Assembly: GCA_964247055.1 (NCBI GenBank)
Contig: OZ176058.1
Location: 1,302,001 to 1,366,000, forward strand
DNA: 64,000 bases
Origin: Paragordius varius
Taxonomy: Eukaryota; Animalia; Nematomorpha
Direction of reading: 5' to 3'
Shown here: one piece after another, positions 1-64,000 of the stretch
Numbering within the stretch: the first letter of the stretch is position 1
Layout: each line of letters begins with the position of its first letter
Notes under the pieces: model-generated
Database searches by the model: none
Seen by the model: only the letters and a program-made list of their open reading frames with translations
Told to the model about the DNA's origin: nothing
Made by a program: the position numbers and the translations under genes

Positions 1-2481
1 AGCGATTTTAGAGTTACCATCAACAAGTGGCTCACTGAGGACTCTCATATCATTCCAACGTTTGATGATTTAGTGAGTAAGATTGGCGAAGGCCAAGTTT
101 TCACTAAGATTGACTTGAAAGATGCCTATCTACAAATGCCCATAACCAAAGAATCACAAGATCTCTTGACAATTGCGACTCACAAAGGATTTTTTCGCTA
201 CAAAAGGATGCCTTTCGGACTGTCAACAGAACCAATAATTTTCCAACGAGTCATGGACCAGGTTATAAAAGATTGTCCCGGCACTTGTGCATATTTAGAT
301 GATGTTTTAGTAACTGGCAAATCTGAAGAGGAACATTTAATAAATCTTAATAATGTTTTAAATCGGTTAGAATTAGCAGGTTTTAGATTAAGAAAAGATA
401 AAATAAAAATTGGTGAACCTTCAGTAAGTTATCTGGGATTTGAAATAAGTAATAAAGGTATAAGTCCTTGCAAGAATAAAGTAAAAGCAATCAATGATTT
501 TAAAAAACCTGTGGATAAAAAATCTTTAAGAAGTTTTCTAGGATTTTTGACGTTTCATGAAAGATTTATACCCAAGCTTCAATTGATTGTAAGTGACTTA
601 CATAGTTTAACAAGTAAGAACGTTAGATGGAACTGGTCGGAAAAACATGAGAATTGTTGGAAAGCCGCTAAGGAATTATTAAGTGAACAAGTATTTTTAA
701 CACCATACAATCCGGATAGAAAGTTAGTAATTGAAACCGATGCCTCAGATATAGGGTTTGGATGTATTCTAAGTCATGTTGTAAATGGTGAAAGGAAACC
801 CATTGCCTATGGTTCAAGAAAATGTAGTACCGCAGAATCGAACTACTCCACGATAGAAAAGGAATTAAAGGCTATTGTTTTTGCATTAGAAAAGTTCCAC
901 AACTTCATTTATGGTAGAAAGTTTGAAATTTTGACAGACCACTTACCACTTGTGAGGTTAATAAATAGGGATAGAAATTTGAAAGAAATACAAAATGCGA
1001 AAATTTTAAGATGGGTGAACCGTTTGAATGATTATGACTTTGAACTTAGTTATCAGGCGGGTCCCAAAAATAGAGCTGATTACTTATCAAGATGTCCCAG
1101 TGATGATAATGTCGACACAATCGATAGAGATTACATGGTAACTAGATATCTTAGGTTTCTTAATTGTCATAACGTTCAGTTAAGTCGCGATGAAATTCGG
1201 AGAGAAACGGTTAAAGATAAAATTTTGCAGAAAGTAATTAAGGCGATTCATAACCAAGATTGGAGTGATGTTGAGTTGGCTGGGTTTACGAATCGGAAGG
1301 GAGAGATTTCGTACCAATACGGATTGGTCAGTTTAAACGATCGAATTATCATTCCAGAAAGCTTACAGTCAAACGTGGTCAACTACTTACACAGCGGGCA
1401 CAATAACGTAGAAACAATGAAAGCAATGGCAAGGTTCACTTGTTTTTGGCCGAAATTAGAGAACGATTTGGTAAGAAGATACAGTGAGTGTAGTGCATGT
1501 CAGATAAACAAGCCAAGCCTAGTTGAAAATCCGACTTATCATTGGGATCCAAATGCTGCGATATGGGAACGGTTACACATCGATATAGCGGGACCAGTTG
1601 ACGGGTATTATTGGTTGTTACTGATTGATAGCTCATCCAAATGGGCGGAAGGGTTCATGTTAAAAAAGGTTAATTCGGTAAACATATTGCATAAACTCGA
1701 GGAAACCTTTGCCAGGTTTGGGTTTCCGAGGACGGTTATTAGTGATAATGCTTCTTATTTTAGTAATTCGTACTTCACATCCACTCTAACAAACTTGGGT
1801 ATTAAACACGTGAGGGTAACCCCCTATCATCCTAAAAGTAATGGGATGGTAGAAAGGTTAGTGGGGACCCTCAAGGGCAAGTATAGAAAAATCAAAAATG
1901 ATAATATTTCACCACAAGAAGCCTTCAATACCACTCTATGGTCATATCGTAATTCAATACATGCGACTACAAAAGAAACCCCGTTTCAACTACTCTTCAA
2001 ACGAGTATCTCAAACACCCCTCACCTGGATCAACACAAAAGCAACAATCTTAGACGCACCCCGTCCACGCCGTGAATTCTCAATAAACCAACCCGTAATG
2101 ATGAGAAACGAACAAAATGTTGGATGGCGAGCCGGCGATGTTGTTGATAGAACGGGTCTCCTTTCGTACAGTGTGTGGGATCAGGTAAACCAGAAGATTG
2201 TCAGAAAGCATGCAGATCAGTTGAAACACGTAGACCTACCGGCCAACTCAACCGCACCAAACAATAGTAATGATAGTAATATAGACAATAACAATAATAA
2301 TAATGATAGTAGTATTGATAATAATAACAATAGTAATAACAATAATAATGATAAAATAAATGATAATAATAATGATAGTAGCAATGATAACATTAATAAT
2401 AATAATGACAATATCAATGCAAATCCGCACGAGCGACGTTACCCCGAGAGAATTCGGCGACCGCCGGTCCGGTTTTCTTAA
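1..2481 (+). CDS. pol: Ty3/gypsy pol polyprotein, 5'-truncated by the window edge (RT, RNase H, integrase)
   Basis: Frame +1 is open from base 1 (SDFRVTINKWL...) to TAA at 2479-2481. RT motifs KIDLKDAY, MPFGL and YLDD; RNase H ETDASD; integrase HHCC (HSGH...CSAC) and core HIDIAGP...SDNA...NGMVER; RT-RH-IN order is gypsy-type. Confidence 0.97.
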   Translation, partial: SDFRVTINKWLTEDSHIIPTFDDLVSKIGEGQVFTKIDLKDAYLQMPITKESQDLLTIATHKGFFRYKRMPFGLSTEPIIFQRVMDQVIKDCPGTCAYLDDVLVTGKSEEEHLINLNNVLNRLELAGFRLRKDKIKIGEPSVSYLGFEISNKGISPCKNKVKAINDFKKPVDKKSLRSFLGFLTFHERFIPKLQLIVSDLHSLTSKNVRWNWSEKHENCWKAAKELLSEQVFLTPYNPDRKLVIETDASDIGFGCILSHVVNGERKPIAYGSRKCSTAESNYSTIEKELKAIVFALEKFHNFIYGRKFEILTDHLPLVRLINRDRNLKEIQNAKILRWVNRLNDYDFELSYQAGPKNRADYLSRCPSDDNVDTIDRDYMVTRYLRFLNCHNVQLSRDEIRRETVKDKILQKVIKAIHNQDWSDVELAGFTNRKGEISYQYGLVSLNDRIIIPESLQSNVVNYLHSGHNNVETMKAMARFTCFWPKLENDLVRRYSECSACQINKPSLVENPTYHWDPNAAIWERLHIDIAGPVDGYYWLLLIDSSSKWAEGFMLKKVNSVNILHKLEETFARFGFPRTVISDNASYFSNSYFTSTLTNLGIKHVRVTPYHPKSNGMVERLVGTLKGKYRKIKNDNISPQEAFNTTLWSYRNSIHATTKETPFQLLFKRVSQTPLTWINTKATILDAPRPRREFSINQPVMMRNEQNVGWRAGDVVDRTGLLSYSVWDQVNQKIVRKHADQLKHVDLPANSTAPNNSNDSNIDNNNNNNDSSIDNNNNSNNNNNDKINDNNNDSSNDNINNNNDNINANPHERRYPERIRRPPVRFS

Positions 2482-2753
2482 GGGGGAAGTGATGTTAGGC
2501 AAATTTGAAAGATATACTTTATTTTTATAATATTTTTCTGTGTTATATGCAAATGTGATATACATACTTTGGTTATATATTATAACTTTAACCCCTTATT
2601 TGAATTGTATTATTTTTGATATTTTTTGTGTTATATGTAAATATACAACCTTTGTTACTTGGAATTTTATTGATATAATGCAAATCATGGACAGTTAAAA
2701 TTGCTATATATACACCTTAAAAAAACCAAATAAATAGTTCAGTTCATTTCACA
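2480..2753 (+). mobile_element. Polypurine tract and probable 3' LTR of the gypsy element
   Basis: AAGGGGGAAG (2480-2489) overlaps the pol stop and is followed by TG at 2490. AATAAA lies at 2729-2734 and a ...TTCACA end at 2753. The right end is approximate because the 5' LTR is outside the window. Confidence 0.75.
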
Positions 2754-2875
2754 TTGCTTTTATTATCTCTTATCTTAAAAGATAAAAAATATGAAGAATA
2801 TAAATTTTACGTATTGAATTATAACTTTTTCCAAAGATATAATAAATATTAATTTTGAATTATAAGTAAATCTAA

Positions 2876-2949
<74 letters not shown>

Positions 2950-3085
2950 AAATTAACTTTTATCATAGGATTTCAATATAATATAAATTTTACGTAATTA
3001 TTATATATATATATATATAATTGAATTATAACTTTTATTTTTAAACGTATAATAAATATTAATTTTGAATTATAAGTAAATCTAA

Positions 3086-3143
<58 letters not shown>

Positions 3144-3190
3144 AAATTAATTTATCATAGGATTTCAATATAATATAAATTTGACGTAAT

Positions 3191-3224
<34 letters not shown>

Positions 3225-3577
3225 GAATTATAACTTTTATTTTTAAAAGTATAATAAATATTAATTTTGAATAATTATAGAATCTCAATATATATATATA
3301 TATATATATAATTATAACTTTTTATTCCAAAAATTATAAAAAATTTATAAAAAAATTTAAAAAAAAAATTTTCATTTCAAAAAAGTCATTTTGTAGAGCC
3401 ACAAAAATCTTAACATAAAATAATTTGACCAAAATTTAGAAATCAATTTTTTTTTGAAAAAATTAAATATAAAGATTACGTAATTTATATATATATATAT
3501 TATAACTTTTCATTAATATATATATAATATTATTAAATTCTTATAATTTTAAAATTTATAAATTTTTATAAAAAATT

Positions 3578-3686
3578 TTATTTCAAAAAAGTCATGAGGT
3601 ATCCAGGATTCTCAAGCAAATCCTTCCAGAACCGCAAAAATCTAGCAGCTGTTGCGCCATCTATAATTCTGTGATCAGCACTTAAA
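3578..3686 (-). pseudogene. Partial copy of the 3' half of DBT terminal exon B (LSADHR...TFLK*)
   Basis: 109 nt match 4166-4274 with 4 mismatches; there is no in-phase acceptor at its start. Confidence 0.9.
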
Positions 3687-4165
3687 TATAAATTCTTTAA
3701 ATATTGTATTAAATTCATTTTATATAATTTGTTTATATATAAATATATATATATATCAAAGATATAATAAATCAAATTTATTTTATAATCACAGTATCTC
3801 AATAATAAATATAATTTTTTATTCCAAAAAATATAATAAATATGGATAATTTCAAATTTATTTTATAATCATACTATCTCAATATGAATATATGTATATA
3901 TATTATATTATATATAAATTTCACGTAATTTAAAATATATATATATATATATATATATGCATATATATATAACTTTTTGCAAAGATATAATAAATATTAA
4001 TTTTGAATTATAATTATAGAATGATTTAGAAATATATAAATAACACATATATATAAATTTCACGTAATTTATTAAATATATATATATATATATATATATT
4101 TATAACTTTTTATTTATAAAATAACTTTTTTTCCAAAATAATAAATTTTTTTCAAAATTTATAAT

Positions 4166-4357
4166 TTATTTCAAAAAAGTCATAAGATATCCAGGGTTCT
4201 CAAGCAAATCCTTCCAGAACCGCAAAAATCTAGCAGCTGTTGCGCCATCTATAATTCTGTGATCAGCGCTTAAACTAACATACAACAGCGAGTGGCGAGA
4301 ATGTGAATTTAATCCACTGCAGATCACCTGATTTGCATTTTCATTTTTTTCAATGGT
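4166..4357 (-). CDS. DBT: DBT terminal exon, duplicate copy B ([11 protein letters not shown]...[15 protein letters not shown]...TFLK*)
   Basis: TAG acceptor at 4358-4359, 64 codons including TAA, catalytic DHR motif intact; paralogous to 18118-18303. Expression not demonstrated. Confidence 0.8.
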
Positions 4358-4368
4358 CTAAAATATTT

Positions 4369-4409
<41 letters not shown>

Positions 4410-4493
4410 TTTGAAAAACTTTGAAAATAAAATTCTAAATGGTAATTTTTAAAAAATAGCTGTTTTTGATTATCATTTTTTTCAATGGTCTAA

Positions 4494-4539
<46 letters not shown>

Positions 4540-5122
4540 TTAAAAAAAGCAATATTAATAAACGAAGAATACAGTAAAATTATATAATTAAACTTTGAAA
4601 ATAATCATCAATTATAATTGAAAAACTAGTAAAATATTATTTTAATTATATATATATATATATATATAAATAAATATATATATATATATATATATAATAT
4701 TTTCAAAAAAAGTATTATTAATAAAATAAGAATTCGTGATTTTGATTATCATTTTTTTCAAAGGTCTATTATATAATTAAAATTATATATAAAAATAGAT
4801 AAAATTTGTCAAAAAAAGGTATATTAATAAAATAAGAATTCGCTAAAATAAAAAAATCTAAAAAACTTTTAATAAAATGAAGATTAATTTAAATAGCTTT
4901 GATTTTCATTTTTTTCAATAGATAAATCATCCAAAATTATAAATTTATAATTTAAAAAATAATCATAATTTATTAAAGATTAGTAACATAAAATATATAT
5001 ATAGATATTTAAAAAAAACTTGTAAATAAGTATCTACAATTGGAAAACTAGTAAAATGGCAATTTATTAAATTAAATAGCTGATTTTGATTTTCATTTTT
5101 TTCAATGGTCTATAAAACATTT

Positions 5123-5169
<47 letters not shown>

Positions 5170-5376
5170 TTTGAATGTTCTAAATCATCTAAAATGATAA
5201 ATATTATTATATATATATATATATAAATATTTGAATGTTCTAAATCATCTAAAATGATAAATATTATTATATGTATATATATATCTTTTAAAAAAGTGTT
5301 TAAAAATCGAAAAACTAGTAAAGAGGTAATTTATTTAAATAGATGATTTTGATTTCCATTTTTTTCAATGTTCTAA

Positions 5377-5412
<36 letters not shown>

Positions 5413-5560
5413 TTTTAAAAAAGTATTATTAATATAAAAAGATGAATTTATTATATAAAATATATTAAAAAAATCTTAAAAATTAGTATCAAGTAATGAT
5501 TGAAAAACTAGTAAAATGGTATTTTAATTATCTTACAAAACTTAAAAACGAGTTTTTAAA
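4358..5560 (-). repeat. Acceptor-side echoes of DBT terminal exon B
   Basis: Repeated ...gattttcattttttcaatggtcta units (e.g. about 4450, 4740, 4895, 5080, 5345) equal the exon's first 30-40 nt plus its AG. Confidence 0.85.
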
Positions 5561-5599
5561 AAAATCTTCACTGATCATGAAACATGAAATTTAAAATAA

Positions 5600-7613
5600 A
5601 TAAAAAATTAAATTTCCAATATTTTTTAAAACTTGTAAAATATTGAAATATTTTATAAATAAAAATTCCAAAATAAATTTAAAAATAAATTCCAAAAATA
5701 AATTACCAATATTTTATATAATAAAAATTCCAAAAATAAAAACAAATTTCAAAAATAAATTACTAATAATATATTAAATAATAATAAATCTTGATAAAAT
5801 AAAAATTCCAAAAATTAAAAATTTACATCTTAAAATAAATTTTCCAAAAATAAATTACCAATATTTACAAAAACTTGTAAAATATTAAAATATTGATATT
5901 TTTAATTAAATAAAAAATAATTAAATTTATAAAATAAAAATTTTATTAAATAAAAATTCAGAAAATAATAAAATAAATTTTAAAAATAAATTACCAATAT
6001 TTTTTACAAAAACTTGTTAAATATTAAAATATTTTATTAAATAAAAAACTTTTTTAATCGCTATAAAACGAAAATTTTGAAAATTTTAATAAAAATAATA
6101 ATTAAAATAAAAACACCAAAAACTTGTAAAATATTAAAATATCTTATTAAAATATTTATATAAAATATTTTTTAAAAAACTTGTAAAATATTAAAATATA
6201 TTATAAAATAAAATTTCAAAAAATTATATTTAATATATATAAAATAAAACTCCAAAAATTAAAAATATTTTACAAAATAAAAATTTAAATTTCCAAAAAT
6301 TTAAATCAAAAATAAATTTCAAAAATAAAAATAAACTACCAATATTTTTCCAAAAACTTGTAAAATATTAAAAATATAAAATTGACATATCTTATAAATT
6401 TATAATAAAATTATAAAATATTTTATAAAATAAATTTAAATTAGATTTACAAAAACTTGTAAAATATTAAAAACTTAACAGTTTTAAAATATCTTATTAA
6501 ATATAAAATATATTAAAACATTTATAATTAAAAAATCTAAAATAAAATAAATTCCAAAAATAAATTACCAATATTTTTTACAAAAACTTGTAAAATATCA
6601 AAACATTTTATTAAATAAAAAATTAGTTAAAATATATTATAAAATAAATTCCAAAAATAAGTTAAAATTTTAATAAAAATAATAAGATTATCTGACAAAA
6701 ACTTGTAAAATAATTTACGATAAAAAATTATATTAAAAGATCTTATTAAATAAAAATAATATTAAAATATTTTATAAAATAAAAATTTAAAATAAAATAA
6801 TAAATTACCAATATTAATAGCTAACAAAACTTAAATTAAACTAGTTTAATTAGATACAAACTTTTTTTATTGCTATAAAACAAATATAAATATAAATTTT
6901 TAAAATATTTTATAAAATAAAAATTCCAAAAATTAAAAAAAACCAAAAAAATTATTTAAATATATTAAAATATTTTATAAAATAAAAATTCCGAAAATTT
7001 AAAATAAATTAAATTTTCCAAAAATAAATTACCATTATTTTTTACAAAAACTTGTAAAAACAATAAAATATATTATTAAAATATTTTATAAAATAAAATT
7101 TTAAATTAAAAATAAATTACCAATATTTTTCCAAAAATTTAAACAAAAAATTTTAATAAAAATAAAAATTGACATATCTTGTAAATATATGATAAAATAT
7201 TTCATAAAATAATCAAATTGACATCTTAAAAATTTTAGATAAAAAATTATATATAAATATATTAAAATAATTTATACAATTAAAATTCCATAATTTCCAA
7301 ATATAAATTACCAATATTTTTCCAATAGCTAAAAAAACTTAAATTTAAACATTTCTAAAAAACTTTTTTATTGCTATGAAACAAAAATTTTGAAAATTTA
7401 AAAATAATAATTTATTAAATAAAAATTCCAAAAATTAAAAAAAACCAAAAAAATTATTTAAATGTATTAAAATATTTTTTAAAATAAAAATTTCAAAAAT
7501 TTAAAATAAAAACAATATACTCTTAAAAATATAAGATAAAATATTTTATAAAATAAAAATTTAAAATATTTTATAAATTAAAAATTTAAATTAAATAAAT
7601 TTCCAAAAATTAC
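5600..7613 (-). repeat. Donor-side echoes of DBT 72-nt exon B
   Basis: About 10 copies of aataaattaccaatattttt(ccaatagcta), i.e. exon end GGAAAAATATTG plus GTAATTT donor (e.g. 5701, 5851, 5990, 6335, 6562, 6803, 7095, 7246). Confidence 0.85.
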
Positions 7614-7685
7614 CAATATTTTTCCAATAGCTATGATAGCTACCTCAGGCCATAATATTAATGGTTTCGCATGAATTCCTCCAAT
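7614..7685 (-). CDS. DBT: DBT penultimate exon, duplicate copy B ([24 protein letters not shown])
   Basis: AG/GT intact, 72 nt, phase 0-0; differs from 21240-21311 at 2 synonymous sites. Confidence 0.8.
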
Positions 7686-7739
7686 CTAAAACGCAAAAAA
7701 AAAAATTAAAAATAAATTTTTAAGAATAAAAATATTTAA

Positions 7740-9420
7740 ATTATACGGACAAAACGTAAAATATAAAGACAAATCGATTTTTTCTAAATAAAATAATATG
7801 AATATAAGTAATTTGCTTTCAAAATTGAAATAGAGTTACATATATTAGTAAAACAATCAATTCTATATAATTGTAACTAAAAAGTGTAAGAAAATATAAG
7901 TTAAAAAAAGTATGGTTAGGTTGTCTTTTAGGAAGAATAAAACTTTAAAAATATAAAAACAAAACGTAAAAATATAAAGACAAATCTATTTTTCTAAAAT
8001 CTTGATTTATTTCAATATAACTCTTTAAATGACAAGTGTGAAATATATATATATATTACTAACAATATCAATTTTAGAATTGTAATTAAACCTATAAAGA
8101 CAAATATTTTTTCTAAAACCAACCCCATACTTTTTAAATCATTTATTTCAATATAACTACTCATTGTCTGTAAATTTTCTAACAATTCTATTTACATAAA
8201 AAAGTTGAAATTATACGGACAAAACGTAAAAATATAAAGACAAATCTATTTTTTTTAAAACCAATCATATACTTTTTAAAACCTTATTTTTTCTCATATA
8301 AGCTATTTAGTTACAATTATAAAATATAGAATTGATTGTATTAGATATATATATATATATATATCTATTTACTTTGTTGTTTACAAAACAATCAAAGTGT
8401 TATATTTGAAAAAAAAATCAAGATTTAGTAAAAGTATGGTTGTTTTTTAGTAAAAAAAATATTTGTCTTTATATTTTTACGTTTTATCCTCACATATAAT
8501 TTAAGTTTTTACTGTTAAAATATAAAGACAATTGTATATTTTTTCAAAAAGACAACCATACTTTTTTGAATCTTGATATTTGTAATTTAAATATAATTCA
8601 TTGTTTTATATGGCAAAGTGTGAAATATATATATATATATATATATATTAAACAAAAATAATCAATTCTATATAAAATTGTAAAATTATTTATATAGCAT
8701 AAATTAAGGTTTTGAAAAATATGGTTGTCTTTTAAGAAAAACAAATATTTGTCTTTATAATTTTACGTTTTGTCCATAGTATAATTTCAAAAAAAATCAT
8801 TGTTTTATATGGACAAAGTGTGAAATAGATATATATATGTATATATATATTACTAATACAATCAATTCTATATTTTACAATTGTAACTAAATAGATCTTA
8901 TGAGAAAAATCAAGATTTAGTAAAAGTATGGTTGTTTTTTAGTAAAAAAAGTATTTGTCTTTATATTTTTACGTTTTGTCCTTAAGTAAAATTTTAATTT
9001 TTGTCTATTTACCTATATGGACAAAACGTAAAAATATAAAAACAACTAGTTTTTTCTAAATAAAATCTTGATTTTTTTTTCAATATAACTCATTGTTTTA
9101 AATGGCAAAGTTTGAAATAGATATATATATATATATATATATTACTAACACAATCAATTCTATATTTTACAATTGTAATTATATAGCTTATGAGAAATAT
9201 TGAATGGTTTAAAAAATATGGGGAATATTTGTCTTTATATTGATTTGTCCATAGTATATCAATATAACTCATTTTTTTAATTATGGACAAAACATAAATA
9301 TAAAGACAAATCTATTTTTTCTAAAAGACAAATAACTACCCAACCCTATTTTTTATATTTTGATTTTTTTAATTATATATATATATTATATATAATTCAT
9401 TGTTTTAAACTGTAAAGTAT
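7740..9420. mobile_element. Cluster of tandem and inverted fragments of MITE family A
   Basis: Repeated tatacggacaaaacgtaaaaatataaagacaaat and its reverse complement; homologous to 21360-24090. Confidence 0.75.
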
Positions 9421-9585
9421 AAAATAAGGTGTAAATTGTCAACACACTAAAATCTTATTTTAAATTTTATATATTTTTTTCCAATATAGTTTAAAAAATT
9501 AGTATTTTTATCCATTTTTAATTAATATTTATTAATTAAATAATTTACAAAACATTAAAAAAAATATTTTATTTAAAAATTAAAT

Positions 9586-9622
<37 letters not shown>

Positions 9623-9625
9623 TAC

Positions 9626-9829
9626 CGAACCAATGTTTGAAACAGTGAATGTCCCACCCGTTAAATCCGCCATCTTTGGCTTCCCAATCAGCCGGCTGTC
9701 ACGTGTTAGCCGTGCCAAGTCACGTGAAATTTGACCAATAGAAAGACGCTCAACTCCTTTAATATTTGGTACCACGAGGCCTAATTCCACATTTTGAGTC
9801 TCTATAGCCACGCCTATATTATGTTCTGA
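9626..9829 (-). CDS. DBT: DBT exon 9, duplicate copy B ([13 protein letters not shown]...[11 protein letters not shown])
   Basis: AG/GT intact, 204 nt, phase 0-0, conserved [10 protein letters not shown] motif; 17 nt differences from 24755-24958. Confidence 0.8.
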
Positions 9830-11251
9830 CTAAAAATTAATTAATAAAATAAAATTAAAAAAAAATATTTTTTTTAAATTAATATTTATAAATTAATTTA
9901 TTATTATTTTGTTATTTATTTTATTGTTTTTTTTTTCAAAAAAAAGTTTTAGTGAGTAAAAAAATAATTTATGCATTTATAAGAATTAAAATATCTTATT
10001 ATATATATATATATATATAGATACTAAAAAATAATTTATAAAATAAAATTAAATTTAAAAAAACATTTTTTTTAAATTAATTAATATAAATTAAAATAAA
10101 ACTTTTTTTTTAATAAATATAATAAAAAAAAAATATAAAAAAATTTATTTTATTATTATTTTATTGTTTTTTTTTTCAGAAAAAAATTATAGGTTTAAAA
10201 TTTATATAGAGACTAAACAATTTTATGCATGTTATTATAAGAAATAAAATATATCATTATTTATATATATACTAAAAAAAATATTTTTTAAATTAATTAA
10301 TATATAAATTTAAATAAAATTTTTTAAAATAAATTAATTTTTTAAAATAAAACTATTTAAAAATTAATTAATAATTTTATTGTTTTTTTTATCAAAATCT
10401 TTATATTGTTTTTTATTCAAAAAAAAATCAGGTTTTTGTATTAAGCAGTATTGAGTATTAAAATAGATAATTTTTTACATTTTTTATAAGAATTAAAATA
10501 TATCATTATATATAGATATATATACTAATTAAAAATTAATTTAAAAAATATATTATTTTAATTAATATATAAATTAAAATTGAAAAAAAAATTATTTGAA
10601 TAATTTTTTATCAAAATATTTATATTGTTAAATCTTTCAAAAAAAGTTTATAGGTTTTTGTATTATGCAGTAGTGAGTGTTAAAAATAATTTATATATTT
10701 TTTTATAAGATAAATTTATCATTTTAGAAATATATTATATATATATTAAAGCTAAAATTAAAATATTTTTTAATAAAAAATGATTACTTTTTGCTTAAAT
10801 TATTTTTTATTAATAATATTAATATCTACGGAAAAAATTAATAAAATATGTATTCAATTAAATTATACGTTATTTATGAAATAAAACTTTTTTGATATAT
10901 TTAAATATTTTTCATAATACATTGGAAATAAGATAACGTTAATTTTTTAAATATATATAATTAAAAAATTAATAATATATAATACTCATAAAAAAATTAG
11001 ATTTTTTTAAATTAATTAAATATATTTACATATATATAAAAATAAATAAATTAAAATTATAAAATATATATATATATATAAAAAATTAGATTTTTTAAAA
11101 ACCACATTTTTTATAAAAAATTAAATTAAAAATTCTTTCAAGAAAATTATAACCATTACGAAAATTAGTTAAATACCATATATTTAATATATATATATAT
11201 ATATATATTATTGGTGGAGTGAATAAAAAATTTATTTTTTTTTGCTAATAG

Positions 11252-11821
11252 GATTCAACTGAACTGGTCACACCTCTACCAACTTATACCCAAGCGACCA
11301 CCAACAATTCCTCCCAAAAAGATTTTATCGACAATAATTTACCATTTAATGAAGCAGTTAATAAAAATGAGGATTATTCAAAATCAAATAAAAATGCAAA
11401 AATGTCGACAAATTTAGCACTAAGTGCAAGATCTCACAAACCCGGATCATTACTAAATAGCAATGAAATCGCGAAAAGAAATTCTTTTAACGTTCCGCAA
11501 AATAATTTGGAAAACGAATTTGAAGATTTTGAATTAAATACTGTAATGGGCGATACTTTTAAGAGAAACGCTTCGAATTCCTTAAAAATCAATAAAAATC
11601 AAATTAAAAGCGAAAAAAATAGCAGTCGAAATGCAGATGATTTTGAAAATGGCGAAAATTTAAGCAATGAAAAAGATCAATCGTCTGATTATGATGACAC
11701 AGATGATGAAAATATGAATGAACCCAAAACAGATGATGGAACAAAAAATAAAGCATCTAAAAATGTTGAAATTAACCCAACTACAAATTCTCTCTTATTC
11801 AAGTGCTGTTCTATACAATGA
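11252..11821 (+). CDS. Orphan terminal coding exon of an unidentified gene; acidic low-complexity peptide ending ...LLFKCCSIQ*
   Basis: Poly-T acceptor tttattttttttgctaatag ends at 11251. A phase-0 frame is open for 190 codons (DSTELVTPLP...; the track lists only the part from ATG 11402). In-frame stops lie just upstream and no upstream exons are seen in the window. Confidence 0.7.
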   Translation, partial: DSTELVTPLPTYTQATTNNSSQKDFIDNNLPFNEAVNKNEDYSKSNKNAKMSTNLALSARSHKPGSLLNSNEIAKRNSFNVPQNNLENEFEDFELNTVMGDTFKRNASNSLKINKNQIKSEKNSSRNADDFENGENLSNEKDQSSDYDDTDDENMNEPKTDDGTKNKASKNVEINPTTNSLLFKCCSIQ

Positions 11822-12000
11822 ATTTTATAGATAAACATTTGAATTTGCCATTTTTTAACATTGTTTTTGACAAATCGCAAAACTTAGCATAATTTGAACG
11901 TAAAACCGTGCAAAAAAGGTGCCAGTGAGATGTTATCAAAAACTTTAAATCAAAATTATATATAATCTATAAATATATACATATATAATCCAAAATATTA

Positions 12001-12502
12001 CAGTATGAGTAAGTATACATTGCTAGTTTTTCATGAACTATTGTCAGATAACATATAAATCAAAAGGCAGTATACCATTTACAGTTCAAATTCACCTTTA
12101 AACAATTCAAATTTACCCTTGAACATTTCAATACCCTTGAGCAAGTCAAATTTTAAAAATAAATTATGTGATTGTTTTCGAGCTAGTATATCTTATTATC
12201 AATATGAAATATATCTTTATCGCATAGTTTATTATTTTTACAATATTATTTTAATTAAGAACACAATTTCTAATTTTTAAAATATACGTTGTTTTTAATT
12301 CGAAACATATGGTGAATTTAAAATGTTAGTTAATTTGAATAGTTCAAGGGTAAATTTTAATTGTTCAAGGGTGAATTTTAATTGTAAATGGTATATAATT
12401 GGTTGATAGTTATTGCTTTATTGTTTTTAACCAATTATAACTTTTAACTGCATATGATATCTGGCAATATTTAAAAATAGCAATACATATTTACTCATAC
12501 TG
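12001..12502. mobile_element. MITE family C (TIR CAGTATGAGTAA), TA-flanked, carrying a nested family B element
   Basis: ta|cagtatgagtaagtata ... tatttactcatactg|ta; a second copy without the insert lies at about 14092-14293. Confidence 0.75.
12073..12393. mobile_element. MITE family B (TIR TACCATTTACAGTTCAAATTCACCC), TA target duplication
   Basis: Long TIRs with subterminal aattcacccttgaac repeats. Other copies at about 20848-21108, 24137-24445, 28423-28762, 37934-38203, 41698-42001 and 53362-53722, with tandem fragments at 54570-55490. Confidence 0.85.
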
Positions 12503-12712
12503 TATATTCATATTTTATAATCCTACCCATCTCACTTTAATATCTACAAGTCATTTTTACCAATTTTTTTATACAAGTTTTTCTTATAAAATTATTTTAT
12601 AGATGTTTATATTTCATAAAGTTCTCATATATCATTCATTTATAGATATATTTTGCAGATTGAATATGCATTAAGCAATAAATTTTTATACGATATTTTT
12701 AGTGATACCTTA

Positions 12713-13978
12713 CAGTAAAAATTATTATACGGACAAAACGTGATTATATAACAAAAGTTTTTTTCAAAGACAACCATACTTTTTAAAACTCTAATTTCTC
12801 CTATTAAAAAGATTTAATAATAATTGTAAAATAGGTAATCGATTGTATTACCAATTAACATATCTATTCCAAACTTTGAAAACATTGTGTATATAAAAAT
12901 CAATTTTTAAAAAGTATGGGGTTGTCTTTTAGAAAAAAATAGTTGTCTTTATATTTTAACATTTTATCCGTATAATTTCAATTTTTACCGTAAATCTGCG
13001 AATATATATGATCCATTCCCTTAAAATAAAAGATGAGAGGCTTTTTAAATAGTTATTTAAACTTTAAGAAATAAAAATAATAATTTTTTTAAGACTAGCT
13101 CAGCTTTTGCTATTTTATGGAAACAATGTTTTGTGTTTAAGATTTGATAAAATATTTTTCAACAGTAAAAACTCAAAAAAGGGCAAATAAATTAATAAAT
13201 GGATACGTACTTTTATAATATTATCTAAAAAAAACCAAATTATTATTGATTTTCCAAAAAGCGAAATCTTAATTACATTTTTACATTATATTTCAACTTG
13301 ATGGATGATATAAATGTTAAATTAAATTTAAATATAGTAAAAATGCAAATTATACGGACACAGCGTAAAAGTATAAAGGCAAATATTTTTTTCTAAAAGA
13401 CTACCATACTTTTTAAAACTTTATTTTTTCTCCTAAAAACTATTTAACAAATTTAAAATATAAAATTGATTGTGTTAGTAGTATATAAATATATTTCACA
13501 CTCTGCCATTAAAACAATGAGTTATATTAATATAAATATATAAAGTATGGTCATTTAGGAAAAAAAATGTCATTATATTTTTACGTTTTGTCCTTATAAT
13601 TTCAATTTTTACTGTATATATACCAAAACAAAAAAATATATCCAATTAAATTCATAAAAATAATTCCTAAGTAAAAACTTTAACATAACAATATAGTAAA
13701 AACTGAAATTATACGGACAAAATGTAAAAACAAGGACAAATATTTTTATTTAAAAGATAACCATAATATTCCAAATCTTAATTTATATTAAAAATTAAAT
13801 TACAATCGTATAATTGATTGCTGGGTTATCAATTTACATCTTTATTTTTTAAATTTAGTTTAAAAAAAATGAGTTTCATTATAAAATCAAGAAAAAAGTA
13901 TTGGTTGTTTTTTACAAAAAAAATATTTGTCTTTATATTTTTACGTATTGTCCTAACGTATAATTTCAATTTTTACTG
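12713..13978. mobile_element. Three copies of MITE family A (about 280 bp; TIR CAGTAAAAAYTGAAATTATACGGACAAAACG; TA flanks; Tc1/mariner-like ends)
   Basis: Copies at 12713-12990, 13335-13614 and 13694-13978; further copies at about 45415-45709, 46023-46280, 59577-59857 and 60513-60775. Confidence 0.85.
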
Positions 13979-14380
13979 TATATTTATAATTTTTAAACCA
14001 ATTTTTGATTAAATAATCCTGTAATTATGGTTTATAATTTTAAAAAGTCAATAATACCTTCCTAATCGTAAAAATAAACTTATTATTTACACTATGAGTA
14101 AGTATACCTTGTACTAGAAAGTTATTAATTATTATTGCCAAATAGCATATATACAACAAAGGGGGCAGTATTATTGGCTTATAATTATTCTTTTCACATT
14201 TTAACATTATTGACCAATAATACTGCCCCCTTTGTTGTATTTACTATTTGGCAATAATCAAACTTTCCAACACAATGTATATTTACTCATACTCCTTACT
14301 TAGCTACAAAATTTCCTAAAATAAAATTATTTAACTAGAATTTCTAATAAAATAATTATACAACCATTTATTAATGAGAT

Positions 14381-14435
<55 letters not shown>

Positions 14436-14869
14436 GTCAACTTATGTAGTCTTTATAAATATACCGTTTTTTAATATACATTTATATATATATATAAAAA
14501 AATAAAACATTTTAATCTAAAAAGTATAATAAATATTAATAAATTTTCCTAAATTCTTGTAAAAATTAGAAAAAAATTATAACTTTCTATTTAAAAAAAA
14601 ATAAAAATATTGACAAATTCATATTTATTTTATAATAATAGAATCTCAATATGAAGAATATAAATTTTACCTAATTTATTATATATATATATATATATAT
14701 GACATTATAACTTTTTCCAATAATTTTGAATTATAATTATAGAATCATTTAGAAATATATTTATAATATATTATATATATATATATATAATTAAACTTTT
14801 TTATCCAAAATAATAAATTTTTATTTTTTTTATAAATATTTATATTTTCATAAATTTATTAAAAAAATT

Positions 14870-15093
14870 TCATTTCAAAAAAGTCATGAGGTATCCAGGG
14901 TTCTCAAGTAATTCCTTGAACCGTAAATAACTTAACAATTTAACTATAATTCCTAATAAAGAATTTTATTAAAACATAATTAACTCTACAAATATAATAT
15001 TGAATTCATTCTATTAAATAATATGTTTATTAATAATTTTTATTTAACAAAAATTAATAAATTTATTTTTATAATTATAGTATCTCAATATGA

Positions 15094-15124
<31 letters not shown>

Positions 15125-15426
15125 ACTTTTTCCAAAGATATAATATATATTAATTTTATTTAGTATATAATTATAGTATCTCAATATAAATAATATATAT
15201 AAAATTATAACTTTTTATTCCAAAAAATATAATAAATATATAAATTTTACGTAATTTTATATTTATTAATATATATATTTATAAATTTAGATTTTTTATT
15301 CCAAATAGTTTAATAAATATAGATAAATTCAAATTTAGAAAAAAAATTTAAAATCCTAAAAAACAATTTAACTATAATTTGTAATCAAATTTTTATTAAA
15401 ATATAACTAACTCTACCAAAAAGTGA

Positions 15427-15465
<39 letters not shown>

Positions 15466-17167
15466 GTTTTTATTCCAAAATTATAAATTTTTATTTTTTT
15501 TATAAATATTTATATTTTCATAAATTTATTAAAAAAAATTCATTTCAAAAAATCATGAGGTATCCAATTCAAATTTATTTCATAATCATAGTATCTCAAT
15601 ATGAAAATATAAATTTTAGGTAAATATATATATATTATATATAATTATTACTTTTTATTCCAAAAAGTATAATAAATATTTTCATAAATTCTTGTAAAAA
15701 TTTTATAAAAACATATTTCATTTCAAAAAAGTCATGATATATAAAATTATATCTTTTTATTTTTCCAAAAATATAATAAATTTATTTTTTTTAATTTTCA
15801 TAATTATAAAAAATTATAAAAATTATTTCAAAAAAGTCATAAGATATCCAGGGTTCTCAAGTATTCCTTCCAGAACCGCAAATGATTTAACAATTTAACT
15901 ATAATTCCTAATAAAAAATTTCATTTAAATATAAACTCTATAAATATTATATTAAATTCATTCTATTAAATAATGTGTTTATAAATAATTTTTATTTAAA
16001 AAAAAATTAATAAATATTAATTAATTATAATTTTTTACTCCAAATAGTTCAATATATTAATAAATTCAAAATTTATTTATATAATCATAGTATCTCATGA
16101 TAAAAAATATATAAATTTTAAGTAATTTATATATATATATAAATAAAATTATAAAAGATATAAATATTAATTTTGAATTATAATTATAGATTATACATTT
16201 CTATAAAAGAATAAATATGGATAAATTCAAATTTATTTATATAATCATATTATCTCAATAAATATTAATATTGAATCATAATTATAGTATTTCAATAATA
16301 TATATATATATATATATATATGATAAATATATATAACTTTTTATACCAAAAACATAATAAATATAATAAATTTTTATTTTTTTATAAATTTTTTCAATAT
16401 TAATAAATTTTTGTAAAAATTTATAAAAATTATTTCAAAAAAGTCTTGAGGTATCCAGGGTTCTCAATCAATTCCTTCCAGAACCGCAAATAACATAACA
16501 ATTCAACTATAATTCGTAATAAAAAATTTCATTTAAATATAAACTCTATAAATATTGTATTAAATTCATTCTATTATATAATATGTTTAAACTTTTTCCA
16601 AAGATATAATAAATATTAATTTTGAATAATTATAAAAAAATGTAAAATCCTAAAAAAACAATTTAACTATAATTTGTAATCAAATTTTTTTTAAATATAA
16701 CTAACTCTACCAAAAAGTGATTAAATAATAAATATACATATAATAAATATAATAAATTTTTATTTTTTTTCAAAATAATAAATTTTTATAATTTTCAAAA
16801 TTTATAAAAAATAATTTTATTTCAAAAAAGTCATAAGATATCCAGGGTTCTCAAGTAATTCCTTCCAGAACCGTAAAAATCCTAAAATAACAATTATTTA
16901 ACTAAAAATTATAACCAATTATCATGAAAATATAATCATAGAAAACATAATTTATTTATGAAATAATCATATAATCATATTTTATCGATATAATCCAAAT
17001 ATATATATATATATATATAATAAATTCAAATTTATTTTATAATCATAGTACCTCAACATATATATATATTTATAGATTGGAATATAACTTTCTAATTCTT
17101 TTATAAATATATATATATATATCAAAGATATAATAAATATTAATTTTAAATTATAATCATAGTATCT

Positions 17168-17206
<39 letters not shown>

Positions 17207-17341
17207 AATGACTTATGTAGTCTTTATAAATATACCATTTCATTTAGTATATAAATATATATACATATACATATATATATTTAATTATAACTTTTTTAAA
17301 GCTATAATAAATATTAATTTTGAATTATAATTATAGAATAT

Positions 17342-17375
<34 letters not shown>

Positions 17376-17665
17376 TAAATTTTCAAAATTTATAAATTTT
17401 TATATAATTTCAAAATTCTTAAAAAATTTTCAAAATTTATAAATTTATTTCAAAAAAGTCATAAGATATCCAATTCAAATTTATTTTATGAATATAGTAT
17501 CTCAATACGTAATTTATATATATATATAATAAATATATATATATATATAAAATTATAAATTTTCATAATTTCTTGTAAAATTTTTATAAAATAAAAAATT
17601 ATTTCAAAAAAGTCATAAGATATCCAGGGTTCTCAAGCAAATCCTTCCAGAACCGTAAAAATCTC
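14870..17665 (-). repeat. Array of stop-codon-end echoes of DBT terminal exon A
   Basis: ttatttcaaaaaagtcat(aagat/gaggt)atccagggttctcaag... fragments at about 14871, 15541, 15719, 15824, 16431, 16818, 17447 and 17600, separated by (TA)n-rich modules. Confidence 0.9.
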
Positions 17666-18117
17666 AACATAAAATAAGTTAACCAAAATTTATAACCATT
17701 TTTTTTTTGAAAAAATAAACACAGAAAACATAAATTATTTATGAAATAATCATATATTCATATTTTATCGATATAATCCAAATACATATATATATATATA
17801 TATATATACATATATATAAATGTCAACTTATGTAGTTTTCATAAATATACTGTTTCATTTAAGTTTACGTAATTTACTATATATATATATATATATATAT
17901 AACTTTTTATTCTAAAAAACATAATAAATATTAATTTGAATTATAATTATAGAACCTTAATATAAATAATATATATATATATATATATATATAACTTTTT
18001 ATTCCAAAAAACATGATAAATATAATAAATTTTCATATAATTCCCAAAAATATATTAAATATTTTTATAAATTTTTTCAAAATTTATAAATTTTTATGAT
18101 TTTTAAAATTTCAAAAT

Positions 18118-18303
18118 TTATTTCAAAAAAGTCAAAAGATATCCAGGGTTCTCAAGCAATTCCTTCCAGAACTGTAAAAATCTAGCAGCTGTTGCGCCAT
18201 CTATAATTCTGTGATCAGCGCTTAAACTAACATACAACAGCGAGTGGTGTGAATGGGAATTTAATCCACTGCAGATCATCTGATTTGCATTTTTTTCAAT
18301 GGT
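18118..18303 (-). CDS. DBT: DBT exon 11 (terminal), copy A
   Basis: tag|ACC ATT GAA ... TTG AAA TAA; TIEKNANQM...[10 protein letters not shown]...LLTFLK*. Confidence 0.93.
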
Positions 18304-18364
18304 CTAAATTTATATATATATATATATATATATATTTAAAAATTTTTAATATTACATAATATAC

Positions 18365-18395
<31 letters not shown>

Positions 18396-18526
18396 TTTTC
18401 AATGGTCTATAAAAGATTTAAAATATATAATTTTTTTAAAAAAAGGATTTTTAATATTACATAATATATATATATATATAATATATATTTTAATTTATCA
18501 TTTTTTTCAATGGTCTATAAAACATT

Positions 18527-18571
<45 letters not shown>

Positions 18572-18620
18572 ATATAATTTTTAAAAAATTATTATTAATT
18601 ATAGATAAATACAGTAATAT

Positions 18621-18658
<38 letters not shown>

Positions 18659-18708
18659 AAAATCTTTGAAAATAAGATTTATATAATAATTAAACTAGTA
18701 AAATGGTA

Positions 18709-18746
<38 letters not shown>

Positions 18747-19270
18747 TTTGTAAAAGCATTATTAATAAAAAAGAATTCGGCAACATAAAAATATATATAT
18801 ATTTCAAAATCTTTGAAAATAGATTTGCAATTTACATTAATTAAAATAGCTGATTTATCATTTTTTCGATATTCTAAAATATTTTAAAATTATATATATA
18901 TATATATTATATATAATTTTTTTAAAAATTATTAATAAAAGAAGTATCAATAATGATTATATTTATATATATATATTTATAAAAATAAAACCCAAATTGT
19001 ATCAATTGAAATACTAGTAAAATGGTAATTTATTTAAAAAATTAGCTGTTTTTGATTATCATTTTTTTCAATTGTCTAAAATTATATATATATATAAATA
19101 AAATTCAGACCATTGAAAAAAATGATCAAAAGCCATTTAAATTAATTTCCATTTTATTAGTTTTTCAATCATTTTTGTTTAAATCTTATTTTCAAAGTTT
19201 TTGAAAGATATATATATATAAAATTTGTTAAAAAAAGCATTATTAATAAAAAAAAGAAGAATTTGGCAAC

Positions 19271-19313
<43 letters not shown>

Positions 19314-19399
19314 TTAAAAAACTTTAAAAATAGGTTTGCAATTTACATTTATAATAATAGCTGATTTTGATTATCATTTTTGTCAATGTTCTAAATTAT

Positions 19400-19451
<52 letters not shown>

Positions 19452-19497
19452 TTTTTTTAAAAAAAAGCAATTATTAAAAAATGAATTCGGCAACATT

Positions 19498-19561
<64 letters not shown>

Positions 19562-19605
19562 TATATAATTTAAAAAAAGCATTATTAATAAAAATAAGAA
19601 TTCGG

Positions 19606-19649
<44 letters not shown>

Positions 19650-19806
19650 AGCATTGTTAATAAAAGAAAATTCAATTTAAATTTATATATTTATTAAAAT
19701 AAAAGATCCAAATAATATCAATTGAAATACTATTAAAATGGCAATTTATTATTTAAATAGCTGATTTTGATTTTCATTTTTTTCAGAGGTCTATTATAAA
19801 TTAATT

Positions 19807-19854
<48 letters not shown>

Positions 19855-20061
19855 TTTTTTTCAATGTTCTAAAACATTTAATTTCTAAAAAAAGTATTAT
19901 TAATAAAATAAGAATTCAGCAACATAAAAAATATATATATATTTTTTAAAAATGGAAATTAATTTAAATAGCTTTTGATTTTCATTTTTTTCATGTTCTA
20001 AAATTTAAAATTATATATATAAAATTTGTTAAAAAGAGTATTATTAATAAAAAGAATTCGG

Positions 20062-20097
<36 letters not shown>

Positions 20098-20601
20098 TCA
20101 AAAAACTTTGAAAATAAGTATCAAATATAATTGAAAAACTAATAAAATGGCAATTTATCTGAATAGCTGATTTTTGATTATCATTTTTTTCAAAGGTCTA
20201 TTATATATTAATTAAAATTATATATATATATATATATATATATTTTAAAATAAGCATTATTAATTAAAGATGAGTTGTAAAAAATAGGCATATATCTTTC
20301 AAAAAAATTTGAAAATAAGGTTTATATAATGTTTCAAGTAAATTGGCAATTTATTCTAAGATCAGCTGATTTTGATTATCATTATTTTCAATGGTCTATA
20401 AAACATTCAAAAAAATTGGTTTTCAACATTCTATAATAAAAATTTCCTATATATATATATATATATATATATTGTAAATTTTTTTGAAAAAAAGCATTAT
20501 TATTAAAAAAAGAAAAATTAAATAACATAAAAAATATAAATCTTTTGAAAAACTTTGAAAATTAGTATCAAGTAATGATTGAAAAACTAGTAAAATGGCA
20601 A

Positions 20602-20655
<54 letters not shown>

Positions 20656-23600
20656 TTTTAAAAAAAGTATTATTAATTAAAGATGATAGTTGTAAAAAAT
20701 AGGTATATATATTTCAAAAAAATAAAATAAGGTTAATGTTTCTAGTAAATTGGCAATTTATTCTAAGATCAGCTGATTTTGATTATCATTTTTTCAATAG
20801 TCTATAAAACATTTTAAATTATATAATATATATATATATATATATATATCATTTACAATTCAAATTCACCCTTGAACAATTCCAATTTACCCTAAAAATT
20901 ATTGAGTTTTCGGGCTGCTAATATAACTCATCATTAATTTAAAATAAATTTTTACGATATAGTTTATTATTTTTTATGCATTATATTGAAACAAAATTTC
21001 ATGTTTTAAAAGATTTTAAAATAAAGGTAATTTTAATTTTTAAAAAAAGATATTATTATTTTAGAGTGAATCTAAATTGTTCAAGGGTGAATTTGAACTG
21101 TAAATGGTGTATATATTATATATATATATATATATTTCAAATGAATTAGAAAATAAGAAATAAATATTATATAAAATAAATTTTTTTAAAATAAAATAAA
21201 TTTAAATAAAAAACTTAATATAAATTAAAAATAAATTACCAATATTTTTCCAATAGCTATGATAGCTACCTCAGGCCATAATATTAACGGTTTCGCATGA
21301 ATTCCACCAATCTAAAGGGCACAAAAAAAATCGAAAATATTTTTAAGAATAAAAATATTTAAATTATACGGACAAAACGTAAAAATATAAAGACAAATAT
21401 TTTTATGAATATAAGTAATTTGCTTTCGAAATTGAAATAGAGTTACATATATTAGTAAAACAATCAATTCTATATAATTGTAACTAAAAAGCTTATATAA
21501 GAAAATTAAAGTTTAAAAAAGTATGGTTAGTTTGTCTTTTAGAAAAAAAATATTTAAATTATACGGACAAAACGTAAAAATATAAACACAAATATTATTT
21601 TTTAAGACAAATTTATATTTTTGTAAATAAAATCCTGATTTATTTCAATATAACTCATTGTTTTAAATGGCAAAGTATGAAATATAAATGTAAAATTTTC
21701 AACAATACAATAATGATTTAAAATATAAAACTTGAAATTTAAGGACAAATCTATTTTTTCTAAATAAAATCTTTATTTTTCTGAAAATACAACCATACTT
21801 TTTGAATCTACGTTTATTTCAATATAACTATTCATTATATGTAAATTTTCAAACAATAATGATTTACAGTAAAAAAATATTTAAATTATACGGACACAAT
21901 GTAAAAATATAAAGACAAATATTTTTTTCTAATTAAAATCTTGATTTATTTCAATATAACTAACTCATTGTTTTAAATGACAAAGTGTGAAATAGATATA
22001 TATATATATAAGCTTATAAGAGAAATATTTACAGTAAAAATATAAAGACAAATCTATTTTTTTATAAATAAAATCTAGATTTATAACAATATAACTAAAT
22101 CATTGTTTTAAAATGTTAATTCATTTTAATTTAACTCATTATCTGTAAATTTTCAACAACAGAATAATAATTTAAATCTAAAATTGAAATTTTTCTTTGG
22201 ACAAAAGGAAAAATATAAAGACAAATATTTTTATTTAAAAGACAGCCCCATACTTTTTAAATCATTTATTTCAAGATAACTTACATTGTTTTAAATTGTA
22301 AAATATGAAATAGAAATGTAAAATTTTCAACAATACAATAATGATTTAAAATATAAAAGTTGAAATTTAAGGACAAAATGTAAAAATATAAAGACAATTT
22401 TTTTTTAAAAGACAACCATACTTTTTAAAATGTTTTAATGCATTTCAAGATAACTTACATTGTTTTAAATTGTAAAATATGAAATAGAAATGTATATTTT
22501 CAACAAAACAATAATGATTTAAAATAAAAAAGTTGATATTATACGGACAAAACGTAAAAATATAAAGACAAATATTATTTTTTAACTAAAAGACAACCAA
22601 CATACTTTTTAAAATGTGAATTTATTTCAAAACTCATTGTTTTAAATTTTCAACAACACAATAATGATTTAAAATATAAAAGTTGAAATTTAAGGATAAA
22701 ACGTAAAAATATAAAGACATATCCATATTTTTTCTAAAAAACAACCATACTTTTTAAATCATGAGATTTATTTCAATATAACTCATTGTTTTATATGGCA
22801 AAGTGTGAAATAGATATATATATATATATAATTAATACAATCAATTCCATATTTTATAATTGTACTAAATAGATTTTATAAGAAAAAATTTACAGTAAAA
22901 ATATAAAAATAAATGTATATTATTTCTAAATAAAATCTAGATTTATTTCAATATAACTCATTGTTTTATATGGTAAAGTGTGAATTAGAGATATATTTTA
23001 CTAACAATAATCAATTCTATATTTTATAATTGTGTAATTAAATTATTTATATAGCATAAATTAAGATTTTGAAAAGTATGGTTGTTTTTTAGTAAAAAAA
23101 TATTTGTCTTTATATTTTTACGTTTTGTCCTTAAGTATAATTTTACTGTATCTACTATAGACAAAACGTAAAAATATAAAGACAAATATTTTTTTCTAAA
23201 TAAAATCTTGATTTTTTTTTAAATATTAACTCATTGTTTTAAAATGTTGATTTATTTCAATATAACTCATTGTTTCAAATTTTCAACAACACAATTATTT
23301 ACAGAAGTTAAAATTTAAAATTATACGGACAAAACGTAAAAATATAAAGACAAATATTTTTTTTAAATAAAAGACAACCAACCCCATACTTTTAAAATTT
23401 TGATTTTTTTGAATATAACTCATTGTTAATTTTCAACAACACAATAATGATTTACAGTAAAAAGTTGAAATTATACGGACAAAACGTAAAAATATAAAAT
23501 CAAATTTTTTTTTTCGAAATAAAATCTTAATTTATTTCAATATAACTCATTGTTTAAAATGACAAAGTTTGAAATAGTATATAAATTAACACAATCAATT

Positions 23601-25144
23601 CTATATTTTACAATTGTAATTAAATAGCTTTTATAAGAAAATTTAAGTTAAAAAAAGTATGGTTAGGTTGTCTTTTAGAAAAAAAATATTTAAATTTTAC
23701 GGACAAAACGTAAAATATAAAGACAAATCTAGTTTTTTCTAAATAAAATCGAAATTTATTTCAATATAACTCATTGTTTCAAATGGCAAAGGGTGAAATA
23801 GATATATATATATATATATATATATATAACTAATACAATCAATTCTATATTTTAAAATTGTAAGTAAATAGCTTATATGAGAAAATATAAATTAAATTTA
23901 GAAAAAAAAATTGTCTTTATATTTTTACGTTTTGTCCGTATTATTTCAATTTTTTCTGTGTATTTACCTATTATGGACAAAACGTAAAATTATAAAGACA
24001 AATCTTTTTTTATAAAAGACAACCAACTCACCCATACTTTTTGAAACTTGATTTTTTTAATTATATATATAATTAATTATTTTAAACTGTAAAGTATAAA
24101 ATAGAGTGCATTTTAATGGTTGCTTATTTCAAATTATACCATTTACAATTCAAATTATACCATTTACTATTCAAATTATACCATTTACAGTTCAAATTCA
24201 CCCTCGAACAATTCAAATTCACCCTAAAAATAAATTATGTGTTCTAGGGCAGCTAATATAACTCATCATTAATATAAAATATATTTTTACGAGATAGTTT
24301 ATATTTATTCAGTATTATTATAATAATATAAAACAAAATTTCATTTTATGAAAAATATAAAAAATAAAGCTAATTTTTAATCTTAAAAAACACATAATTA
24401 ATAAATTAGGGTGAATTTGAATTGTTCAAGGGTATATAAATGGTATTTTTAATCAAGTTTAAAGACAATAAATTCGACTAATCAAAATAATTTATAATAT
24501 ATATATATATATAAAATATTTAAAAAATATAAAAAGCATATAAATCAAAATATTTTTAAAATAAAATTAAAGAACAAAAATTCTAAAACTTCCATATTTT
24601 ATATATATTGAATATTTTCCAAAATTCTAAAAAATTATCTCAAAAATAATTTAAGATCCTAAAAAATTAATTATTTATTTGATTATATATAATAATTATA
24701 TACTTTTTAAAATAATTAAGAAAAATTTAATTTTTTAAAAAATCAATTTTATACCGAACCAATGTTTGAAACGGTGAATGTCCCACCCATTAAATCCGCC
24801 ATCTTAGGTCTTCCAATCAGCCGGCTGTCACGTGTTAGCCGTGCCAAGTCACGTGAGATTTGACCAATAGAAAGGCGTTGAACGCCTTTAACATTTGGTA
24901 CCACGAGGCCTAATTCCACATTTTGAGTATCTATAGCTACTCCTATATTATGTTCAGGCTAAAAAAATAAAATAAAAAAAAATTAAAAAAATATTTTTTA
25001 AATTAATTTATTTGAATTAAACTTTTTTTTAATAAATATAATAAAATAAAAATATAAAAAAATTAATTTAATTTTTCGAAAAAAGGGATTTAAGCTTTTA
25101 TATGTTTATAGAGAATAAACATGCATTTGAACTATAATATATCA

Positions 25145-25195
<51 letters not shown>

Positions 25196-25610
25196 TTATA
25201 AAAAAATAAAATAAAATTAAATAAAAAATAATTTTTTTAAAATAAATTAATTTTTTAAAATAAAAATTTAAAAAAAATTAATTTGATTTAATTATTATTA
25301 TATCAAAATATTTTTTATTTTTCAAAAAAAAATTTATAAGTTTTATTTATGTAGTGAGTATTGAAAAAAAGCATTTTATGCATTTTTTATAAATTTTAAA
25401 ATATATCATTATATATATATATATACTAAAAAAAGTATAAAAAAAACTTTATTTAATTAATGTATAAATTTAAATAAAAATATAAAATTAATTTATTTAT
25501 TATTTTATTGTTTTTTATTTTCAAAAAAAAGTTATAGGTTTTTGTATTATGCAGTATTGAGTATTAAAATAAAAATTTTTTTACATTTTTTAATAAGGAT
25601 TATAATATAT

Positions 25611-25647
<37 letters not shown>

Positions 25648-26625
25648 GTTCAGGCTATAAAAATAAAATAAAATTAAAAAAAAATATTTTTTTAATTAAT
25701 TATATCTAAATTATAATAAAAATTTAAAAAATTTAATTTATTGAATAATTTTTTATAAATATAATAAAATAAAAATATAAAATTAATTTAATTTTTTAAA
25801 AAAATATATAGGTTTTCATATGTACGTAGTGAGTATTGAAAAAATAATTTTATGCATGTTCTTATAAGAAATAAAATATATCATTTTACAAATATATATA
25901 TATTAAAAAAATTATTAATATATATAAAAAATATTTTTTTAATAATTTAAATTAATATAAATTAAAATAAAACTTTTTAAAAAATCATATTTTTTTAATA
26001 ATTTAAATTAATATAAATTAAAATAAAACTTTTTAAAAAAATCAATTAATTAAATAATTTTTTATTAAAAACTTTATTGTTTTTTTTCTAAATAAAATTC
26101 ATGGGTTTACGTATGTATGTAGTGAGTATTTAAAAAATAATTTATGCATTATAAGAATTAAAAATTATTATATATTTTTAAAGCAAAATTATTAAATAAA
26201 AAATGTTTAATACTTCCAAGGAAAAAAATATAAAATGAAATAAATATGTTTTTAGTAAATATTAGTTATTTATGAATATAAAAGTTTTTTTTGATATATT
26301 TAAATATATAGTACTTTGAAAATAAGATAAATTAAATATTAAAAATCTTAATTATAAAATGTAAAATATAAATAAAAAAAGTATAATTATTAAATATATA
26401 ATAAAAAATTTCTAAAAAACAACCACATTTTTAATAAAGTAACAATTATATAAATAATTATATATATAAATAAAAAGATTAGAATTATTAAAAGTATATA
26501 ATAAATTAAAAAATTAGATTTTTTAAATAAACACATTTTTTATAAAATTAAATTAAAAATGTGGTTATTAAAAAATTATTATTTAAATAAATTATTTAAA
26601 TAAATTATTAAATACCATACATTCA

Positions 26626-26662
<37 letters not shown>

Positions 26663-28381
26663 ATTAAAATTTTCTAAAAATACCAAATTTTTTATAAAAT
26701 TAAATTAAAAAAATTTAAAAAAAAATATAAAAAAATAATTTAAATTCCAAATATTAAATATATATATATATATATTAAAAAATATTTTACAAAAACCACA
26801 TTTTAATAAAATTAAAAATTATTTAAAAAAAATTAATAAAAAATTAATTAAATACCATATATTCAATAGATTCATTTTCTTCATTAAATCGACTATTTAG
26901 GATTGGGAATTTGCTGAGAGCTATTGAAAGACTCTATGTTTAATTATAAAATAAAAATAATTTTTTTTAAAAAATTATAAATTTAAAATATTTTTTATTT
27001 ATAAAAAATATAATTTTTTATTATATAAAAAATATAATTTTTAATTTTTAAAAATATATCAAGAAATTTGGTTTTTTTATAAAATGTATAATTTTAACAA
27101 TTATAATTTTAAAAATAAATCAATAAATTTAGATTTAAATAGTATAATGTATTTATTTTTTTTATAAAAATTATAATTATTATAAATCAAGAAATTTAAA
27201 AAGTATAATGTATCTATTTTTTTTATAAAAAAATTATAATTTTAAGAAATAAAAAATCAAGAAATTTAGTTTTTTTTTAAAGCATAATGTATGAATTTAA
27301 AAAAAATATAATTTAAAAATATTTTTTATTTTATAAAAAAATATAATTTTAATTTTTAAAAAAGAAATCAGAAATTTGGTTTTTTTAGAGTAAAAAATAA
27401 ACATTTTTTTAGTATATTGATTTATATTTTAAGAAATAAAAAATCAAGATATTTAGTTTTTTTAAAGTGAAAAATAAACATTTTTTTAGTATATTGATTT
27501 AAATATTATATTTTTAAAAATATTTAAAAATTTGGTTTTTTGAAAGTATAATGTATGATTTTTTTTATGAAAAAATTAAAAATTTAGAAATTAATCAAGA
27601 AATTTGGTTTTTTTATAGTAAAAAAATAAACATTTTTCTAGTATATTGATTTATATTTTAAGAAAAAATCAAGAAATTTGGTTTTTTAAAAATATTTTTT
27701 ATGAAAAATTATAATTTTAAAAACAAAAAATTTGTTTTTTAAAGTATATTGTATGAATTTATTTTATAAAAATAATTTTTTAGTATAATGATTTAAATAT
27801 TATATTTTTATAAATAAATCAAGAAATTTAGTTTTTTTATAATATAATATAATTTTTTATAAAAAAAATTTTAATAAAAAAATTTTTTATTTTTTACTCA
27901 AGAAATTAGGTTAAATATAATGTGTGAAATTTATATAAAAAAATTATAATTTTAAAAAATAATTAAAAGATTTGGTTTTTTTTAAATATAATTTAAAAAT
28001 ATTTATTATTTTAAAAAATATAATTTTAATAAATAACAAATCAAGAAATTTGGTTTTTTTAAAGTAAAAAATAAACATTTTTTTAGTATATTGATTTGAA
28101 TTTTAAAAATAAATCAAGAAATTTATTTTTTTTGAAGAAAAAAATATTTTTTATGAAAAATTATAGTTTTAAAAATATATCGAAAAATTTGGTTTTTTTA
28201 AAGTATAGAATTTATTTTACAATAAAAAATTATAATTTTTAGAAATTAACCATTGGTTTTTTTAAAGTAAAAAATAAACATTTTTTTAGTATATTGATTT
28301 AAAAATTATAATTATTAATAAAAATAAATCAAGAGATTTAGTTTTTTTAAAGTATAATGTATGAATTTTTTTTAATAATTT

Positions 28382-28417
<36 letters not shown>

Positions 28418-30433
28418 TTATATACCATTTATAGTACAAATATACCCTTAAACAATTCAAATCACCCTTAAACAATTCAAATCACCCTTAAAAATTCAAA
28501 ATCACCCTTAAACAATTCAAATTCACCCTAAAAATAAATTATGTGTTTTCGAGGAGCTAAAATAACTCATTATTAATAAAGAAATATTTTCTTATGCCGC
28601 ATAGACTATTATATTTTCAGTATTATATTAATTTACCACAAAATTTCCATTTTTAAAAATAAATATAAAAAATATAGGTATTATTTAATGTTAAAAAAAC
28701 TCTAAAAATTATTGTAGAGTGAATTTAAATTGTTCGAGGGTGAATTTGAACTGTAAATGGTATATAAATGGAATAATTTTTTTACATTTTAAACACAAGA
28801 CTGCAAATGAAATTTCTCTAAAATTGTCAATTTTTTCTAAATTTTTGAAAAAAAAATTTTGAATTTTATATAATTTTCAAAAAAAATATTTTATTATTTT
28901 AAACAATAAATTTAAGGATAAATCGATAATTTTATCGCTTAAATCTCATCATCTGTTTTTTTCTAATTTTTTTCTAAATTTTTAAATTAAAATTTTTTTT
29001 GGAATTTTATATAAAATTTTCTCGATTAGTATTAAAAAAAATATTTTATTATTTTAACAAAAATATAAGTATAAATCAAAAATTTTATCGCTTAAATTCA
29101 ATTTTTTCTAAATTTTTAAAAAAAAAATTTGAATTTTATATAAAATTTTCTCGATTAGTATTAGAAAAAAATGTTTTATAATTATTTTATACAAAAATTA
29201 AAGCATAAATAGAAAATTTTATCGACTTAACCCCATTTTTAAACTTGTCTATTTTTTCTAAATTTTTAAGATTGTTTTTAATTTTTCTATAGGATTTTCT
29301 TGAAGAGTTTTAGAATAAATGTTCAAAATTATTTTAAACGAAAAGAAATCATAAATCGAAAATTTTATCGATAAAACTGGATTTTCTTTAAAATTCTCAT
29401 TTTTTTCAAAATTTTTAGAATTCTTTAAATTAATTTTTTTATAGAATTTTCTCGATTATTAGAAAAATAAATCTTTTTTAATGATTTAAATTAAAAATAA
29501 ACCATTATTAATCAAAAATTATATTATTTAAATCCATTTTCAATAATATCTACCTTTATAAAAATGGCATTAAAGTCATTTTTTGATAGCTTTCTGTATT
29601 ATTATTACTGCCATTTAAAAAAATTCTAAAATTTTTAGGTTATGTTTTCATAAAAATTATATTTTTTGAAATTTCCATTCCCTAATTTTTAGAGGGTTTT
29701 CTTCTAAATTTTCCAAAGAATTTTTTTTAAAAAAAACATATTTTCGATAATAATAAACCCCATTTTTTAAGAAAAATAAGCCTTGTTTAGAAAAATTCGT
29801 TGCGATTGTAAAATAATTGTATATTTACTTAAATCAAAACATTACCTACGTTTATAAAAAATGGCATTAAAGTCATTTTTTGATAGCTATTATCTGTCTT
29901 ATTATTGCCATTTTGAAAATTTCCAACATTTTTTGGGTTAAATTCTTTAAAATTTTCAGTTTTTTCAGGATTTTTAAGGTTTTTTCAGAATTTTTAGAAA
30001 CTTTTTCTAAACTTTTGATAGAATTTCCAAAAATTGCTTTCTAAACAAGTATTTACACTTTTTTCAATAATAAACCCATTTTTTTAAAAAAATAACCCTT
30101 GTTTAAAATAATTTCGTTGAAAATAATTGTATATTTAAATCAAACACAACTAACCTTTATAAAAAATGGCATTTAAGTCATTTTTTGATAGCTATTATCT
30201 ATATTATTATTGCCATTTTGAAAATTTCCAAGAATTTTTGGGTTAAATTCTTGAAATTTTTAAGATATATTCTAGAAAATTTCCAGTTTTTTCTAAAATT
30301 TCCAAAAAATTTCCGAAAAATTTCTTTTCTAAACAAATATTTACACATTTTCTCGATAATAAACCCCATTTTTTTAAAAAAATTCACCCTTAAAAAAATA
30401 ACCCTTGTTTATTAAAATATTTGAATTTTTAAT

Positions 30434-30470
<37 letters not shown>

Positions 30471-33400
30471 ACCTTTATAAAAAATGGCATTAAAGTCATT
30501 TTTTGATAGCTATTTTCTATATTATTATTGGCATTTCGAAGATTTTCAACATTTTTTAAGTTATATTCTTTGAAATTTCAGTTTTTCTAATGTTTTAGGA
30601 TTTTTTCCAAATTTTCCAAAGATTTTTTAAAAAATTGTTTTCTAAACAAATATCAACACATTTTTTTGATAATAAACCGAATTTATATTTACTTAAATTA
30701 AAAAACTACCTACCTTTATAAAAAATGGCATTAAAGTCTTTTTGATAGCTATTATTTATATTATTATTGTCATTTTGAAAATTTCCAGCATTTTTTGGGT
30801 TAAATTCTTTAAAATTTCCGGTTTTTTCAGGATTTTTAGGAACTTTTTCTGTATTTTCTAAAAAATTTTCTAGAAAATTCTTTTCTAAACAAATAATTAC
30901 ACATTTCGATAATAAACCCCATTTTTTTAAAAAAATATAACCCTTGTTTAATAAAATATTTAAATTTTTAATCCATATATATATATATATTTTACCTTTA
31001 TAAAAAATGGCATTAAAGTCATTTTTTGATAGCTTTCTGTATTATTTCCAACATATTGAAAATTTTCAACATTTTTTGGGTTAAATTCCTTAAAATTTTC
31101 AGTTTTTTCTGAAGTTTTAAGAACTTTTTCAGTATTCTCTAAACTTTCTAAGGAATTTTCTAGAAAATGGTTTTCTAAGCAAGTATTTGCTTGGCATTTA
31201 AATTGCATAAGGTAGTCTGGACTTATAGCTTCTGTAAGGACAAATTGTGGTATACTTAAACTTTTTGTCATTGATTTTATCATGGCTTTTCGAGCGCCTA
31301 AAAATAAAATTGTTTAATTTTTAAATATTTATTAAATATATTTATTAATTAATTATTTTTTAAATATATATAAAATTTTATTGAAAATTTAATTATTAAT
31401 TCAATTTTAAAAAATTTGATTAATTCAGATTTATAGTATAAGATTTTACATATTTAATTTATGTTTTTATTTTGAAATTTTATTATTTTCTGGTTTTTTA
31501 AAAATTTGCTTAAACTTTTTGTCATTGATTTTATCATGGCTTTTCGGGCGCCTGAAAATAAAAAAATAAAAAAAAGTTTTAATTTATAAAAAAAATATTT
31601 ATTGATATAATATCTATAATATATAATTATTAAATTATATAGATTTTATATATTTAATTAATTTTTAATATTTTATATAATTTTTTTGTCATTGATTTTA
31701 TCTTGGCTTTTCGGGGGCGTTAAAAAAATATTTAATTATTAAAAAAAATTTATTTTTTATAATAAAAATTATTAATTTTTAAATATTAATTTAAAAATTA
31801 TTTAATTTGTTAAAATAAAATATATAATTAAATGTACATAATATTATTAAAAATTTTAAGTGTTAATTAAAATTTAAATTTAATTTTATATTTAATAGTT
31901 TTAAACTATTATTTGTCATTGATTTTATCATGGCTTTTCGGGGGCCTAAAAATATTTTTAGGGAATAAAAAATTAATTTTTTAATAAAATTGTTTTTTTA
32001 AATATTTTATTTTAAAAATTATTTAATAAAAAGTTATATGATTTATATTAAATTTTATTAAAAAAATTGAATTATATAAAAATTTATATATTTAGAAATT
32101 TTATTTAATATAGAAAAATTTAAATATTAATTGAAATCTTTGAAATTAATTTTTGAAATATTTTTTGTCATTAATTTTATCATGGCTTTTCAAGAACCTA
32201 AAAAAAAATTTTTAAAAAAACTTATATTTTTAATAAAATAATTATTTAAATTATATAGAAAATTATATAATAATATAAAAAAAATTTTGAGTATTAATTT
32301 AAACCTTTAAAATTCAATTAATTTTTTAAATATACTTAAACTTTTTGTCATTGATTTTATCATGGCTTTTCGGGCGCCTAAAAAAATTTAAATTATCTAA
32401 ATAAACTGTTTAATAAAATATTTTTTATAAAATATATTTAATGATTTAAATTATATAGAAATTTAAATATTTAATTGAAATTTTATTTTTTTGTAATTTT
32501 TTATTAATATTTTTAAACTTTTTGTCATGATTTTATCATGGCTTTTCGGGGAATTAAAAAATAAAATAAAAATTTTAAATTATTAATAAAAAATAAAATC
32601 TTTTATAAAAATTATTTAATTAATGGAATATTTTTTTAAAAAAAATTATTTTATTTATATTTTTATTGTAAATTATTTTTTATTAACTTTTTATAAATAT
32701 TCTTAAACTTTTTGTCATTGATTTTATCATGGCTTTCGCCTACAAAAAAAGGTAAGTAAAAATATATTTTTAATATATTTAGTTTAAAAAATTATTTAAA
32801 TTTATATTCAGTTTTTAAAATAATTTTTATTGAAAATTTAATTATTAATTCAATTTTAAATAATTTGATTGATATATTTATTTAACTTTTTGTGCCCAAA
32901 AATTTGTTATTGAAAATTGTGTAATAAAATATTAATTTTTTAAATAAAATAATTATTTAAATTTATTTTCAGATTTATATTAAATAAATTATTTTATTTA
33001 TAATCTAAATTATTTTTTTCTAATAATTTTATAAGTATTTTTATTTGTCATTAATTTTACCATGGCTTTTCGGGGGCCTGAAAATAAAAAAATAAAAATT
33101 ATTAAAAAAATTAAGAATATTTTTATTATCAAAATATATGAATATTTAAATTAAATAATTATTTAAATATATTTCAAATATTTTATTTAATAGATATAAA
33201 TTATATATATATTAATTGAAATCTTTGAAATTTAATAATTATTAAAATATTTATTTAAACTTTTTGTCATTGATTTTATCATGGCTTTTCGGGGGCCTAA
33301 AAATATTTTTAGGGAATAAAAAATTAATTTTTTAATAAAATTGTTTTTTTAAATATTTTATTTTAAAAATTATTTAATAAAAAGTTATATGATTTATATT

Positions 33401-36400
33401 ATAAAATTTTATTAAAAAAATTGAATTATATAAAAATTTATATATTTAGAAATTTTATTTAATATAGAAAAATTTAAATATTAATTGAAATCTTTGAAAT
33501 TAATTTTTGAAATATTTTTTGTCATTAATTTTATCATGGCTTTTCAAGAACCTAAAAAAAAATTTTTAAAAAAACTTATATTTTTAATAAAATAATTATT
33601 TAAATTATATAGAAAATTATATAATAATATAAAAAAAATTTTGAGTATTAATTTAAACCTTTAAAATTCAATTAATTTTTTAAATATACTTAAACTTTTT
33701 GTCATTGATTTTATCATGGCTTTTCGGGCGCCTAAAAAAATTTAAATTATCTAAATAAACTGTTTAATAAAATATTTTTTATAAAATATATTTAATGATT
33801 TAAATTATATAGAAATTTAAATATTTAATTGAAATTTTATTTTTTTGTAATTTTTTATTAATATTTTTAAACTTTTTGTCATGATTTTATCATGGCTTTT
33901 CGGGGAATTAAAAAATAAAATAAAAATTTTAAATTATTAATAAAAAATAAAATCTTTTATAAAAATTATTTAATTAATGGAATATTTTTTTAAAAAAAAT
34001 TATTTTATTTATATTTTTATTGTAAATTATTTTTTATTAACTTTTTATAAATATTCTTAAACTTTTTGTCATTGATTTTATCATGGCTTTCGCCTACAAA
34101 AAAAGGTAAGTAAAAATATATTTTTAATATATTTAGTTTAAAAAATTATTTAAATTTATATTCAGTTTTTAAAATAATTTTTATTGAAAATTTAATTATT
34201 AATTCAATTTTAAATAATTTGATTGATATATTTATTTAACTTTTTGTGCCCAAAAATTTGTTATTGAAAATTGTGTAATAAAATATTAATTTTTTAAATA
34301 AAATAATTATTTAAATTTATTTTCAGATTTATATTAAATAAATTATTTTATTTATAATCTAAATTATTTTTTTCTAATAATTTTATAAGTATTTTTATTT
34401 GTCATTAATTTTACCATGGCTTTTCGGGGGCCTGAAAATAAAAAAATAAAAATTATTAAAAAAATTAAGAATATTTTTATTATCAAAATATATGAATATT
34501 TAAATTAAATAATTATTTAAATATATTTCAAATATTTTATTTAATAGATATAAATTATATATATATTAATTGAAATCTTTGAAATTTAATAATTATTAAA
34601 ATATTTATTTAAACTTTTTGTCATTGATTTTATCATGGCTTTTCGGGGGCCTAAAAATATTTTTAGGGAATAAAAAATTAATTTTTTAATAAAATTGTTT
34701 TTTTAAATATTTTATTTTAAAAATTATTTAATAAAAAGTTATATGATTTATATTATAAAATTTTATTAAAAAAATTGAATTATATAAAAATTTATATATT
34801 TAGAAATTTTATTTAATATAGAAAAATTTAAATATTAATTGAAATCTTTGAAATTAATTTTTGAAATATTTTTTGTCATTAATTTTATCATGGCTTTTCA
34901 AGAACCTAAAAAAAAATTTTTAAAAAAACTTATATTTTTAATAAAATAATTATTTAAATTATATAGAAAATTATATAATAATATAAAAAAAATTTTGAGT
35001 ATTAATTTAAACCTTTAAAATTCAATTAATTTTTTAAATATACTTAAACTTTTTGTCATTGATTTTATCATGGCTTTTCGGGCGCCTAAAAAAATTTAAA
35101 TTATCTAAATAAACTGTTTAATAAAATATTTTTTATAAAATATATTTAATGATTTAAATTATATAGAAATTTAAATATTTAATTGAAATTTTATTTTTTT
35201 GTAATTTTTTATTAATATTTTTAAACTTTTTGTCATGATTTTATCATGGCTTTTCGGGGAATTAAAAAATAAAATAAAAATTTTAAATTATTAATAAAAA
35301 ATAAAATCTTTTATAAAAATTATTTAATTAATGGAATATTTTTTTAAAAAAAATTATTTTATTTATATTTTTATTGTAAATTATTTTTTATTAACTTTTT
35401 ATAAATATTCTTAAACTTTTTGTCATTGATTTTATCATGGCTTTCGCCTACAAAAAAAGGTAAGTAAAAATATATTTTTAATATATTTAGTTTAAAAAAT
35501 TATTTAAATTTATATTCAGTTTTTAAAATAATTTTTATTGAAAATTTAATTATTAATTCAATTTTAAATAATTTGATTGATATATTTATTTAACTTTTTG
35601 TGCCCAAAAATTTGTTATTGAAAATTGTGTAATAAAATATTAATTTTTTAAATAAAATAATTATTTAAATTTATTTTCAGATTTATATTAAATAAATTAT
35701 TTTATTTATAATCTAAATTATTTTTTTCTAATAATTTTATAAGTATTTTTATTTGTCATTAATTTTACCATGGCTTTTCGGGGGCCTGAAAATAAAAAAA
35801 TAAAAATTATTAAAAAAATTAAGAATATTTTTATTATCAAAATATATGAATATTTAAATTAAATAATTATTTAAATATATTTCAAATATTTTATTTAATA
35901 GATATAAATTATATATATATTAATTGAAATCTTTGAAATTTAATAATTATTAAAATATTTATTTAAACTTTTTGTCATTGATTTTATCATGGCTTTTCGG
36001 GCGCCTAAAATATTTTTTAAAAAAATAAAAATTTTTAATAAAAAATAAATTTTTTTATATAAATTATTTAATTAATGGAATATTATAAAAAAAATTTATT
36101 TTATATATATTTAATTAATATCTTTGAAATTTAATAATTTTAAAATATTTATTTTTTTGTCCTTAATTTTATCATGGCTTTTCGGGGGCCTAAAATATTT
36201 TTTTAAAATTATTTAAAAAAAAATTAAAAATATTGTTTAATAAAATAATTATTTAAAAAATATTTTTAAAAAAAATTTATTAATTTAATTATTAATTGAA
36301 TTTTAAAAAATTTGATTGATATATTTATTTAATAAATTTGTTATTGAAAATTGTGTAATAAAATATTAATTTTTTAAATAAAATTAGTCGATAAATTAAG

Positions 36401-39400
36401 TTTATTCTCAGATTAATATTATAAAAATTATTTTATTTATATTCTAAATTTAATTTTATTTTTTATTAATTAAAATATTTTTGAACTTTTTGTCATTGAT
36501 TTTATCATGGCTTTTCGAGCGCCTAAAAAAATTAAAAAAAGTTTTAATTAAAAAAAAAAATTTATAAATTATTTAATTAATGGATATCTTTTTAAAAAAA
36601 TTTATTTTATATATATTTAATTGAAAGCTTTGAAATTTAATATTTTTTTAAATATTTTTAAACTTTGTCATTGATTTTATCATGGCTTTTCGGGGGCCTA
36701 AAAATATTTTTAGGGAATAAAAAAAATTATCAAAAAAAATATAAGTTTAATTTAAATTTATTTAACATATATAAATTATATATATATTTATATATTTAGT
36801 TTTTTTTTAATTTTTTATAAATATTTTTAAACTTTTTGTCATCGATTTTATCATGGCTTTTCAAGAGCCTAAAAATATAAAAAATAAAATAAAAATTAAT
36901 TTTATAAAATATTTTGTTTGAAAATTGTGTAATAAAATTTTGATATTTTACATATTTAATTGAAATTTTATTTTTTATTTTTTCATAAATATTTTTGTCA
37001 TTGATTTTATCATGGCTTTTCATGGGCCTAAAAAATTTTTAGGGAATAAAATAATTAATAAAAAAAATTTCAAATAAATTATTTAAAATTTATATTCAGA
37101 TTTATATTAAAACAATTTTCATTAAAATATTAATATACCCATTCTAATTTAAAAAATTAATAAATTTTTTATAAATTTTATCATGGCTTTTCGGGGCCCT
37201 AAAAAAATTTTAGGGAATAAAAAAATTAAAATTATTAAAAAATTTATTTAAATTTATATTCAGTTTTTAAAATTATTTTTATTAAATATATTTTTGGATT
37301 TAAATATTCAGAAAATTATATAAAATTAATATAAAAAATTAAGTATTAATTTAAATCTTTAATTTTTTTTTATTTTTGTCATTGTTTTATCATGGCTTTT
37401 CGGGGGCTTAAGAAAAATAAAATTATTGAAAATATATTTTTTTCATAAAAATTAATAATTTTTGAAATATTAAATAAAATTGTTTAATATATAATCTAAA
37501 TTTAGTTTTAATTATTTTTTACATATAAATTTAAAATTATTAAGTAAATATAAAAAAAATTTAAAATTATCCAAAAAATATATAAATTTAACAAATAAAA
37601 TTTTTTAATGATAAAAATTAATTAATTTTAAATATTTTTTAAATAAAATATTAATATAAAATTTATATTAAAAAAATTTAAGTAATAATTTAAACCTTTA
37701 AAATTAAATTTTTTTTTTAATTATAATTTATAAAATATTAATTAAAATTATATCAGAGCTTCCTGGGGCGTGTAAAAAAGTGGAAAAAAAATATTTATTA
37801 ATTTTATCCTAATATGCCAAATTTAAACATTTTTTCTATAAATATTTAAATATAAAATTTATATAATTCTATAATTATATATATATATTTAAATATATAA
37901 TTTATATAAATTTATATATATATATATATATACATATTACAATTTAAATACTAAATTCAATTTAATTTCACCCTAAAAATAAATTAAGTGTTTTCGGGCA
38001 GCTAATATAACTTATTATTAATAAGAAATATATTTTTACTACAATATTTATGATTTTTTTCAGAATTATATTAATTTTTAAATAGATTTTCATATTTAAA
38101 AAAATTAAAAAAAAATTAAGGTAATTTTAAATCTTAAAAAACACATTATTTATTTTAGGGTTAATTTGAATTGTTCAAGGGTGAATTTGAACTGTAAATG
38201 GTATATGAAATTTTTATATAATTTTTTTACTATGCATTAGAAAAAATTTTTTAATATATTTATACATTTATATTTAAGGTTAAATCAAACTTTTTAATAT
38301 ATATATATATATAAAATTATTATAAATATTTTATATATTGATTATGGAAAAATTAAAATTTTTTTTAAAATACTAAATTTTATAATTTAATTTTTTTTAA
38401 TTTTAAAAAATATTACCTGTTAATTTTTCGATTCTAACTTGTTTATTATTTTTATTATTATTGTTTTCAGATTGGATTGATATTGATGAATCTAAAAATA
38501 AAAAATATTAAAGTAAAAATATTAAAATATATATGAAAAAATTAATTATAATAAAAGGATTTAAATTTTATTTATTTAAAAATATTAAAATATATTTATA
38601 AAGTATATATATATATATATAATATATTTAGTCAAGTGATTTTTAAAATGCAATTATTATATAATTTATAATTATAAAAAAAATATTATTTAAATATATA
38701 TATATATATATATATATACAAAAAATTTAAAATAAATCCAAATTTATATATTAGAAAAAAATAAAAAAATTTATTATATAAAAATAAAATTTTTTTAGAA
38801 ATATGTTAAATATTATAAAAAAATAATTTATAGAAAAAAATTTAAAAATAAATAAATACTTTAAAATAAAATGAAAAAAATTATATATAAAAAAAATTAT
38901 TAAAAAAAAGTAAAAAAACGAAAAATGTAAAACCTTAAATTTTAAAAGTATTAAATTTTTTAAGTAAATATAATTATTATATAGTATTTATAAATTTGTA
39001 AAATAATTTTTAAAAATTAAAAAAAAACAAATTTAAAATTTTTTAAATAAATACCAAATTTTTTATCTAGATGGGCCAATTTTAATACATCATTCATTTC
39101 TATACGGCCATCCACACCACTGGGATTTTCAATGTTATTTAAATCAATCTTGATAAAAAAATAAATAAAAAAAATAAAAATTATTTTAAATATTTAATAT
39201 AAATATATATATTTATATATATATATATATAATAATTATTAAATTAAAATCAAATTCTAAATAAAACTATAAGTCCAAAAATAATTCAAAAAGTTTAAAA
39301 TTTTTCATCTTAAAATATACCTAAAATATTAAAAATTCATATATTCATAACATATTAAATTATATATTGTTATAAAAATAAATAAAGCAATCTATTAATT

Positions 39401-42400
39401 AAGAACATTTAGATAAAAAATCATAAATCCATAAAATAAAAATATGCGAAATCATTTAAAAATCATTTAAAAAATTATAATAATTAAAAAATATGCAAAA
39501 TCATTTAAAAATATTTTGATAAATTAAAAAAAACCCAAAATTACATATTTTAAAAAAAATATAAATAAAATTTTAATAATTAAATTTGTTTTTTTTGCAT
39601 TAATATAAAAATAAATTAACCCCTAAAGTTTGAGCTAATTTACGGACCAAAGGGATGGCTTTGATAGAATTATCAGCTTTTTTGCCTTCATTCACCCAAT
39701 CACCTGATTGAGAATTATTCAATTTTAATTCTTGCTCCCTTTTTGGGGTTTTATTATTATTAATATCATCGGTTAGATTCGATTTTTCTAAATATATATA
39801 ATATAAAAATTATAAGATATTAACTATTATGGACAATCCGAATTATAAAAATATATTTTTTTAAAAATAACCCAAACTAAAACTATTATGTATATATATA
39901 TTAAGCAAATTTTCTTTTCAACAAAAATATCTTTGATTTTACCTGTATAAAGCGAAATACAATTGAATGTATACTTATTTATTATAAAAAAAAATTTTTT
40001 TGACAACAATCGTGATAATCGGATCTAATTTTAAAATAGGAAACTTAACTGCAGCAAATTTACAATCAACTTTTTTGTTATCATAAAAGATTTAATTAAA
40101 AGTTATCGAAAAAAAAAATTGTTTTAAAACCCAAATTAAATTTGTTTTATTACTGCAATTATAAATCAGCAAAAGTTAAATGTATTATTGGGTGTATTTT
40201 CAATTACCGCTAGTAATCTTTGTCAAACGTAAATATAAAATTAAAATATAAACTACATAAAAATTAAAGTATAAAGCAAAAATATTTAATGAGATAAACT
40301 AAAAAAACATGTGTTTTAGCTATGAAAGACTGAAAATTAAAAATTTATACATTTTTTTGTTTATTAAAAATTTTAGACAAATCACCTGATGTCGTTTCCA
40401 CCGGCAACGCAGTGTCAGCTGTTTTCGCGTCAGCTGATTTGATACCATCATCGTCTGCTATCACTTCAATGTCAATCAGTGGTTGGCCAACTAGGATGGT
40501 GTCTTCTGATTGGCCATACAAGCGAGTCACGTGCCCATCATATCGGCTGCTTATGGTCACGCTCGCTTTATCACTTTGAACTTCACACACGGGGTCAAAT
40601 TGTTTTATGACGTCACCAGGTTTTATAAACCTGTTTTTTTACGAAAAATTTATTTGAAATAAATTTTGTGTTAAAAGTTTATAATATATCGCTCAAGAAT
40701 TTGAAAGCTAGCATATGCTGGTGAAATAACGACCTGATGATGAATAATCTATAATTTATAAATTATCGAAAAAACTGTTATGGAAAACAGCATTATGTGC
40801 TCATTAAAAATAATCATCAGGAAAAATTCTTAAAACCATCAAGAATTCAATTAAAATTTATTCTTAATCTATATAAACATAACCGTCTGGTAAAAGCTTT
40901 AAATACCTAAAAACTTTTTATGTAACGAAAAATCATTAAATGTTTAATATTTGTTTGTTTATTAGCTTTTTGTATTAGTTTATAACTTTGAACTTCACAC
41001 TCGGGGGGGTCAAATTGTTTTATGACGTCACCGGGTTTTATAAACCTGTTTTTTCACACGTAATTTATTAAAATTTATTTCAATTATAAAATTTAAATTG
41101 ATAAAAAAATTTATATGTTAAATAAATGCTTAATATAAATCGTCTATAGAGTTATTCAATAAATCCTCGATCAATATGTTTGTTTTTATCAAATTTCATT
41201 CAAGTTAAAATATGGTTTTTTAATTTTTATTTGTTTTTTCATCAAAAAAAATCACTTTGAACTTCACACACGGGGTCAAATTGTTTGATGACGTCACCGG
41301 GTTTTATAAACCTATTTTTTCAAACGCAAAAAAAAAATTTTTTTTTCAAAGTTTATTTCAATTATAAAATTTAAAATAATAAGAAAAATTTTATATGTTT
41401 AATAAATGCTTAATATAAATCGTCTAAAGTTAATTCAATAAATCCTTGATCGATATGTTGGTTTTTATCAAATTTCATACAAGTTAAAAAATGGTGTTTT
41501 AATTTTTATTTGTTTTTTCATCAAAAAAAATCACTTTGAACTTCACACACGGGGTCAAATTGTTTTATGACGTCACCGGGTTTTATAAACCTGTTTTTTT
41601 ACGAAAATTTGCATGTGAAATAAATTTTGTCTTTTTCTTTATTAAAGTTAATAATCTATATTTTTATTATATATATTTATATATATATATATATATATAC
41701 CATTTACAGTTCAAATTCACCATTGAACAATTCAAATTCACCTTCGAACAATTCAAATTCACCCTAAAAATAAATTATGTATTTTTGAACTATTATAACT
41801 CATACAGTTTATTATTTTTTCAGTATTATTTTAATTTGAAACAAAATTTTTATTTTTGAAAAAAATATATAATATAGGTGATTTTCAATCTCAAAAAACA
41901 TATATTTTATTTGAGGGTGAATTAAATTGTTCAAGAGTGAACTTGAATTGTTCAAGGGTGAATTTGAATTGTTTAAGGGTGAAATTGAATTGTAAATGGT
42001 ATATATTTATAAAAATGGAAAGTGGTCGCAGCTTTGTGATCTGTTTGTTTCCGGAAAACCGGTAGATCCATTCAAATTCAAATTATTTAAATATGTCGAA
42101 AAAAAATCGAATCAATAATGAATGATCCGACAATAGCTTCGCGTCCTTTTTTTGAATTAGGTCCACAGTTTGGGCCCACCCAAAAAACGCGTTTTTTTAA
42201 AAAAAAGTCTACAAAAATCGTGTCTTTGAGACAATTTTCCTGAAAACGTGTTGGATCATTTTCGATTTCAAATTTGATTTTTTTACTTCTTTTCAATTGT
42301 GCCGAATAATTTACAAATAAATTATTGAAAACCCATTATGGAGAGCAGCATATGTGCTTATTTAAAACAACCATCAGGAAAATTCAATAAACCATCAGGA

Positions 42401-45348
42401 ATTCAATTAACATTGAATCTTAATCAATAAAAATAAATAACCGTCTGATAAAAGCTTTTAATACCTAAAAACTTTTCATGCAAAAAAAATTCATTAAATG
42501 TTTAATATTTTTGTTAATATTGTCAACGAGAACGAATATTTTATGTTAAAATAATAATTTGTATTCTCGTAAAATATATTAAATTCAAAATATTTTTTAA
42601 ATTTTGTTTTAATTAATCTTATTATTATTTTCCTTTGTATCAGTTAATCCATTGAAAACGATACTCTCATGTATAGAAAATTTTGGATATAGTTTAAATT
42701 TAATAAATTTTAAGAGAATACAAATTATATAAAGTTTAATCTTTTTTTTTAGCTTTTTTATATTAAATTTCTTCAATTGTTTTATGACGTCACCGAGTTT
42801 TATAAACCTGTTGGTTTATGAAAAAAAAAATTATTTACTATCAGCAAAAGACACCTTTAATGAACCCTTAAAAATCGATGAAAAAATAATTATACAGAAA
42901 ATAATTTTATGATAAAACAGTCTTTAAACTCAATTAAATGCCTAAATTTTTGTTGTTTTTAAAAGATTCACAATTTTCGAAATCTATATTGAGTAATTCA
43001 TAAAAATGGAAAATTGTTTTATCCCGTCACACCAGAGTTTATAAACTGTGTTTTTTTTTTCATTTTAAAAAAAATTAATAAAATCGACATGAAAAAGCAT
43101 AACCGACCGCCTGTAAAATCATTGTTTGTTTAATAAACCGTAAAAGTAATTATTGTTTTAACATTTTTATAATGAAATTTTTAAATTTTTTAAAAAAAAT
43201 AATACTAACCTCTATAAAATGAGATTTTAAGATTTTTAAAAAGCAATTATTGTTTAACCATTTCTTTATGGAGATTTTTAGATTTTAAAATAAAACTAAA
43301 ACTAACCATTTCTTTATGGAGATTTTAAGATTTTTTTAAAAAAAGTACCATTTCTTTAATGAGATTTTTAAGTTTTTTTAAAAAGTAATTATTGTTTAAC
43401 CACATCTTTAATGAGATTTTAAGATTTTTTTAATAAAAAAATAAAATTAACCTTTATACACGGAGTCAAATAGTATGGCATCCATATAATTTTATAAAAA
43501 GAATTAAAAAATAAATAGATGGCATTTTTATTTTTATGTATATATAATAGATAAATATTTATAAAAATTAATACTGATTTTATTTTAATATTGTAATTAC
43601 TTTAATAAATTACATTTAAAAGTTGTTTCACAAGTATATTAATAAATACACATACATATATATATTTTTATGTACATACATGTCCTTTTTCGTTACACAT
43701 ATATGAGAGATATACAGTAATTCATAGGAATTAATACTGTAAATTCTATTTAAAATCAAAAATTTTTTTAAATAAAAGCCTTTAATTTAAAATAAATAGA
43801 TTTCAAACTGTGTTTCACGTTTAAATGAAAAAACAATTGTAGAAAACTATCACAAAATTTTTGCAGTTTAATATTTTTAGCTTTTTTTGCAAAATGCGCT
43901 TTTTTAAAATAATGATGACGTCGTTTATAAACCCTTATAAAAAACTAACTTTTTTTTCAAAAAAAATTTGTAATTTATTCAATCTATGTGATTAGAGTTA
44001 GTGAATTAATACAATGTATATATAGTAAAAATTCGAATTATACGGACAAAACGTAAATATATAAAGACAAAATTTTTTACTTTTTTTTAGAATAATAATA
44101 TCCTTTATTTTATCAAAAATTTATTTATTTTTTTTCGTTAAATGGGTGGGTATAAATATTTGGTAAAGAATGGAAAAAACAAGAGCTCTATATGGTAATT
44201 CTTAAACTTTTTGATGAATATGATATTGTTAATACCATAGAGCTCTTGTTTTAACCATTCTTTACCAAATATTTATACCCACCCATTTAACGAAAAAAAA
44301 ATAAATTTTTGATAAAGTAAAGGATACATAACTGAAAACTTATGGTATTCTTAAACTTTTTTGATAAATATGATAGATATTGTTAATACCATAAAGCTCT
44401 TGTTTTAACCATTCTTTACCAAAAATTTATACCCACCCATTTAACGAAAAAAAAATAAATTTTTGATAAAATAAAGGATACATGACTGTATAAAAAAAAT
44501 TTTTTTTCTAAAAATTACCCAACAAAATATTACTTTAGGGTTGTTTTGGAAAAAAACCAATTTGGATATACTTTAATATACAATAAAAGTATTTATAATA
44601 CAGTTCTTTTGAGATTCAATAAATTATTGCCAGAATACATATAAAGCAATGAGAAATATAATTAAGGTTTATAATTGTTTTGTCATCGTTTTAGATTGCT
44701 AATAGCCAACATTAATGCTCTTTATATTGTATAATTAAACACTAGTAATGCTTTTTTTGCTTTTTAGTTTGCTTGAATTTTAACAAAAAATTCACAATTA
44801 TTTTTATTAATAAAATAAGTAATAAATGAAATTATACGTAAAAACAAAAATATTTTTACAAAAATAACTTTGTATTCACTAAATTTTTATTTTTTTAAAG
44901 AACTAATAATAATACTTATCGTTTTGGGTTGAAAAAAAATAGTGAGGATGGGAAATATATATTGATATTTCAATTTTAGAATTTTTAAATTTCATATATA
45001 GTTTAAATAAAAAAATCATAATATGAAATAGAAATGTTATTCTTTATTAAAAATAATTTTTATCTTTTAATTTTAAGTTTTTGTCATTATATGTTATCAA
45101 TTTTTTTCCTGTCTTTCAAAAATTTTAACATTTCTAAAAATGTTTTAAATTAACTAATTAATTTTATACAAAGTACTAAATTTAACACACTAAAATAAAC
45201 TTATAAACTTTCAAAATTTCAATAAAATAAAAAATAAAAGCTCAAAAAATTAAAAAAAAAAATTTACCATTCTTTTATGACAACTTCACGTATGCCTTCA
45301 CCAATGTCTGAAAGTTTAAAGGGAATGATTTTATTGAGTAATACTAAA

Positions 45349-45385
<37 letters not shown>

Positions 45386-47035
45386 AATAAAAATAATGAA
45401 AAAATTAATATTATACTATGGAAATTACGTAAAAATATAAAGACAAATATTTTTTTAATAAAAGACAACCAACCATACTTTTTAAATGTTGACTTTTTAA
45501 TATAACTTATTGTTTAGAATGTGTGAAATCGAGATATATATATATATATATATATATATCAATAACACAATCTATTCTCTAATTTACAATTGTAACTAAA
45601 TGGCTTATATAGAAAAGTTTAAGGTTTGAAAAAATATGGGGTTGTCTTTTAGATAAAAATATAGCCTTTATTTTTTTACGTTTTGTCCATATTATTTCAA
45701 TTTTTACTGTAATTAAAATAACAGTTTTAAATATACAATAAAAACTTTCAAATTTAAATACAAAACTCTCAAAAAATTTCCATAATTTCAATAAGCTTGA
45801 TTTATGAATATATATGTATAATATATATATATATATGTGTGTGTGAATTTATTATCAATTGAAATCCAGAATCCTTATTTAGCAACCCAAAACAATAAGT
45901 TATAAGAAATGTGATTAACAGATATAAATAAATACAGTAAAACTTTTGATATCTAAAGATAAAATATTGAAAAATTTATTTTTATAAAAAAAATAATGAC
46001 CGTAATATATTACAGTTATATACAGTAAAAACTGAAATTATACGGACAAAACGTAAAATTATAAAAACAAATATTTAACCTTAATTTTATTTGAATATAA
46101 TGTTTCAAACTGCAAAGTATGGAATAGATATGTAAATATTGGTACCACACAATTAATTATATATTTTACAAATTTATAATATAATATAGGAAAAATTGAG
46201 GTTTAAAAAAGTATGGTTATCGTAAAAAAAAATATTTATCGTTTGGTTTCTGTGTTGTGTTTGTATGATTTTTATCACTGTTATTGTGGGTGTATTACCA
46301 ATTTATATTTTTATTCCTTATTTGGCACCCCACAATGATAAGTTATGTTAAAAATAATTAAAATATGATTGTATTTTAATAGTAATGGTTGATTGTTTAA
46401 TTTTTACTTTTGAATAAATCTAATTTCTATCATTTTTAAAAATCTTCATATCAGGGTGCCCAACCCAAATGAATATTATGTATTTAACATTTAAAAATAT
46501 TTTATCAGTTTATAACTTTAAATAAAATTTAAAAAAACTCTAATCACAATATAAAAACGAATCATTTTACCCAATTTAGTTAGTTCGCTTGTTAAATTTC
46601 AAAAGTATTTATTTTTAAATTTCATGGAAAATTATAAAAATTCATTTATATATTTTAGATTTTTCATATTAAAGAGCTGCATGTTGGATACTCTAGATTT
46701 ATCCAGTCGAGGATTGTTTGATTTAAATACCATATCATAACAGTAATTCATATATTTTATTCTAGACTCAACTTTTTCAAAAAAACTAAAGAGTAAAATA
46801 AGTCACTAAAAAAAATTACGACAATGCTAATTTAGCCAAATAAAACGATACATTTTTAATAATAATAATAATGATATTTTTCAGGTTTTTAAACAAAAAA
46901 ATTAAAATGCCAAATTAATTCATATGTCAAAAAAAGATAAATTCCTTTGAGTTTTAAAATAAAATTATAACCTGATTTATGGAAATACTGACGTAAGATT
47001 GCGATATCCCTCACCAAATATCGTGTTAAAAGCAT
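18118..47035 (-). CDS. DBT: Dihydrolipoamide branched-chain transacylase E2, 11 exons, 520 aa: join(46972-47035, 45268-45343, 40386-40630, 39621-39787, 39055-39148, 38417-38491, 30996-31297, 26856-26933, 24755-24958, 21240-21311, 18118-18303)
   Basis: All introns are GT-AG with consistent phases and the total is 1563 nt. Transit peptide [21 protein letters not shown]; lipoyl domain [13 protein letters not shown]...[18 protein letters not shown]; E3/E1-binding domain AIPLVRKLA...SGVDGRI; catalytic motifs [22 protein letters not shown] and [10 protein letters not shown]. Confidence 0.95.
18304..20830 (-). repeat. Acceptor-side echoes of DBT exon 11A
   Basis: About 11 copies of (agctgattttgattatc)attttttcaatggtcta, plus one inverted unit at about 19105-19225. 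Confidence 0.85.
21240..21311 (-). CDS. DBT: DBT exon 10, copy A
   Basis: tag|ATT GGT GGA ... ATA TTG|gtaatt; [24 protein letters not shown]. Confidence 0.93.
21360..24090. mobile_element. Cluster of tandem and inverted fragments of MITE family A in DBT intron 9
   Basis: More than 10 repeats of the tatacggacaaaacgtaaaaatataaagac TIR segment in both orientations. Confidence 0.8.
24755..24958 (-). CDS. DBT: DBT exon 9, copy A
   Basis: tag|CCT GAA CAT ... GGT TCG|gtataa; [13 protein letters not shown]...[12 protein letters not shown] short acceptor echo lies at 25643-25656. Confidence 0.93.
26856..26933 (-). CDS. DBT: DBT exon 8 ([26 protein letters not shown])
   Basis: 78 nt, AG/GT, phase 0-0, FPILNS motif; single copy in the window. 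Confidence 0.92.
26960..28380. repeat. Degenerate intronic tandem repeat (aatcaagaaatttggttttttt...agtataatg units of about 100-180 bp)
   Basis: The core recurs more than 10 times; no clear exon origin. Confidence 0.75.
28800..30960 (-). repeat. Decaying donor-side echoes of DBT exon 7 (200-300 bp units)
   Basis: acctttataaaaaatggcattaaagtcattttttgatagct... at about 29546, 29845, 30151, 30469 and 30710, each with its donor; similarity fades leftward. Confidence 0.9.
30996..31297 (-). CDS. DBT: DBT exon 7 ([19 protein letters not shown]...[11 protein letters not shown]) with a long low-complexity insertion
   Basis: tag|GC GCT CGA AAA GCC ATG ... ATA AAG|gtaaaa; 302 nt, open frame matching the track ORF 30960-31283. 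Confidence 0.9.
31298..37790 (-). repeat. Array of about 28 acceptor-side echoes of DBT exon 7
   Basis: ttttgtcattgattttatcatggcttttcgg(g/c)gcc-ta recurs every 150-330 bp; most copies keep the AG. Confidence 0.95.
31916..35998. repeat. Higher-order tandem repeat, 3 x about 1354 bp, near-identical
   Basis: The same anchor occurs at 31940, 33291, 34645 and 35999 (periods 1351, 1354, 1354); each unit holds 6 clear echoes and 1 degenerate echo. Confidence 0.92.
38417..38491 (-). CDS. DBT: DBT exon 6 (linker [26 protein letters not shown])
   Basis: 75 nt, AG/GT, phase 1-1, joins in frame on both sides. Confidence 0.85.
39055..39148 (-). CDS. DBT: DBT exon 5 ([23 protein letters not shown]...)
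   Basis: 94 nt, phase 0-1; SG-DGRI motif of the subunit-binding domain. Confidence 0.9.
39621..39787 (-). CDS. DBT: DBT exon 4 (...[15 protein letters not shown])
   Basis: 167 nt, phase 1-0; A-P-VR-LA motif. Confidence 0.9.
40386..40630 (-). CDS. DBT: DBT exon 3, lipoyl domain (CEVQSDKAS, lipoyl-Lys)
   Basis: cag|G TTT ATA AAA ... ACA TCA G|gtgatt; 245 nt, phase 2-1. Confidence 0.95.
40980..43050 (-). repeat. Acceptor-side echoes of DBT exon 3
   Basis: Copies at about 40986-41053, 41253-41316 and 41532-41597, with shorter ones at about 42773-42812 and 43023-43048; intronic flanks are duplicated too (40775-40950 versus 42335-42512). Confidence 0.9.
43205..43435. repeat. Short tandem repeat, 5-6 units of accatttctttatggagattttaagatt; probable degenerate echo of the exon 2 donor
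   Basis: The reverse complement ATAAAGAAATG|GTTA resembles the real junction ATAAAAGAATG|GTAA. Confidence 0.55.
44101..44480. repeat. Fold-back element: near-perfect inverted repeat with about 100 bp arms (44101-44324) plus a second copy of the right arm
   Basis: ...ttcgttaaatgggtgggtataaatatttggtaaagaatgg...acaagagctcta / tagagctcttgt...ccattctttaccaaatatttatacccacccatttaacgaa...; a related fragment lies near 63535-63580. Confidence 0.88.
45268..45343 (-). CDS. DBT: DBT exon 2 ([25 protein letters not shown])
   Basis: 76 nt, AG/GT, phase 1-2; [13 protein letters not shown] motif. Confidence 0.95.
46972..47035 (-). CDS. DBT: DBT exon 1 (mitochondrial transit peptide)
   Basis: ATG CTT TTA ACA CGA ... 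AAA TCA G|gttata; the phase matches exon 2 and the peptide is Arg/Leu-rich with an R-x-x-FH-x-S-like cleavage region. Confidence 0.8.
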
Positions 47036-47284
47036 GTGGCAAATAGCGAAAATTTAAATTTACATATGGACCATATAGAGTTGAATAAAACGTATGATAC
47101 TAAACAATATACCATTACTGCGAGAACGAGATTGTCCTTGAACACTTTAAATTGGTTCTTGAACATTTCTCGGGTCCTTGAACACTTCAAGTTGCTCCTT
47201 AGAAATTTTAAGTTAGTCCTTCAAAACTTCGTCCTTAAACATTTTAGGTTGGTCAACACTTTAAATTGGTCCTTAAAATTAAAA

Positions 47285-50200
47285 AATATGAAAGGAATCC
47301 AAACCATAGCAAAATTTTGCACTTTTATAATATTAAACCGAAATATATAAAAAATTTTATTCAAAAATACGTGATGTTACTTATTTTAAGCTAAAACCGA
47401 AGGGTAAAATAGTAAACCTGACATCTGGGCAATGGTAAAATTGAAAAATAATACAAAATAAACCGTTTTTTCTATTTCTATCAATGTATTATGTAATTTA
47501 AATAAAAAATTAGCTTTAATTTTACCCTTAAAAATAAATGAAGACGATGTTTTGCAACAAATTTGTAAAATAAAAATGGCGGCGAAGTAGTTGGACATGG
47601 AACTCTATTTTTTAAACAAATTTTATTTAGATATTATATTTATATAATTTTTATAAGGTTAGAAGCATAAATTTTAATGGGGACCGTTTCCTTTAAGAGT
47701 TTTTTAAAATTCGTAACTAAAATTCGAAGTGTTAAAAGAATTTGAGCACTAAAAGTTAGTAATAATTAGATACAACGCATTCATATTAGTCCTTCTATTC
47801 AAACTGAGGTAATTAAATACCCCAGGCCTGTTTAAAATTAAATTACTTGAAAACTATAGAAGGAATCGGAACCATGGCAAAATTTTGCACTTCTATAACA
47901 TTAACAAACCGAAATATATAAAAAGTTTTATTCAAAAATACTTTATCCTACTTATTTTAAGCTAAGAATGATTAGCCAACATGACATGTGTGCAATTATA
48001 AAATTCAAAGGTAATACAGAATAAACCGCCTGTTCTATTTCTATCAATGTTAGATGTAATTTAAATAAAAAATTAGCTGTAATTTTATCCTTAAGAATAA
48101 ATGAAGACAATATTTTGCAACAAGAAGTATAAATTTAAATTGGGACTGTTTACTGTAGTTTTTTAAAAATCCTAACTAAAATTTAGTTTGGGGTATTTAG
48201 ACACTCCAATTTGAATCGAAGTGTCAATGTGTAAAAATATAAAAATTTTAACTAATACATGAGAACATTTCAAAATAGACTGGAATATATTCTACCGTAA
48301 AATGCAAACTAGGAAAAAAAAGACAAGGTATAAAGTGTTAAATTATTTTCAAATTAATAAATAAATAAAATTCCCTATCAAATTACTTCAACCTATATAT
48401 AAGGATCTAATTATTTGAATTATATCTACCGCTAAAAATAAAATACTTTAACGGTTGGACACTATCCAAACCAAAAAGATGTAAGTTTGTATTAAATTTT
48501 AATTTAGAAGATCATAAATTTTTATAGATTATCTCTTCAGCAATCCGCTCTGAATATAAGCAGCTATAACCTGTGACTAGATAGGCTGTTTTTTGCAGTA
48601 CAACACTGGCCGTTGGAAAAAAACTGCACCTGTATCGCGCTGACTTTTTACTGCTTTTTGAAAAATAATTTTTTTATAAATATGTGTCTTAATTATCTTT
48701 TATTTATACAAATGTTTTTGGAGAATTTGCTAGAGTACACCCTTTGTTAAAATAAAAAATAAATGGTTCCTTTTGCGGTAAAAAACTATGGCCTTTTTTA
48801 ATTGGTTAATTATACATGGTGGGTTTTGGATCGATCAAATCGCTTATGAATGCAGCCATTTGCGCAGTGGCGAAACTATAAATACCGACTCCAGATTTAG
48901 GCTACTGGTCTCTCACTCAGGGCTTCCACAAAAGCGTCCTTATATTTAAAATGAACAGAAAAATAATTTATATGTTAGTAGTTTTAACAAATTTTGTCAT
49001 TTATGTTTCATATAATTTTCAGTTAAATTATATTTTGTTTGTTTTTACTTTATTTAAAATTATCAAACGGAAAATTTTTAAAATTATTCCCGTAGTTATT
49101 TTTAAAATTCATTAGACATAAATTTGCATATAACCTTTTTTCTTAGGAAAAAATTAACTTTTTACGTTTTTATATCCTTATTAGGTAGGAGGTATGATAT
49201 TATTAAATTATCCTTCCTTAAACTTTAATTTTTAGCCCCATTTTTTTCTGCATAAACATATTTTAGACTTATTTTTGACACACACATATAAATATTTTTT
49301 TATCAATTCTCCTTATTTTATTATCTTTTCCGTTGTGTTTTATGAGGCGTTACAACATATTTAATAGCTCCCATCAAAGGGACTATTAATTTATCAAACC
49401 ATGCAACGATTTTAAAACACAGGTAACATTATATTTTTTAATTTATTATTTGTTCAATTTTAATGTTATATACCATTTGCACTTCAAGAGTGTCAAGTTG
49501 GTGCTTGAACACTTCAAGTTGGTCCTTGGACTTTTTTGTTTTGTTATAAAATTTTATCAATCAAATCGTAAATACATCTATTTTATCGTTTTTAACCTAT
49601 CTCTTATATTTAACATAAATTTATAATTAATATCAACTTTTACTCATTGAGAAACCGTAAATTCTGTTTTAATTTCTTAAAATTATTTTGGATATTTAAA
49701 AGATTTTTAAATTTTATTAAAAAATGAAAACATATGATTTTGTTAAATTGGAAAAAAATTAGTTTGAAATAAAAAGTGGTTTTTGAATAAATTTTTTTTT
49801 TAAATGAATAAATATATAATAAATAAAGAAAATTAGGTTAAAAATAAAAAAAATAAAAAAACATGCAAAAATATGGTTAAATAAAAAATTTATAAGTTTT
49901 AAGGGCGAATGTTCAAGGACCAACTTGAAATGTTCATGGACCAACTTGAAGTGTTTAAGGAGGCTCTTGAAGTGCAAATAGTATAAACAAAATATGCAAA
50001 TTTTTTAATATATTTTTTCATTTATTGGTATTATTTGGTCATTTTTTGATATTATCACTCCTAATTAGTTTATATTAAACTCAAAAATATAATTTTAATA
50101 AAATTTCAAAGTTTTTGCCATAATTGAATGATACCGGACCGAAAATAAAACGGTTCGGGTTCGAATCTCTTACATAATAAGACTACTTTCAATATACTTT

Positions 50201-52270
50201 GTAATTTACATAAATGCATATATGTTATTAGACAACATTTTCTATTTAAAACGATTGGAATTATGTTTAAGATTAAAATAAATCTTTCCATTGAAAAATG
50301 GAATTTTATCACAAAATTGTATATTTTTGTAAAATGAAATAAGTAAATGATTAATAATTAAAATAGGTTCATTGCAATATTTGTGGGAGACAATTTTTAG
50401 TTAACACTTTGGTTCAATTATGGGGTATCTAAATATCCCAAACTAAATTTGATTTAAGATTTTTAAAAAACTACTGAATGAAACTGTCTAAATTTAAATT
50501 AATGCTTCTATTCTAATAAAAATTTTATAAATATGCCAAAATATCTAAATAAAGTTTTGATTTGAAAAACAGGTAAACTACTTCGACGCCATTTTTATTA
50601 TACAAAATTTTTGCAAAATATCGTCCATTTATAAGGGTAAAATTAAAGCTAATTTTTTATTAATTTACATCCAACAATGATAGAAATAGAAAAAGCCATT
50701 AATTTTGTATTATTTTTTTATTTTACCATTGCACAGATGTAACGTTGACTAAATACATTTCGGTTTTAGCTTAAAATAATTAATATCAAGTATTTTTGAA
50801 TAAAACTTTTTTTATATTTCAGTTTATTAATGTTATATTAGTTCAAAATTTTGCAATGGTTTCGATTCCTACCACATATTTTAAATTATTTTTTTTTAAC
50901 AGATATTTAACTACCCCAATTTGAATCGAAGGACTAAAATGAATGTGTTGTAACCAAGTAATAGGTTCATTGCAATATTTGTGGGATCCAATTTTCAATT
51001 AAATAGGGGAGTTAATCTGATATTACAAGTCACTTGGTCACCGAAAAGCATAAATAAGCAGAAACTTTTGCTTTGATATATAAAAAAGTATCGAATATTT
51101 TTACGAAAGAATAATTTGAAAGTGATAAACTGATTGAACTGGCTGAGGATTTAAATAATTTTTTAAACTTTTACCCATCTTTTTTTCCATGACCGCATAG
51201 TTTTACCTGCTGTCAAATAGTCATTACTTTTCAAAAAGCTATAGAACCGAACTGAGATCTTGTGTATTTTATGTGCACAGCAACATCATATAAACTAGAT
51301 ATATTGTCCTCTATATTTGTTATCATATATTTGGTAATATTATTGTTTTTGACAATTTTATTAGCATTTATTAAAAAAACATTCCATTATATTATATATC
51401 CATATATTTAAGATATGATATAATTATATATATATACATTTAAATTTAATTTAATAAATTTATTTATTGTATATTTTTAATTGTTTCTAATGACCTTATC
51501 AATAGTAACGAACAATATCGTTTATTATCACACACCGAAAATCTGGCGTAAAAAATAGGCAAAGTCTGTTTTAATTTTGTATTTCGTCAGGGTTAATATC
51601 TGGGTTACTATAACCCATTTCTCATGAGAAAAGATCAATATATTTTTATTAAATATTAGTACCATATATTTTATTTATTTACTTATAAATATATTAAACT
51701 TTAATTTAAGGTTTGTTTTAATAAAAAAATATATCGTTGAATTCGAGAAACACCTCGATTCAAATTATGGTAGCTAAATACCCAGACTAAATTTGAGCTA
51801 GGATTTTCAAAAGACCAATCAATAAAATGGTGTCAATTTGAATTTATGCTTCTATCCTAATAAAAATTATATAAATATGCCAAAATATCTAAATATTTTT
51901 TTTGAAAAGTTTCATGAACTACTTCGCCATTTTTATTTTACAAATTGCAAAATATCGTCTTTATTTACTTTTAAGGGTAGAATTAATGATAATTTTTATT
52001 TAAATTACATCTAACATTATAGTAGAAAAAGCGGTTTGGCTTGTATTATTTTTCAAATTTAACATTGCACACGTGTCACGTTGGCTAAATTTTTACCTTT
52101 CGGTTTTAGCTTATTACCAAGGATTTTTAAATAAATTATTTCTACATATTTCGGTTTAATAATGTTATATTGCAAATGCCATGGTTTCGATTCCTTCCAT
52201 ATTTCAAAGTGCATGGATTTAAAACAGGCATGAGGTATCAAACTAACTCAATTTGTATCAAAAAACTGAA
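47285..52270. repeat. About 570-600 bp repeat in four copies: + at about 47285-47855 and 47860-48235, - at about 50365-50995 and 51735-52270
   Basis: Shared blocks include aggaatc(c/g)gaaccat(a/g)gcaaaattttgc, aaattagctttaattttacccttaa and aaaatggcg..gaagtag. Confidence 0.8.
49471..49983. mobile_element. MITE related to family B (TIR TACCATTTGCACTTCAAGAG), TA-flanked
   Basis: ta|taccatttgcacttcaagag ... ctcttgaagtgcaaatagta|ta with subterminal gtccttgaacacttcaagtt repeats; a fragment also lies at about 47110-47280. Confidence 0.8.
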
Positions 52271-52386
52271 ATAAATGTGTTCGATGTGTTTAATATATTA
52301 AACTTTAAATTACGGTTATAATTATGATTAAAAAATTTAGAAATGACCTTAATTGAATTTGAGATTAAATTTATAGCCACACATTC

Positions 52387-53174
52387 ATGCCTATACGGTT
52401 ACCAGCTGTCATTGAGTCGACTAAAAGCACATGGCCAAAAATATTGGATAGGAAAGCAAAATGGAAAAATACAGTAACATAATATTCCATAAAATTATAT
52501 ATTTTTCTTTTCTAAGTTTTATCAATGAATTTTAATTTTCAACTTATATTATCTTTTTCAAAAAACTAAAAACCTAGACAACCACCGTTGTTAAAAATTT
52601 TTTTAATTATTAATTAATATTTTGACTTTAAAAAACAAAATAACCTTAAACACATTATAATATTAAATATTATAATAAGAATCAAATAGCATATATTTTT
52701 TGATCAAATTTTTAGCATTATTTATTTCAATATTTTACCAATTTTTTATTAATGTTTATGATATATTAAATTATATTTCCAGGATGAATTCTTAGACGTA
52801 ATCTATTGGTTACGTCAAATTGTTAGTATTTTATTTGGACTCGTTTGTGGACTTGTCCCTCTCAAAGGAGTTATTGGCCTGACATTGTATGTCATTTTTT
52901 TATTTAATTTTTTAAAAAAATTGATTTTTAAAAAAAAAATTTTTTTAAAAATGGTTTAAAACAATTTAATTACATATATAAATATATATTCCTTGAACAA
53001 AATTCACCCCCAAAAATAAATTATGTGTTTTCAAACTATCATTAATATAAAATATATTTTTAGGCATAATTTATTTTATTTTAATTTATTTTATAAAAAA
53101 AATTTAAATTTTTTATTAAATTTTAATTAATTTTTTCCATTAAAAAATGTTTTAAAACAATTTAGTTATAATTA

Positions 53175-53213
<39 letters not shown>

Positions 53214-53526
53214 CTATTGAACCTTGAACAATTCAAATTTACCCTAAAAATAAATTTTTAGTTAAAAATTATTAATTTTAAATTTTTCATTTCATTAAAA
53301 ATGGTGGTTTAAAACAACAATTTAATTATAATTATAAATATAATTATATAAATATATATTATACCATTTACAGTTCAAATTCACCCTTGAACAATTCAAA
53401 TTTACCCTAAAAATAAATTATATGTTTTTGAACTAATATAACTCATTATTAATATAAAATATATTTTTATGGCGCATAGTTTATTATTTTTTCAGTTTTA
53501 TTTTCATTTTAAACATAAACATTTTG

Positions 53527-53568
<42 letters not shown>

Positions 53569-54202
53569 ACCCTATAAATTTTTATTAATACCTATTTTTT
53601 TACAAATTTTTTTGATTAAAAATGTAATTTGTTTGAAATTAAAATAATATTTAAAAATATATTAAGCTATGCCATAAGACCACATAATTTATTTTTAAGA
53701 TAAATTTGAATAGTAAATGGTATATTTTTACAAGGTTTCTGTTAATATTTTCATTTTTATGTTTTCTTTTTAATGTTTAGTTAAACTATTTTAAAAAATA
53801 AAATTTTTTTTGCAAAAGCTATGTCAAAAAACGAATCTTGATTGCTTACAATTTTAAATTTAATTATATATATTTTTTTAATTAATTATTTTTTAAAATT
53901 TTTCCTTAAAAAAATAATTATATTATATTTTTTATAGATTTTTATTAACAAACCTTGGGGCAGTTTATACGTACAATATTAAAAAAACTTAATTTAATTA
54001 ATATCATTATTTTCTGATTAAAAATATATTTTAAATATATATTTTTAAATAATTATATATATATTTAAATATATATTTTATTTTAAATTAAAAAAATATT
54101 TTTATAGATTTTTATTAACAAACCTTGGGGCAGTTTATACGTACAGTTTGCAATATTTTTTTTAATACATTTTAAATTAAAAAAATAATTATATTTATTT
54201 AA

Positions 54203-54236
<34 letters not shown>

Positions 54237-54747
54237 TTTAAAATTAATTTAAAAAATAATTATTTTATATTTTTTTAGATTTTTATTAACAAACCTTGGG
54301 GCAGTTTATACGTACAGTACGCAATTCCATAATATAGATCCTGTGGATTATGGCGGGTTTAATGAAATCCTTAAGGAGGGTCTTATGACAGCATTTGCGA
54401 CTTTTTTAGTAAATTTTTTAATTTAATTTTGTAAAAAAAATTTATTTTAAATTTTTTTTGATAAAAATTTTTTTTTTGTAAAAAAATTTATTTAAAATTA
54501 TCTAAAATTTTATTTTATTTAAATTTTATTATAAAATTATCTAATATAGATATATTATATATATATATATATTTACAATTCAAATTCACCCTTTTCGAAT
54601 AATTTAAATTTACCCTTGAATAATTTAAAACTATTGAAAATTTCAAATTCACCTTTAAACAATTCAAATTCACCCTTAAACAATTCAAATTTACCCTAAT
54701 ATATATTTTATATATATTTTATTTTAAAAATTTATTTTTTTTAAAAA

Positions 54748-54778
<31 letters not shown>

Positions 54779-55132
54779 CCATTTACAATTTAAATTTACC
54801 CTTGAACAATTCAAATTCACCCTTGAACAATTCAAATTCACCCTTGAACAATTTCAAACTATTGAACAATTCAAATTCACCCTTGAACAATTTAAAATCA
54901 CCCTAATATATTATAATATGTTTTTTAATTAAAAATTATCTAAAATTTTATAGATATTTTATTATATAGCATTTACAATTCAAATTTACCCTTAAACAAT
55001 TCAAATCACCCTTTGGCAATTTAAAACTATTGTAAATTTCAAATTCACCCTTGAACAGTTTAAATTCACCCTTGAATAATTTAAATTTACCCTTAAATAT
55101 ATTATAATATGTTTTTTTAATTAAAAATTTAG

Positions 55133-55171
<39 letters not shown>

Positions 55172-55515
55172 TAAAGAAATAACTTTTACATTATTAAATT
55201 TACCCTTAAACAATTCAAAATCACCCTTTTACAATTTAAAACTATTGAAAATTTTAAATACACCCTTGAACAGTTCAAATCACCCTTAAATAATTGAAAT
55301 TCTCCCTTAAACAGTTTAAAATCACCCTAAAATATATTATAATATGTTTTTTAATTAAAAAATTATATATATAATATATCATTTACAGTTCAAATTAACC
55401 CCTTAAACAATTCATCCCCCTTGAACAATTTAAATTCACCCTTGAATAATTTAAATTTACCCTTAAATTCAATTCAAATTCACCCTAAAATATATTTTTT
55501 TAATTAAAAATTACC

Positions 55516-55558
<43 letters not shown>

Positions 55559-55915
55559 CTATTACATTATTTAATTTGTATATTAATATTATTTTATTTT
55601 TTGAGTATAGATTTTCTTTATTATCACATAAAATATTTATATATATATCTTTATATATATTAATTAATTTTAGTTTTTTATAATTATATAAAAAAATTTC
55701 TTTTCAAACGAAAAACGTAAAAAATTTTGAAATTTCGGTTAAAATTATATTTTTACAAAAAAGTTTTTTATGATATATTAAAAAAATATTAAAGTTTATA
55801 TTTTTTGAATATATTAAATTATTTTTTTTTAATCATTTAGATTGTTTGGATTGTATTATACACATATATGACAGCACAATCAGGACAAAACATATATAAC
55901 AGTAAAGATTTTTAA
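52387..55915 (+). CDS. RAB5IF: RAB5-interacting factor (C20orf24/OPTI family), 4 exons, 131 aa: join(52387-52473, 52783-52886, 54279-54408, 55841-55915)
   Basis: ...STWPKILDRKAKWKNT|DEFLDVIYWLRQIV...PLKGVIG...|...DYGGFNEILKEGLMTAFATFL|IVWIVLYT...*; all introns GT-AG with consistent phases; AATAAA near 55931. Confidence 0.93.
53938..54150 (+). repeat. Two acceptor-side echoes of RAB5IF exon 3 (starting at 53938 and 54108)
   Basis: tatag|atttttattaacaaaccttggggcagtttatacgtaca is identical to the start of the real exon at 54279; both run into an in-frame TAA. Confidence 0.93.
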
Positions 55916-55974
55916 CTCAATTAATTAATCAATAAATAAATGGCTATTTTAGCAATATATTTTAGTTTTTATAT

Positions 55975-58900
55975 CTTAAATTTGTGTAAAAACAGCTGAT
56001 CTGAATAGAATTAACAAAAAAAATATATGTTTCGAGAGCCTAAAATTATATTTGAGAGTCGATAAATTCTTTTTTTCGGTTTAAAAATTTTAAGAAAACA
56101 GCTGATTATAGTATTTATTAAAATTTACTCAACAAATAAATTGTAAAGTTTTCTTTATGGAAGTTTTAAAGAGTTTATTATGGAAATTTTTTAAAACTAA
56201 TATATAGATAACGTAATTATTATTTTTTAATTTTTATACTGTAAAAACAGCTGATATGCACATTAACTACGTTGTATTAGTGGCCGATTAATTATGTTTT
56301 TAAATTTAAATATTTTAAGTAAACAGCTGATTATAGAATTAACAAAAATTGTTTTACTTAACAAGAATTATTGTACATTCGAAAGTTTTATAAGTAGAGA
56401 AAAATTTAAAATTAAATATAGATAAGGTAATAATAATTTTTTAAAATTCTGTGAAAACAGCTGATTTACCCATTAACACGTGTTTTCCGTTTAAAAATTT
56501 AAGGAAACAGCTGATTTGAATAGATTTAAAAAAAATATTTACTCAACAAGAGATTATTGTAGAATTTTGTTGCGAAAGTTTTATGAGTAAAAAGATTTAT
56601 AGAAAAATTTTTTAAAATTGAAATATAGATAACGTAATAATTATTTTTTTTTTAATTTTAAAATTTTATGTGAAACAGCTGATCTGCACATTAACATCAT
56701 TGTATTGGTAGTCGATAAATTCTTTTTTCGAATTAAAATTTTACGGAAATAACTGATTTGAATAGAATTTAAAATTATATATATTTACTCAAAAGAGATT
56801 ATTGTAAAATTTTGTTTCGAAAGTTGTATGAGTAAAAAGATTTATAGAAAAAAAATTTTGAAACTAAAATATAGATAAGGTAAAAATTTTTTAAAAATTT
56901 GATGTGAAAACAGCTGATTTGCATATTAACTCCGTTTTATTGCTAGCCGATTAATTATGTTTTTAAATTAAAATTTTAAATATTTCGGAAACAGCTGATT
57001 TGAATAGAATTAACAAAATTTTTTTACTTAACAAGAGATTATAGTAGAATTTTGTTTCGAAAGTATTATGAGTAATAGATTTATAGAAAAAAAATATTAA
57101 AATTGAAATATAATTACGTAGTAATTTTTAAAAATTTTATGTGAAAACAGCTGATCTGCACATTAATACTCTGTTCTTAGTATTTAGTTTGGTTTAAAAA
57201 TTTTAAGGAAACAGCTAATTATTGAATTTAGTCAAAATATTTGCTGAGTTTATTGTACAATTTTCTTTCGAAATTATTATGAGTAAAAAAATTTATAGGA
57301 AAAATATAAAACTAAAATATAGATAACGTAATTATTTTCTATATTTTATGTAAAAACAGCTGATTTACACATTGACACCGTTTTATTGGTAGCCGATTAA
57401 TTATGTTTTTGGTGTAAGAAATTTAAATATTTTATGTAAACAGCTGATCTGAATAGAATTAACAAAAAATATAATTACTCAATAATAGATTATCCTATAG
57501 TTTTCTTTTGAAAGTTTTATGAGTAAAGGATTTATGGAAAAAATTTAAAACCAAATTATAGATACGTAATAATGTTTTTTTTAAATTGTGAAAACAGCTG
57601 ATGATTTACACATTAACTCTGTGTTCTTGGTAGTCAATTACTGTTTTCGGTTTAAAATTGTGGATAATAGCCGATCTGAATAGAATTAACAAAAAAATGT
57701 TTACTCAACAAGAGATTTTTGTAGAAATATCTTTCGAAAGTTTCATGAGAAAAGAAAAAAATTAAAACTAAAATATAGTTAACGTAATAATATTTTTTTT
57801 AAATTTTATGTGAAAACAGCTGATTTTCACAGTAACACTGTGTTATTATAGTCAATAAATTCTTTTTTCGGATTAATTAGAAAACAGCTGGTTTAAATAG
57901 AATTTATTAAAAATATTTACCCAACAAAATTATTGTAAAGTTTGCTTTTTGAAAGTTTTATGAGTAAAAAGATTTATAGAAAAATTTTTTAAAATTAAAA
58001 TATATATAAGGTAATAATTATGTTTTTTAAATTTGTGAAAACAGCTGATTTGCACATTAACACGTGTTGTTGGTAGTCGATAAATTCTTTTTTCGGTTTG
58101 AAAATTTTAAGGAAACAGCTGATTATAGAATTTGTTAAAAATATTTACTCAACAAAATTATTGTAAAGTTTTTTTTTTGATTTTAAAGAATTTATTATAG
58201 AAAATTTTCGAAACTAAAATATATATAACGTAATTATTATTTTTTAATTTTTAAACTGTGAAAACAGCTGATTTGCACAGTAAGACCGTTGTATTGGTAG
58301 TCGATAAATTCTTTTTTCGGTTTAAAATTTTACGGAAACAGCTGATTATAGAATTTATTAAAAATATTTACTCAACAAGAGATTATTGTGCAATTTTGTT
58401 TCGAAAGTTTTGAGTAAATAGATTTATAGAAAAAAAATATTAAAATTGAAATATAATTACGTAGTAATTTTTAAAAATTTTATGTGAAAACAGCTGATCT
58501 GCACATTAATACTCTGTTCTTAGTATTTAGTTTGGTTTAAAAATTTTAAGGAAACAGCTGATTTGAATAGATTTAAAAAAATATTTACTCAACAAGAGAT
58601 TATTTTACAATTTTCTATCGAAAGTTTTATGAGTAAAGGATTTATGGAAAAAATTTTAAAATTTGAAATATAGATAACGTAATAATTATTTTTTATTTTT
58701 AAATTGTGAAAACAGCTGATTTGCACATTAACTCCGTTTTATTGGTAACCGATTAATTATGTTTTTAAATTTAAATATTTTATGTAAACAGCTGATTATA
58801 GAATTTATCAAAAATGTTTATTTAACAAGAGATTTTTGTAGAATTTTGTTTCGAGAGTTTTATGAGTAGAAAGATTTATAGAAAATATTAAAAAGTTAAC

Positions 58901-59245
58901 GTAATGATTTTATTATAAATTTACGGAAAACATCTGATTTACCCAATAACACGTGTTTTCCGTTTAAAAAATTTAAGGAAACAGCTGATTTGAATAAAAA
59001 ACAAAAAAATTATTAACTCAACTAGAGATTATTGTGGATTTTTCTTTCGAATGTTTTATAATAAAAAGATTTATAGTAAAAATTTTTAAACTAAAATATA
59101 GATAACGTAATTATTTTTTTTAATTTTTTAAACTGTGAAAACAGCTGATTTGTACATTAACACCGTGTTTTTACTACTGTTGGAAACAGCTGACAAATAT
59201 GCAACATTTATTTTATGGGTTTCGCTCGAAACAGCTGATGTGCTT
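55975..59245. repeat. Tandem array of about 14 bipartite 210-245 bp units, each with two AAACAGCTGAT cores
   Basis: First subunits start near 56241, 56452, 56671, 56905, 57141, 57350, 57588, 57810, 58036, 58258, 58484, 58706, 58923 and 59135; about 27 CAGCTG sites counted. Confidence 0.9.
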
Positions 59246-60429
59246 AAAAAATTATGTTTGTGATCTTATTTTATAAACCCAAAAATATAAATAAAAAAAT
59301 TATTTCGACCTTTTTAAGAAAATTAATATAATAATATACATTAAATTATTTCTTGTAAAAAACTATGAAAATAAATTATATCAAAATGGCAAATAATAGC
59401 ATGATTTATGAGTGAACTGAGTTTATAATATTGTTTTATCATGGTTGATATTTATAACATTGTTTCAACAATAAGTATTTCTAGATAAATAAAATATATA
59501 ATTTTGAATATATGTATCTATATATATATATATATATATAAATTTCGCTAAGATTTCCAATTTTAAAACTATTTTACAGTAAAAATTGATATTATAAGGA
59601 CAAAACTTAAAAATATAAAGACAAATATTTTTTCCAAAACAAAACCATACTTATGAAATCTTGATTTTTTTCTATATATAACTCATTGTTTATGACAAAG
59701 TTTATATATATATATATATATATCACTAACAAAATCTATTCTATAATTTACAATTGTAATTACCCATTAGATAAATTAAGGTTTGAAATATGGTTTTTTT
59801 GAAAAAAATTTGCCTTTATATTTTTACGTTTTGTCCGTATAATTTCAGTTTTTCCTGTATCTGTGTATAGATATTAAATAAATGCGTTTAAATCGGAAAA
59901 TAAAGTCATATATTAAAATATATAACTTAAAAGAAATTTATATAAACCATTTTTTTAAATATACCTTAAAAATAAATTATCTTTCGGTATAATTAATATT
60001 ATTCCTCATTAATATGTATTATATCTTTATGGCATAGTTTATTGTTTTTTCAGTATTATTTTAATTTTAATCAAAATTTTATTTTCCAAAAATATTAAAA
60101 GGTAATTTTTAATAAAAAAAACACTTGATTTATTTTAGGGTAAATTTGAAGTGTAAATGATATATGTTACGATATAAAAAAGTTTTTAATGGCAAAAAAA
60201 TCCTAAAGTAAATTTTTTTTAAACTATCTTTTAAGCCTATATAAATCAATAATTATGAGAAAATTTATTGAATATATATATATATATATATATAATATAT
60301 ATATATAGTGCTATATACATAAAAATCTATATTACAAAACTGCCAATGATGAGATGTGATATTCAATTATAAAAACATAATATTTTTTACATTGAATGGT
60401 TTAATAAAAATAATCATATATAGATAGAA

Positions 60430-63400
60430 TCAATATCTTCGTTCATAACTTCTTGACCTAAAAAATATAAAAATAAAAATATATATTTCAAAAATAAAGG
60501 TAAATTAAAATACAGTAAAAATTTAAAATTATACGGACAAAATGTAAAAATATAAAGAAAAAAAGTTTTTTTTTAAAAAAAACCATACTTTTTTTATCCG
60601 ATAAAAATCATTTAATTACAATCGTAAAATACATAATTAAGCGTGTTACCAATTTACATTTTTTGTAGTTTAAAATAATCAGTTATATTTAAAATCATTA
60701 TTTTAAGTATGGTTGTCTTTTAGAAAAAATTATTTGTCTTTTTGTATTTTCACGTGTTGTTTGATTTATTTTAATCTAAATGATTTATAAAATAAGAGTG
60801 TATTACTAATTTACATTTTTAATCCTTATTTTGAGGTTATACAAAATGAAAAAGTATGCTAAATAATCGTCTTGTAAAATAGTTATAAAAACTTAAAATA
60901 ACATTTAAAATTTATTATGGAATTAAACAAAGTAAAAGAATAGTATAGAAAAAAATATCATTACCTTCCACGTCCATAGGATCTATAAATAAAAAGGAAA
61001 AAAATAATTAAAAAAAATATAACTAATTACTAAAATATTTTTCATATATAAATAAAAATTACCGTTCATAAATATAGATGCGAAGGTAGAGTTTTATGAA
61101 CAAAGTTTAGTAAGTTGAAAATGAGGTATTATATTTTAGTTTTTCTTTTTAGTATGAAGTGTTGGATGAAAAAGTTGTTAATAAATGGTATGAGCAGACG
61201 ATATTAATCGAAGGCAGACTGCGCATGCGCTAACCGTGAGTAGTCAAATCAGACGACGACTTTGGTTATTTAGATGGTAAAAATTTTGGAAAACCTTAAA
61301 TACTTTATATTATGGTCCAACATCATTGGAACAAAAACCACAGAGAAAAATGATACAAGTTTAAAACAATATTGTTAAAAATTAGAAACGATAAAATGTA
61401 ATTAAGTGTTTACTTGAAGCTAAGAAACAGGAGATAGAATCAAAACAGCAGTAACTTTATGTATTCCAAAGAAACAACTGTTTTTTTATAGTCAGAAGGC
61501 TAAAAAAGACGGTTATTTAAGCTACTTTAAATAACAAAACCACGAATTACAGTGAACAAAGTTAAAAAGCAGTTTTTTGATTGTAAAAATGGCAGAATAA
61601 TTTTAAACATTATGTACAATTAATGGTCCATGTCAATTTGATATTAGTTAAATTTGTTGGATGTAAATTGAAGACAGATTGCGCATCCGCTAATACTTTA
61701 CGAAGGCAAGATTATTTTATAGTCGCGTTCAATAAACATCCAATATAGATTCGTAATATCGAAAACGTAGGGCGATGAATATACGCTTTTATTCGTTTGA
61801 TGGTTGCTGGATGTGACAGGCTGAAAATTATGTCAGCTAATTTTTGAGAAAGAAACATCTCACATAGTATATGGTGGTGATCAAAAGCTGATGAATGGTG
61901 TGAGCAGACTATAGATGTATACATACTTTGTAGATCATACGATGAAGTTTGAAGCTCACTCACTGCCTTTTAAAACCTTACAAAACCTGGACATGTTACT
62001 GAAAAAATTATAGATGATTGAAGAAAGATGATCTACACTTTCATTCGTTTTAGAATGGCGTCCAATCAGGGTTGTAAATTGAAGAAAGACTGCACATATA
62101 TAAATTATATGAAGATCAGGTGTTAACTCAAAGATGACCTGTAGTTTAATTTGATACTTTTAAATTTTGAAGCTGATATTGAGTAAGATATCTATGTACT
62201 CGATATAGATCATTTCTAGTAAAGCGAAAAAAATAAACCATTGATCGCGACACGAAATTCTTGCTGACCATTTCAATTGTAAATGCATATTATTGTCCAA
62301 TTACCTACTTAATAAACAGGGAGGCGAGAATCAACAAGATTTATGATTGATATATAAACTAAAAGGAATGTCTTTCTTCCAAACGTTAGAAGAGACTTTT
62401 GGATAACTAAAACATCAAGTAAACTATAGTAAAAAAAAGCACTATGAAACAAAGTTTGGGAAAAAACATAATGGATGGATAAACACCATCATTAGCCTAA
62501 AACCAAAAGCACCATATTAATATATTTCTATATATCATAATATATGTGTATTTTTCCGGAAGGAAAATAAGACTTCATTAACGACAATAAAATCCAAATC
62601 AAAACAGGCAGACAATTATTACCCTTCAAAACAATAGAATCTCATTTACATCTTTATTTTAATATTAGTCAAAAACCCCAAACTCCATATATATTGTGTT
62701 ATTGATTTAAGTAGATGATCAAGTGTGAGAAGTCGATGTAGATAATAAAATAGAGGCGAAGACTTTTTACACCGTTGAAAGAAGAAGATTACTACAGCAA
62801 GTTAGTGATGAAATATGTAAACTATAAAAAATTAATAAAATATATATAAAAAGGAATTAATATATGTTTTACCATCAAATGCTAATTAAATGGCATATGC
62901 CTTAATTAATAAAAGTTTTATAACTATATTAAAAAACATCTATTTTTATTGTATATAATTAAATATTGAGCATATTGGAGCCATATATCCAAAGATATTT
63001 AAAATTGCCTAGTACAACATAAACTTAAAACATCAGGCCAAAAAATTTATGAATTTTAATCTTCAAAAAAAACACGTTTTATGGAAAACAAACATGTGAT
63101 TTACCCTCCTCCGCCGCCACTACGTCTATACGAGGGAGGTGAACGACCTCCACGTGGACCTGGGCCACCACGTGGTGGTCGGTCGTCATAGTAACCGCCA
63201 CCTCCACCGCCATAATAATCACGTCGGCCACCACCACCAGCTGGTGGGTAGTCACGTGATGATCCACCATAATAATCTCCTTCATCACGCCCACCGCTGC
63301 CGTTACCATAGTAACGCCTGTCACCAGCTGATCCACGATAACCGCCACCACCACCGGCTGATCCTCGGTAACCTCCTCGTCTGCCACTATTGTTGTCTCT

Positions 63401-63470
63401 ATCTCCGCCCCCTCTATTCTTTGATTTCCCATGTGACAGTTCGACGCGGACACGTACACCACAAACTTTT
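60430..63470 (-). CDS. SRSF3/SRSF7-like SR protein, 3' exons only: join(63105-63470, 60965-60982, 60430-60457); the RRM start lies beyond the window
   Basis: tag|A AAA GTT TGT GGT GTA CGT GTC CGC GTC GAA CTG TCA CAT GGG = KVCGVRVRVELSHG (RRM end typical of SRp20/9G8), then a G/Y/R-rich tract, an 18-nt micro-exon SYGRG, and RSRSYERRY*. All junctions are phase 2 and GT-AG. This frame is absent from the ORF track. Confidence 0.85.
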
Positions 63471-64000
63471 CTAAAATATGTTTTGTAAAATAAAAAAATA
63501 TTTTTGTCTATCTAACAGTTACAGTCACGTTATCCTTTATTTTATCATTTTCCTCGTTAAATAGGGGTATAAATATTTGTTTATAATTAAGGATATTAGA
63601 AATTATCTTAACCTATTCTTATTTTGAAAGTTCCCGAGAAAAAAAATCTCGTGTTTAAAAAAATATGGTTGTTTTTAAGAAAAACGAGTTTTTGTCTTTT
63701 AATTTTTAGGTTTTGTCAGAAATTATATCAAATTTTTACTATTATATTTCAGTAAATTAAAGTTTTGAGTATTTTACGGGCAAAAAAAATGATGAATTTT
63801 TTATCGGATGTGCAGAGATTGGTCAAAAAAGTAAATGAATTTATTTTTAATTTTATTATTTTATAAGAAACTGCCAAAACAATATTTCATACGCTATATA
63901 GAAAATGAGATATATGTTTCCATTAAAACACTTTTTTAAAGGGCGTTTTTTTGTTTAAAATCGAGTATAATAACAAATCCATCTTATATTCCAAAAATTT

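Follow-up and report, generated by a model that had tools for sequence, protein, structure and literature searches.

Homologous, mutually exclusive terminal exons that arose by tandem duplication are known from Drosophila pipe, with its eight terminal-exon clusters, and from the 3' variable regions of PGRP-LC (PMC9013439). Tandemly duplicated internal exons used in a mutually exclusive way have been described in Dscam, Mhc, ATE1 (7a/7b) and SCN alpha (5a/5b) (PMC9013439, PMC8373072, PMC9741552). We describe here a candidate of the terminal kind from the nematomorph Paragordius varius, in a window of 64,000 nucleotides (contig OZ176058.1, positions 1,302,001 to 1,366,000) that carries two complete sets of the last three exons of one gene, hereafter cassettes A and B. 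As in pipe and PGRP-LC, tandem copies of the 3' end, all pointing the same way, follow one another, and either of them could be joined to one shared upstream portion; each copy has its own stop codon and poly(A) signal and encodes its own version of a homologous C-terminal domain.

The gene with the duplicated end is, judged by its homologies, the one for the branched-chain 2-oxoacid dehydrogenase E2 acyltransferase (DBT/E2b). Exons 9A, 9B, 11A and 11B each match PF00198 (Pfam) at 46-60 bits, for a gathering cut-off of 23, and for both copies the best match among solved structures (PDB) is bovine E2b (2ihw) rather than E2p or E2o. Both copies keep the SADHRIIDG and FTVSNIG(S) motifs, which align with the same motifs in 2ihw; we take the catalytic residues to be the Ser in TxSNxG and the His in DHRxxDG. 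A maximum likelihood (ML) tree groups the window sequence with Gordionus DBT at 100 % support, a value to be read with a long-branch caveat, and the top match of exon 9A in a HMMER scan of a representative library of 1.84 billion proteins is again Gordionus, at only 61 % identity. Here the gene extends over more than 41 kb, in a very AT-rich genome. The C-terminal part of this enzyme forms the active site, which subunits share, as well as the contacts behind the 24-mer core. To our knowledge, and within a limited literature search, alternative catalytic cassettes have not been reported for the E2 of 2-oxoacid dehydrogenase complexes.

Table 1. Features of the DBT-like gene and its duplicated 3' end (positions in the window).
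Feature	Coordinates	Strand	Remarks
Biotin_lipoyl domain	40348-40638		Upstream in the DBT-like gene; Pfam
E3_binding domain, weak match	39603-39809		Upstream in the DBT-like gene; Pfam
Exon 8, last one common to both cassettes	26856..26933	-	tblastn with Gordionus DBT plus sequence; ends in phase 0, …GAATATATG followed by gtattt
Exon 9A	24755..24958	-	68 codons; carries the catalytic-Ser motif FTVSNIG
Exon 10A	21240..21311	-	24 codons
Exon 11A	18118..18303	-	61 codons plus stop; AATAAA overlaps the stop
Six partial copies of the exon 11 end, downstream of 11A	14872..17664	-	28-66 nt, stop included: 17664-17599, 17472-17445, 16881-16817, 16490-16430, 15882-15823, 14932-14872
Spacer between the units	11212..14365	.	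Without counterpart downstream of B within the window
Start of unit B	11168..11188	-	Remnant of the final 12 nt of exon 8 with donor GT: ATTAAATATATG followed by GTATTTAAC
Intron 8 copy ahead of exon 9B	9830..11167	-	
Exon 9B	9626..9829	-	204 nt
Exon 10B	7614..7685	-	72 nt; peptide identical to 10A, 2 silent differences
Exon 11B	4166..4357	-	192 nt, 63 codons plus TAA; AATAAA overlaps the stop
Partial copy of the exon 11 3' part, downstream of 11B	3578..3686	-	109 nt; reads …TFLK and stop
(TA)32 tract, downstream end of detectable A/B homology	2882..2945	.	

Translation of the B exons and inspection of their flanks bear out the original prediction that cassette B is intact: every AG/GT site is in place in both cassettes, with ...ttag before each B exon and gtaa after 9B and 10B, no stop or frameshift is found, and the DHR motif is retained. 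The exons of A and B differ at 27 of 459 nt (5.9 %). Our recount gave the predicted 13 silent and 11 replacement codons, the latter mostly conservative (P/S, D/E, V/I, Q/E, R/K, M/T, M/V, H/R, Q/R, E/D and L/M), together with one in-frame 6-nt indel in exon 11, so that the two ends differ by 11 residues plus two inserted ones while the catalytic Ser and His are kept. The introns are heavily remodelled, as had also been noted, with intron 9 measuring 3443 nt in A versus 1940 nt in B; the BLAST blocks have 73-88 % identity and are broken by many gaps. The correspondence of the two sets goes far beyond chance. All exons are in phase 0, and because exon 8 ends (26856) on a complete codon, every mixture of A and B exons would be in frame; since the peptides of 10A and 10B are identical, such mixtures would yield the three distinct proteins that had been foreseen. 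Specific mixed joins (9A-10A-11B and the like) should be read as arithmetic possibilities only.

As a measure of divergence we used collinear BLAST blocks, in which aligned non-coding sequence of A and B differs at p 0.109 (about 11 %) with 0.079 gap events per nt (about 8 per 100 nt). A global alignment of the 300-nt flanks was dropped because unrelated AT-rich segments already show about 26 % mismatches. The exon-8 relic at which unit B starts is directly adjoined by a (TA)10 tract (11188-11207), and the (TA)32 tract at the far end of the homology has its unit A counterpart in a (TA)24 tract at 14385-14432; these tracts are suggestive as breakpoint marks, no more, because such tracts recur about every 400 nt. 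The duplicated segment would reach from the final few bases of exon 8, across intron 8 and exons 9-11, into the 3' flank of a single DBT (E2b) gene; it probably arose by slippage or unequal recombination at a locus crowded with (TA)n tracts and short dispersed repeats. The spacer between the units holds MITE-like dispersed repeats and a 189-codon ORF (+ strand, 11252-11818) that has no Pfam match. The sequence due after B is interrupted by a retroelement.

It is conceivable that A and B are two haplotypes of one heterozygote that were assembled in tandem by error. A low dN/dS, undamaged splice sites and introns rich in indels would likewise be expected of two functional alleles, and with a retroelement interrupting the sequence after B the structure alone is compatible with an overlap mis-join. 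However, the divergence is far above the allelic range, with 5.9 % in exons, a dS of 0.17, at least 11 % in non-coding sequence and about 8 indels per 100 nt, and the introns differ by 1.5 kb. For comparison, heterozygosity is 0.55 % in the one nematomorph with a published estimate (10.1101/2023.06.26.546503). Moreover, unit B opens at a (TA)n tract and a 12-nt exon-8 relic beyond which the upstream homology is not continued, and the same locus holds many unquestionable tandem duplications of all ages. We consider the assembly error very improbable and conclude that A and B are a real, fairly old tandem duplication.

The DBT gene of Gordionus sp. (XP_065316426/8) is 13 kb long and has a single copy of exons 9-11, with intron positions around exons 9, 10 and 11 equal to those of the present gene. 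In this one relative compared, nothing like exons 9-11 is found in the 10 kb downstream, and a tblastx comparison between the window and the Gordionus locus matches DBT exons only, with no shared neighbours. The duplication is, on this comparison, lineage-specific, being absent in Gordionus, the nearest relative found; it would have taken place in the lineage of the present AT-rich animal after the split from Gordionus.

Both cassettes look constrained, as if kept as protein-coding by purifying selection. The comparison of A with B by the Nei-Gojobori method gives a dN of 0.032, a dS of 0.166 and a ratio of 0.19. A maximum likelihood codon model gives an omega of 0.20, not near 1, and rejects 0.5 (p=0.023), 0.55 (p=0.012) and 1.0 (p=1e-4), in a small sample of only 27 substitutions; an omega of about 0.5 is the expectation with one copy free of constraint. 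A test of constraint that uses the mutation spectrum derived from the flanks gives P values of 0.009-0.017. The B exons contain one indel, in frame, versus about 16 expected if B alone evolved like its own flanks at matched local sequence complexity (P about 2e-6). Exon 9 combines the highest synonymous divergence (dS 0.25) with the lowest omega (0.16), and synonymous divergence in the exons is not below that of the flanks, most clearly in exon 9, so that gene conversion confined to the exons fails as an explanation. The marks of pseudo-exons, namely stops, frameshifts, lost splice sites and an omega near 1, are absent from both cassettes. The gene also contains incomplete copies of exon 7, in which replacements far exceed silent changes and frameshifts and stops occur; these decayed fragments provide a neutral control from within the locus.

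Cassette B is the only complete copy among the tandem exon duplications of the gene, which has dozens of partial exon-edge copies, many of them evidently useless, arranged in arrays in most introns; in intron 6 a unit of 1354 bp is repeated perfectly. The older tail copies of exon 11 downstream of 11A carry frameshifts, and the fragment downstream of 11B differs from 11B by four silent and no replacement changes. The exon-11 tail fragments, unable to code on their own, have rather few replacement differences too, an observation that counts against the reading by selection. In the 300 nt upstream of exon 10B the divergence from copy A is only about 3-7 %, much below the rest. The conserved intron block there is one instance of a MITE-like dispersed repeat; neither Rfam nor tRNA scans over the full window returned anything that would account for it. 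The region around exon 10 looks homogenised, so some gene conversion has taken place and could have refreshed part of B. The partial exon copies, the tail fragments, the homogenisation at exon 10 and the absence in Gordionus had been overlooked in the original prediction and form a tempering context.

One way to read this context is that rampant local tandem duplication produced B (or A, with lower probability) as a silent by-product, unspliced and either too young to have decayed or refreshed by conversion. The many clearly non-functional exon-edge copies, the perfect repeat in intron 6, the low-divergence tract around exon 10 and the single cassette of Gordionus all fit such an origin. In addition, B lies beyond the stop and poly(A) signal of 11A, a complete terminal exon whose presence upstream counts against use of B. 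With about 27 substitutions, the chance of escaping stop or splice-site damage is roughly 0.1-0.4 by a rough estimate. Furthermore, B has a D to E change at a nearly invariant site (Asp in copy A and in 116 of 119 orthologues, Glu in B) and the longer terminal branch in the ML tree (0.067 versus 0.013 for A). Against a silent B stand the omega of 0.20 with its rejection of 0.5-0.55 at p 0.01-0.02, the deficit of indels and the profile of exon 9, whose high synonymous divergence with low omega indicates that it was not recently converted. Replacements also fall evenly on A and B: a Tajima-type count that takes Gordionus as the outgroup assigns three changes to A and two to B, and comparison with the consensus of 119 orthologues gives each copy the more frequent residue at roughly half of the sites that differ. 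We regard a silent cassette as rather doubtful, if a serious contender, and neither copy as clearly degenerate by comparison with the 119 orthologues.

The orthologues also raise the question of which cassette is the main one. B has the commonest residue at 5 of the 11 differing sites, one of them the T of DLTGGTFT, adjacent to the catalytic Ser, with an unusual Met in its place in A. The exon-11 tail fragments match 11B at R and M, and because they share these residues Q and L are derived in 11A. The 9B donor (gtaata) is nearer to the gtaaat/gtaatt usual in this gene than the 9A donor (gtataa). It could be hypothesized from these features that the roles are swapped, so that B currently provides the constitutive end while A is skipped or being lost. 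However, A is proximal, has intact sites and keeps the Asp that B has lost, and by the pairwise omega neither copy is likely to have been free of constraint for long. We find such an exchange of roles improbable.

The reading best supported by these data, as we infer it, is that B serves as an alternative terminal cassette. That the tandem duplication left two cassettes under selection, with B in use, has in our judgement a little better than an even chance. Some transcripts would pass the poly(A) site of 11A and join exon 8 (or 9A/10A) to the B exons; readthrough with splicing to B would be the simplest way of exposing B to selection. A given mRNA would then end in one or the other C-terminal half of the catalytic domain, as with alternative terminal cassettes elsewhere. 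Because the changes are mostly conservative and the catalytic Ser and His are kept, both halves would be expected to give active subunits able to co-assemble. A search for docking/selector duplexes between the shared intron and each copy found pairings of (TA)n or A/T runs only; the best duplex energy is within the shuffle range for A and is -34 versus -27±1.8 kcal/mol for B, at a low-complexity end. Protein searches with full-length Gordionus DBT, exon 9B and the C-terminal 222 aa of Gordionus as queries, covering candidate lengths of 37-910 aa, returned nothing from the present species, neither an annotated protein nor a transcript or EST-like fragment.

A further step, which we think doubtful on balance, would be this: a single E2b gene may offer two selectable C-terminal halves of its catalytic and assembly domain through a recent three-exon duplication, coupled choice of splice and poly(A) sites may set whether the 24-mer cores are homo- or hetero-oligomeric, and the copies of exon edges with their splice sites may represent the raw duplication process that gives rise to such cassettes. 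Of the original prediction, the candidate alternative C-terminal cassette is upheld in its structure and by the signs of selection in omega and indels, while the step to alternative last-exon choice and mixed-subunit 24-mer cores goes beyond these results.

If B is used, this locus would be a young, lineage-specific example of tandem duplication making alternative protein ends, caught at about 6 % exon divergence with its breakpoints (the exon-8 relic and the (TA)n tracts) still readable, and it would affect the part of the enzyme that forms the active site and the 24-mer core contacts. If B is unused, the locus would be a clear natural example of the extent to which a silent duplicate can retain signatures resembling purifying selection. 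Annotation is affected as well: gene predictors may stop at 11A, fuse the cassettes or label B as a fragment gene.

Compared with known systems, the gene resembles canonical DBT/E2b (Gordionus; bovine 2ihw/2ii3) in the order of lipoyl, E3-binding and catalytic domains and in the catalytic Ser/His motifs. Whereas the Gordionus gene has a single cassette in 13 kb, this one has two in over 41 kb, and most of its introns hold arrays of partial exon copies. Extra exons past the stop of a complete gene in a duplication-prone locus are also what unprocessed duplicated pseudo-exons look like, but here no stop, frameshift or lost splice site accompanies an omega of 0.2, and the true pseudo-copies in the same gene, the exon-7 fragments, behave quite differently from cassette B. 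With Dscam, Mhc, ATE1 and SCN alpha the locus shares tandem exon duplication, the same length and phase, mostly conservative changes and apparent purifying selection on both copies. Those cases are single internal exons between shared exons, whereas the unit here is the whole 3' end, so that cassette and poly(A) site must be chosen together; most of those cases are ancient and conserved across phyla, and the present duplication is lineage-specific. The closest parallels remain pipe and PGRP-LC, from which this locus differs in having two copies only, of three exons each, in the putative status of their alternative use, in that the duplex search brought up no competing RNA structures, and in affecting a core mitochondrial metabolic enzyme rather than a patterning or immune gene.

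The window is strongly AT-rich, with a GC content of 9-25 % in most 2-kb bins and 36-45 % in exons, and is eukaryotic, with long introns rich in (TA)n tracts. It carries one E2 gene, encoding a 2-oxoacid dehydrogenase subunit, on the minus strand. For both exon 9 and exon 11 the closest solved structure is the bovine branched-chain E2b (2ihw/2ii3), and when exon 9A was compared by HMMER with 1.84 billion representative proteins, the top match by a wide margin was the DBT from a horsehair worm, Gordionus sp. m RMFG-2023 (P0001, 61 % identity). The window protein and Gordionus cluster with 100 % support in a phylogeny built from 119 DBT proteins, to which a long-branch caveat applies, and a four-residue insertion in exon 9 is common to both. 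Searches of protein collections did not find the window species' own protein.

The original prediction described a second intact set of the catalytic exons 9 to 11 (cassette B) and proposed it as an alternative C-terminal cassette. We found every reported item of that observation again at the same positions. AG precedes all six cassette exons and GT follows the four internal ones, and exon 8 ends in a complete codon at 26856; both three-exon ends of the gene are intact and compatible in frame. An independent codon count agrees on 13 codons that differ silently, 11 that differ by a replacement and a single 6-nt indel between the copies (27/459 nt different). The catalytic His motif SADHRIIDG in exon 11, which holds the DHR reported as retained, and the Ser motif FTVSNIGS in exon 9 are identical in A and B. 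AATAAA overlaps the stop codon in both, and intron 9 measures 3443 nt in A versus 1940 nt in B.

Exons and partial exon copies of the DBT gene (window coordinates)
Feature	Position	Strand	Length or match
Lipoyl-domain exon	~40444-40626	minus	Pfam PF00364
E3-binding exon	~39618-39790	minus	weak PF02817 match
Catalytic-domain exons		minus	Pfam PF00198
Exon 7	~30990-31298	minus
Exon 9A	24755-24958	minus	204 nt
Exon 10A	21240-21311	minus	72 nt
Exon 11A	18118-18303	minus	186 nt
Exon 9B	9626-9829	minus	204 nt
Exon 10B	7614-7685	minus	72 nt
Exon 11B	4166-4357	minus	192 nt
Lipoyl exon 5' part + AG, four extra copies	41586-41530, 41307-41251, 41041-40979, 42803-42775	minus
Exon 7 start + acceptor AG, ~25 copies	intron 6, 31509-37407	minus	first 35-48 nt
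Exon 7 3' part, ~12 decayed copies	intron 7, 27249-30898	minus
Exon 11 acceptor + start, several copies	intron 10 of B 4438-5370, of A 18487-20801	minus	first 30-58 nt
Exon 11 end incl. stop	six after 11A, one after 11B	minus	last 28-109 nt

BLAST blocks chain collinearly from B (2876-11211) to A (14366-26651). Outside the exons 10.9 % of aligned bases differ (417/3843), and gap events number 305 (0.079 per nt). The non-coding difference is about 20 times the heterozygosity of the sole nematomorph with an estimate (0.548 %, 10.1101/2023.06.26.546503), and we therefore judge it very improbable that A and B are two haplotypes assembled in tandem.

At the upstream end of unit B a (TA)10 tract is directly followed by ATTAAATATATG/GTATTTAAC at 11188-11168, a copy of the 12 nt that close exon 8 plus the donor site, whose original lies at 26867-26847; past this relic the alignment runs on into intron 8. 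Thus the duplicated unit spanned the extreme end of exon 8 to well beyond exon 11. Another copy of the exon-8 end and donor is found at 26608-26620 (minus strand), about 230 nt into intron 8A and inside a 132-nt tandem repeat (26581-26852). (TA)n tracts adjoin all four alignment ends, from which we reasonably infer unequal exchange mediated by such tracts, short of demonstration because they recur about every 400 nt at the locus.

The 3.15-kb spacer between the units (11212-14365) has no counterpart downstream of B within the window, and the site expected for one is occupied by a Ty3/gypsy-type element. The pol ORF of this LTR retroelement (1-2478, plus strand; RVT_1, RNase H, integrase zinc finger and core) is open over 826 codons, lies about 1.7 kb past exon 11B and extends beyond the left edge of the window. 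Within the spacer, a plus-strand ORF of 189 codons (11252-11818; GC 31 % versus about 16 % around it) is rich in Asn, Ser, Lys and Glu and lacks matches both in Pfam and in the Gordionus locus. This ORF may be a relic, or it may belong as an exon to a convergent gene next to DBT. The minus-strand ORF 63104-63511 (GC 52 %) encodes a low-complexity peptide rich in Gly, Arg, Tyr and Ser (…GGGDRDNNSGRRGGYRGSAGGGGGYRG…) without a Pfam match; it possibly represents one exon of a gene for an RNA-binding protein of the RGG or SR-like type. Many introns contain a short dispersed repeat in both orientations (8190-9221, 12700-14000, 21874-24056, 45400-46232, 59573-60593) that has a MITE-like look, with GGACAAAACGTAAAAATATAAAGACAAATA and the reverse complement of this sequence among its ends; one copy forms a well-conserved block directly 5' of exon 10 in both cassettes.

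Constraint on cassette B shows more strongly in the indels than in the substitution ratio. The flanks show 0.067 gap events per nt when only positions of normal complexity are counted, and the 465 nt of B exons contain one indel, in frame, versus about 16 expected with B alone free (P ~2e-6, not a literal value since AT-rich alignments inflate gap counts). The Nei-Gojobori method gives dN 0.032 and dS 0.166 (ratio 0.19) and a pairwise maximum likelihood codon model gives an omega (dN/dS between the copies) of 0.20 (95 % interval approximately 0.09-0.44), compared to the 0.5-0.55 or so expected with one copy free and the other constrained. Under this model values of 0.5 (p=0.023) and 0.55 (p=0.012) are rejected, as is 1 (p=1e-4), so the comparison suggested with the original prediction comes out well under 1. 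A substitution spectrum derived from the flanks leads to the same outcome (P 0.009-0.017), the entire substitution test resting on 27 substitutions. As an internal control, the copies of the exon 7 3' part, which are incapable of function, have replacement to silent changes of e.g. 15:5, 14:8 and 25:3, plus frameshifts and stops. Gene conversion limited to the exons was rejected, since exon synonymous divergence (pS 0.149) is not lower than flank divergence and exon 9 is both the most diverged exon (dS 0.25) and the one with the lowest ratio (0.16).

Neither copy is plainly the loser: the commonest residue among 119 orthologues is found in A at D10, Q27 and L149 and in B at S1, I23, K50, T57 and V101, and with Gordionus as outgroup 3 changes are assigned to A and 2 to B. 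Counting against a function of B are a Glu at a site with Asp in 116 of the 119 orthologues, a maximum likelihood tree tip of 0.067 versus 0.013 for A, and the just 3-7 % or so divergence of exon 10 and the 300 nt upstream, which indicates a conversion tract there.

Exon edges of the DBT gene are copied in tandem, in part, at many places along it, and cassette B is the largest and sole complete product of this very active process. The extra lipoyl-exon copies are 90-98 % identical to the real exon, upstream of which they lie, and have cag or tag in front. A perfect 1354-bp periodicity at 32050-36001 in intron 6 indicates either that tandem duplication took place there very recently or that the assembly produced it. 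Copies of the exon 11 start are present in intron 10 of both cassettes and are therefore older than the A/B duplication. In intron 10B the end of exon 10 with its donor (…GGAAAAATATTG/GTAATTT) is also found repeatedly, e.g. at 7312-7331 (minus strand). Such active local duplication raises the prior for B being a by-product, and the main rival explanation, that B is a silent duplicate not decayed so far or partly refreshed by conversion, is in our view possible but rather doubtful: by-products decay with time, and the decayed ones at this same locus look unlike B.

The tail fragment after 11B (3578-3686, minus strand, 109 nt) has four differences from 11B, all silent and none a replacement, and still reads …TFLK-stop, with a possible in-frame AG just upstream (…tttaaag/AAT TTA TAT TTA AGT GCT…). 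Two of the four silent changes are also found in other tail fragments and are thus not independent events. The fragment may serve as a third terminal exon in shortened form, or the pattern may be coincidental.

The 33-kb Gordionus DBT locus (L001) comprises 11 coding exons; at exons 9, 10 and 11, each of which is present once, its introns sit where those of the window do, and the 10 kb 3' of the gene contain no DBT-like sequence. This single cassette confines the duplication to the lineage of the window, and A and B are mutual closest relatives in the tree (96 % identity over the shared alignment). In Gordionus exon 11 (L001 22872-23267) the stretch from the AIGKI strand to the SADHR motif is about 95 residues longer than in the window protein and in other animals, and Gordionus DBT is represented in RefSeq by two isoforms of 520 and 524 aa, which differ by an alternative donor in exon 3.

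Judging from sequence, we lean towards a genuine lineage-specific tandem duplication of the DBT 3' end with both copies under purifying selection, which would make alternative use probable. The active site, shared between subunits, takes its His from the C-terminal half of E2, which also includes a C-terminal segment involved in trimer-trimer contacts; L/M, one of the A/B differences, falls into that segment. Mixed 24-mer cores would be a plausible, if speculative, functional consequence.

Use of cassette B would involve RNA polymerase at times running beyond the 11A cleavage site, exon 8 being spliced to 9B over a 17-kb intron or 9A/10A being joined to later B exons, and the mRNA end falling after 11B. 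A search for competing RNA structures between the cassettes returned A/T-rich pairings only. If true, tandem duplication would have given rise to alternative terminal cassettes in a gene where they were not expected; the phenomenon itself has precedents. The eight clusters of homologous terminal exons of Drosophila pipe and the alternative terminal cassettes of the PGRP-LC 3' variable regions, both known as such (PMC9013439), follow the same logic as the one we propose for the DBT cassettes.

Follow-up and report, generated by a model that had tools for sequence, protein, structure and literature searches.

Duplicated 3′ ends of two convergent genes

The window analysed here is the whole 64-kb stretch G000:C9:1302001-1366000 (position 1 is its first base, and negative positions lie to its left) of an assembly of 110.5 Mb in 44 contigs. 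Its GC content ranges from 9 to 36% per 2 kb, and its genes are of metazoan type, with AT-rich introns on the kilobase scale. On the minus strand it contains two cassettes, A and B, of the 3′ part of DBT, each with the catalytic-domain exon (exon 9) and the last coding exon. The translations of all four exons matched PF00198, the 2-oxoacid dehydrogenase catalytic domain (E 3e-16 to 6e-12), and in cassette A neither exon 9 nor exon 11 of DBT showed a frameshift, a stop or a lost splice site. The plus strand carries, between the two cassettes, a terminal coding exon that we call X2 (Table 1).

The open frame of X2 runs from 11252 to 11818 and is closed by a TGA at 11819-11821, and its C-terminus, KCCSIQ-stop, is a CaaX prenylation box (CSIQ). 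A T-rich, pyrimidine-rich tract lies directly 5′ of the acceptor AG (11250-11251). This AG ends an in-frame TAG, so the frame has no upstream extension and the intron phase must be 0. An earlier note on this DNA had described an intact terminal exon behind a strong plus-strand acceptor, with no upstream partner in the window; the exon is indeed intact, with 189 codons plus stop, and no plus-strand partner exon was seen inside the 64 kb.

We searched the 110.5-Mb assembly with positions 11200-11900 and found two places only, the query itself and G000:C9:1296950-1297657, 16,252 bp upstream and just left of the window, with 87% identity. This second copy, exon X1, has a 187-codon open frame and shares with X2 the acceptor context, the phase and the last eight codons, in which there is a single, synonymous change; its stop is TAA and that of X2 is TGA. 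X2 has an ATG at 11402-11404, and the X1 counterpart (window -4845) is ATT. An ATG-started open reading frame of 139 amino acids that ends in the CaaX box (11402-11821) is thus found in X2 only.

We then compared the 40 kb left of the window with the window by BLAST for colinear blocks. The blocks, between which lie satellite-rich stretches, define two units, and the order on the plus strand is X1, DBT cassette A, X2, DBT cassette B. These results show a single tandem duplication of about 15-16 kb, with breakpoints in the last intron of the plus-strand gene and in intron 8 of the convergent DBT gene. Each parent gene retains one uninterrupted copy, and the spare 3′ ends, DBT-A and X2, stand back to back between them. 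At the junction of the units, pieces of DBT intron 8 abut, back to back, pieces of the neighbour's last intron; this junction is AT-rich simple sequence, which limits the placing of the breakpoint to the interval 10.8-11.18 kb.

This arrangement is what the earlier note had proposed, namely a unit running from just upstream of the last exon of a convergent neighbour to DBT intron 8, with a paralogous exon to be expected left of the window and of a gypsy element. The exon was found there together with its 3′ flank (-5074..-3246), and the convergent plus-strand neighbour is present upstream of X1. The details at the edges needed correction. The DBT intron 8 homology does end, as had been claimed, yet it fades by about 10.8 kb (9623-10792 against 24752-25940) and not near 11200. 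The X2 acceptor does lie just inside the block, but 74 bp inside, with a sharp block start at 11178, where about 40 bp had been estimated. A second copy of the 11.8-14.3 kb flank is present left of the gypsy element as predicted, but colinearity over 13.0-14.3 kb is only patchy because this part of the flank is made up of repeat copies, from a dispersed family of about 290 bp. The alternative that the earlier note had kept in reserve, that a cassette had been inserted into the last intron of the neighbour, is refuted by the existence of the paralogous exon.

Given that the duplication is tandem and the genome rich in repeats, we also considered an assembly artefact in which two haplotypes were placed side by side. 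Nothing specific speaks for it. Divergence between the copies is 9-19%, with many indels besides, and their dS of about 0.2 greatly exceeds normal heterozygosity. One copy carries a 4.6-kb retroelement, the satellite lengths differ, and the 104 kb contain no N gaps. We therefore regard an artefact as extremely unlikely.

Table 1. Features of the locus and its surroundings. Positions are those of the window unless they carry the label of another stretch (L003 to L007) or of a contig.
Feature	Position	Strand	Evidence or remarks
Putative regulator exon 1	L005:677-2162	+	basic helical motif at start, phase-1 donor at end
Asparagine/serine-rich low-complexity insert in exon 1	L005:810-2050	+	about 400 residues
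RVxF-type motif K-S-V-K-F	L005:2100-2114	+	14 residues before exon 1 end
Ankyrin-matching regulator exon	L005:8177-8458	+	Pfam Ank/Ank_2/Ank_4
Post-ankyrin exon	L004:1718-1847	+
Penultimate exon	L003:3315-3524 (window -6685..-6476)	+	70 codons, phase-0 donor CAA/GTAAAT
Exon X1	-4995..-4432	+	187-codon open frame, stop TAA
Left (upstream) duplication unit	about -5074..10792; in-window part 1..10792		colinear BLAST blocks with 11178-25940
Ty3/gypsy-type LTR retroelement, young	1..2787 (3′ portion in window); whole -1800..2787 (L003:8201-10000 plus window)	+	LTRs and ORF
DBT last coding exon, copy A (spare, distal)	4169..4357	-	PF00198, E 6e-12
DBT catalytic-domain exon (exon 9), copy A	9572..9829	-	PF00198, E 3e-16
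Unit junction	10793..11177		AT-rich, (TA)n runs, no clear colinear partner
Right (downstream) duplication unit, whole	11178..25940		colinear BLAST blocks
Duplicated last-intron tail of neighbour gene	11178..11251	+	74 bp, 89% identity to X1 copy; pyrimidine tract and AG
Exon X2, distal copy of CaaX-bearing last coding exon	11252..11821	+	189 codons + TGA, ending KCCSIQ
Duplicated 3′ flank (probable 3′ UTR and intergenic)	11822..12985	+	81-85% identity to -4431..-3246
DBT last coding exon, copy B (proximal)	18121..18303	-	PF00198, E 3e-12
DBT catalytic-domain exon (exon 9), copy B	24752..24958	-	PF00198, E 9e-16
Colinear block	11178-12700 with -5074..-3606		83% identity
Colinear block, dispersed repeat	12710-12962 with -3514..-3266		73% identity
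Colinear block	21146-21928 with 7523-8255		78% identity
Colinear block	24752-25940 with 9623-10792		73% identity
About 290-bp repeat copies	12710-12990, 13330-13615, 13690-13980, 8200-9400, 21500-24100, 45400-45700, 59580-59760	both	many more in L003-L005
Local tandem repeats in DBT intron 8	10430-10700, 25535-26150		motif about 220-280 bp
Tandem array	L004:3300-6200 (window about -16700..-13800)		period about 1,060 bp
Tc1/mariner-type transposase-like fragment	L006:146-690 (window about -39854..-39310)	-	judged by eye
MYPT1/Mbs-type paralogue	L007:3529-8421 (G000:C7:3842029-3846921)		on contig 7

The retroelement at the left edge of the window is a 4.6-kb gypsy element that is found in the left unit only, set in simple-repeat DNA. 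It has 295-bp LTRs of 99.3% identity and an uninterrupted plus-strand gag-pol-type open reading frame of 1319 amino acids (-1478..2478), and it was inserted long after the duplication. The dispersed family of about 290 bp, with 70-88% identity between copies in both orientations, fills the introns of both genes as well as their intergenic DNA, and it obscures the colinearity of the flank copies. Short local tandem repeats were seen in DBT intron 8 of both units. Further upstream, a tandem array with a GC content of 35-44% and frames open on both strands sits within an intron of the plus-strand gene, and a transposase-like fragment was also noticed (Table 1).

The gene upstream of X1

The plus-strand gene starts about 40 kb upstream of X2. 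Its exon 1 opens with a basic helical motif and carries, shortly before its end, the sequence K-S-V-K-F, which at the level of the motif reads as an RVxF-type PP1 docking site. The first ankyrin repeat begins with the next exon and the following exons encode MYPT-type ankyrin repeats, with Pfam Ank, Ank_2 and Ank_4 matches for exon 3 and one further exon; another exon continues the post-ankyrin region. The penultimate exon has a perfect phase-0 donor and ends 1,480 bp before X1. From the strand, the order, the match in phase 0 and the CaaX end expected of such a gene, we infer that X is joined to these ankyrin exons. We also observed that exon 1 holds an asparagine- and serine-rich low-complexity insert between its N-terminal and PP1-docking motifs; this insert is unusual for a PPP1R16-type family and swamped word-based searches.

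By architecture alone, the owner of X is very probably a gene of the PPP1R16 / MYPT3 / TIMAP / MYPT-75D type. In the MYPT family the CaaX box marks TIMAP, MYPT3 and MYPT-75D (PMC6737228, PMC3560227, PMC3723691) and separates this subgroup from MYPT1 and MYPT2, which are without it (PMC6737228, PMC3723691). Like PPP1R16A/B (MYPT3, TIMAP) and Drosophila MYPT-75D, the gene described here, with X as its last exon, would combine an N-terminal basic helix motif, an RVxF-type motif just before the ankyrin repeats, MYPT-type ankyrin exons, K-R-N-S sites in a serine-rich tail and, at the C-terminus, a CaaX box; it differs from them in the approximately 400 asparagine-rich residues between the N-terminal and docking motifs. 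The CSIQ tail is a predicted farnesylation site, through which the protein would be attached to membranes.

The possibility that the owner is the MYPT1 gene itself was ruled out by a separate MYPT1/Mbs-type locus on contig 7, and flies likewise carry a separate MYPT1-type paralogue beside the CaaX-type gene. The N-terminal exon of the contig 7 paralogue matched chicken MYPT1 (PDB 1s70_B) in one stretch with an E value of 1.5e-23. Exon 3 of the putative regulator is 55% identical to the corresponding exon of this paralogue. Exon 1 gave no match to 1s70_B and has only a short N-terminal motif in common with the paralogue (weak, E 0.002).

Protein and profile searches were conducted with the exons one by one. 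Pfam placed no family on X1, X2 or regulator exon 1, the ESM Atlas gave no usable match for X2 or the N-terminus of exon 1, and a PDB search with regulator exons 1 and 3 returned nothing specific. Word-index protein searches with X2, with the whole of exon 1 and with its N-terminal 46 residues were blank, which says little given the limits that the length window and asparagine-rich words set to such searches. A full HMMER search with a 48-aa ankyrin exon gave no family assignment, as giant ankyrin-repeat proteins filled the list through their summed scores. A named orthologue of the PPP1R16 type was retrieved neither by the word-index and HMMER searches nor from the Atlas.

Divergence and coding constraint of the duplicated exons

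Over 185 aligned codons, X1 and X2 are 86.5% identical in amino acids, so that the two tails differ at about one residue in seven (about 14%). In both, the K-R-N-S-type sites are retained, as is the CaaX end. In the pairwise comparison of these codons, in which the changes are not split by branch since no outgroup was found, dS was 0.199, dN 0.073 and dN/dS 0.37. Bootstrapping gave a 95% interval of 0.20-0.69 for the ratio, with a probability of 0.002 for values of at least 1 and of 0.15 for values of at least 0.5. The differences are concentrated at third codon positions (10, 13 and 27 at positions 1, 2 and 3; chi-square p = 0.007). Moreover, all six indels in the exon are exactly 3 nt long, against 2 of the 17 in the 880-bp 3′ flank whose lengths are multiples of three (Fisher p = 0.0003).

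The copies are 91.4% identical in the exon, compared with 89% across the 74-bp intron tail and 81-85% in the flank. The dS of the exon equals the divergence of the flank (15-19%), indicating that the higher identity of the exon comes from fewer nonsynonymous changes and not from recent gene conversion; conversion limited to the exon was thus not indicated. The copies of DBT exon 9 in cassettes A and B differ with a dS of 0.226 and a dN/dS of 0.15, and those of the last DBT exon with a dS of 0.10 and a dN/dS of 0.35, the latter from few sites. The dS of DBT exon 9 is close to that of the X pair, which fits one duplication making all the copies.

The default outcome of such a duplication would be a pair of promoterless, back-to-back 3′ fragments, and the main competing explanation is accordingly that the duplication is real and X2 is a silent relic. 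DBT-A and X2 would then never be spliced in, and the X2 frame would be open by luck, by slow decay or by occasional conversion from X1. With 25 neutral substitutions, the frame stayed free of stops in about 33% of simulations. The bootstrap interval of dN/dS spans values expected with one dead copy, and the ratio of 0.37 is by itself compatible with such a copy; the dead-copy model predicts at least 0.5. The indels argue in the other direction: at the flank indel rate, where 15 of 17 are not multiples of three, about five frameshifts would be expected in a dead copy, and X2 contains no frameshift, stop or lost splice site. The third-position excess also argues against a relic, and the equality of exon dS and flank divergence tells against recent conversion as the rescue. 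The CaaX box and the acceptor of X2 are both intact, with a pyrimidine tract cleaner than that of X1, and the co-duplicated DBT-A cassette has a dN/dS of 0.15-0.35. Taken together, the substitution and indel patterns are good but not conclusive evidence that both X copies have been kept under coding constraint since the duplication, and we consider a silent relic possible but rather doubtful.

A coding X2 might also be expressed from a transcript of its own, started at the junction or by read-out from the gypsy 3′ LTR; the ATG at 11402 would then give a CaaX-tailed peptide of 139 amino acids. The ATG-started frame unique to X2 and the gypsy element upstream on the same strand fit such an origin. 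However, the signs of selection begin at the first codon of the exon and extend throughout it, so that the 50 codons before this ATG are covered as well, and the conserved acceptor and intron tail favour splicing. A new transcript as the source of X2 expression therefore appears very unlikely.

Putative use of X2 as an alternative last exon and comparison with known systems

Given that both X copies are apparently under coding constraint, X2 would most likely be used as an alternative, mutually exclusive last exon. We propose that the phase-0 donor of the penultimate exon at window -6476 (G000:C9:1295524) would splice either to the X1 acceptor at 1297005 across an intron of 1.5 kb or, if the transcript bypasses X1 together with its poly(A) site, to the X2 acceptor at 1313252 across an intron of 17.7 kb that would run antisense through DBT cassette A. 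Both isoforms would keep the prenylated end and would differ in the tail residues that distinguish X1 from X2. The same would hold in mirror image for DBT, whose distal cassette A would be accessible only to transcription that runs antisense through X2.

Some features of the locus count against this use. A transcript bound for X2 must ignore the X1 poly(A) site, and must then cross the same-strand gypsy element with its LTR termination signals and about 8 kb antisense through DBT-A. That a young element now stands on the path to X2 is a point in favour of a silent relic. So is the lack of a selector RNA structure: when the last intron was examined for docking or selector pairing with the conserved 50 nt before each acceptor, the result was no better than for shuffled sequences. 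Weighing the sequence evidence, we regard the use of X2 as an alternative last exon as plausible, with the chances about evenly balanced; and a duplication of both 3′ ends with X2 as an alternative last exon of the PP1 regulator is, as a joint account, the best explanation of the locus and a somewhat probable one.

The interleaved antisense 3′ ends might further couple the isoform choice of the PP1 regulator with that of the mitochondrial E2, through transcriptional interference or sense-antisense pairing. In such a coupling, the distal end of each gene would require antisense transcription through the distal cassette of the other. We consider this extension unlikely.

Few kinds of splice variant have clear functional weight. 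Homologous alternative C-terminal exons belong to these few, and to our knowledge their birth is rarely caught. The locus described here represents an event of intermediate age, with a dS of about 0.2, in which one ordinary duplication with two intronic breakpoints gave both genes ready-made spare ends, each with an acceptor, a coding sequence, a stop and a 3′ flank. Should these ends be in use, the locus would be a natural test of a new distal last exon in competition with an old poly(A) site, and of whether overlapping 3′ ends can couple convergent genes. The variable part of the regulator would be the tail adjoining the prenylated end, and in TIMAP and MYPT3 the tail near this end bears regulatory phosphorylation sites. 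For the PPP1R16/MYPT-75D family, we met no duplicated CaaX exon in the limited literature.

Partial 3′ gene fragments left by tandem segmental duplications normally decay. As in partial gene duplicates that arise from segmental duplications with intronic breakpoints, the parents are intact here and promoterless 3′ fragments lie in the middle; unlike fragments that decay, X2 and DBT-A still have open frames and splice sites, and at a dS of about 0.2 they show an excess of synonymous change. Tandem exon duplication is a well-documented source of homologous C-terminal exon swaps, which are enriched among such events and make up 77 of the 236 in human (PMC9741552), and the 3′ exons of tropomyosin and the terminal-exon clusters of Drosophila pip are examples (PMC9741552, PMC9013439). 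With such tandem-duplicated alternative C-terminal exons, the locus shares two homologous terminal exons on one strand with the same acceptor phase and their own stops, and a tail that is probably disordered with a conserved key motif at its end. It differs from them in that the duplicated block is 15-16 kb long and not a single exon, that the last three coding exons of the convergent gene are included, and that the spare ends are interleaved and mutually antisense. In a literature search that was not exhaustive, we found no description of one block giving two convergent genes interleaved antisense ends. Thus, alternative C-terminal exons made by tandem duplication are of a known kind, and what is unusual at this locus is that one block serves two convergent genes whose ends are interleaved in antisense.

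Follow-up and report, generated by a model that had tools for sequence, protein, structure and literature searches.

By what process does an intron become filled with copies of the edge of the exon that follows it? The question is raised by a window of 64 kb, which is the whole stretch of DNA analysed here and the source of all our evidence from this genome. On its minus strand lies a gene for a DBT-type E2 acyltransferase, with matches to the Pfam families Biotin_lipoyl (PF00364), E3_binding (PF02817, weak) and 2-oxoacid_dh (PF00198). Its closest relative is the Gordionus 'lipoamide acyltransferase component of branched-chain alpha-keto acid dehydrogenase', and the best protein matches to the exon 3 peptide were 62–67% identical (protein search). 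On the strength of the three domains and the BCKDH E2-annotated relatives, the predicted product qualifies as a DBT-type 2-oxoacid dehydrogenase E2. Exons were placed by tblastn with a hairworm DBT query, and a second, paralogous set of exons 9–11 (E9b, E10b and E11b) was located in the same window:

45267–45332, minus strand, DBT exon 2
40351–40630, minus strand, DBT exon 3
39621–39787, minus strand, DBT exon 4
39055–39148, minus strand, DBT exon 5
38417–38491, minus strand, DBT exon 6
30996–31297, minus strand, DBT exon 7, the real exon and source of both an acceptor and a donor echo array
26856–26933, minus strand, DBT exon 8
24755–24958, minus strand, DBT exon 9
21240–21311, minus strand, DBT exon 10
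18118–18303, minus strand, DBT exon 11
4166–9829, minus strand, second set of exons 9–11 (E9b 9626–9829, E10b 7614–7685, E11b 4166–4357)

Exon 7 is 302 nt long, against 156 nt in Gordionus, because it carries a low-complexity insert of ~48 amino acids. The second set of exons 9–11 is the product of a segmental duplication in tandem, ~14–15 kb long, and dS between the paralogues is 0.17. The window also contains a Ty3/Gypsy-type pol ORF (Pfam), and the DBT introns harbour a MITE-like family whose ends are inverted 21-bp repeats. An Rfam scan found no RNA family anywhere in the window, and no Pfam families were detected in the further stop-free segments at 46–49 kb, 61–62.5 kb and 11.2–11.8 kb.

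The most extreme case is intron 6, for which a preliminary description of this DNA had reported about 28 copies of the acceptor together with the start of exon 7. Its main features are as follows:

31298–38416, minus strand, DBT intron 6 (7119 bp, 11.2% GC)
31509–37407, minus strand, exon 7 acceptor-edge array (28 units of 159–333 bp, ~16 of them distinct)
32050–36001, minus strand, perfect higher-order repeat within the array (1354 bp × 2.92 copies, zero mismatches)

Comparison of exon 7 with the window (BLAST) yielded exactly 28 additional matches to its first 23–47 nt, all on the same strand and all within 31509–37407. In each unit the 23–47 nt of exon start follow a T-rich tract and, as a rule, an AG; together the units fill ~86% of the intron. 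A 28-nt core (GAAAAGCC...GACAAA) occurred 24 times with up to 3 mismatches, against 0 occurrences in 100 shuffles. As the preliminary description had also noted, most copies keep an intact AG (23/28, with five losses) and some are nearly identical to the real junction: the copy at 36522 matches it perfectly over 39 nt, with 1 mismatch across 45 nt. Local alignments of the copies to exon 7 contained 0–6 mismatches in 36–50 nt, and several copies carry indels; on these figures, and with a dS of 0.17 between the exon 9–11 paralogues, the copies are young enough that no special conservation need be invoked. Tandem Repeats Finder (TRF) periods in the array were 159–185 bp, plus the 1354-bp higher-order repeat. 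Each copy of the latter holds seven exon-edge units, and because it is perfect over 2.92 copies, 14 of the 28 matches are exact duplicates, leaving ~16 distinct units. The higher-order repeat is either very recent or mis-assembled, and the count of 28 could therefore be wrong.

Similar arrays were found at other exon borders, in the DBT gene, in the paralogous exons, and in a RAB5IF/EMC6-family gene on the opposite strand:

29551–30862, minus strand, five exon 7 donor copies downstream of the exon (its last 50–190 nt plus GT; frameshifts or stops)
40979–42812, minus strand, four exon 3 acceptor copies upstream of the exon (acceptor plus first 33–61 nt; ends at 41054, 41320, 41600 and 42812)
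18391–20398, minus strand, exon 11 acceptor-edge copies in intron 10 (seven same-strand, plus one inverted 19-nt copy at 19106–19124)
14870–17664, minus strand, six copies of the 3' end of exon 11 (last 16–66 nt, or 25–63 nt in gapped BLAST matches), downstream of the gene's last exon
5695–7331, minus strand, nine E10b donor-edge copies downstream (last 7–20 exon nt, GT and intron start)
4474–5375, minus strand, four E11b acceptor-edge copies upstream
3578–3686, minus strand, a single E11b 3'-end copy downstream (last ~106 nt, including the stop codon)
53909–54325, plus strand, 170-bp tandem array at the last RAB5IF/EMC6-family exon (the last unit is the real acceptor, exon start 54279)

Unit numbers thus range from 28 in intron 6, through 4–9 at most other borders and 3 at RAB5IF (the real junction included), to 1 after E11b. 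The donor edge of exon 7 gave 5 matches where 0 were expected, with GT kept in 5/5, and one E10b copy (7303–7331) is 29 nt in all. Several arrays are tied directly to the border that they echo: the two RAB5IF acceptor echoes, starting at ~53937 and ~54107, continue in register at 170-bp spacing into the real junction; a tandem array at 18342–18538 adjoins exon 11 (TRF); and in the exon 3 array (TRF period 279) the copy at 41600 and the real junction have ~45 nt of adjacent intron in common. The preliminary description had listed echoes at DBT exons 3, 7, 9, 10 and 11 and at RAB5IF. This list stands for exons 3, 7 and 11 and for the last RAB5IF exon, while exon 9 showed no edge copies at ≤3 mismatches in 22–23-mers and has a whole-exon paralogue only, and edge copies of exon 10 belong solely to its paralogue E10b. 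The three short DBT introns (563, 472 and 563 bp), described earlier as free of echoes, indeed contained none.

These additional arrays bear on the suspicion that the repeats, or their copy number, reflect mis-assembly of a repetitive A/T-rich region. The 1354-bp repeat, 100% identical over 2.92 copies, would fit an assembler or polishing artefact as well as a recent expansion. However, the ~16 distinct units differ in substitutions, indels and length (159–333 bp), differences that mis-assembly does not create, and the same architecture recurs with different unit sequences at eight further exon borders in two genes. We consider an assembly artefact very improbable.

The position and strand of the copies follow a simple rule. 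Acceptor-side copies lie upstream of their exon and donor-side or stop-codon-side copies downstream, on the same strand; this holds for ~70 copies, which belong to 9 independent arrays (P = 0.002 with each array counted once), including all 28 exon 7 acceptor copies, which are spaced at 159–333 bp on the minus strand. The polarity had been claimed earlier as invariable, and it holds everywhere but for the inverted 19-nt copy at 19106–19124. Probes from the middle of exons returned 0 copies, so exon interiors are not copied. The earlier view that the echoes are specific to splice junctions could not be upheld: the stop-codon end of exon 11 is echoed six times downstream (TAA is kept in 5/6 copies, and that at 14870 has TGA) and the end of E11b once. 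What the rule applies to is hence the border of an exon, whether or not a splice junction lies there.

Mobile elements are present in the window (the Ty3/Gypsy-type pol ORF and the MITE-like family), which could favour the idea that exon fragments were scattered by a transposon, in Helitron or Pack-MULE style, or captured through RNA as reverse-transcribed splicing intermediates. Yet the echoes form periodic head-to-tail repeats of strictly local occurrence, on one strand and on the predicted side; they never represent interiors or exon–exon junctions, and the rest of the window was free of them, whereas members of the MITE-like family are scattered and form inverted pairs. Transposon capture, which is recognised by dispersed copies in both orientations with terminal repeats, was rejected, as copies occur only beside their source exon. 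We regard capture by either route as extremely improbable.

Comparison with another hairworm indicates what the arrays have done to the gene. The orthologous intron 6 of Gordionus interrupts the same codon in the same phase, directly before ARKAMIKSM (G|GT in Gordionus, G|GC in the present gene). It measures 335 bp against 7119 bp here, a difference of ~20-fold, and introns 6–10 total ~2.8 kb in Gordionus against 19.5 kb here. Long-period arrays number 1 per 33 kb in Gordionus and ~13 per 64 kb in our window, and no edge copies were found at the 9 exons examined in the Gordionus DBT locus. Intron inflation thus appears, as judged from these two sequences, to be lineage-specific.

The best explanation, which we hold to be highly probable, is that these are intronic tandem-repeat arrays seeded by local tandem duplication across an exon border. 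The preliminary description had already proposed such an origin, and the same-strand copies on the predicted side bear it out. Initially, a duplication of ~150–300 bp would arise through slippage, unequal sister-chromatid exchange or microhomology-mediated repair, with one breakpoint in the A/T-rich intron and the other usually where the exon itself is A/T-rich, such as nt 34–47 of exon 7 (AAAAAGTTTAAGTATA). Selection would then retain only products with one intact exon, so that the truncated half-exon always lies on the unconstrained side, as seen in the observed polarity, while duplications wholly within exons would be lost, other than in a loop of exon 7 that tolerates them. Copy-to-copy amplification of the half-exon unit, apparently together with its intronic part, then built up arrays and higher-order repeats, and it inflated the intron, as the comparison with Gordionus shows (335 bp there, 7119 bp in this gene). 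A copy has just one of the two splice sites of an exon, which may be why it is tolerated: cross-exon pairing would not define it as an exon, and mis-spliced products would meet stops and be degraded; strict exon definition or NMD clean-up had been proposed earlier. The process resembles tandem duplication of the ordinary sort, at an unusually high frequency; we count as signs of such a general process both the ~14–15-kb duplication of exons 9–11 and the non-exonic arrays (period 77–450 bp, most 134–226, similar to that of the echoes) that TRF found to abound in these introns and their flanks and that occupy other parts of the window.

How the arrays grow was addressed by comparing their units. 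The preliminary description had pictured serial copying of the real junction, but such budding, in the manner of a conveyor belt, was rejected as the main mode of growth. Divergence showed no gradient with distance from the real exon 7 junction; the nearest copy, 254 bp away, lacks the junction's intronic flank; the array contains the 1354-bp higher-order repeat; and all exon 3 copies, as well as 4/5 exon 7 donor copies, share departures from the real exon's sequence. Global alignment of flanks was uninformative, as shuffled A/T-rich sequence aligns at 82%, and most A/T-rich flanks aligned no better than shuffled ones. Nonetheless, significant flank homology was detected in 29/120 unit pairs, shared flank motifs are visible, and older unit-to-unit homology persists, for instance between 33077 and 36522. 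The arrays therefore grow mainly copy-to-copy. Those of the two exon 9–11 paralogues differ, which implies fast turnover. Some conversion is suggested as well, since a GCGCTCG start is shared by real exon 7 and the far copy at 36522 despite the different flanks of the latter, and is absent from all other copies.

One observation that weighs against the favoured reading is that the exon-derived core is better preserved than the remainder of the unit. In local alignments, used because indels of 1–3 nt make ungapped comparison misleading, core identity among units was 94% with few indels, against ≤85% with many indels in the best local block of the rest. Constraint could be responsible, or conversion of the copies by the exon; the same contrast could also arise if the A/T flanks are prone to slippage and align poorly. 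With a crude leave-one-out matrix covering positions −15 to −1, the real exon 7 acceptor ranked only 26th of 138 AG sites, with 17 decoys above it. The decoys thus look, by this crude measure, as good as the real site, in line with the earlier picture of many decoys beside one true acceptor. Exon-edge arrays also appear enriched, making up 5/13 or 9/17 of the long-period arrays against ~8–16% expected, an over-representation that simple random seeding does not predict, although detection bias is possible.

Better core conservation, decoy scores equal to or above that of the real acceptor and the apparent enrichment would all be anticipated if half-exon cores were actively maintained as splicing-factor sinks or enhancers, as stepping stones for the stepwise removal of so long an A/T-rich intron, or as regulated poison-exon starts; so would the AG|GT junction read by three units of one subtype (32197, 33551 and 34905). 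However, echoes also occur at the final exon's stop-codon end, where splicing can play no part; AG is lost in five copies and indels occur in several; donor-side copies carry frameshifts; in Gordionus the orthologous gene functions with an intron of 335 bp that lacks copies altogether; and the arrays of the paralogues turn over fast. Junctions are mostly AG|GCG or AG|GCC, which is not the motif of a recursive splice site, and the AG|GTTCTT confined to the above subtype is a poor donor. Recursive splice sites (ratchet points), which regenerate an AG|GTRAGT-like donor, were accordingly rejected on the motif. Active maintenance of the cores is, on balance, improbable.

A stronger form of the tandem-duplication reading would hold that in this lineage satellite-like arrays nucleate preferentially at exon borders, that junction-seeded amplification is the main route of intron growth, that conversion keeps the cores exon-like and that splicing routinely ignores the decoys. 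We put this forward tentatively, and think it rather unlikely in full. Possible reasons for nucleation at borders include repair or replication trouble where ~10%-GC intron meets ~40%-GC exon, and complex exon sequence that anchors unequal exchange.

Among known systems, the nearest is OVERMEGA, a class of mini- and megasatellites that overlap exon–intron junctions as direct tandem repeats with at least 3 copies of units of at least 90 bp, read as recent tandem amplification whose intronic part decays later (bioRxiv 10.1101/2021.07.19.452908). The echo arrays are likewise direct tandem arrays overlapping an exon–intron junction: they are head-to-tail, with at least 3 units of ~90 bp or more at every border except the E11b end and its single copy, and the real exon border is itself an in-register unit (RAB5IF runs through 54279, the exon 11 array abuts its exon, and exon 3 shares its flank). 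Unlike OVERMEGA, the units here hold a truncated exon edge only and hence add no coding repeats; they reach up to 28 units with a higher-order repeat, occur at many borders of one gene, the stop-codon end included, and make up most of the intron length. In the literature on Nematomorpha genomes and junction-spanning repeats we found no account of this pattern in hairworms. The echo arrays are a striking new member of the junction-overlapping mini- and megasatellites.

Local tandem duplication that includes splice signals also features in the Rogers model, as in the case of potato RdRp, with the spliceosome using only one of the duplicated sites (PMC4974935). Intron gain of this kind was rejected for intron 6, which is not new, having the same position and phase in Gordionus; an existing intron was lengthened. 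Giant introns, such as those of Drosophila Y-linked fertility genes, owe their length mainly to simple satellites unrelated to the adjoining exon; tandem repeats dominate in both cases, but the DBT unit derives from an exon border with a consensus-strength splice site. In tandem exon duplications and clusters of mutually exclusive exons, the copy is an entire exon, flanked by both of its splice sites and available for splicing. As in the echo arrays, the duplication is local and takes place within a gene, but an echo unit brings half an exon and a single splice site. The duplicated exon 9–11 block may be an instance of such whole-exon duplication.

For annotation, the decoys and the duplicated exon 9–11 block are a warning, as they will tempt gene predictors. 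The locus also offers a natural experiment on splice-site choice, with one true acceptor among more than 20 copies whose local signals are equal or better; in this relative of the nematodes, intron 6 would allow exon definition to be weighed against rules based on proximity or scanning. If the pattern is genome-wide, half-exon copies would be built-in tracers showing that local tandem duplication, not transposon insertion, lengthens introns in this lineage.

On its minus strand the window carries a DBT-type 2-oxoacid dehydrogenase E2 gene, in whose exons Pfam recognises lipoyl, E3-binding and catalytic domains. When the exon 9 peptide was compared with 1.84 billion representative proteins, a single match was clearly the best. 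By a follow-up search and a cluster look-up, this match is the branched-chain E2 of a hairworm, Gordionus sp. m RMFG-2023; further relatives were ≤48% identical to the Gordionus E2 in the follow-up protein search. Gordionus as the best match suggests that the window's source is a second nematomorph, richer in A/T, or a close relative. All exons were mapped with this protein (58–86% identity to the window gene per exon), and the interval proposed for intron 6 in the preliminary description (31298–38416, 7119 bp) proved exact. The plus strand carries, at ~52.8–54.4 kb, a gene of the RAB5IF/EMC6 family (PF07019). GC content is 6–21% in the introns of the window and ~38–45% in conserved exons, with lower values in low-complexity exons.

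Intron 6 had been described as holding about 28 copies of the exon 7 acceptor, most with an intact AG and some nearly identical to the real junction, and this was borne out. We found 28 extra matches to the first 23–47 nt of exon 7, all on the same strand, confined to 31509–37407 and spaced 159–333 bp apart, the array taking up 86% of the intron. The preceding AG is present in 23 of them and lost in five, and the copy at 36522 is identical to the real junction over 39 nt and has one mismatch over 45 nt. A 28-nt core of the exon edge occurs 24 times at ≤3 mismatches, compared with 0 in 100 dinucleotide shuffles. Since a perfect 1354-bp repeat at 32050–36001 (2.92 copies) contains seven edge units in each copy, 14 of the 28 are exact duplicates, and there are ~16 distinct units.

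The other borders were searched with 50-nt edge probes, mid-exon probes and alignments. Echoes, that is, repeat units carrying a truncated edge of the neighbouring exon with or without its splice site, were found at the following borders, where b denotes the second, paralogous exon 9–11 set.

Echoes at borders other than the exon 7 acceptor, with their side of the exon
Exon 3 acceptor: 4 copies, upstream
Exon 7 donor: 5 copies of 50–190 nt, GT in each, downstream
Exon 10b donor: 9 copies, downstream
Exon 11 acceptor: 7 copies, upstream
Exon 11b acceptor: 4 copies, upstream
Last RAB5IF exon acceptor: 2 copies, upstream
Exon 11 3' end: 6 copies, TAA stop in five and TGA in one, 14870–17664, downstream
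Exon 11b 3' end including TAA stop: 1 copy, downstream

Edge probes detected no echoes in the window at exons 2, 4, 5, 6, 8 or 9, and those previously ascribed to exon 9 were thus absent by this search; mid-exon probes found zero copies in the window. All ~70 echoes lie on the predicted side (P = 0.002, counting nine independent arrays only), with a single exception in orientation, an inverted echo at 19106–19124 (+) that faces a direct copy at 19060–19078 (−), so that these two exon 11 acceptor edges make a small inverted pair.

Each echo is one unit of a tandem array that takes in an exon border. The RAB5IF array (53909–54325, period 170 by TRF) continues in register through the real acceptor, the exon 3 copy at 41600 has ~45 nt of intronic flank in common with the real junction, and the exon 11 array adjoins exon 11. 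The last exon is echoed likewise at its stop-codon end, so what governs the pattern is the border where constrained DNA meets unconstrained DNA, not the splice junction in itself. Non-exonic arrays with periods of 77–450 bp occupy the same introns and flanks as the echoes.

Non-exonic arrays
8583–8994
22144–23524
27346–27691
28968–29455
44191–44488
56483–59166: 217/448-bp satellite downstream of the RAB5IF-family gene, ~10 units in which no exon-derived part could be recognised

Together with the tandem duplication of a ~14–15 kb block containing exons 9–11, these arrays indicate that local tandem duplication is at work here on every scale. Exon-edge arrays account for 5 of 13 long-period arrays, or 9 of 17, versus about 8–16% expected, and look over-represented, to which a detection bias toward units with complex cores may contribute. 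Exonic breakpoints often fall in A/T-rich patches, and examples such as exon 7 nt 34–47 and exon 11 at AGATTTTTA would fit microhomology or slippage.

Exon 7 itself is 302 nt long versus 156 nt in Gordionus, the extra being a low-complexity, internally repetitive insert of ~48 aa; its 3' half (30996–31170) contains an internal repeat at 31092–31159 (period 30 by TRF). Tandem duplication seems to have acted within the coding sequence where the protein tolerates an insert. (TA)n microsatellites also stand directly at several splice sites.

(TA)n microsatellites before the exon 11/11b acceptors and after the exon 7/9b donors
18304–18330
30950–30995
9575–9625
4358–4400

Transposon capture was rejected as a source of the echoes; how it would look is illustrated by a MITE-like family of the DBT introns, which is dispersed and has inverted ends. 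The 21-bp repeat ACAATTCAAATTCACCCTTGA occurs 36 times versus 0 expected, often as inverted pairs 200–225 bp apart, and looks like a MITE-like element family within the DBT introns, with a longer array following RAB5IF.

Sites of the 21-bp repeat
12081–12385
20855–21101
24187–24425
28491–28754
41706–41993
54575–55489

The window also contains an intact 802-aa pol ORF of the Ty3/Gypsy type at 73–2481 (+), with reverse transcriptase, RNase H and integrase domains and an Asn-rich tail, which extends past the window start.

Divergence within the exon 7 array follows no gradient with distance from the exon, and the nearest copy is without the intronic flank of the real junction. Every exon 3 copy reads CCGG versus CTGG in the real exon, among the five donor copies of exon 7, four depart from the real exon by the same block of bases, and older unit-to-unit kinship is visible in unit flanks (e.g. 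33077 with 36522); the perfect 1354-bp repeat is the newest layer of the exon 7 array. The lack of a gradient, the shared non-exon bases, the flank kinship and the perfect repeat point to arrays that were seeded once or a few times at each border and then grew by amplification from copy to copy.

Comparison of the distinct exon 7 units gives 94% identity and few indels for the exon-derived core, and ≤85% identity with many indels for the best local flank alignments. The GCGCTCG start of the real exon is found in the far copy 36522 alone, the flanks of which differ. The cores could be kept alike by constraint, or by gene conversion with the exon from time to time; alternatively, the pattern could reflect slippage-prone, poorly alignable A/T flanks (shuffled flanks align at 82%) or the youth of the copies (0–6 mismatches per 36–50 nt). 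As flank slippage and copy youth could also account for the pattern, selection on the cores is not claimed.

DBT exons 9–11 are present twice in tandem, ~14–15 kb apart (4166–9829 versus 18118–24958, minus strand), with open frames, conserved splice sites and one in-frame 6-nt indel between the sets (dS 0.166, dN/dS 0.19). The two sets could represent alternative 3' exon sets, or one may be a recent partial duplicate. The arrays are unlike between paralogues, with nine donor copies at exon 10b and none at exon 10, and turnover is therefore fast relative to the paralogue dS of 0.17. Exon 11-end echoes (14870–17664) downstream of exon 11 carry the exon 11b-type bases (ATG, Met), not the TTG (Leu) of exon 11 (18118–18153), reflecting either a change in exon 11 after copying or gene conversion. 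A stop-free 189-aa segment lies between the two blocks at 11252–11818 (+), and a stop-free 136-aa Gly/Arg/Tyr-rich segment with an RGG-like tail and 52% GC at 63104–63511 (−); Pfam returned zero matches for both.

The intron before ARKAMIKSM (intron 6) has an identical codon position and phase in Gordionus, where the DBT introns are far shorter.

DBT intron lengths, Gordionus versus the window
Intron 6: 335 bp versus 7119 bp
Intron 7: 616 bp versus 4062 bp
Intron 8: 952 bp versus 1897 bp
Intron 9: 330 bp versus 3443 bp
Intron 10: 567 bp versus 2936 bp

At the Gordionus locus, edge copies occur at none of nine exons, long-period arrays number one per 33 kb versus ~13 per 64 kb of window sequence, and the duplicated exon 9–11 block is absent. 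The short introns, missing edge copies and few arrays there indicate that, for the DBT gene at least, inflation and echoes are peculiar to the lineage of the window. Intron gain through tandem duplication of a stretch with splice signals is an accepted process (PMC4974935), but it was ruled out for intron 6, which is old and has the same position in Gordionus.

The 138 AG sites of intron 6 were scored with a crude weight matrix (leave-one-out, 13 other acceptors, positions −15 to −1). The real exon 7 acceptor came 26th, with 17 decoys above it, which bears out the earlier point that the true site cannot be told apart by local signals. An echo has only one of the exon's two splice sites, and cross-exon definition would ignore it. 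This offers a simple candidate reason both for the decoys being ignored and for the lack of whole-exon copies, which were not seen inside introns. NMD clean-up of mis-spliced products may also play a part.

No account of an exon-edge echo pattern was found in the hairworm genome literature. Tandem repeats overlapping exon–intron junctions are known in vertebrates as 'overlapping megasatellites' (bioRxiv 10.1101/2021.07.19.452908), and the window's arrays share most of their defining features. The exon-edge arrays are real and striking, yet ordinary in mechanism; they are unusual in their density and in the share of intron length for which they account.
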